The notes beneath the pieces were generated by a model, which had not been told where the DNA came from, did no database searches, and saw nothing but the letters and a program-made list of their open reading frames with translations. This document shows, piece after piece, positions 1-24,000 of a DNA stretch of 24,000 nucleotides. The position numbers were made by a program, and so were the translations under genes. Numbering within the stretch: position 1 is the stretch's first letter; the number at the start of each line of letters is the position of its first letter. Source of the DNA: Haloimpatiens massiliensis (GTDB taxonomy: Bacteria > Bacillota > Clostridia > Clostridiales > Clostridiaceae); NCBI RefSeq assembly GCF_900184255.1, contig NZ_LT854640.1, forward strand, positions 2,238,703-2,262,702, given 5' to 3'.

Positions 1-76
1 CCCATTTTCTAATGTAAATTAAATCTTCTTTTTCGTATTCTCTCAGCATAATTCTTTTTCCTAATATTCTCCCCAT
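1..76 (-). CDS. First 25 codons of a probable GNAT-family N-acetyltransferase; the rest lies beyond the window edge
   Basis: ATG at 76..74 with an AGGGGG Shine-Dalgarno (rc of 84-89) 7 nt upstream, open to the window edge. The translation MGRILGKRIMLREYEKEDLIYIRKW has the x-LR-x5-D-x5-W pattern common at RimJ/RimL-type GNAT N-termini. It is absent from the ORF track because it is truncated. Confidence 0.35.
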   Translation of the reverse strand, partial: MGRILGKRIMLREYEKEDLIYIRKW

Positions 77-150
77 AGCTATTCCCCCTAAAAAATTAAT
101 ATGAAATATAGATTTTTTCTTTCATGATAAATCTTAGAAAATACTTATTT

Positions 151-266
151 TTATCCGATGACTACCTGCCGTTAACTCCCACTTCTAACAAAGTGCGAGT
201 TAACGGCAGCTACGTCCCTGGATAACGATCTCTAACCTTCAGTTGGAGTAAAAACTCCATCTGAAG
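151..266. other. Compound structured element of two long hairpins; candidate structured RNA or 5' leader, strand unresolved
   Basis: Hairpin A is 166-178 CTGCCGTTAACTC pairing with 197-209 GAGTTAACGGCAG (13 bp), plus an inner CACTT/AAGTG helix at 180-184/191-195. Hairpin B is CTTCAG 237-242 / CTGAAG 261-266, plus TGGAG 244-248 / CTCCA 255-259. TTATCC 151-156 can pair with GGATAA 220-225 to close hairpin A. It lies between a terminator (289-330) and the GNAT start (76). Confidence 0.4.
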
Positions 267-288
267 CTAAGAGCTCTGTTTATAAAAC

Positions 289-330
289 AAAAAAACCCAC
301 AGAGTCACTTTTAAATCGTGACTCCGCAGG
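289..330 (-). terminator. Rho-independent terminator, best read on the minus strand
   Basis: On the minus strand, CCTGCGGAGTCAC (330-318) pairs with GTGACTCTGTGGG (308-296). That is a 13-bp stem including 3 G-U pairs with a 9-nt loop, followed by U7 (rc of the A-run 289-295). Confidence 0.7.
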
Positions 331-606
331 TTTAAATTCTAATCTGCGTGTAGGAAATTTCTTTATACATTTAGAAAGTCTCCCTGTACCGCTCAGGTAT
401 AACTTTAATTGAAGTATAAATATTAGCCCAGCAAACACACTAATAACTAATGCTATGCTCAGGTGTAACTCTAATTTAAGTATAACCCTAGATACACTCA
501 CTTCATGGTATATTTATTGACAATTTTAAGTGAAAAATTACAACCTTTAAGTTAACTAAAAACTAATACCCCAGTGCACTGAAAGCTGTGAAATATCACT
601 TAATTG
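290..606 (-). ncRNA. Candidate ~315-nt non-coding transcript bounded by a consensus promoter and a terminator
   Basis: A near-consensus sigma-A promoter at 641-613 points left and the terminator sits at 330-289. The only ORF (280..501, GTG start, no SD) runs through the terminator stem and merely translates the internal DNA repeats. The start and end positions are inferred, not observed. Confidence 0.4.
391..489. repeat. Two 33-nt direct repeats in 66-nt register, with a possible degenerate third copy at about 324-358
   Basis: 391-423 GCTCAGGTATAACTTTAATTGAAGTATAAATAT versus 457-489 GCTCAGGTGTAACTCTAATTTAAGTATAACCCT: 27/33 identical overall and 26/29 over the first 29 nt. The copy at about 324-358 is roughly 60% similar and keeps the ~66-nt register. 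Confidence 0.6.
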
Positions 607-612
607 TGTAAT

Positions 613-641
613 ATATTAACATGTTCAATAAAAACTGTCAA
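613..641 (-). promoter_or_regulatory. Sigma-A-type promoter, minus strand
   Basis: On the minus strand: TTGACA (641-636), a 17-nt spacer GTTTTTATTGAACATGT, then TAATAT (618-613). A TG lies 2-3 nt upstream of the -10, which is close to an extended -10. Confidence 0.6.
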
Positions 642-686
642 TAGTGCAATTACAAATTTCCTTAAATGCTTTAATTAAACTATATC

Positions 687-855
687 ATGATTATCCCACA
701 AAAGTATTACATTACTTAAATTATGAAATTTCTCTTGAATGACTTGCATAAGAAGTAAAGGAGCTGTTTAAATTTATTGTTCCCAGTTCTTATGCAAGTC
801 ATGGAGGAGAAATTTCATAATTCCACTACATTGTAGCTTTTTGTGGTTGAATCAT
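687..855. repeat. H-element copy 1: a 169-bp long imperfect palindrome (MITE-like) immediately downstream of the EIIA stop
   Basis: The termini ATGATTATCCCACAAAAG ... CTTTTTGTGGTTGAATCAT are inverted repeats, and the arms pair over about 80 bp. A second copy at 21333-21637 is about 88% identical over the left arm. Confidence 0.75.
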
Positions 856-859
856 ATCA

Positions 860-1171
860 TTATTTTGAGTATTTTTTATGTGTTAAAATCATTTCCTCGG
901 TGATTGCTTTTAATGTTTCTGTTGTCATCAATTGATCTTCTGCATGCATTAAAAGCAATGATACTTTTACTGGTTCGCCCGAAGCTTCTTGCTGAATTAA
1001 TGAACTATGTGATTCATGAGCCTTTAATAAACTTGCCTCTGCATCTTCAACACATTTTTCTGCTAGCTCAAAATTCTCTTCTCTTGATGCTTTTAGAGCC
1101 TGAAATAAAGATGACTTTGCATCTCCTACATTACTAATTAATTGGAATGATATTAATTCTAAATCCTCCAT
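860..1171 (-). CDS. PTS lactose/cellobiose-family EIIA component
   Basis: 103 aa. It has the typical EIIA-Lac/Chb three-helix sequence, including LLMHAEDQLM with the phosphorylatable His. The SD GAGGAG lies 7 nt upstream of the ATG. Confidence 0.9.
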   Translation of the reverse strand: MEDLELISFQLISNVGDAKSSLFQALKASREENFELAEKCVEDAEASLLKAHESHSSLIQQEASGEPVKVSLLLMHAEDQLMTTETLKAITEEMILTHKKYSK

Positions 1172-1219
1172 ACCTATCTCCTCTTTTCTTTTTTAACTGT
1201 CCATTATTAAATTTAACTT

Positions 1220-1828
1220 TTAAACTACCTTACTGCCATGAATTTCAGTTGCACCTGTATAATCTAAAATATATTGTCTATTTTCTTTGGTAACACCTTT
1301 TCCAGGCATAATTGTAATTCTTCCATTAGCATATTGGACTAAAGCTTTCAATTCATCTTTTCCCTCTAAGGCATTAACTTTTCCGCCTTTAGTTAATATT
1401 CTATCTACTTTCAAACTTACCAGCTGATCTATAGCAGAGAACTTGTCCTCTATTTCATCAAAAGCCATATGGAAAGTGATACTCATTGGCTTTGCTATTT
1501 CTACTAGCTCTTCCACTGTTTTTACATCTATATTACTATGGACTAACGCACCAATAACTACTCCATGAGCGCCTAATTCTTTAGCTATTTTTATGTCCTC
1601 TTTCATTATTTCTACTTCTTCCTTTGAATATTCAAAGGAACCACCTCTTGGTCTAATTATAACCATTACGGGTATTTTCACATTAGCTATAGTTGTCTTT
1701 ATAGTACCGTAGCTTGGAGTGGTGCCATCTTCTAATAAATTATCACATAATTCTATTCTATTGGCTCCTAACTTTTCTATAGAAATAGCATCTCTAAAAT
1801 TTTCTACACATGCCTCATAAATATTCAA
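1220..1828 (-). CDS. cutC: CutC-family (copper homeostasis protein CutC) TIM-barrel protein
   Basis: The family signature NIYEACVENFRDAISIEKLGANRIELCDNL...GGTTPSYG is present. I place the start at TTG 1828-1826 because AAGGAGG lies 6 nt upstream and this gives the canonical short CutC N-terminus. The tracked ORF extends to the ATG at 1876, which has no SD. Confidence 0.8.
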   Translation of the reverse strand: MNIYEACVENFRDAISIEKLGANRIELCDNLLEDGTTPSYGTIKTTIANVKIPVMVIIRPRGGSFEYSKEEVEIMKEDIKIAKELGAHGVVIGALVHSNIDVKTVEELVEIAKPMSITFHMAFDEIEDKFSAIDQLVSLKVDRILTKGGKVNALEGKDELKALVQYANGRITIMPGKGVTKENRQYILDYTGATEIHGSKVV

Positions 1829-1900
1829 AGCTTTTCCTCCTTGTATAATAATGATGTAGTCATTAAGACTACTCATCTCAATTTAATTGTTTCTATAATA

Positions 1901-1940
1901 GATAACAGAAGAAGGATTTCTTCCTTCATCAGATGTTATC
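1901..1940. other. 40-nt compound hairpin between the cutC start and the IS110 leader
   Basis: GATAACA (1901-1907) pairs with TGTTATC (1934-1940), enclosing GAAGGA-tttct-TCCTTC. I cannot tell whether it belongs to the IS left end or to the native cutC upstream region. Confidence 0.4.
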
Positions 1941-1972
1941 TTAGTTAATTATCATGCTTGACGGTTCCTATA

Positions 1973-2001
1973 TAGACTCCAGACTTTTCATAAAGTATAA
2001 T
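1973..2001 (+). promoter_or_regulatory. Sigma-70-like promoter upstream of the IS110 leader
   Basis: TAGACT (1973-1978), a 17-nt spacer, then TATAAT (1996-2001). The -35 is imperfect and the -10 is consensus. Confidence 0.4.
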
Positions 2002-2004
2002 CTT

Positions 2005-2195
2005 CAAGGATAGGACAAATAATGTTTTCCTCCTTGGGAAGTCAGTATCTGCTGACTCATACCCGTGATTTAGTCAATTAGTCCATTCAATGAGGTTTTA
2101 TGATTCGGCTGGTTGGGAGCCTCAGGCTATACCTGTATAACTCGCAAGGTTGTGTACTCATTAGATGGAAATGGATTCCTATCGGAAAGGAGCTT
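2005..2195 (+). ncRNA. Candidate bridge (seek) RNA in the 5' leader of the IS110 recombinase
   Basis: About 190 nt lie between the TATAAT and the transposase SD, with multiple helices. These are GATAGGA (2009-2015) with TCCTATC (2177-2183); AGTCAG-tatctg-CTGACT (2040-2057); and CCAT-tc-AATGAG (2082-2094) with CTCATT-ag-ATGG (2157-2168), which encloses a 62-nt internal region. IS110-group elements are known to encode a bridge RNA at this position. The guide loops were not identified. Confidence 0.4.
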
Positions 2196-2201
2196 TTGCT
2201 C

Positions 2202-3509
2202 ATGTCAAACATTTTATTTAAAAATTTATTTATCTCGGTCGGTATTGATGTTGGTGCAGATTTCAGTTGGATGTCTATCGCACTTCCTAACCAGACCTTT
2301 GTTGGAAAGCCTTTTAAAATACTACATTCAAACATTGATTCCCTTGAACTCGCTGTTTCTAAAATAAAAGAAGCAGAAGAGTTGTATTCTTTGGAAAGTC
2401 GCATTTTCCTAGAATCCACGGGAATTTATCATTACCCACTCTTCTGCTATCTTCGTGATACTGGATTTAATGTTAACCTAATTAATCCTATCATCACTAA
2501 GAATAGCACAAACATTAACATTAGAAAAGTGCATAATGACAGATTTGATTCAAAAAAAGCTGCCTTAATAGGCTTAAAGCCAGATTTAAAAGTATCTCTT
2601 ATGCCATCAGATCTTGCTCTTGATTTAAGAAATCTTTCAAGAGAGTATTATGATTTGATGGACAACCGTTCTGCTTATGTGAACAAACTTCAAAGTGAAC
2701 TTCGGATGGTATTTCCAGAATACCTTAAAATTTTTTCAAAAATAACTACTAATACATCATTAACCTTATTAGAAACATACACATCTCCAGATGCATTTTT
2801 AAATGCTTCCAAAGAAGAGATTATTGATTCTATAAGATCTACAGCTCGTTTTGGGCTTACATATGCTAATAATAAGTATAATGCCATTATAAAGGCTGCC
2901 AATGATGCAAAGACCTTCGGTTATTCTGTAAGTAGTAATTTTAAGCGTATTAGATTATACATAAGCTTTATTCGAAAGTATGATGAAGAGATTTCTTCTA
3001 TACTCTCTGAAATGCATAAGCTTGTTGATGAAAATGAAAATACTGATTTTGTAAAGCAAATTCACTTGATTGAAACATTTAAAGGTGCAGGTTTTCTTTC
3101 TGCTGTAAGCCTCATGGGAGAAATCGGAGATTTCTCTGCGTTCAACTCACCAAAACAGCTTTTTGCTTATTTTGGTTTAGATCCAGCAGTAAAGCAATCT
3201 GGCAACTTTAATGGCACAAAAATCAGTATGTCAAAGCGAGGCTCTCGAATTGCCAGAAGAGTAATTCACACTATGGCATTAATCAGCATAAGCAAAAACA
3301 AAGATGGCTCCGCCAAAAATCAAGTACTTCGAGAATACTATCTTTTAAAGTGCCAAAGTAAGCCTAAAATGATTGCTCTTGGGGCAGTTATGCATAAAGT
3401 TTGTAACATATTATTTGCCATTCTTCGTGATGGGAAAGAATTTGAAATAATTACACCAGAAGAACACCAAAAGAATTATCTCAAAGCGAAATGCGGCTTC
3501 GCTGCGTAG
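2202..3509 (+). CDS. IS110-family transposase/recombinase (DEDD RuvC-like N-domain plus IS116/IS110/IS902 C-domain)
   Basis: 435 aa from the ATG at 2202, with AAAGGAG 9 nt upstream. The N-terminus carries SVGIDVGADFS and ESTGIYH (DEDD motifs). The C-terminus carries GAGFLSAVSLMGEIGDFSAF..PKQLFAYFGLDPAVKQSG...MSKRGSRIARRV. The tracked start at 2100 has no SD and would read through the leader. Confidence 0.95.
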   Translation: MSNILFKNLFISVGIDVGADFSWMSIALPNQTFVGKPFKILHSNIDSLELAVSKIKEAEELYSLESRIFLESTGIYHYPLFCYLRDTGFNVNLINPIITKNSTNINIRKVHNDRFDSKKAALIGLKPDLKVSLMPSDLALDLRNLSREYYDLMDNRSAYVNKLQSELRMVFPEYLKIFSKITTNTSLTLLETYTSPDAFLNASKEEIIDSIRSTARFGLTYANNKYNAIIKAANDAKTFGYSVSSNFKRIRLYISFIRKYDEEISSILSEMHKLVDENENTDFVKQIHLIETFKGAGFLSAVSLMGEIGDFSAFNSPKQLFAYFGLDPAVKQSGNFNGTKISMSKRGSRIARRVIHTMALISISKNKDGSAKNQVLREYYLLKCQSKPKMIALGAVMHKVCNILFAILRDGKEFEIITPEEHQKNYLKAKCGFAA

Positions 3510-3778
3510 TATAATTCCATAAATATAATTTCCGTTTTTTGTTAGTCTAACAAAAGTTTATTAAGGTTACCCTTTTTTAAGATAATAAAAATATTAATTA
3601 TTTTTTTAATTCTTATTGACATTTCTTAGCTGGACTTGTTTTATATGCTTATGAAACTCTCCCGCCACTTGCTTATGCTAGAGTGCAGCTTTGCTGATTA
3701 ATAATTATAAGTTTATTTCATATACCTATGCATACTTATAATATCATAACTGCATTTTAATCTACAGAACTAATTATT

Positions 3779-3926
3779 CTATAATAATACTTTATCTATA
3801 ATAATACTTTATCTATAATAATACTTTATCTATAATACTGCTTTATCTATAACACTGCTTTATCTATAACACTGCTTTACCTATAACACTGCTTTACCTA
3901 TAACACTGCTTAGTCTATAGTGCTAG
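3779..3926. repeat. 17-bp tandem repeat, about 8.6 units, with a left-to-right sequence gradient
   Basis: The units begin at 3779, 3796, 3813, 3830, 3847, 3864, 3881, 3898 and 3915. They run CTATAATAATACTTTAT x3, then CTATAATACTGCTTTAT, CTATAACACTGCTTTAT, CTATAACACTGCTTTAC x2 and CTATAACACTGCTTAGT, and end in a partial CTATAGTGCTAG. Confidence 0.9.
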
Positions 3927-4021
3927 TTAATTCAAGGAACTAAAAAATGTGCATTTGAAAAGTACTGTAATGATGCAAAATACTTGTAAAACCAATTTGG
4001 ATTTTAAGCTATTATAGCAAA

Positions 4022-4981
4022 CTAATCAAAAGTTATAGGAGATGTTATTCTTTTAGTGTATGCATCTAACCATTCCTGACTTGCTACTTCATAGGTTGTT
4101 TTGCCATCTACATTCTTACATACATAAACTGTAGGTTCTTTACTGTCTGTAGCCACTGAAAAAGAAAATCCATCAATATTAGTTGCTACTCCAAATTCAC
4201 CCTTATTATTTAAACATACTACAGATAAATCTCCTGCTTTCTTTCTCTTTTTAATTAATTTTTCATTCAAATCTTCAACAGCTTTATCTGCAGCTTCCTG
4301 TGGAGTACATCCTTCTTTCATAAGTCTAACTATTTCATAGGAAATGCAGCCCTTCATTAAGTCTTCTCCAAGTCCAGTAGCTGTTGCTCCTCCTACTTCA
4401 CTATCTACGTAGAAACCTGAACCACAAACTGGTGAATCTCCAACTCTTCCTTTTCTTTTCATAAATAACCCACTAGTTGATGTACCAGAAGCCATAGAGC
4501 CATTAGCATCTAATGCTATCATACCAACGGTATCATGACCATCATAAGGACTTAACCCTTTTTCTACAGTTTCTTTAACTCTTTTCTTGTAATGCATTTT
4601 AGCTCTATCTGTTAACATATTAACTCTTTCAAAGCCATTTTTATGAGCATATTCATCTGCTCCAGTTCCTACTAAAAAGCAATTGAATCTTTCGTCACTT
4701 AATTTTTTAGCTACACTTATAGGATTTTTAAAATCTCTTATACCAGCTACTGCTCCTATAGATAAAGTATCCCCATCCATATAAGCTGCATCTAACTCAA
4801 CTTCACCGTTTTCATTTGGCAATCCACCATATCCAACTGATTTATAAAAAGGATAATCCTCAACCATACTAATTGCCTCTTCTATAGCATCTCCTGCTGG
4901 GGCTTTATCTTCTAATGATTTGCATGCCTTAGTTATTCCTTCAACTGCCATTCTCCACGTTGCTATTATTGCCCACTTCAT
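4022..4981 (-). CDS. Asparaginase_2-family Ntn hydrolase (glycosylasparaginase / isoaspartyl peptidase type)
   Basis: 319 aa. It has the autoprocessing motif GHDTVGMIALD with the nucleophile Thr, together with GYGGLPNENGEVELDA and GSGFYVD...GGATATGLGEDLM. GGAGG lies 8 nt upstream of the ATG. Confidence 0.85.
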   Translation of the reverse strand: MKWAIIATWRMAVEGITKACKSLEDKAPAGDAIEEAISMVEDYPFYKSVGYGGLPNENGEVELDAAYMDGDTLSIGAVAGIRDFKNPISVAKKLSDERFNCFLVGTGADEYAHKNGFERVNMLTDRAKMHYKKRVKETVEKGLSPYDGHDTVGMIALDANGSMASGTSTSGLFMKRKGRVGDSPVCGSGFYVDSEVGGATATGLGEDLMKGCISYEIVRLMKEGCTPQEAADKAVEDLNEKLIKKRKKAGDLSVVCLNNKGEFGVATNIDGFSFSVATDSKEPTVYVCKNVDGKTTYEVASQEWLDAYTKRITSPITFD

Positions 4982-5030
4982 AAATTTTTTCCTCCATTCT
5001 TAATTGTTAGTTATTGATACTTATTATCTA

Positions 5031-5046
5031 TGCAATAACTATGCCA
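5031..5046 (-). promoter_or_regulatory. Sigma-54 (-24/-12) promoter for the Ntn-hydrolase gene
   Basis: The minus strand reads TGGCATAGTTATTGCA, with GG and GC in the canonical 12-nt register of TGGCAC-N5-TTGCA. It lies about 50 nt upstream of the ATG at 4981. Confidence 0.8.
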
Positions 5047-5125
5047 ACTATAAAATACACAATGATTTTTCAATTTACTTATGCTTTTAAACACTTTTCC
5101 TAACTAATAATTGATTTTTGTATCA

Positions 5126-5197
5126 AGTGTATTGTAGAATAATACATATACACGTTTACATGGGTTATTTTTCTGCATAGTGTGTTTTATTTACGCA
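5126..5197. promoter_or_regulatory. Putative enhancer (UAS) elements for the LevR-like activator
   Basis: AGTGTATT-N7-AATACATA lies at 5126-5148 and TAGTGTGTTTTATTTACGCA at 5178-5197. Both are repeated with the same 52-53 bp spacing upstream of the second sigma-54 promoter (15202-15273). Confidence 0.55.
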
Positions 5198-5260
5198 ATT
5201 ATTGACACAATAATTTAAAATTAATTACACACTTCATTATTTATAAGGGGATAGGATATT

Positions 5261-6859
5261 ATGAAAAGAATAGATTTAGTATACAATTCTATAAAAACAT
5301 TAGATAAAGGTAGTGGAGTAACCACTATTGAAGTTAGTGAATTATTAAATTTAGAGAGGTCTAATGTAAGTAAAGACTTAAATTTACTAGTTAATGAAGG
5401 CTTATTATATAAAAATAGTTCGAGACCTGTAAAATACTTTTTAAATAATGCTACTAATGTAGATTTTACAGCAAAATCATCTATGGATAACTTAGCTTAT
5501 CTCTATCCATCATTGATACCATCTATAAAACTAGCTAAAACAGCTATTTTGTATCCAGATAACGGAATGAATTGCCTGATTATCGGAGATACTGGCGTTG
5601 GTAAATCCATGCTAGCAAAATTAATGCATGAATATGCTAAATCACTAGATATTAAGAAAAACATGCCTTTTCTACATTTTAACTGCTCAGATTATTCAAA
5701 TAACCCCCAGCTATTAAGTTCTCATCTTTTTGGAGTAAAAAAAGGCACTTTTACTGGCGCAACTGAAAACAGAGCTGGACTAATAGAGCAAGCAGATGGA
5801 GGTATTTTATTCTTAGATGAAATACACAATCTTCCTAGTGAAGGTCAAGAAATGCTTTTTGTCTTTATGGATACAGGCTACTTTAAGAGATTTGGAGAGG
5901 TAACAAAAAAAATTCATTCTTCCGCACGTATAATCTGTGCAACAAATAAGGATATAAACTCTTCTCTTTTAGATACATTTATAAGGAGAATTCCAATAAA
6001 AATTTACATACCGGGATTGGAGGAAAGGCTTTTAGAAGAAAGACTTACCCTTGTAGAATATTTTATAAAGAATGAAAGTATAAAACTAAATAAGCCTATT
6101 TGGGTATCCTATAACACAATGCTTTGTTTACTATCCTATCATTGCCCTTATAATGTAGGTCAATTGAAAAATGATATTAAACTAGCCATTGCTAATGCAT
6201 ATTCCGACTATTTTATTCATAATAAGAAGCAAATTAAAATAAATAGTCCTGATTTACCTGATGAATTAAAAAACATGCTCAATACTCAATTATCCCAAGA
6301 AAGACTTTTATTAGATTCTTTAGATATGGTAGATGGCTATTTTATATATGATAAAAATTCCGTAATAACTAGTCATTCATTTTTAAAGCAGAAGCATCTT
6401 ATTCTTAATAGTTTTAAAAAGCTAATAAAGGATACTGCTAGCAATATGATTAATAAAGAAATAAGCAGTGAAGCTATCATTGACTTTTTTATAGATTATC
6501 TAAATATAATTAAAGATGTTGCTTCAAGTTATCAATACAGCCTTAATAATTCTGCATACGAGGAGTTCTTATCAAGTTTATCCAATTTAGATAATGAACT
6601 TACAAACTACTTTACTGATGATATAGTAAAAAATTTCTTTCGTATTCACCTTGATATGGTATATGACAGAATTAATCTAATGGACTTTGATTCTCTACCT
6701 ACTTTAAATAAAATTAAATCTGTTTTTCCAAACTACTATACTATATCGTTAAGCTTAAAATCTGTTATAGAAAGAGTTTACAATATTAATTTATCTAATA
6801 CAGAAATACTTTTCTTAACTATTTTTACTATATATTTATATGAAAGACCTAGTCTATAA
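5261..6859 (+). CDS. Sigma-54-dependent transcriptional activator, LevR/CelR-like (N-terminal wHTH, AAA+ domain, helical PRD-like C-terminus)
   Basis: 532 aa. It has Walker A GDTGVGKS, a GAFTGA-loop variant GTFTGA, and Walker B ILFLDEIHNL. The HTH is N-terminal rather than a C-terminal Fis-type HTH. It is divergent from a sigma-54 promoter. Confidence 0.85.
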   Translation: MKRIDLVYNSIKTLDKGSGVTTIEVSELLNLERSNVSKDLNLLVNEGLLYKNSSRPVKYFLNNATNVDFTAKSSMDNLAYLYPSLIPSIKLAKTAILYPDNGMNCLIIGDTGVGKSMLAKLMHEYAKSLDIKKNMPFLHFNCSDYSNNPQLLSSHLFGVKKGTFTGATENRAGLIEQADGGILFLDEIHNLPSEGQEMLFVFMDTGYFKRFGEVTKKIHSSARIICATNKDINSSLLDTFIRRIPIKIYIPGLEERLLEERLTLVEYFIKNESIKLNKPIWVSYNTMLCLLSYHCPYNVGQLKNDIKLAIANAYSDYFIHNKKQIKINSPDLPDELKNMLNTQLSQERLLLDSLDMVDGYFIYDKNSVITSHSFLKQKHLILNSFKKLIKDTASNMINKEISSEAIIDFFIDYLNIIKDVASSYQYSLNNSAYEEFLSSLSNLDNELTNYFTDDIVKNFFRIHLDMVYDRINLMDFDSLPTLNKIKSVFPNYYTISLSLKSVIERVYNINLSNTEILFLTIFTIYLYERPSL

Positions 6860-6872
6860 AAGTATATAATCC

Positions 6873-6925
6873 AACCCAGCAATCAGTAATAGTTCATTCA
6901 TTAATCTTTTACTGAGTGCTGGGTT
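6873..6925. terminator. Hairpin between the convergent activator and pepV genes
   Basis: AACCCAGCA (6873-6881) pairs with TGCTGGGTT (6917-6925), with an inner CAGTAA/TTACTG helix. No clean U-tract is present. Confidence 0.45.
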
Positions 6926-7078
6926 ATATATTGATTGAAAAATAAATCAGAAATTTTCTAAATGAAATGAAAAAAGTCCACATTATTGATATTGGATATT
7001 TGCTATTTATAATTTCAATTATTATCTAATATAAATTCTAAAAATCATGCGCAAAGTTGAGATATTAATATTACTAAA

Positions 7079-8464
7079 TTATTTAGCTAATTCATAAATT
7101 GCTTTAGCATAAATTTTAATACATTTTTCAAGTAAGGATATTTCTATAAATTCATTAGCTTTATGAGCTAAATCCTCACTACCTTTAAATAAGGCTCCAA
7201 AAGCTACTGTATTAGGCATTAATTTAGCATAAGTTCCTCCACCTGTAGATAAAAGTTCCGCTTCCTCCCCTACTATATCTTCATATGATTTTTTTAAAGC
7301 TTTTATCATTTTATGCTCCTTTGGGAAATGCAATGGTGGATTATGATTTCCCATATGAAAAGTTAAATTAGTATCTTTTATTTTCTCATTAATATTGTTT
7401 ACTATACTATCACTAGAAACTGTAACTGGATACCTAATGTTAAATCTCATGCGTATTTCTGAACTATTACCATTAATAATTCCCAAGTTTAAAGTTAAAT
7501 TTCCAGACTCCTCATCCCAAAAATTTATTCCTAATTTACTTCCACTATAATCCTTTCCAATTAACTGTGAAAAATCCTTTAAAAACATTGTAAAGCTATC
7601 TTGAAAATCTAATATTTCATTTAAGTATAATATCATATTAGCTATAGCATTTTCTCCTGCTTCTGGTGTACTTCCATGAGAAGCTTTTCCTCTGCTTATT
7701 ATAATAATGTGATTTTCATGAGATTCTAAATCTATTCTATACTTTTCCTTTAAACCTTCATCTTTAAATACCTGAAGTAATTTAGAATTGCCATCATGTA
7801 TTATTTTACACTCACAATAATCAGGAACTATATTAGATTTTTTGCCACCTTTTATATAGTCTATTTTATAGCCACAAAGATTATTTTCTAACTTTTGAAC
7901 TAATTCAAAGGTAAAAATACCCTTTTCAGAGGTTACTATTGGAAAGTATGCATCTGGAGTGAAACAATATTTAGGTGCTTTTTCTTTCTTTAAATAATAG
8001 TCTATATCCTCTGTACCAGATTCTTCATTAGTTCCAAAAATAATTCTAACTTTTTTGGATAATTTAACATTAGAATCCTTTAATAGTTTTGCTGCATAAA
8101 GAGCTGCCATTATTGGCCCTTTATCATCTATGGCTCCTCTAGCGTATAATTTTTCATCTTTTATTATAGGTTCAAAGGAATTTGTATTCCAACCATTGCC
8201 TTCCGGCACCACATCTATATGTCCTAATACTCCTACGTATTCATCACCCTGTCCAAACTCCGCATAGCCTACATAGTTATCTAAATTAACTGTATTAAAT
8301 CCATAGGATTTAGCTATGTCCAATACACAGTTTAATCCTTTTGCTACTCCCTTACCAAAAGGATTAAATTCATCAGGCACATCTTTAATTGTTTTTTCCT
8401 TTAATACAATTTTTAAATCCTCTAAAAAACTATTATTTATTTTAATATCTTTAATAAATTCCAT
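7079..8464 (-). CDS. pepV: M20-family dipeptidase, PepV/Sapep type
   Basis: It has GHIDVVPEGNGW and LYARGAIDDKGP, and ends in GGGTYAK...AFGALF. I place the start at ATG 8464 (MEFIKDIK), with GGAGAG 8 nt upstream. The tracked start at 8473 is a GTG. Confidence 0.85.
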   Translation of the reverse strand: MEFIKDIKINNSFLEDLKIVLKEKTIKDVPDEFNPFGKGVAKGLNCVLDIAKSYGFNTVNLDNYVGYAEFGQGDEYVGVLGHIDVVPEGNGWNTNSFEPIIKDEKLYARGAIDDKGPIMAALYAAKLLKDSNVKLSKKVRIIFGTNEESGTEDIDYYLKKEKAPKYCFTPDAYFPIVTSEKGIFTFELVQKLENNLCGYKIDYIKGGKKSNIVPDYCECKIIHDGNSKLLQVFKDEGLKEKYRIDLESHENHIIIISRGKASHGSTPEAGENAIANMILYLNEILDFQDSFTMFLKDFSQLIGKDYSGSKLGINFWDEESGNLTLNLGIINGNSSEIRMRFNIRYPVTVSSDSIVNNINEKIKDTNLTFHMGNHNPPLHFPKEHKMIKALKKSYEDIVGEEAELLSTGGGTYAKLMPNTVAFGALFKGSEDLAHKANEFIEISLLEKCIKIYAKAIYELAK

Positions 8465-8494
8465 AATACTCACTCTCCTAAATTTTTCGTAAAG

Positions 8495-9598
8495 CTATCT
8501 ATTATTATCTTTTATTTCTTCTATCAATTTCCAATTTAATATTTTACAAAACTCTGCAATAACCTTTACTGTTTGTACATAATCTTTTCGATGAATTATT
8601 AATCTAGGTGAATGCATATATCTTGTTGGTATAGATAATGTCATTGTTACAATACCCTGAAATGTTTTGTGTATATTTCCTGCATCCGTGCCGCCTGCAG
8701 TCATACAATCATAGTTTATATCTAATCCTAATTTCTCAGAAATTTCTTCTAACTTTTTAATTAATCCTCTATTCGCTAGTGTTGAAGAATCTAGTATACT
8801 AAGTATTACTCCTCCACCTAGTTTTACTTCCCCTTTATCCATTGGAGTATCCTTAGCTGTTGTCACATCTAATGCAAAAGCAATATCTGGTTTTACAACC
8901 TGTGTGGAAGTTCTAGCTCCTCTTAATCCCACTTCTTCTTGAACTGTGCCAACTGCATAAATATTTGCACAATGCTCAACGTTTTGAAGCTCCTTCAATA
9001 CATCTATCGCCACTGCCACACCTATTCTGTCATCCCACGCCTTACCTGCTAAATAATTTGGATTATTCATAATCTTAAATTTAGAATTAGGCGTTATCAT
9101 ATCTCCAATTTGTATTCCCAATTCTTCTGCCTGTTCTTTTGTATCTATCCCTAAATCCATAAACAAATCAACAGGCTTAATTACTTTTGCCTTCTCTGAA
9201 ACTGACATTCCATGTGGTGCACGACTTCCAATGATACCAGTAATTTTTTTACCTTTTGATGTGGTTAAAATCATTTCCTGTGAAGGCAATACATGTCCCC
9301 ACCATCCCCCTACAGGTAATATTTTTATATAACCTTTGTCATCAATATCTCTTACCATAAATCCTACTTCATCCATATGTCCAGCAATCATAACCCTTGG
9401 TCCATTATTCTTACCTTTTTTTAGTCCAATAATCGATCCTAGGTTGTCATATAAAATTTCATCAGCATAATTATCTAAATACTTTTTAACAACTCTACTA
9501 ACTTCTTTCTCACAACCTGATATTCCATCAGCTTCACTTAACTCCTTTAGCATTTGTAAATCTACATTGCCATATGGTTCTATCCTATTTTCACTCAT
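8495..9598 (-). CDS. M42-family metallopeptidase (FrvX/YsdC/PepA-like aminopeptidase)
   Basis: It has IAGHMDEVGFMV, GKAWDDRIGVAV and VQEEVGLRGA. I place the start at ATG 9598 (MSENRIEPYG), with GGAGG 7 nt upstream. Confidence 0.9.
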   Translation of the reverse strand: MSENRIEPYGNVDLQMLKELSEADGISGCEKEVSRVVKKYLDNYADEILYDNLGSIIGLKKGKNNGPRVMIAGHMDEVGFMVRDIDDKGYIKILPVGGWWGHVLPSQEMILTTSKGKKITGIIGSRAPHGMSVSEKAKVIKPVDLFMDLGIDTKEQAEELGIQIGDMITPNSKFKIMNNPNYLAGKAWDDRIGVAVAIDVLKELQNVEHCANIYAVGTVQEEVGLRGARTSTQVVKPDIAFALDVTTAKDTPMDKGEVKLGGGVILSILDSSTLANRGLIKKLEEISEKLGLDINYDCMTAGGTDAGNIHKTFQGIVTMTLSIPTRYMHSPRLIIHRKDYVQTVKVIAEFCKILNWKLIEEIKDNNR

Positions 9599-9652
9599 GA
9601 GCTTTCCTCCAACACATTTATTCATATATTTTATACACTAAATATATGAATT

Positions 9653-10729
9653 TTATCTATTTTCTGACTTGAATTTTTCAATAGTTTCTTCATCTAATGA
9701 TTTAATTACTTCTATGATCGCTTCTTTTGCAGCTATGTAATCATCCACATGAATAATTGAACTATTTGTATTTATATTTCTAGCACATATATTAGTAGTT
9801 AAAGTTGGGCAACCTATAAGTAATTTATGAATCCATCCAGCATCTCCATCTCCCATGGAGTAAAAATATTGATGCTTTATATCTTCCGATTTACAAATAT
9901 TAACTAAATGATTTAAAAGCGTTCTATTAGGCATCATAGATTTATCATAATAATTAATTAATACACCTTCTCCTAACTTACCCATTGATTCTTTATTACC
10001 ATTCACATCATTTGCTCCTAAACAATCCATTACAATGCCTAAATCAGGCTTAATTAGATTAGTAGAAGTTTGAGCGCCTCTTAATCCAACTTCTTCTTGC
10101 ACTGTACATCCAATATATAAATCCACATCTAAATCCACATCTTTTAACGCTTCTAATATTTCAATACCCATAACACAACCATAACGATTGTTCCAAGCTT
10201 TAGAAATAATTCTTTTATCTCCTGCCAACACTTCAAATTGCCCATCAGCTACAATTGAGTCTCCTAACTTTATTCCTAATTTATCAATTTCCTCTTTGCT
10301 AGTTGCCCCAATATCTACTAATAGTTTACTCACTTCTATTGCCTTAGACTTGTCTCTTTCAGAGCCATTATCTATTATACTTCCCTTAAATTCCTCGCCC
10401 TCTCTGTTTATTAATCTAACTCTTTGAGCTAATAAAGCTTGATTTTCAATATTGCCTAAAGGTAATATTTTAATTAATCCCATATCTGTAATTCCATTAA
10501 CTATAAATCCCGCTTCATCCATATGCCCACAGATCATAACTCTCTTAGCATTTTCTTTTCCACAAGATTTTACTGCAAAAACTGAACCTAAATTATCGAA
10601 AATTATTTTATCTGTGTATTTTCTATAATGCTTTTGCAATGCCTTTGAAATGTATTTTTCATTACCTGAAATTCCGATTGTTTGAGTAATTTCTCTCATT
10701 AATTTTAGTGTGCTATCACTTAATTTCAT
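9653..10729 (-). CDS. M42-family metallopeptidase, paralogue of the adjacent gene
   Basis: It has ICGHMDEAGFIV, SKAWNNRYGCVM and VQEEVGLRGAQTS. An AGGGG SD lies upstream. Confidence 0.9.
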   Translation of the reverse strand: MKLSDSTLKLMREITQTIGISGNEKYISKALQKHYRKYTDKIIFDNLGSVFAVKSCGKENAKRVMICGHMDEAGFIVNGITDMGLIKILPLGNIENQALLAQRVRLINREGEEFKGSIIDNGSERDKSKAIEVSKLLVDIGATSKEEIDKLGIKLGDSIVADGQFEVLAGDKRIISKAWNNRYGCVMGIEILEALKDVDLDVDLYIGCTVQEEVGLRGAQTSTNLIKPDLGIVMDCLGANDVNGNKESMGKLGEGVLINYYDKSMMPNRTLLNHLVNICKSEDIKHQYFYSMGDGDAGWIHKLLIGCPTLTTNICARNINTNSSIIHVDDYIAAKEAIIEVIKSLDEETIEKFKSENR

Positions 10730-10756
10730 ATTTCTTTACCCCTTTTCTTTCATGTA

Positions 10757-10790
10757 TGTCTTATTAATATGTGTGCGTCTTATTAATATG
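10757..10790. repeat. Two 14-15-bp direct repeats (GTCTTATTAATATG) 19 bp apart in an intra-operon gap
   Basis: TGTCTTATTAATATG at 10757-10771 and CGTCTTATTAATATG at 10776-10790. Confidence 0.6.
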
Positions 10791-10802
10791 AACTAATAAC
10801 CT

Positions 10803-10820
10803 TTTTGTGGTTTAATCATA
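10803..10820. repeat. Solo copy of the H-element terminus
   Basis: TTTTTGTGGTTTAATCAT matches the H1 right terminus TTTTTGTGGTTGAATCAT (838-855) at 17/18. The adjacent sequence does not match the H arm. Confidence 0.5.
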
Positions 10821-10852
10821 ACCTTAATAAAAATAATTTTGTTTATAATATT

Positions 10853-11977
10853 TTATTTTGCTAATTTATAAATTGCCTGAGTGTATATTTTTGCATTTAA
10901 AATAATATCGCTAATGTCCATATATTCATTAGGATTATGTGCAATACCCTTTTGTCCTGGAAAAGATGGTCCAAAGGGTACAATGTTAGGCATAAGTTTC
11001 GCATAAGTTCCACCTGTAGTTGTAACTGGAGTACCGTCTAAACAGGTAACTTCCTCATATGCTTCCTGCAAAGACTTAACTAAAAAACAATCTTTTTCAA
11101 ACCTAACTGGATTATAATTTTGTAATAATTCTATTTGAAAATTAGTTGAAATTTTAGATTCTATTTGTTCAATTATTTCTTCTATAGTGCATACAGCTGG
11201 ATAACTTAAGTCAAATTGAAAATTTAAACAACCTTCCTTCATATCTAAATAGTACTTTCGCATCTCCATAGCTCCAAACTCTTTATCATTATAATTAATT
11301 CCTAATCTATCGCCATCTGATTTACTAGATAAAAAGTAATCGTTAACCATATTAAAAAATTCTTGCGTTAATTCTTCATAATTTTCTTTATACACCTTTG
11401 TTCCTATCTTAATTTTAGCCCTGCCCCTCTCACCATAAACCACTGGATACTTGCAATCAGGCGTAAACCCCATAATTGGAGGTTTTTCCTTTGTCAAATA
11501 ATAATTTAAATCTTTAAATCCACTTTCTTCATCAGTACCAAATATAATGCGTACTGGTTTGTTCAATTTTAAATTACATTCCTTTATGACATATAATGCA
11601 TATAGAGCACTAATAATTGGTCCTTTGTTGTCTAGTACCCCTCTACTATAAATTTTGCCATCTTCAACGTGTCCACTAAATGGTGGGTTATTCCATCCCT
11701 CTTCTATAGGAACCACATCTAAATGTCCTAAAACTCCTATATAATCTTCTCCTTCACCTAATTGTGCATATCCTATATATCCATCAATATTTTTTGTTTT
11801 AAAACCTAATTCTTTAGAAATTTCTAGTGCCTTCATTAGTGCATTATTAACATTTTCTCCAAAGGGTGCCTGTGGCTTTGCTTCACCCTTTATACTTGGT
11901 ATTTTTACCACTTCTATAATATGTTCTATTAGACTATCTTTTAATTCATCTATTTTATTATTTAAAATTTTTTCCAT
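10853..11977 (-). CDS. M20-family peptidase (short PepV/ArgE/DapE-like)
   Basis: It has GHLDVVPIEEGW, IYSRGVLDNKGP, IFGTDEESG and TTGGTYAK. No recognisable SD precedes the ATG at 11977. Confidence 0.75.
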   Translation of the reverse strand: MEKILNNKIDELKDSLIEHIIEVVKIPSIKGEAKPQAPFGENVNNALMKALEISKELGFKTKNIDGYIGYAQLGEGEDYIGVLGHLDVVPIEEGWNNPPFSGHVEDGKIYSRGVLDNKGPIISALYALYVIKECNLKLNKPVRIIFGTDEESGFKDLNYYLTKEKPPIMGFTPDCKYPVVYGERGRAKIKIGTKVYKENYEELTQEFFNMVNDYFLSSKSDGDRLGINYNDKEFGAMEMRKYYLDMKEGCLNFQFDLSYPAVCTIEEIIEQIESKISTNFQIELLQNYNPVRFEKDCFLVKSLQEAYEEVTCLDGTPVTTTGGTYAKLMPNIVPFGPSFPGQKGIAHNPNEYMDISDIILNAKIYTQAIYKLAK

Positions 11978-12071
11978 ACTATGCTTGTGCTTTAAATCTA
12001 ATATTTTATATTCACATAATTTGTATATTTTATAAAAGCACTACCTCCATATTTCATATTCTTATGTGAAA

Positions 12072-12098
12072 AGGTAGCCTAACTAAATTAGACTACCT
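12072..12098. other. Intra-operon hairpin with T-tracts on both sides; possible attenuator, partial terminator or processing site
   Basis: AGGTAG..CTAA..TTAG..CTACCT. On the minus strand it is followed by TTTTCAC, on the plus strand by ATTTTTT. It lies 6 nt downstream (in the minus-strand sense) of the GrdB-N-like stop. Confidence 0.4.
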
Positions 12099-12103
12099 AT
12101 TTT

Positions 12104-12625
12104 TTAATAACATATTTTCTTTATATAATCACTTATATCTCCGCCGTCAACTTTCTTCTTAGCTAAAGCACAAATATTTCTAAGTGATTCACTTAACCCT
12201 GTTCCACCCTTTTTAGGCATAACTACAATATTTACTAAATCCTTATATTCTGAGATAGTTTCTTCATTTTCCTTTGACATTGCAGCTATAGCTGGAATAT
12301 CAGTTTTTTCATTTATTTCATGAGCTAAAACTGCACACATTTTTGCATATCCAGCATAATTAAAAGCTGGTCCACATATAACTACATCTGGATTGATTTT
12401 TTTTACCATGGCAGTCATTTTTAATTTTACCTCATCTTCATTTTTTTTAAAAAATCCATCTCCACAATATAAACAAGCTACAACCTTTCCATCTACTTGT
12501 TTTAATGCCGGTTCTAACATACTTGCTGAACCTATAGCCATAGCTTTACCACCTAAAGGCAAATTAGGGTTTTCCTTACCACCTTGCCCTGCTTGGGTTT
12601 GGTCAAATATCATTAAAACCTTCAT
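12104..12625 (-). CDS. Stand-alone GrdB-N-terminal-like protein (glycine/sarcosine/betaine reductase component B family, N-domain only)
   Basis: 173 aa. IFDQTQAGQGGKENP...CGDGFF..NEDEV...MVKKINPDVVICGPAFNYAGY...DIPAIAAMSKEN matches my memory of GrdB N-termini (NQFFAGIGGEEKAD...CGD.YF.EN.DEA...PD..AGPAFNAGRYG...IP..TGM..EN). There is no selenocysteine-containing C-domain. Confidence 0.6.
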   Translation of the reverse strand: MKVLMIFDQTQAGQGGKENPNLPLGGKAMAIGSASMLEPALKQVDGKVVACLYCGDGFFKKNEDEVKLKMTAMVKKINPDVVICGPAFNYAGYAKMCAVLAHEINEKTDIPAIAAMSKENEETISEYKDLVNIVVMPKKGGTGLSESLRNICALAKKKVDGGDISDYIKKICY

Positions 12626-12636
12626 TGCTTTACCTC

Positions 12637-13986
12637 CTAAAGGTCATCAAAGGATAAATCATCAAATGAAATATCTTCTTCGTCTGATGCGTTATTCTTT
12701 GCTTCTTCTTCATCTTTTAAGTATTGTTTATCTAACATTTTTATAAATGGATAGTAAATTAAACATCCAAGTACTAGCAATCCTATTTGCCATACTCCTG
12801 CAAATAAGCTTCCTGTGGATAGGTATCCTGAAAATCCTATTGGAGTAGTCCATGGCAATGATACCCCTGTAGTATAAGGAATAATTCCCGCCTTAGTTGC
12901 AAATGTAGAAAGCATCAAATTGATTATTGGAACTCCAACAAAAGGAACAATTAATATTGGATTTAACACGATAGGTAATCCGAAAATAATTGGTTCATTT
13001 ATTCCAAATATTCCTGGAACAATTGACAACTTACCTAATTGTGTAATTCTCTTTGATTTACAGAATAATAACATTACTATAACTAGTGAAAGAGTACTTC
13101 CTCCCCCTCCAAAACCTGTAAAGAAGTTTGAAAATGGGTCTGTAAATATGTTTGGCAATGCCTTTCCTGCTTCAAATGCTTCCAAGTTTTCAATTGTTAA
13201 TATTTTTAAAATTGGTGAAAATACTGAATTTGCAACTGCTGGACCATTGATTCCAAAGAACCAGAAAACTGTACATACTAAGCTATAAATAACTTGTGCT
13301 ATTAATGTATTTCCTGCTCCTTGCAGTGGTGTTTGTAATACTGTATATATAAAATTATGTGCTGATTCAAATGGTGTAAGCTCAAATCCTACACGTACAA
13401 GGAAAAATATCCCAATAACTATTGCACTAGGAATTAAAGCTGCAAATGAATCACATACTGCTGGTGGAACTCCATCTGGCATTTTAATTGTCCAGCCTTT
13501 TTTATAAGCCCAAGTAAACACATATACTGATAATATAGATACAATAAGTGCCAAAAATATACCGTTAGAACCTACGTATTCAAAACCTAGTGCACTCATA
13601 GTTTCTGGTCCTTTAACACCTTCAAATGGAATTCTTGTTGGCATAAGAATAATGAAAGCAACCATTGCTACCACAGCACCTTGAATTTTATCCCCTTTTA
13701 GTTCTCTAGCATAAGCATATCCTGTACCCACACAAGTTAATAAACCAATTATATTAAATGTTGCTCTAGATACATTTGTAAACCATGATTCCCAACCTTC
13801 TCCAAGAAATCTTGTCCAGAACTCTGACCAACCTGGTACTGGGAAATTAGCTATTAATAAGAAAATAGATCCTACTATAAGTAATGGCGTCGTTATTAAA
13901 AATCCATCACGAACTGCAACTAAAACTTTATTTCTTCCAAGCTTATCTGCAATTGGAACTAATACTTTTTCTAACGCTGCAAACAT
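12637..13986 (-). CDS. PTS lactose/cellobiose-family EIIC permease
   Basis: 449 aa, polytopic. The N-terminus ALEKVLVPIADKLGRNKVLVAVRDGF and the FGINEPIIFGLPIVLNP motif are typical of EIIC-Lac/Chb. It ends in an unusual acidic tail, DEEDISFDDLSFDDL. Confidence 0.9.
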   Translation of the reverse strand: MFAALEKVLVPIADKLGRNKVLVAVRDGFLITTPLLIVGSIFLLIANFPVPGWSEFWTRFLGEGWESWFTNVSRATFNIIGLLTCVGTGYAYARELKGDKIQGAVVAMVAFIILMPTRIPFEGVKGPETMSALGFEYVGSNGIFLALIVSILSVYVFTWAYKKGWTIKMPDGVPPAVCDSFAALIPSAIVIGIFFLVRVGFELTPFESAHNFIYTVLQTPLQGAGNTLIAQVIYSLVCTVFWFFGINGPAVANSVFSPILKILTIENLEAFEAGKALPNIFTDPFSNFFTGFGGGGSTLSLVIVMLLFCKSKRITQLGKLSIVPGIFGINEPIIFGLPIVLNPILIVPFVGVPIINLMLSTFATKAGIIPYTTGVSLPWTTPIGFSGYLSTGSLFAGVWQIGLLVLGCLIYYPFIKMLDKQYLKDEEEAKNNASDEEDISFDDLSFDDL

Positions 13987-13997
13987 TTTAAGCCCCC

Positions 13998-14321
13998 CTA
14001 TTTTTTATTTTTTTTAATGAGTACAATTGCCTTTTTTAAGACCTTTTCTCCATCCATCATTCCATAATCTGCTGAATCGATTACTGATATTGGAGTGTTG
14101 ATATCTTTAAATCTTTCCACAGTTTCTTCATATAAATATTTAACCTGTGGTCCTAACAATATACAATCTGGGTTAAAAGTATCAATGATTTCCTGCAACT
14201 TACCATGTGGAAATGCCTTAACCTCAATTGGAAGTTTATGAGCATCTGCTACATTTTGCATTTTTTGTGCTAATAAACTCGTAGACATACCTTGACTACA
14301 GAATAGATATATTTTTTTCAT
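13998..14321 (-). CDS. PTS lactose/cellobiose-family EIIB
   Basis: MKKIYLFCSQGMSTSLL carries the active-site Cys. I place the start at ATG 14321, with an AGGTGG SD 5 nt upstream. The tracked start at 14330 is a GTG lying inside that SD. Confidence 0.9.
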   Translation of the reverse strand: MKKIYLFCSQGMSTSLLAQKMQNVADAHKLPIEVKAFPHGKLQEIIDTFNPDCILLGPQVKYLYEETVERFKDINTPISVIDSADYGMMDGEKVLKKAIVLIKKNKK

Positions 14322-14426
14322 AGTTTCCACCTACCTTCTTAAATGTTATTTTATTTATATATAATAAAAAAATAAATAATCTAATTAACTTTCACCATTT
14401 AAATTCTTATTATTTGTATTTTATGC

Positions 14427-15017
14427 CTAAACTTTAACTACTTTAGTTTTACCGATATAATCATGAATCATCCTTTTTTCAGCTGTTGCATACATTAATA
14501 TAACTGATACTATGGTAATTATAGCACCTATGTACTCAAGTACTACGTAGTATCTATTAGAATTTAATCCTAATCGAATCATTTGACGTAAATATTCACT
14601 GCTAGAAACAATTCTACCTTCCACAATCATTATTCCAATAATTTCACGTCTAAACATCGTTTTCAAATTAATATCCTCATTATTCATTCTAATTACCTTT
14701 ATCCCTAATAGTTTCTTACCCAGTGTTTGTCCCTTATACAAAAATGTTGGTATTAGAAGATAATATGTAGAGGATGCTAGTATTGCTAAAATTCCAGCCA
14801 GCATGCCACTTTTAAATGACATTGCTGATAAAGAACTAGCAATAGTAGCTTGTCCCGTATCCATGCTATAAATAAGCATTACAGGTATTCCTGCTAATAC
14901 AGACGCTAAATACCAGTCAATCATCATAGCAACTGCTCTTTTCCATAGACTTACATCTTTATACTCCTTCTTCTTTTTATTCTTTTCACTTAACAATTTC
15001 TTTTTGATTTTAATCAT
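14427..15017 (-). CDS. RDD-family membrane protein, first gene of the sigma-54 operon
   Basis: 196 aa. It has WKRAVAMMIDWYLASVLAGIPV plus 3-4 predicted TM segments and a C-terminal RMIHDYIGKTKVV, which is typical RDD-domain architecture. A GGAGAG SD is present. Confidence 0.65.
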   Translation of the reverse strand: MIKIKKKLLSEKNKKKKEYKDVSLWKRAVAMMIDWYLASVLAGIPVMLIYSMDTGQATIASSLSAMSFKSGMLAGILAILASSTYYLLIPTFLYKGQTLGKKLLGIKVIRMNNEDINLKTMFRREIIGIMIVEGRIVSSSEYLRQMIRLGLNSNRYYVVLEYIGAIITIVSVILMYATAEKRMIHDYIGKTKVVKV

Positions 15018-15116
15018 TATACTCTCCTATTTTTTAAATAGCATTAATTTAAATATGTATACCTTATCATTAACTATATTGGTTACATTATTGTGCTTTA
15101 CACATATAATTTAAAT

Positions 15117-15132
15117 AGCAATTGTTGTGCCA
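15117..15132 (-). promoter_or_regulatory. Sigma-54 (-24/-12) promoter for the RDD-PTS-peptidase operon
   Basis: The minus strand reads TGGCACAACAATTGCT in the canonical register, about 100 nt upstream of the ATG at 15017. Confidence 0.8.
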
Positions 15133-15201
15133 ATTGCTATTCAACACTGAAATATCAGATTTTTCAATGGTTCTACATGTAATATTTCATTTTAAAGCTT
15201 T

Positions 15202-15273
15202 AGTGTATTATATTTAAATACACTTCTCTATTACTTTTTATTTTTATTTCGTTAGTGTGTTATCTTTTGCATA
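15202..15273. promoter_or_regulatory. Putative UAS elements matching those at 5126-5197
   Basis: AGTGTATT-N7-AATACACT (a perfect 8-bp inverted repeat) lies at 15202-15224 and TAGTGTGTTATCTTTTGCATA at 15253-15273. A further ATAGTGTATCA lies at about 15282-15292. Confidence 0.55.
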
Positions 15274-15339
15274 ACTTATTTATAGTGTATCATATGTTTT
15301 TTATAATTTATACATTAAAAAAATTATATTAAACTCACT

Positions 15340-15388
15340 TAAAAACTAAAAGATTCATGTAAAGTTGTATAACCTTGCATGAATCTTT
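15340..15388 (-). terminator. Rho-independent terminator for the small membrane-protein gene
   Basis: AAAGATTCATG (15349-15359) pairs with CATGAATCTTT (15378-15388). On the minus strand it is followed by UUUAGUUUUU. Confidence 0.65.
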
Positions 15389-15527
15389 AATTTACACTAT
15401 ATGGACTCTTTTCCTTTTCTACTTACTTAGCATGAATTAATTCTTAATCCTCCAAATAAATAGAGCTAAAACCAATAAAAATCTAAAGGTTAGAGTAAAG
15501 ATTAATTCTTACTCTCCTTTATAGGTT

Positions 15528-15950
15528 TTAAAATTTTCTTTTTGAGAATTTATTTACTCCTATATATCTAACCTTGTAACAGAAAGCCATATAAAGTAAA
15601 TATATCCATGCCACAAGTATAAATATTATACTCAATACCATCCATATTGTAGGCGTCTTAAATCTCTGATAAAATTCCACATACCATACTATATATAAAA
15701 TGGCCAAAATTAATGGACCTATAAATGGTATTATTATAATAAAGGCAAATAATATATTCCACGCACTCTTATCAATTATGTGGAAAAAAATTATAAATTG
15801 GAAAAAAGGAATAAAAGCTATCCACCTATTATTAAGGTCTGCCTTTTCAGCTAACCTATAATATGAAATAGCTTGAATCACATAGCTTATAACTAAAGCC
15901 CAAATAAAATAAATGTTATTTAAATAGGAATAGTAATTGCAACCAAACAT
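15528..15950 (-). CDS. Small integral membrane protein of unknown function (possibly DUF5684-like)
   Basis: 140 aa with 4 hydrophobic segments. The motif LAEKADLNNRWIAFIPFFQF resembles the K-A-G-x-x-x-W-x-A-x-IP motif of a small-membrane-protein family. It has a strong AGGGAGG SD and its own terminator. Confidence 0.5.
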   Translation of the reverse strand: MFGCNYYSYLNNIYFIWALVISYVIQAISYYRLAEKADLNNRWIAFIPFFQFIIFFHIIDKSAWNILFAFIIIIPFIGPLILAILYIVWYVEFYQRFKTPTIWMVLSIIFILVAWIYLLYMAFCYKVRYIGVNKFSKRKF

Positions 15951-16194
15951 AACGTCCCTCCCTTAAATTGCTCTATACTTATATGCTATTCAAAAGAGCA
16001 TTACAAATGCTAGTCCCAAAGTATTACAAACGACTTTTTTATATGTTTTATAAATATATGAGAGATATTACAGTAAATGCTTCATATATCTATAATTACG
16101 TTTTTTATATATAAACTGCCTTCAATAATTGCTACAAATAGTAAAAGTAACATCATATAAGCACACAATATTTTTTAAAATTTATTATTTCCTA

Positions 16195-16222
16195 TTGATT
16201 TATAAAAATCCGGTGCTATACT
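16195..16222 (+). promoter_or_regulatory. Sigma-A promoter with an extended -10, for the ECF S-component gene
   Basis: TTGATT (16195-16200), a 16-nt spacer, then TGcTATACT (16214-16222). Confidence 0.55.
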
Positions 16223-16340
16223 AATATCGTATGTAAAAGATGGTATTTATTGCAAAGCCATACTATTTACGTGCTTTTCTTAAACAAACACTTAAATTCC
16301 AAATTATATCCTATTGGAATAAGAATGGAGGAATGTAAAA

Positions 16341-17015
16341 ATGTCAGAAAAGACAGTGGAAAAAAGAAAATTTTCCACAAAACAAATCACTGTTACAGGT
16401 ATGCTTTCTGCTATATCTGTAGTACTTGGTATTACTGGTTTAGGTTATATACCTATACCACCATTTCACACAACTATAATGCACATTCCTGTGATTATAG
16501 GCTCACTTCTAGAAGGCCCTGTAGTTGGCGGAATACTTGGTTTAATATTTGGATTAACCAGTATATTTCAAGCTATAAAAACCCCAGGACCAGTTTCCTT
16601 TATATTTATTAACCCATTAGTTTCAGTACTTCCTAGAATATTAATAGGAATTACTCCTTACTATATGTACAAGTTGTTAAAAAATATTAAGTTTAATAAA
16701 CTAAAAGAAAAAGTTTACTCCAATGACGGTACTACTAAATGGGGAAAATTCACTAGATATCTGGTAGATTATATTCAATTAATATTGTCCATAACCGTTG
16801 GTTCATTCACCAATACCATAGGTGTATTAGGCATGATATACGTTTTATATCTAAATGAATATATAACGGCCTTAGGAGTTAGTAAATCTGCTGCTAATAA
16901 GACTTTTCTACTCTTAGTTTTAAATGGATTTGTTTCAGCTTCTATGGCTATTTTAGTTTCATTACCTATTATAAGAACCGTGAAAGCTGTATATTATAAA
17001 AATAAAAAGCTATAA
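16341..17015 (+). CDS. ECF-transporter S component (vitamin/cofactor-type substrate-binding membrane subunit); substrate not assignable
   Basis: 224 aa with about 6 TM segments. It has the typical N-terminus KQITVTGMLSAISVVLG...IPIP...TIMHIPVIIGSLLEGPVVGG. GGAGG lies 9 nt upstream. I recognise no riboswitch in the ~110-nt leader. Confidence 0.65.
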   Translation: MSEKTVEKRKFSTKQITVTGMLSAISVVLGITGLGYIPIPPFHTTIMHIPVIIGSLLEGPVVGGILGLIFGLTSIFQAIKTPGPVSFIFINPLVSVLPRILIGITPYYMYKLLKNIKFNKLKEKVYSNDGTTKWGKFTRYLVDYIQLILSITVGSFTNTIGVLGMIYVLYLNEYITALGVSKSAANKTFLLLVLNGFVSASMAILVSLPIIRTVKAVYYKNKKL

Positions 17016-17057
17016 TACTATACTTAATACTGCTATAGCTAGAAATAAGAAATAATT

Positions 17058-17113
17058 GGGGACAGTTAACAACTTTTTATTGTAATATCTTACTAAAAGT
17101 TATTAACCGTCCC
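17058..17113. repeat. Inverted pair of the GGGGACAGTTAAC repeat family; may also act as the terminator of the ECF gene
   Basis: GGGGACAGTTAACAACTTTT (17058-17077), then 17 nt, then AAAAGTTATTAACCGTCCC (17095-17113), followed by a T-rich tract. The same 20-mer recurs at 21244, at 21298 and, inverted, at 21679. Confidence 0.7.
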
Positions 17114-17389
17114 TTTCTTTTCCTTCTTTTTATACTTCTTTTTACTCTCGATTAATTTACATTTGTTTTATTGTATTTATTTTTATTTACTGTAAATTTG
17201 CATCAACTGCTCTTGTTAATGCTTTAATCATACATTATAGAATCATATATAATCTTTTCTTATTATTTCTTATTAACAGAGATTTATTTGATTTATCTAC
17301 TTAATTTAACTATTTATTTACTTATTTATTTAATTGTTTACTCACTTATGCAATTAATTACTCTTGTATTTACTTATTTAATTACTTCG

Positions 17390-18466
17390 TTAATCTAAAA
17401 GTGCTTTATCTGGTGTTACTAATATTTTAACGTGTTTTTTCTTTTCTGGTCCTGTTAAAGTTCCAAAACCATCTTCTACTATATTATCAAGATGGATCTT
17501 CTTTGTAATATATCCCTCTGCTTTTATTCTTCCATCACTCATTTGAGCAATTGTAGCTGGGAATTCATGTCTATATGCTAAAGTACCTATTATTTTCTTT
17601 TCACTAAACACTAGCACATTTGGATTAAAGCTTACTTCATTTTCCCATATACTAGTTATGACCATAGTTCCTTCAAATTTTAAACTATCAAGACCTGTAT
17701 CAAAACCTATCTTAGCTCCTGTTGTTTCAAATGCAGCATCTACTCCAAGTCCACCTGTAAGCTTCTTAACTTCCTCTGGTATATTAACTTCATTAGGATC
17801 TAAAACCACATCTGCACCAGCTCTTTTTGCATATTCTTGTCTTATGGACTTTCTCTGTAAAACTATAACAAGTTTTGCACCTGCTGCCTTTAGACACTCA
17901 ATAGTGGCAAGTCCTATTGGACCGGAACCTAAAACTAAAGCAGTATCCCCTGTTGTAAAATTAGCTATTCTTACAGAGTGTAATGCCACTGCCATTGGTT
18001 CTACTAGAGCTGCTTGCTCATAAGTCATTGCATCTGGAATCTTGTGAATGAATTCCTCTGGAAATACAGTATACTCAGCAAGCCCGCCACCACTTCCACA
18101 AAGTCCATGGAAACCTAAAGATGAACAAAGATTATATTTTCCTTCTCTACAAGCAGCACATTTTCCACAAGCCACTATAGGTTCAACTATTACTCTATCC
18201 CCAGCTTTAAATTTTGTTACTTCTTCTCCTACTTCCACTACTTCTCCTGAAAATTCATGACCTAAAACTACTGGAGCAACATTTCCACTTAGTGGATGAG
18301 GTTGTCCTACTGGAATAAATATAGGTCCTCCTAAATATTCATGTAAATCAGAACCACAAATTCCACACCATTTAACTTTAATCTTTACTAAACCTTTTTC
18401 TACCTTTGGCTCTTCTATTTCTTCTACCCTTACATCCTTTTTTCCATACCATAATGCTGCCTTCAT
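17390..18466 (-). CDS. bdh: Zinc-dependent (R,R)-2,3-butanediol dehydrogenase / acetoin reductase (MDR family)
   Basis: 358 aa. It has VKWCGICGSDLHEY and GHEFSGEVVE, the structural-Zn site CGKCAACREGKYNLC, and the Rossmann motif VLGSGPIGL. It closely resembles the clostridial 2,3-BDH sequence as I recall it. Confidence 0.9.
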   Translation of the reverse strand: MKAALWYGKKDVRVEEIEEPKVEKGLVKIKVKWCGICGSDLHEYLGGPIFIPVGQPHPLSGNVAPVVLGHEFSGEVVEVGEEVTKFKAGDRVIVEPIVACGKCAACREGKYNLCSSLGFHGLCGSGGGLAEYTVFPEEFIHKIPDAMTYEQAALVEPMAVALHSVRIANFTTGDTALVLGSGPIGLATIECLKAAGAKLVIVLQRKSIRQEYAKRAGADVVLDPNEVNIPEEVKKLTGGLGVDAAFETTGAKIGFDTGLDSLKFEGTMVITSIWENEVSFNPNVLVFSEKKIIGTLAYRHEFPATIAQMSDGRIKAEGYITKKIHLDNIVEDGFGTLTGPEKKKHVKILVTPDKALLD

Positions 18467-18546
18467 AATTGCAACCCCTCCTATTTATGTATTTAAAATA
18501 CTAATTTAATACAAAAACATGTTAATTAATTCACAAATATTATTAA

Positions 18547-18562
18547 AGCAATTACTATGCCA
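18547..18562 (-). promoter_or_regulatory. Sigma-54 (-24/-12) promoter for bdh
   Basis: The minus strand reads TGGCATAGTAATTGCT in the canonical register, about 80 nt upstream of the ATG at 18466. Confidence 0.8.
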
Positions 18563-18603
18563 AAGTATCCAAACCTATGAATAGCTTATTTCATAAAAAA
18601 ATA

Positions 18604-18672
18604 TGTATCATAATGACTCACTTTTTTACGTTTCATTCTGATACATAAGATATATAAGTGTCATTTTGACAC
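18604..18672. promoter_or_regulatory. Inverted repeats upstream of the bdh sigma-54 promoter; candidate AcoR-type enhancer sites
   Basis: TGTATCA (18604-18610) with TGATACA (18639-18645), and the palindrome GTGTCA-TTT-TGACAC (18658-18672). They lie 40-110 bp upstream of the -24 box. Confidence 0.45.
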
Positions 18673-18723
18673 AGTTTTTTATGCTAAGTTTTTACTATAT
18701 TTCACAATCAACATTTGTGTCTC

Positions 18724-20775
18724 TTACAATTCCTTTATGCCATATTTTTTAATTTTTCTATATAAAGTAGATCTTCCAATATTCAAAAGCTTTGAAGCCT
18801 TAGCTCTATTGCCATAACACTTTTTAAGAGCATTTTCTATGGCTTCTTTTTCTAATATATGCATAGGTTCTATATTATTATGAAATTCCATATTAGTATG
18901 AGTTTTTATAGAATTATGTTGTACATTCTCAACAGAATTTTCTTCAGCATAACTCTTTTCTTGTAAACAATTAGAAGAAATAATATCTGTATCACTCAAA
19001 TAATAATCTCTTTCCACCACATTTCTTAATTCTCGCACATTTCCATTCCAGCTGTGATTTTTAAGAGCATCTATATAATCTTTCTTAAGCTTTTTTTCAC
19101 CACTTCCACTTTTTCTATCTAATATTTTAACAAAATAATTAGCTAAAAGTTCTATGTCATCTTTCCTATTATTTAAAGGTATGGTCTTTATATTCATAAC
19201 ACTCAATCTATAGTAAAGATCTTCTCTAAAATTTCTCTTTTCTATTTCTTTTTTTAAAATTCTGTTAGTGGCTCCTATAACTCTTACATTAAGTTGCTTT
19301 TCATAGGTACCACCTATTCTACTTATCTTATTATTATCTAAAACTCTTAAAAGTTTAGATTGTATGTCTAGAGGTAGTTCTCCTATTTCATCTAAAAAAA
19401 TAGTTCCCCCATCCGATAACTCAAATTTTCCTGGATGTCCTTCCTTTGACGCTCCAGTAAATGCACCTTTTTCATATCCAAAAAGCTCACTTTCTACTAA
19501 TTCTCTAGGTATAGATGCACAATTTATAGCTACAAAAGGTCCATTTGACCTGTTACTATAATTGTGTACAGATTGAGCTATCAACTCTTTACCTGTTCCA
19601 CTTTCTCCTTCTATTAGCATATTGCAGTCACTTTTAGCTGCTTTCTTAGCAAATCTTATCATTTCTTTCATTTTTTCATTTTCTGTTATTATATCATTAA
19701 AAGTATATGTAGCTTTATATCCTACTACCTTATTTACTAATTTATGCACATACTTACTTTCACTAAAAGTTATAACAATCCCTACAAGTTTTCCATTAAC
19801 CTTCATAGGAACTGCATTTATAATACATTTAACTAAATTATCGTAGCAAGCCTGTTTAGATGTTCCGTACTCCTGCGAATTACTGTCTTTACCACATTTA
19901 GACCATAATTTGCTTCCATTATTTTTTATATAAAAATCGCACTCTACATTATTAAAAGATCTATCATTTTTATTTATTATTTCATGAAAGCTAATGCCCT
20001 TTAAATTTTCCTCTATATTCATGTTCAGTATATCTTCAAGTCTTACATTTAAAATTTCTAAGGCCCTATTGTTGACTCTTTTTATTTTTAAATTTTCATC
20101 AAGCACAATCATTCCCTCAGAAATAAAATCAAATGTAATCTTCATTAACTTATTTGAAATAGTTAAAGCCAGCTGTTTTTGTATAGACTTAGCAGCAGAA
20201 GTCACAATTCCCAATGTATGAGAATGTGCATTATAATAGTTTCCAGACATATTAATACATCCTATTATATTCCCATCTTCGTCATGAATAGGGGAGCCAG
20301 AACAAGTCCATGAATGCTGATTTAGGCAATAATGCTCTGCTCCAATTGTTTGTATTGGTTTATCCATGTAAAGAGCGGTACCTATAGCATTAGTACCAAC
20401 TATTTCTTCACTCCAAAGAGCTCCCTTCACAAAATTCAACTCATCCATTCTTTTAAGCATGGGCTCATCTCCCACTACATCTATTACATATCCATCTTTA
20501 TCCGTTAAGATTATAGCAAATTCAGAGCCAGCTACTATATCATATACACTTTCCATTATAGGTCTTGCCACAGAAATAAGCTCTGCATTTTCCATAATTT
20601 TAACTTTCACAGGTACATTATATTTATCATTACCCTTTCCATTCATGGGGTTAACCCCATATTTTTTACACCTTTTCCATGAATCACTTATTTCTGTTCT
20701 AACCTTTGGATTTACATTTCCTTTTTCTATGAAGTCCTTCCAGCAACTTTTTATAAACTCTATATAATTCTCCAT
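18724..20775 (-). CDS. acoR: Sigma-54-dependent Fis-family activator, AcoR-like (GAF-like sensor, PAS, AAA+, C-terminal HTH)
   Basis: 683 aa. It has the AcoR-type N-domain GTNAIGTAL...WTCSGSPIHDEDGNIIGCINMSG, then GESGTGKE, GAFTGA and IFLDEIGEL, and the C-terminal HTH LLNIGRSTLYRKIKKYGI. Confidence 0.9.
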   Translation of the reverse strand: MENYIEFIKSCWKDFIEKGNVNPKVRTEISDSWKRCKKYGVNPMNGKGNDKYNVPVKVKIMENAELISVARPIMESVYDIVAGSEFAIILTDKDGYVIDVVGDEPMLKRMDELNFVKGALWSEEIVGTNAIGTALYMDKPIQTIGAEHYCLNQHSWTCSGSPIHDEDGNIIGCINMSGNYYNAHSHTLGIVTSAAKSIQKQLALTISNKLMKITFDFISEGMIVLDENLKIKRVNNRALEILNVRLEDILNMNIEENLKGISFHEIINKNDRSFNNVECDFYIKNNGSKLWSKCGKDSNSQEYGTSKQACYDNLVKCIINAVPMKVNGKLVGIVITFSESKYVHKLVNKVVGYKATYTFNDIITENEKMKEMIRFAKKAAKSDCNMLIEGESGTGKELIAQSVHNYSNRSNGPFVAINCASIPRELVESELFGYEKGAFTGASKEGHPGKFELSDGGTIFLDEIGELPLDIQSKLLRVLDNNKISRIGGTYEKQLNVRVIGATNRILKKEIEKRNFREDLYYRLSVMNIKTIPLNNRKDDIELLANYFVKILDRKSGSGEKKLKKDYIDALKNHSWNGNVRELRNVVERDYYLSDTDIISSNCLQEKSYAEENSVENVQHNSIKTHTNMEFHNNIEPMHILEKEAIENALKKCYGNRAKASKLLNIGRSTLYRKIKKYGIKEL

Positions 20776-20904
20776 AATCCAACTCCTACCTAATTCTATA
20801 AATTAATTTTTATACACTACATTGAAAAACTAACATAAATTACGGTAAAATTATCAAATATATTTACTTATTATCCACTTCTTATCCATATCGAATGTTT
20901 AGGT

Positions 20905-21055
20905 ACATGAAAATAAATAACAGGTCAAAGACGCTAGTATATTTTGTGTCAGACAAGGAAGCAAGTTCCGTCGCTAGTAGGACTATCTGTGGATTCTGCT
21001 GACGCAGTATGACGCAAAATAGACTAGCATACTGACTTGTTATTTATTTGAATGT
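20905..21055. repeat. E1: a 151-bp long-hairpin element with AT-rich arms and a GC-richer apical core
   Basis: The left arm ACATGAAAATAAATAACAGGTCA...GCTAGTATATTTTGTGTCA pairs with TGACGCAAAATAGACTAGC...TGACTTGTTATTTATTTGAATGT. The apical ~58 nt contains GGAA-gcaag-TTCC. Confidence 0.65.
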
Positions 21056-21200
21056 GCGTTAACTACATAATTTATACATCTTTATATATAATCACATAAT
21101 CACATAAAATTTTAAAATAAGATTTAAACAAATAAATAGGAACTTCTTTGAATTATATTATAACAAAATGTATATTTTGTATCCATATATACAAATTTAG

Positions 21201-21317
21201 GTGTGGGGTATATGGATATACCTGGGATACCCGGGGGATACCTGGGGACAGTTAACAACTTTTAGCTCTAAATACACTAAAACTTTTGCAGGCTCCTGGG
21301 GACAGTTAATAACTTTT
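21201..21317 (+). repeat. Phased G-rich repeats followed by two direct copies of the GGGGACAGTTAAC 20-mer
   Basis: GGATAY occurs at 21214, 21225 and 21236, an exact 11-bp period. CCTGGGGACAGTTAACAACTTTT starts at 21241 and CCTGGGGACAGTTAATAACTTTT at 21295, with the GGGG starts at 21244 and 21298, 54 bp apart. Confidence 0.75.
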
Positions 21318-21332
21318 GCGGAAACCTATAAA

Positions 21333-21637
21333 ATGATTATCCCACAAAAATCATTACATTACCTGAATTATGAAATTTTTCTGCAATGACTTGCATAAGA
21401 AGCAAAGGAACTGTTTAAATTTAATTTTAGAAATTCTTCTTTTAGGCAGATAAAATTATCGTAAGCCTGGCAAGGACGCCAGCCTAGCGAATCTGAGGCA
21501 GGGCGCTGAATGTGAGCGTTAGATAATTTTATATGGCTAAAAGATTAGAATTTGTTAAATTAAATTTATTGTTCCGAGCTCTTTGGAGGAGAAAATTCAT
21601 AGTTCCACCACATTGTACCCTATTGTGGATTAATCAT
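21333..21637. mobile_element. H-element copy 2 (MITE-like long palindrome) carrying a nested insertion
   Basis: It has the same termini as copy 1 (ATGATTATCCCACAAAA ... TTGTGGATTAATCAT). The left arm is about 88% identical to 687-775. The right arm has a ~13-bp deletion, and the central loop is interrupted by E2. Confidence 0.7.
21424..21559. mobile_element. E2: a 136-bp hairpin element inserted in the H2 loop, flanked by a 9-bp direct duplication
   Basis: TTAAATTTA occurs at 21415-21423 and again at 21560-21568, whereas the uninterrupted H1 has that sequence only once (TTTAAATTTATTG, around 766-778). The E2 arms AAATTCTTCTTTTAGGCAGATAAAATTATC / GATAATTTTATATGGCTAAAAGATTAGAATTT pair, and the core is GC-rich. 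Confidence 0.65.
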
Positions 21638-21678
21638 AAAATAAAAATAACAATTAAATGTCCAAAATAGAAAACAAA

Positions 21679-21698
21679 GAGAGCAGTTAACTGACCCC
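21679..21698 (-). repeat. Inverted, diverged copy of the GGGGACAGTTAAC 20-mer
   Basis: The rc reads GGGGTCAGTTAACTGCTCTC, a 15/20 match to GGGGACAGTTAACAACTTTT. Together with 21244/21298 it brackets the H2/E2 elements. Confidence 0.5.
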
Positions 21699-21738
21699 TA
21701 TTAAAAGTACCTAATACTTTTTATTCTAAATATACCTA

Positions 21739-22410
21739 TTATTTTTTACCTAAAACAAATTTCTCAATAAAATACTTATGAAACTCCAAGTTACTGGAAA
21801 GTTCTGGGTGAAAAGAAGTAACTAATATATTTTTCTCCTTGGCTGCTACTATATTTTCACCTACTTTATGAACAACTTTTGTTTCTTTAGAAACTTCTAC
21901 TATATAAGGTGCTCTTATAAATATAAGCTCTAATGGTTCATTACAAACTTCATATATATTATCCAATGTAACAAAGCTATCTAATTGAGAGCCATAGGCA
22001 TTTCTCTTAACCTTTATATCCATTACTCCAAGATGGCATATATCTTCTCCTTCTATTTCCTTAGCTAAAAGTATCATTCCCGCACAAGTTCCCCAAGCTG
22101 GAAGCCCTTTACTTATAGCTTCTGCTAGCGGATGTAAAATATTCCTTTCTCTCAATATTTTACTTATAGCAGTACTCTCTCCACCTGGCAATATAATGCC
22201 ATCTATTTGATCTAAATCTTCTATTTTCTTAACTTCTATAGCATCATATCCTAGCTTTCTTATGTGATTTATATGTTCTACTACCCCACCTTGAATAGCC
22301 AAAACTCCTATAACTAAGTGGCCTTTAGATTCGAATTTCTTATCCATATCTAGCTGTTCATTAGCATTAACATGCTTTTTCATATCCAAATCGCAGCTCA
22401 AAATTACCAT
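21739..22410 (-). CDS. pdxT: Pyridoxal 5'-phosphate synthase glutaminase subunit PdxT
   Basis: It has [36 protein letters not shown] (catalytic Cys) and FHPE. The start is uncertain. The ATG at 22410 overlaps the pdxS stop (ATGGTAA) but gives an N-terminus about 30 aa longer than typical PdxT. The internal ATGs at 22383 and 22347 lack an SD. Confidence 0.9.
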
Positions 22411-23273
22411 CCTCTCTCAGCATATCTAGTTGATAAATCCTTTAGCTCTAAACCGCTCATAGGCTCACCTAAATCCTCAGATACTTCTGCAATAATCTTA
22501 GGATCATTATAATAAGTGGTAGCCATCACTATAGCTTTGGCTCTTTTTTCTGGATTTGAAGATTTAAATATTCCTGAGCCTACAAATACTCCCTCTGCCC
22601 CTAGTTGCATCATGAGAGCTGCATCTGCTGGCGTTGCTATTCCCCCTGCTGAGAAATTAACTACTGGAAGCTTACCATTTTCCCAAACGTATTGTATCAA
22701 ATCATAAGGAGCTCTCATTTCTTTAGCTATACTCATGAGTTCTTCTTTTCCTGCATTTTTTACCGTTTTCATATCATTTATTATAGTTCTCATATGAGTT
22801 ACAGCTTCCACTACATTCCCCGTTCCTGCTTCACCTTTCGTTCTTATCATAGAGGCCCCTTCTCCAATTCTTCTTAAAGCTTCTCCTAAATTCCTAGCTC
22901 CACAAACAAACGGTACCTTAAAATCTTTTTTATTTATATGATAAACCTGGTCTGCTGGAGTTAAAACTTCACTTTCATCTATATAATCTACTCCAATAGC
23001 CTCCAAAATTTGAGCTTCCACAAAGTGACCTATTCTAACTTTAGCCATAACAGGAATAGAAACCGCCTCTTTTATTTCTTTTATCATCTTTGGATCAGAC
23101 ATCCTAGCTACTCCACCCTGTTTTCTAATATCTGATGGAACTCTCTCCAATGCCATAACTGCAGAGGCCCCTGCCTTTTGAGCTATTTCAGCCTCCTTTG
23201 CATTAACCACATCCATAATTACTCCGCCCTTTAACATTTGAGCAAGATTTTTATTCAATTCATATCTCTCCAT
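22404..23273 (-). CDS. pdxS: Pyridoxal 5'-phosphate synthase lyase subunit PdxS
   Basis: 289 aa. It has [42 protein letters not shown] and [16 protein letters not shown], which together are a near-invariant family sequence. Confidence 0.95.
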
Positions 23274-23312
23274 TACTAATCCCCCTATAAATAATAGTTT
23301 CTTTTGAAATAC

Positions 23313-23355
23313 AGTATATTATTTACAAATGAATTTTTCAAATGTATCGATACAT
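23313..23355 (-). promoter_or_regulatory. pdxS sigma-A promoter with an abutting perfect 14-bp palindrome
   Basis: On the minus strand: TTGAAA (23341-23336), a 17-nt spacer, then TATACT (23318-23313). ATGTATCGATACAT (23342-23355) is a perfect palindrome directly upstream of the -35. Confidence 0.5.
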
Positions 23356-23420
23356 ATAGCCTATCTATTATTGTAGCATTGATACATACTTTATATCTGT
23401 TTATCATATTTTTCATAACG

Positions 23421-23451
23421 CTAAAACAACAGGACATTACTGTCCTGTTGT
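23421..23451 (-). terminator. Terminator downstream of the DUF4097-like gene
   Basis: ACAACAGGACA (23426-23436) pairs with TGTCCTGTTGT (23441-23451) around a 4-nt loop. On the minus strand it is followed by UUUUAG. Confidence 0.6.
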
Positions 23452-23625
23452 AATTTCATAATATTCCAACATAATTAAGTCTATTTTCTAGGGCTGTAGC
23501 ATTAAGAAATTCACATGCAATATATTGTTTTGCAATTTTAAAATAATATCTCGTAGAATTTATTCTTAGTGCAACAGCCCCATTTTAATATGCCTTTACT
23601 TTTTAATCTTCCCTACACATATTCA

Positions 23626-24000
23626 TTACGGCACCTTTACAACATCAATATTTCCCGAGGTTGTATTAGTATTGATTTTTTTATATGGAGCAGAGCCTAT
23701 CTTACCATAAGCTTCATTTTTTTTCTCACTTTCATAATCCATATGGAAATCAGAATGTATATCTCCTGAAGAACATTTTCCAGTGAACTTAAAGCTTATT
23801 TTTTCCGGAATCTCTATTTTAATATTTCCTGAAGTAGATTCTATATTTGAATAATCGCTAATGTCTTTATATCTAATTTTTATGTTTCCCGATGTTGCAT
23901 GTGCATTTCCAGAACCTTCAAGAGAATCTATAGATATATTTCCTGATGAAGCATTAAACTCATAGTTTTTTGAATCTATTTTTTCTACATTTATATTTCC
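23626..24000 (-). CDS. C-terminal 124 codons of a DUF4097-type protein (LiaG/YvlB-like, beta-helical putative adhesin), truncated by the window edge
   Basis: The minus-strand frame is open from 24000 to the TAA at 23628-23626. The translation shows the periodic motif SGNI(S/K/D)I about every 20 aa (..ASSGNISIDSLEGSGNAHATSGNIKIRY..STSGNIKIEIP..CSSGDIHSDF..TTSGNIDVVKVP*). It is absent from the ORF track because it has no start in the window. Confidence 0.6.
   Translation of the reverse strand, partial: GNINVEKIDSKNYEFNASSGNISIDSLEGSGNAHATSGNIKIRYKDISDYSNIESTSGNIKIEIPEKISFKFTGKCSSGDIHSDFHMDYESEKKNEAYGKIGSAPYKKINTNTTSGNIDVVKVP

What the first reader, a model, noticed from the sequence alone, without database searches (positions are those of the whole stretch)
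4022..15273. Sigma-54 regulon joining a Lac/cellobiose-family PTS to four metallopeptidases, a GrdB-N-like protein and a glycosylasparaginase-type hydrolase
An 8-gene minus-strand operon runs from 15017 to 7079: RDD protein, EIIB, EIIC, GrdB-N-like, M20, M42, M42 and PepV-type M20. It is driven by a canonical sigma-54 promoter. An Asparaginase_2 Ntn hydrolase sits behind a second sigma-54 promoter, divergent from a LevR-like activator. M42 peptidases are known to ride with PTS operons of unknown function (E. coli frvX, sgcX, ypdE). Sigma-54/LevR-type control of PTS systems for Amadori compounds is also known (the Salmonella gfr glucoselysine/fructoselysine operon). However, four peptidases plus a glyco- or isoaspartyl-amidase plus a sugar PTS is not a combination I know to be characterised. 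The gene content suggests that a sugar-conjugated amino acid or peptide is imported and phosphorylated, for example GlcNAc-Asn-peptide stubs from N-glycoproteins, or glycated or isoaspartyl peptides. It would then be trimmed by the amino- and dipeptidases and deamidated. The substrate assignment is pure inference.
Basis: partly seen in the sequence, partly recalled or inferred. Interest (0 to 1): 0.8.

Follow-up and report, generated by a model that had tools for sequence, protein, structure and literature searches.

The report
Sigma-54-controlled GlcNAc-asparagine PTS utilisation locus
This Clostridium gene cluster is an expanded, differently regulated relative of the Enterococcus faecalis "ega" system, which imports and breaks down GlcNAc-asparagine stubs left over from N-glycoproteins, so its core function is already known and only the extra peptidases and the sigma-54 control are new.

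Summary

The locus extends further than reported. The glycosylasparaginase operon continues into cutC and a Lac-family EIIA gene. In this strain an IS110 element at 1845-3634 separates them from the hydrolase gene.

I anchored a neighbourhood survey on the GrdB-like gene and examined 79 genome loci:
- an EIIC gene is adjacent in 79;
- the glycosylasparaginase-type gene is present in 71;
- an M20 peptidase is present in 70;
- the M42 pair is present in only 24;
- the full window set is present in 5.

The closest known system is the E. faecalis ega locus (Combret et al. 2023). It contains GntR, a dipeptidase, glycosylasparaginase EgaG, Lac/Cel EIIB and EIIC, and a GrdB-like "oxidoreductase", and it uses GlcNAc-L-Asn.

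What differs here:
- a conserved short LevR-type activator (HTH, AAA+, one PRD) with two sigma-54 promoters and a shared upstream inverted repeat, seen in 12 species;
- an M42 pair made of one intact and one degenerate subunit;
- a second PepV;
- cutC and an RDD gene.

Verdict: a new variant of a known kind, of moderate interest.

The parts
15202..15222 (-). Upstream activator site 1: inverted repeat TGTAT-N11-ATACACT, about 90 nt upstream of the -24 element. Extra AYACACT half-sites lie near 15254-15260 and 15284-15290.
   Evidence: The motif is found at about -100 in 15 of 22 orthologous promoter regions. Background is 0.06 per kb.
15117..15132 (-). Sigma-54 promoter P1 (TGGCACaacaaTTGCT), 100 nt upstream of the RDD start codon
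   Evidence: An equivalent element lies upstream of the RDD or EIIB gene in 11 of the 12 activator-containing loci; in the twelfth (L032) the contig starts inside the EIIC gene.
14427..15017 (-). RDD-family membrane protein, first gene of the operon; role unknown
   Evidence: Pfam PF06271, 1.4e-21. It is the first gene of the cassette in 62 of 79 loci.
13998..14330 (-). PTS EIIB, Lac/Cel family, with the active-site Cys
   Evidence: 51% identical to the Enterococcus ega-like EIIB.
12637..13986 (-). PTS EIIC, Lac/Cel family
   Evidence: TIGR00410, 416 bits. 51% identical to the Enterococcus ega-like EIIC. It falls in the EIIC clade linked to M42 pairs.
12104..12625 (-). GrdB-related protein without selenocysteine, always found directly after the EIIC gene; function unknown
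   Evidence: NF041545, 260 bits. Adjacent to an EIIC gene in 79 of 79 loci. The AlphaFold model (pLDDT 96) has a flavodoxin-like alpha/beta fold with no informative PDB match.
10853..11977 (-). Short M20 (Sapep/PepV-type) dipeptidase lacking about 88 lid residues; metal ligands retained
   Evidence: Orthologues have a median length of 372 aa and are the usual partner of the glycosylasparaginase gene, present in 65 of 79 loci.
9653..10729 (-). M42 paralogue with degenerate metal site (bridging Asp to Asn, terminal His to Asn): probable pseudo-peptidase subunit
   Evidence: 21 of 24 orthologues are degenerate.
8495..9625 (-). M42 (TET-type) aminopeptidase with the full catalytic set
   Evidence: 22 of 22 orthologues carry the full HDDEEDH set.
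7079..8473 (-). Full-length PepV dipeptidase, last gene of the operon
   Evidence: NF005591, 518 bits against a cut-off of 435.
5261..6859 (+). Short LevR-type sigma-54 activator: winged HTH, AAA+ domain (GDTGVGKS, GTFTGA, FLDEIH) and one PRD with one conserved His
   Evidence: Orthologues are 522-535 aa in 11 other loci and conserve these motifs.
5126..5146 (-). Upstream activator site 2: inverted repeat TGTATtattctacaATACACT, 100 nt upstream of the -24 element. An extra half-site lies near 5179-5185.
5031..5046 (-). Sigma-54 promoter P2 (TGGCATagttaTTGCA), 50 nt upstream of the glycosylasparaginase start codon
   Evidence: Conserved upstream of Asp2, or of GrdB-like-2 plus Asp2, in 11 of the 12 activator-containing loci; none matched the search pattern in L010.
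4022..4981 (-). Cytoplasmic glycosylasparaginase-type Ntn hydrolase (EgaG/AsnA2 homologue). HDT autoprocessing site with Thr151; no signal peptide.
3778..3919 (.). 17-bp x 8.4 tandem repeat in the spacer between the glycosylasparaginase gene and cutC
1845..3634 (+). IS110-family insertion (transposase gene 2100-3509) immediately upstream of the cutC ribosome-binding site; it interrupts the second operon
1220..1828 (-). CutC-family TIM-barrel protein; role unknown. It follows the glycosylasparaginase and M20 genes in most loci.
   Evidence: PF03932, 5.8e-69. Present in 51 of 79 loci.
860..1171 (-). PTS EIIA, Lac/Cel family, which completes the phosphorelay
   Evidence: PF02255, 3.8e-32. Present in 57 of 79 loci.
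719..822 (.). Long hairpin (36-nt arms, 92% complementary) downstream of the EIIA gene; possible end of the operon

Best explanation
This is a Clostridium version of the enterococcal glycosylasparaginase (ega) system, which catabolises GlcNAc-beta-Asn, the stub left when N-glycoproteins are degraded.

Proposed pathway, with shown and inferred steps marked:
1. The Lac/Cel-family PTS (EIIC, EIIB and the EIIA gene downstream of cutC) takes up the glyco-amino acid, or a short glycopeptide. It presumably phosphorylates the GlcNAc at C6. This step is inferred from the family.
2. The intact M42 aminopeptidase (with its degenerate M42 partner) and the two M20 dipeptidases free the alpha-amino and alpha-carboxyl groups of the Asn. 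This step is inferred.
3. The cytoplasmic glycosylasparaginase cleaves the sugar-amide bond, giving L-aspartate and 1-amino-GlcNAc(-6P). The latter decays to GlcNAc(-6P) and ammonium. This is inferred from homology to characterised enzymes.

Regulation. Both operons are transcribed from sigma-54 promoters. These are activated by the divergently encoded short LevR-type activator, which binds the inverted repeat TGTAT-N11-AYACACT about 100 nt upstream of each promoter. The co-conservation of these elements is shown; the binding itself is inferred. The single PRD probably couples activator activity to the PTS.

The RDD, GrdB-like and CutC proteins are conserved parts of the cassette with unknown roles.
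For: - Gene identities are confirmed.
- The hydrolase is closest to solved glycosylasparaginases (1.6e-63 over its full length) rather than to isoaspartyl peptidases (about 1e-37).
- The catalytic residues T151, T169, R179, D182, T202 and G203 are kept.
- It is 61% identical to an Enterococcus protein that NCBI names N4-(beta-GlcNAc)-L-asparaginase, which sits in a GntR-M20-Asp2-EIIB-EIIC locus.
- That arrangement matches the published E. faecalis ega locus, which uses GlcNAc-L-Asn through a Lac/Cel PTS.
- Synteny: in 79 loci anchored on the GrdB-like gene, EIIC is present in 79, Asp2 in 71 and an M20 in 70.
- An aspartate ammonia-lyase gene is a neighbour in 7 loci and a malic enzyme gene in 4.
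- Glycosylasparaginases need free alpha-NH2 and alpha-COOH groups on the Asn (PMC6960285), which gives the peptidases a rationale.
- Regulation: 3 promoter matches against 0.05 expected. Of the 12 loci with the activator, 10 have both promoters; L010 and L032 each have one. Only two loci without a detected activator (L020, L024) have an RDD-upstream site. The inverted repeat occurs at about -100 in 15 of 22 promoter regions. The activator architecture is conserved.
Against: - No experiment has been done on this organism.
- E. faecalis sequences themselves could not be retrieved, so the homology rests on other Enterococcus and Vagococcus loci and on published gene descriptions.
- The window's EIIC falls in a different clade (linked to M42 pairs) from the Enterococcus EIIC that was compared, at only 51% identity. 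Transporter specificity could therefore differ.
- In L. casei the linked pepV gene was dispensable for growth on the glyco-amino acid.
- E. faecalis ega has no M42 genes, so the peptide-trimming step is unproven.
- The IS110 insertion may uncouple cutC and EIIA from the promoter in this strain.
- Three conserved genes (RDD, GrdB-like, cutC) have no place in the model.
Confidence: 0.7

Rival explanations
1. The system handles a different sugar-amino acid or sugar-peptide conjugate than GlcNAc-Asn. Candidates include longer N-glycopeptide stubs, chitobiosyl-Asn, or another beta-linked glycosylamide. The clade of EIIC linked to M42 pairs would then have its own specificity.
For: - The window's EIIC lies in a separate clade from the Enterococcus ega-like EIIC.
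- M42 pairs occur only with that clade.
- MupG-family 6-phospho-glycosidase genes lie downstream in 16 loci, and YdjC plus GH4 genes in 5.
Against: - The hydrolase is one orthologous group across both EIIC clades, with invariant active-site and TWRMA motifs.
- Vagococcus has Asp2-EIIB-EIIC-GrdB-like-M42-M42 with a GntR regulator and an M20 gene, in the ega gene order.
Confidence: 0.15
2. The locus salvages isoaspartyl (beta-aspartyl) peptides. The Ntn hydrolase would act like E. coli IaaA, and the peptidases would finish the degradation.
For: The best NCBIfam hit is beta-aspartyl-peptidase PRK10226, but at 120 bits against a cut-off of 567. Peptidases are abundant in the locus.
Against: - The hydrolase is much closer to glycosylasparaginases (218 against 133 bits).
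- It has the TW motif of the sugar-binding N-terminus rather than the plant-type pattern.
- A sugar PTS is strictly linked to it.
Confidence: 0.05
3. The locus uses Amadori or glycated amino acids, like the Salmonella gfr operon, which is also under sigma-54 and LevR-type control.
For: Both have a sigma-54 promoter, a PRD-containing activator and a PTS. Nie et al. list a GfrR group in Clostridia.
Against: - The PTS is of the Lac/Cel family, not the mannose family.
- No SIS-domain deglycase or FrlB-type gene was seen in any of the 79 loci.
- The hydrolase is amide-specific.
Confidence: 0.04
4. This is an ordinary cellobiose/chitobiose PTS that merely sits beside unrelated peptidase genes.
For: The EIIC scores 416 bits on the cellobiose IIC model, just under its cut-off of 434.
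Against: - There is no phospho-beta-glycosidase gene in the operon.
- The linkage of EIIC, the GrdB-like gene, Asp2 and M20 is conserved in about 70 of 79 species-level loci across several families.
- Shared promoters and a shared upstream inverted repeat join the two operons.
Confidence: 0.04

Closest known systems
Enterococcus faecalis ega (enterococcal glycosylasparaginase) locus. Combret et al., Res Microbiol 175:104169 (pmid 37977353). The paper was not readable here; its content is taken from PMC11549559 and PMC11976118.
   Same: Both have a glycosylasparaginase, Lac/Cel-family EIIB and EIIC, an M20 dipeptidase, and a GrdB-like 'putative oxidoreductase' after the EIIC gene. Both have two transcription units. 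In E. faecalis the substrate is GlcNAc-L-Asn, taken up by the PTS. Identity to an Enterococcus ega-like locus is 61% for Asp2, 51% for EIIB and 51% for EIIC.
   Different: - The regulator here is a sigma-54 activator with two -24/-12 promoters, not GntR.
- This locus adds an M42 pair (one active, one degenerate), a second full-length PepV, cutC, an RDD gene and its own EIIA. E. faecalis borrows CelA1 as its EIIA.
- The M20 here is a 374-aa form with a shortened lid, against about 431 aa in Enterococcus.
- The EIIC belongs to a different clade.
Lactobacillus casei alf-2 cluster (Becerra et al. 2020, PMC6960285)
   Same: A cytoplasmic, self-processing glycosylasparaginase (AsnA2) is genetically linked to a PepV-type M20. 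The pathway yields Asp and GlcNAc.
   Different: Uptake is by an MFS permease and needs a 6'-fucose. The cluster has a fucosidase, a sugar kinase and a GntR regulator. It has no PTS, no GrdB-like gene and no M42 genes.
LevR/CelR-type PRD-containing sigma-54 activators (B. subtilis LevR; C. acetobutylicum CelR; groups CelR, LevR, AtlR and GfrR in PMC6615313)
   Same: All have an N-terminal HTH, an AAA+ sigma-54 interaction domain and a PRD. All control a PTS operon from a -24/-12 promoter with an upstream activator site.
   Different: This activator is only about 530 aa with a single PRD. It has no EIIA- or EIIB-like domains and matches positions 112-567 of the 938-position DagR model. It is not one of the four PRD-activator groups catalogued for Clostridiales.
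Elizabethkingia (Flavobacterium) glycosylasparaginase and human AGA
   Same: This is the best match among solved structures (1.6e-63). The Ntn autoprocessing site and the Asp-binding residues are conserved.
   Different: The protein here is cytoplasmic with no signal peptide. It has an invariant TWRMA motif in place of TWNFG and a conserved C-terminal extension.
M42 genes riding with PTS operons in E. coli (frvX, sgcX, ypdE)
   Same: An M42 TET-type peptidase is encoded inside a PTS operon.
   Different: Here the M42 genes come as a pair with one degenerate member, and they sit in a locus whose substrate class can be named. The E. coli comparison rests on my own knowledge and was not tested here.
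Salmonella gfr operon (glucoselysine/fructoselysine)
   Same: Sigma-54 and LevR-type control of a PTS for a sugar-amino acid conjugate.
   Different: The gfr operon uses a mannose-family PTS and deglycases. It has no Ntn hydrolase and no peptidases.

Membership tests
ega-type GlcNAc-Asn PTS utilisation locus | Glycosylasparaginase (EgaG/AsnA2-type Ntn hydrolase) encoded in the locus | tested here: met
   PF01112, 9e-67. The best PDB match is glycosylasparaginase at 1.6e-63. 61% identical to the Enterococcus orthologue. Catalytic residues are kept.
ega-type GlcNAc-Asn PTS utilisation locus | Lac/Cel-family EIIB and EIIC genes linked to the hydrolase | tested here: met
   The linkage is conserved across loci. 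The EIIC is, however, in a sister clade to the Enterococcus EIIC that was compared.
ega-type GlcNAc-Asn PTS utilisation locus | M20 dipeptidase and a GrdB-like 'oxidoreductase' gene | tested here: met
ega-type GlcNAc-Asn PTS utilisation locus | GntR-family regulator | tested here: not met
   There is no GntR gene in the window. A sigma-54 activator takes its place. GntR is seen in Enterococcus, Vagococcus, Ligilactobacillus and Companilactobacillus loci.
ega-type GlcNAc-Asn PTS utilisation locus | Locus-dependent growth on GlcNAc-L-Asn | not testable with these tools
   Needs culture and mutants.
ega-type GlcNAc-Asn PTS utilisation locus | Direct sequence orthology to the E. faecalis Ega proteins | not tested
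   E. faecalis sequences did not appear in the listed hits, and the source paper is not held. Other Enterococcaceae loci were used as proxies.
LevR-type sigma-54 enhancer-binding protein | AAA+ sigma-54 interaction domain with a GAFTGA-type loop | tested here: met
   PF00158, 1.3e-41. GTFTGA, Walker A and Walker B motifs are conserved in 12 orthologues.
LevR-type sigma-54 enhancer-binding protein | Two PRDs plus EIIA- and EIIB-like regulatory domains (about 900 aa or more) | tested here: not met
   There is a single PRD (residues 448-522) and no EIIA or EIIB domain. Orthologues are 522-535 aa.
LevR-type sigma-54 enhancer-binding protein | A cognate -24/-12 promoter and an upstream activator site at its target operon | tested here: met
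   This is sequence evidence only.
M42 (TET) aminopeptidase | Complete two-metal site (H, D, bridging D, EE, D, H) | tested here: met
   8495-9625 has the full HDDEEDH set, as do 22 of 22 orthologues.
M42 (TET) aminopeptidase | Complete two-metal site, tested in the second paralogue (9653-10729) | tested here: not met
   The bridging Asp is Asn and the terminal His is Asn. 21 of 24 orthologues are degenerate.
PepV/Sapep M20 dipeptidase | Full-length catalytic and lid domains above the curated cut-off | tested here: met
   7079-8473 scores 518 bits on NF005591 against a cut-off of 435.
PepV/Sapep M20 dipeptidase | Complete lid domain, tested in the 374-aa paralogue | tested here: not met
   It matches Sapep residues 25-227 and 315-488 only. 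It passes the Sapep subfamily cut-off (367 against 208) but not the PepV equivalog cut-off (378 against 435).
Salmonella gfr-type Amadori PTS operon | Mannose-family PTS and SIS-domain deglycases | tested here: not met
   The PTS is of the Lac/Cel family and no deglycase gene is present.

The most novel reading that the evidence does not exclude
In the clade that carries the M42 pair, the PTS imports short N-glycopeptide stubs by their GlcNAc handle, not only the free glyco-amino acid. A hetero-oligomeric TET particle, built from one active and one catalytically dead M42 subunit, would act together with a lid-shortened M20 and PepV to trim the phosphorylated glycopeptide. This would free the Asn for the glycosylasparaginase. 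The strictly conserved but unassigned GrdB-like and CutC proteins would carry out new chemistry or chaperoning on the phospho-glycosylamine product or at the transporter. That would be a peptide-importing PTS pathway with two new enzyme functions.
Probability: 0.25. Interest if true: 0.75.

Novelty: new variant of a known kind. Interest (0 to 1): 0.45.

Why it matters
GlcNAc-Asn is what remains after N-glycoproteins are stripped, and its use contributes to E. faecalis infection according to the title of Combret et al..

The survey here shows that a larger cassette built on the same core is widespread. It is conserved in about 70 of the 79 species-level genomes examined, drawn from 339 that carry the GrdB-like gene. 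The groups include Clostridium, Tissierellia, Butyricicoccus, Lachnospiraceae, Erysipelotrichaceae and Lactobacillales. The cassette order is RDD, EIIA, EIIB, EIIC, GrdB-like, glycosylasparaginase, short M20, CutC.

The cassette has been placed under three different regulators: a sigma-54 activator, an MtlR-like PRD activator, or GntR.

The survey also attaches a substrate context to three orphan families (GrdB-like without selenocysteine, CutC, RDD) and to an M42 pair with a pseudo-enzyme member. Their roles therefore become testable. The core biology itself is not new.

Tried and rejected
- Direct comparison with E. faecalis. I tried to retrieve its Ega proteins using Vagococcus Asp2 and GrdB-like queries. 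E. faecalis was not among the 120 hits listed in either search.
- The Combret paper is not held. A literature search for the gene names EgaG and egaC returned only unrelated words. Supplementary tables of PMC11549559 are not held.
- CutC. A literature search found nothing linking it to PTS or GlcNAc metabolism.
- Sigma-70 promoter and terminator scans were at chance level. They say nothing about internal promoters.
- Truncated activator. I considered that the 532-aa activator was a truncated LevR and rejected this, because 11 orthologues in other species are 522-535 aa.
- Chance promoter matches. Allowing 2 mismatches gives 11 hits against 7 expected. The exact pattern is what is significant.
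- Hairpin at 700-860. I tested whether it is a second TwoAYGGAY RNA. Only hairpin-type chance hits were found.

Full report
**Source and anatomy**

The window is 96-99% identical to two contigs of Clostridium sp. KNHs214, so it comes from a close relative of that strain.

On the minus strand, in order of transcription:

| Gene | Coordinates | Note |
|---|---|---|
| RDD protein | 14427-15017 | first gene |
| Lac/Cel EIIB | 13998-14330 | active-site Cys present |
| Lac/Cel EIIC | 12637-13986 | |
| GrdB-related protein, no selenocysteine | 12104-12625 | NF041545, 260 bits against a cut-off of 175 |
| M20, 374 aa | 10853-11977 | |
| M42 | 9653-10729 | |
| M42 | 8495-9625 | |
| PepV | 7079-8473 | 518 bits against a cut-off of 435 |

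A 532-aa sigma-54 activator lies at 5261-6859 (+). It is divergent from an Asparaginase_2 gene at 4022-4981 (-).

**Promoters**

The exact pattern TGGCAY-N5-TTGCW occurs three times in 24 kb against 0.05 expected. All three sites are intergenic, correctly oriented and beside an activator gene. Two serve this locus, at 15117-15132 and 5031-5046. The third, at 18547-18562, serves an unrelated alcohol dehydrogenase gene with its own GAF-PAS activator.

Downstream of the hydrolase gene lie an IS110 transposase gene, then cutC and a Lac-family EIIA gene. Near-identical metagenome contigs and the KNHs214 assembly run Asp2-cutC-EIIA with no IS. The empty site shows that the element (1845-3634) landed exactly in front of the cutC ribosome-binding site. 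The second operon is therefore Asp2-cutC-EIIA, and its EIIA completes the phosphorelay. In this strain, expression of cutC and EIIA from the sigma-54 promoter would need read-through of 1.8 kb of antisense IS.

**Gene-neighbourhood conservation**

I aligned 20 GrdB-like proteins and used the alignment to fetch loci from one genome per species. 339 genomes carry a relative; the best 80 loci were kept with 10-kb flanks. I labelled their ORFs with the window's proteins. Counts among the 79 loci L009-L087 are:

| Gene | Loci (of 79) |
|---|---|
| EIIC next to the GrdB-like gene | 79 |
| Asp2 | 71 |
| any M20 | 70 |
| EIIB | 68 |
| RDD | 62 |
| EIIA | 57 |
| CutC | 51 |
| M42 pair | 24 |
| full window set (M42 pair, short M20, PepV, Asp2) | 5 |

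- The commonest order is RDD-EIIA-EIIB-EIIC-GrdB-like-Asp2-short M20-CutC, seen in 33 loci with many near variants.
- The organisms include Clostridium, Tissierella, Romboutsia, Butyricicoccus, Lachnospiraceae, Catenibacterium and other Erysipelotrichaceae, Vagococcus, Ligilactobacillus and Companilactobacillus.
- The five loci with the full set are KNHs214, Tissierella simiarum, C. cadaveris and two Clostridium MAGs.
The four-peptidase expansion is a lineage-specific elaboration.
- A metagenome contig 99.6% identical across Asp2 and the activator has a different 374-aa M20 directly beside the activator in place of PepV. The peptidase block is modular.

**What the core is**

- The hydrolase matches solved glycosylasparaginases over its full length (1.6e-63, 218 bits). 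This is far better than its match to isoaspartyl peptidases or plant-type asparaginases (about 1e-37).
- It has the HDT autoprocessing site and the Thr/Arg/Asp/Thr-Gly substrate-binding residues.
- It has no signal peptide.
- The literature search led to Combret et al. on the E. faecalis 'glycosylasparaginase locus'. The paper itself is not held. Two later papers describe the locus.
  - OG1RF_10933 is a GntR regulator and 10934 a dipeptidase.
  - 10935 is EgaG, 10936 and 10937 are the EIIB and EIIC of a lactose/cellobiose PTS, and 10938-39 is a split 'putative oxidoreductase' cited to the GrdB paper.
  - The locus has two promoters.
  - GlcNAc-L-Asn is taken up by this PTS, with CelA1 serving as EIIA.
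- An Enterococcus chromosome shows GntR-M20-Asp2-EIIB-EIIC.
- Vagococcus fluvialis shows M20-GntR-Asp2-EIIB-EIIC-GrdB-like-M42-M42.
- Identity between the window proteins and the Enterococcus locus is 61% (Asp2), 51% (EIIB), 51% (EIIC) and 33-39% (M20).
- L. casei provides a second characterised case. A cytoplasmic glycosylasparaginase, AsnA2, is linked to pepV. Uptake there is by an MFS permease, and pepV was dispensable.
- That paper also recalls that glycosylasparaginases need free alpha-amino and alpha-carboxyl groups on the Asn. This is the logical reason for linked peptidases.
- Aspartate ammonia-lyase genes (7 loci) and malic enzyme genes (4 loci) beside the cassette fit aspartate as a product.

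**Regulation**

- The activator has a winged HTH, an AAA+ domain (Walker A GDTGVGKS, GTFTGA loop, FLDEIH) and a single PRD.
- It aligns only to positions 112-567 of the 938-position DagR model.
- It is not truncated. Eleven orthologues in other species are 522-535 aa and conserve the same motifs, including one PRD histidine.
- Ten of the 12 loci with this activator have a TGGCA-N7-TGC element upstream of both the RDD/EIIB operon and the Asp2 operon. L010 has only the first, and L032, whose contig starts inside EIIC, has only the second. Loci with no detected activator lack such sites at those positions. The exceptions are L020, whose contig ends before the activator position, and L024, where none lies within the flank.
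- About 100 nt upstream of the -24 element, 15 of 22 promoter regions carry the inverted repeat TGT(A/G)T-N11-A(T/C)AC(A/T)CT. The background rate is 0.06 per kb. Further AYACACT half-sites lie near -139. In the window the repeats are at 15202-15222 and 5126-5146.
- This is good comparative evidence for one activator driving both operons. It is not proof of binding.
- The other loci use a different regulator. A 636-aa MtlR/LicR-like PRD activator (HTH, Mga, two PRDs, EIIA-2) is found in 48 loci. GntR is found in 3 loci plus Enterococcus.
- The catalogue of Clostridiales sigma-54 regulons lists only four groups of PRD-containing activators: CelR, LevR, AtlR and GfrR. None covers this locus.

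**The peptidases**

- The M42 at 8495-9625 keeps the full metal and catalytic set, as do 22 of 22 orthologues.
- The M42 at 9653-10729 has Asn in place of the bridging Asp and Asn in place of the terminal His. 21 of 24 orthologues are degenerate at one or more of these positions.
- The pair therefore looks like one active and one pseudo-enzyme subunit, perhaps forming a mixed TET particle. This is an inference.
- The 374-aa M20 matches Sapep/PepV residues 25-227 and 315-488, so it lacks about 88 lid residues while keeping the metal ligands. This short form (median 372 aa) is the usual partner of the hydrolase gene across loci.

**Unassigned conserved parts**

- The GrdB-like protein gives a confident model (pLDDT 96) with a flavodoxin-like alpha/beta fold, but no informative structural or sequence match.
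- CutC and the RDD protein also have no assigned role.
- The PTS-linked hydrolases share an invariant TWRMA motif where the secreted Flavobacterium enzyme has TWNFG. They also share a conserved C-terminal extension. Arg10 might bind a 6-phosphate; this is speculation.

**Caveats**

- A neighbour-joining tree splits the EIICs into two clades. One is followed by GrdB-like-Asp2-M20-CutC and includes the Enterococcus EIIC that I compared. The other contains the window and every M42-pair locus. Transporter specificity could therefore differ, for example free glyco-amino acid against glycopeptide.
- I could not place the E. faecalis transporter itself in the tree.
- Nothing here is experimental for this organism.

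**Verdict**

The functional reading is largely right. The core is a known kind of system. The sigma-54/short-activator control, the active-plus-degenerate M42 pair, the extra PepV, cutC and RDD make this a new variant. It is of moderate interest.

Noticed in passing
window 1845-3634 (transposase gene 2100-3509, +): An IS110-family element is inserted exactly in front of the cutC ribosome-binding site. The empty site reads ...AAAACAAG|GAGGAAAAG.... In KNHs214 contig L008 the same element sits at the junction between the EIIC stop codon and the GrdB-like gene. It is absent from contig L009 and from the metagenome contigs. The IS is therefore active in this lineage and has hit this locus at two positions.
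   Followed up: partly
window 9653-10729, and orthologues in 24 loci: The upstream M42 paralogue has lost metal ligands or its catalytic base in 21 of 24 species. Its partner is intact in 22 of 22. This looks like a conserved pseudo-peptidase and peptidase pair.
   Followed up: yes
window 3778-3919: A 17-bp unit (TCTATAATACTGCTTTA) is repeated 8.4 times in the Asp2-cutC spacer. Overlapping alignments of the metagenome contigs suggest that copy number varies.
   Followed up: partly
window 21415-21569 (+); related repeat at 700-860; KNHs214 locus L009 11790-12023: A TwoAYGGAY RNA (RF01731, 52 bits against a gathering score of 43) lies upstream of pdxT. A related hairpin-forming repeat lies downstream of the EIIA gene. 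KNHs214 carries an extra copy of about 200 bp between the short M20 and M42 genes, at window position ~10800. The element appears to move or vary between strains.
   Followed up: partly
window 17078-21242: A second sigma-54 module is present. It comprises a GAF-PAS-AAA+-HTH_8 activator (18724-20775), the promoter TGGCATagtaaTTGCT (18547-18562) and a zinc alcohol dehydrogenase gene (17390-18466). The whole block is missing from the KNHs214 assembly, so it is a strain-variable island. It resembles the AdhR/SadR-type alcohol regulons listed for Clostridium.
   Followed up: partly
L001 52-1176 against window 6926-11977: A metagenome contig 99.6% identical over Asp2 and the activator has a 374-aa M20 directly beside the activator. 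That M20 is 75% identical at the DNA level to window 10853-11977. M42-M42-PepV are absent at that position. The break in similarity is at window 6926.
   Followed up: partly
L015 15106-15624, L016 14689-15207, L019 8430-8915, L021 14697-15182: C. nitritogenes, C. baratii and two related Clostridium loci carry a second, divergent GrdB-like paralogue (33-40% identity). It is the first gene of the sigma-54-driven Asp2 operon.
   Followed up: no
48 of the 79 loci, e.g. L052 5104-7014: The same catabolic cassette is controlled elsewhere by a 636-aa MtlR/LicR-like PRD activator, or by GntR in Enterococcaceae and some lactobacilli. Three unrelated regulators serve one conserved pathway.
   Followed up: partly
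16 loci, e.g. L084 14528-15619; 30 loci, e.g. L084 13481-14347: MupG-family (6-phospho-N-acetylmuramidase-like) genes and YitT/DUF2179 membrane protein genes recur inside or just after the cassette. Their roles are unexplained.
   Followed up: no
window 16341-17015 (+), 21739-23273 (-): The flanking genes are ordinary: an ECF transporter S component, and pdxS/pdxT for pyridoxal phosphate synthesis. No riboswitch was found upstream of the ECF gene at Rfam gathering thresholds.
   Followed up: partly
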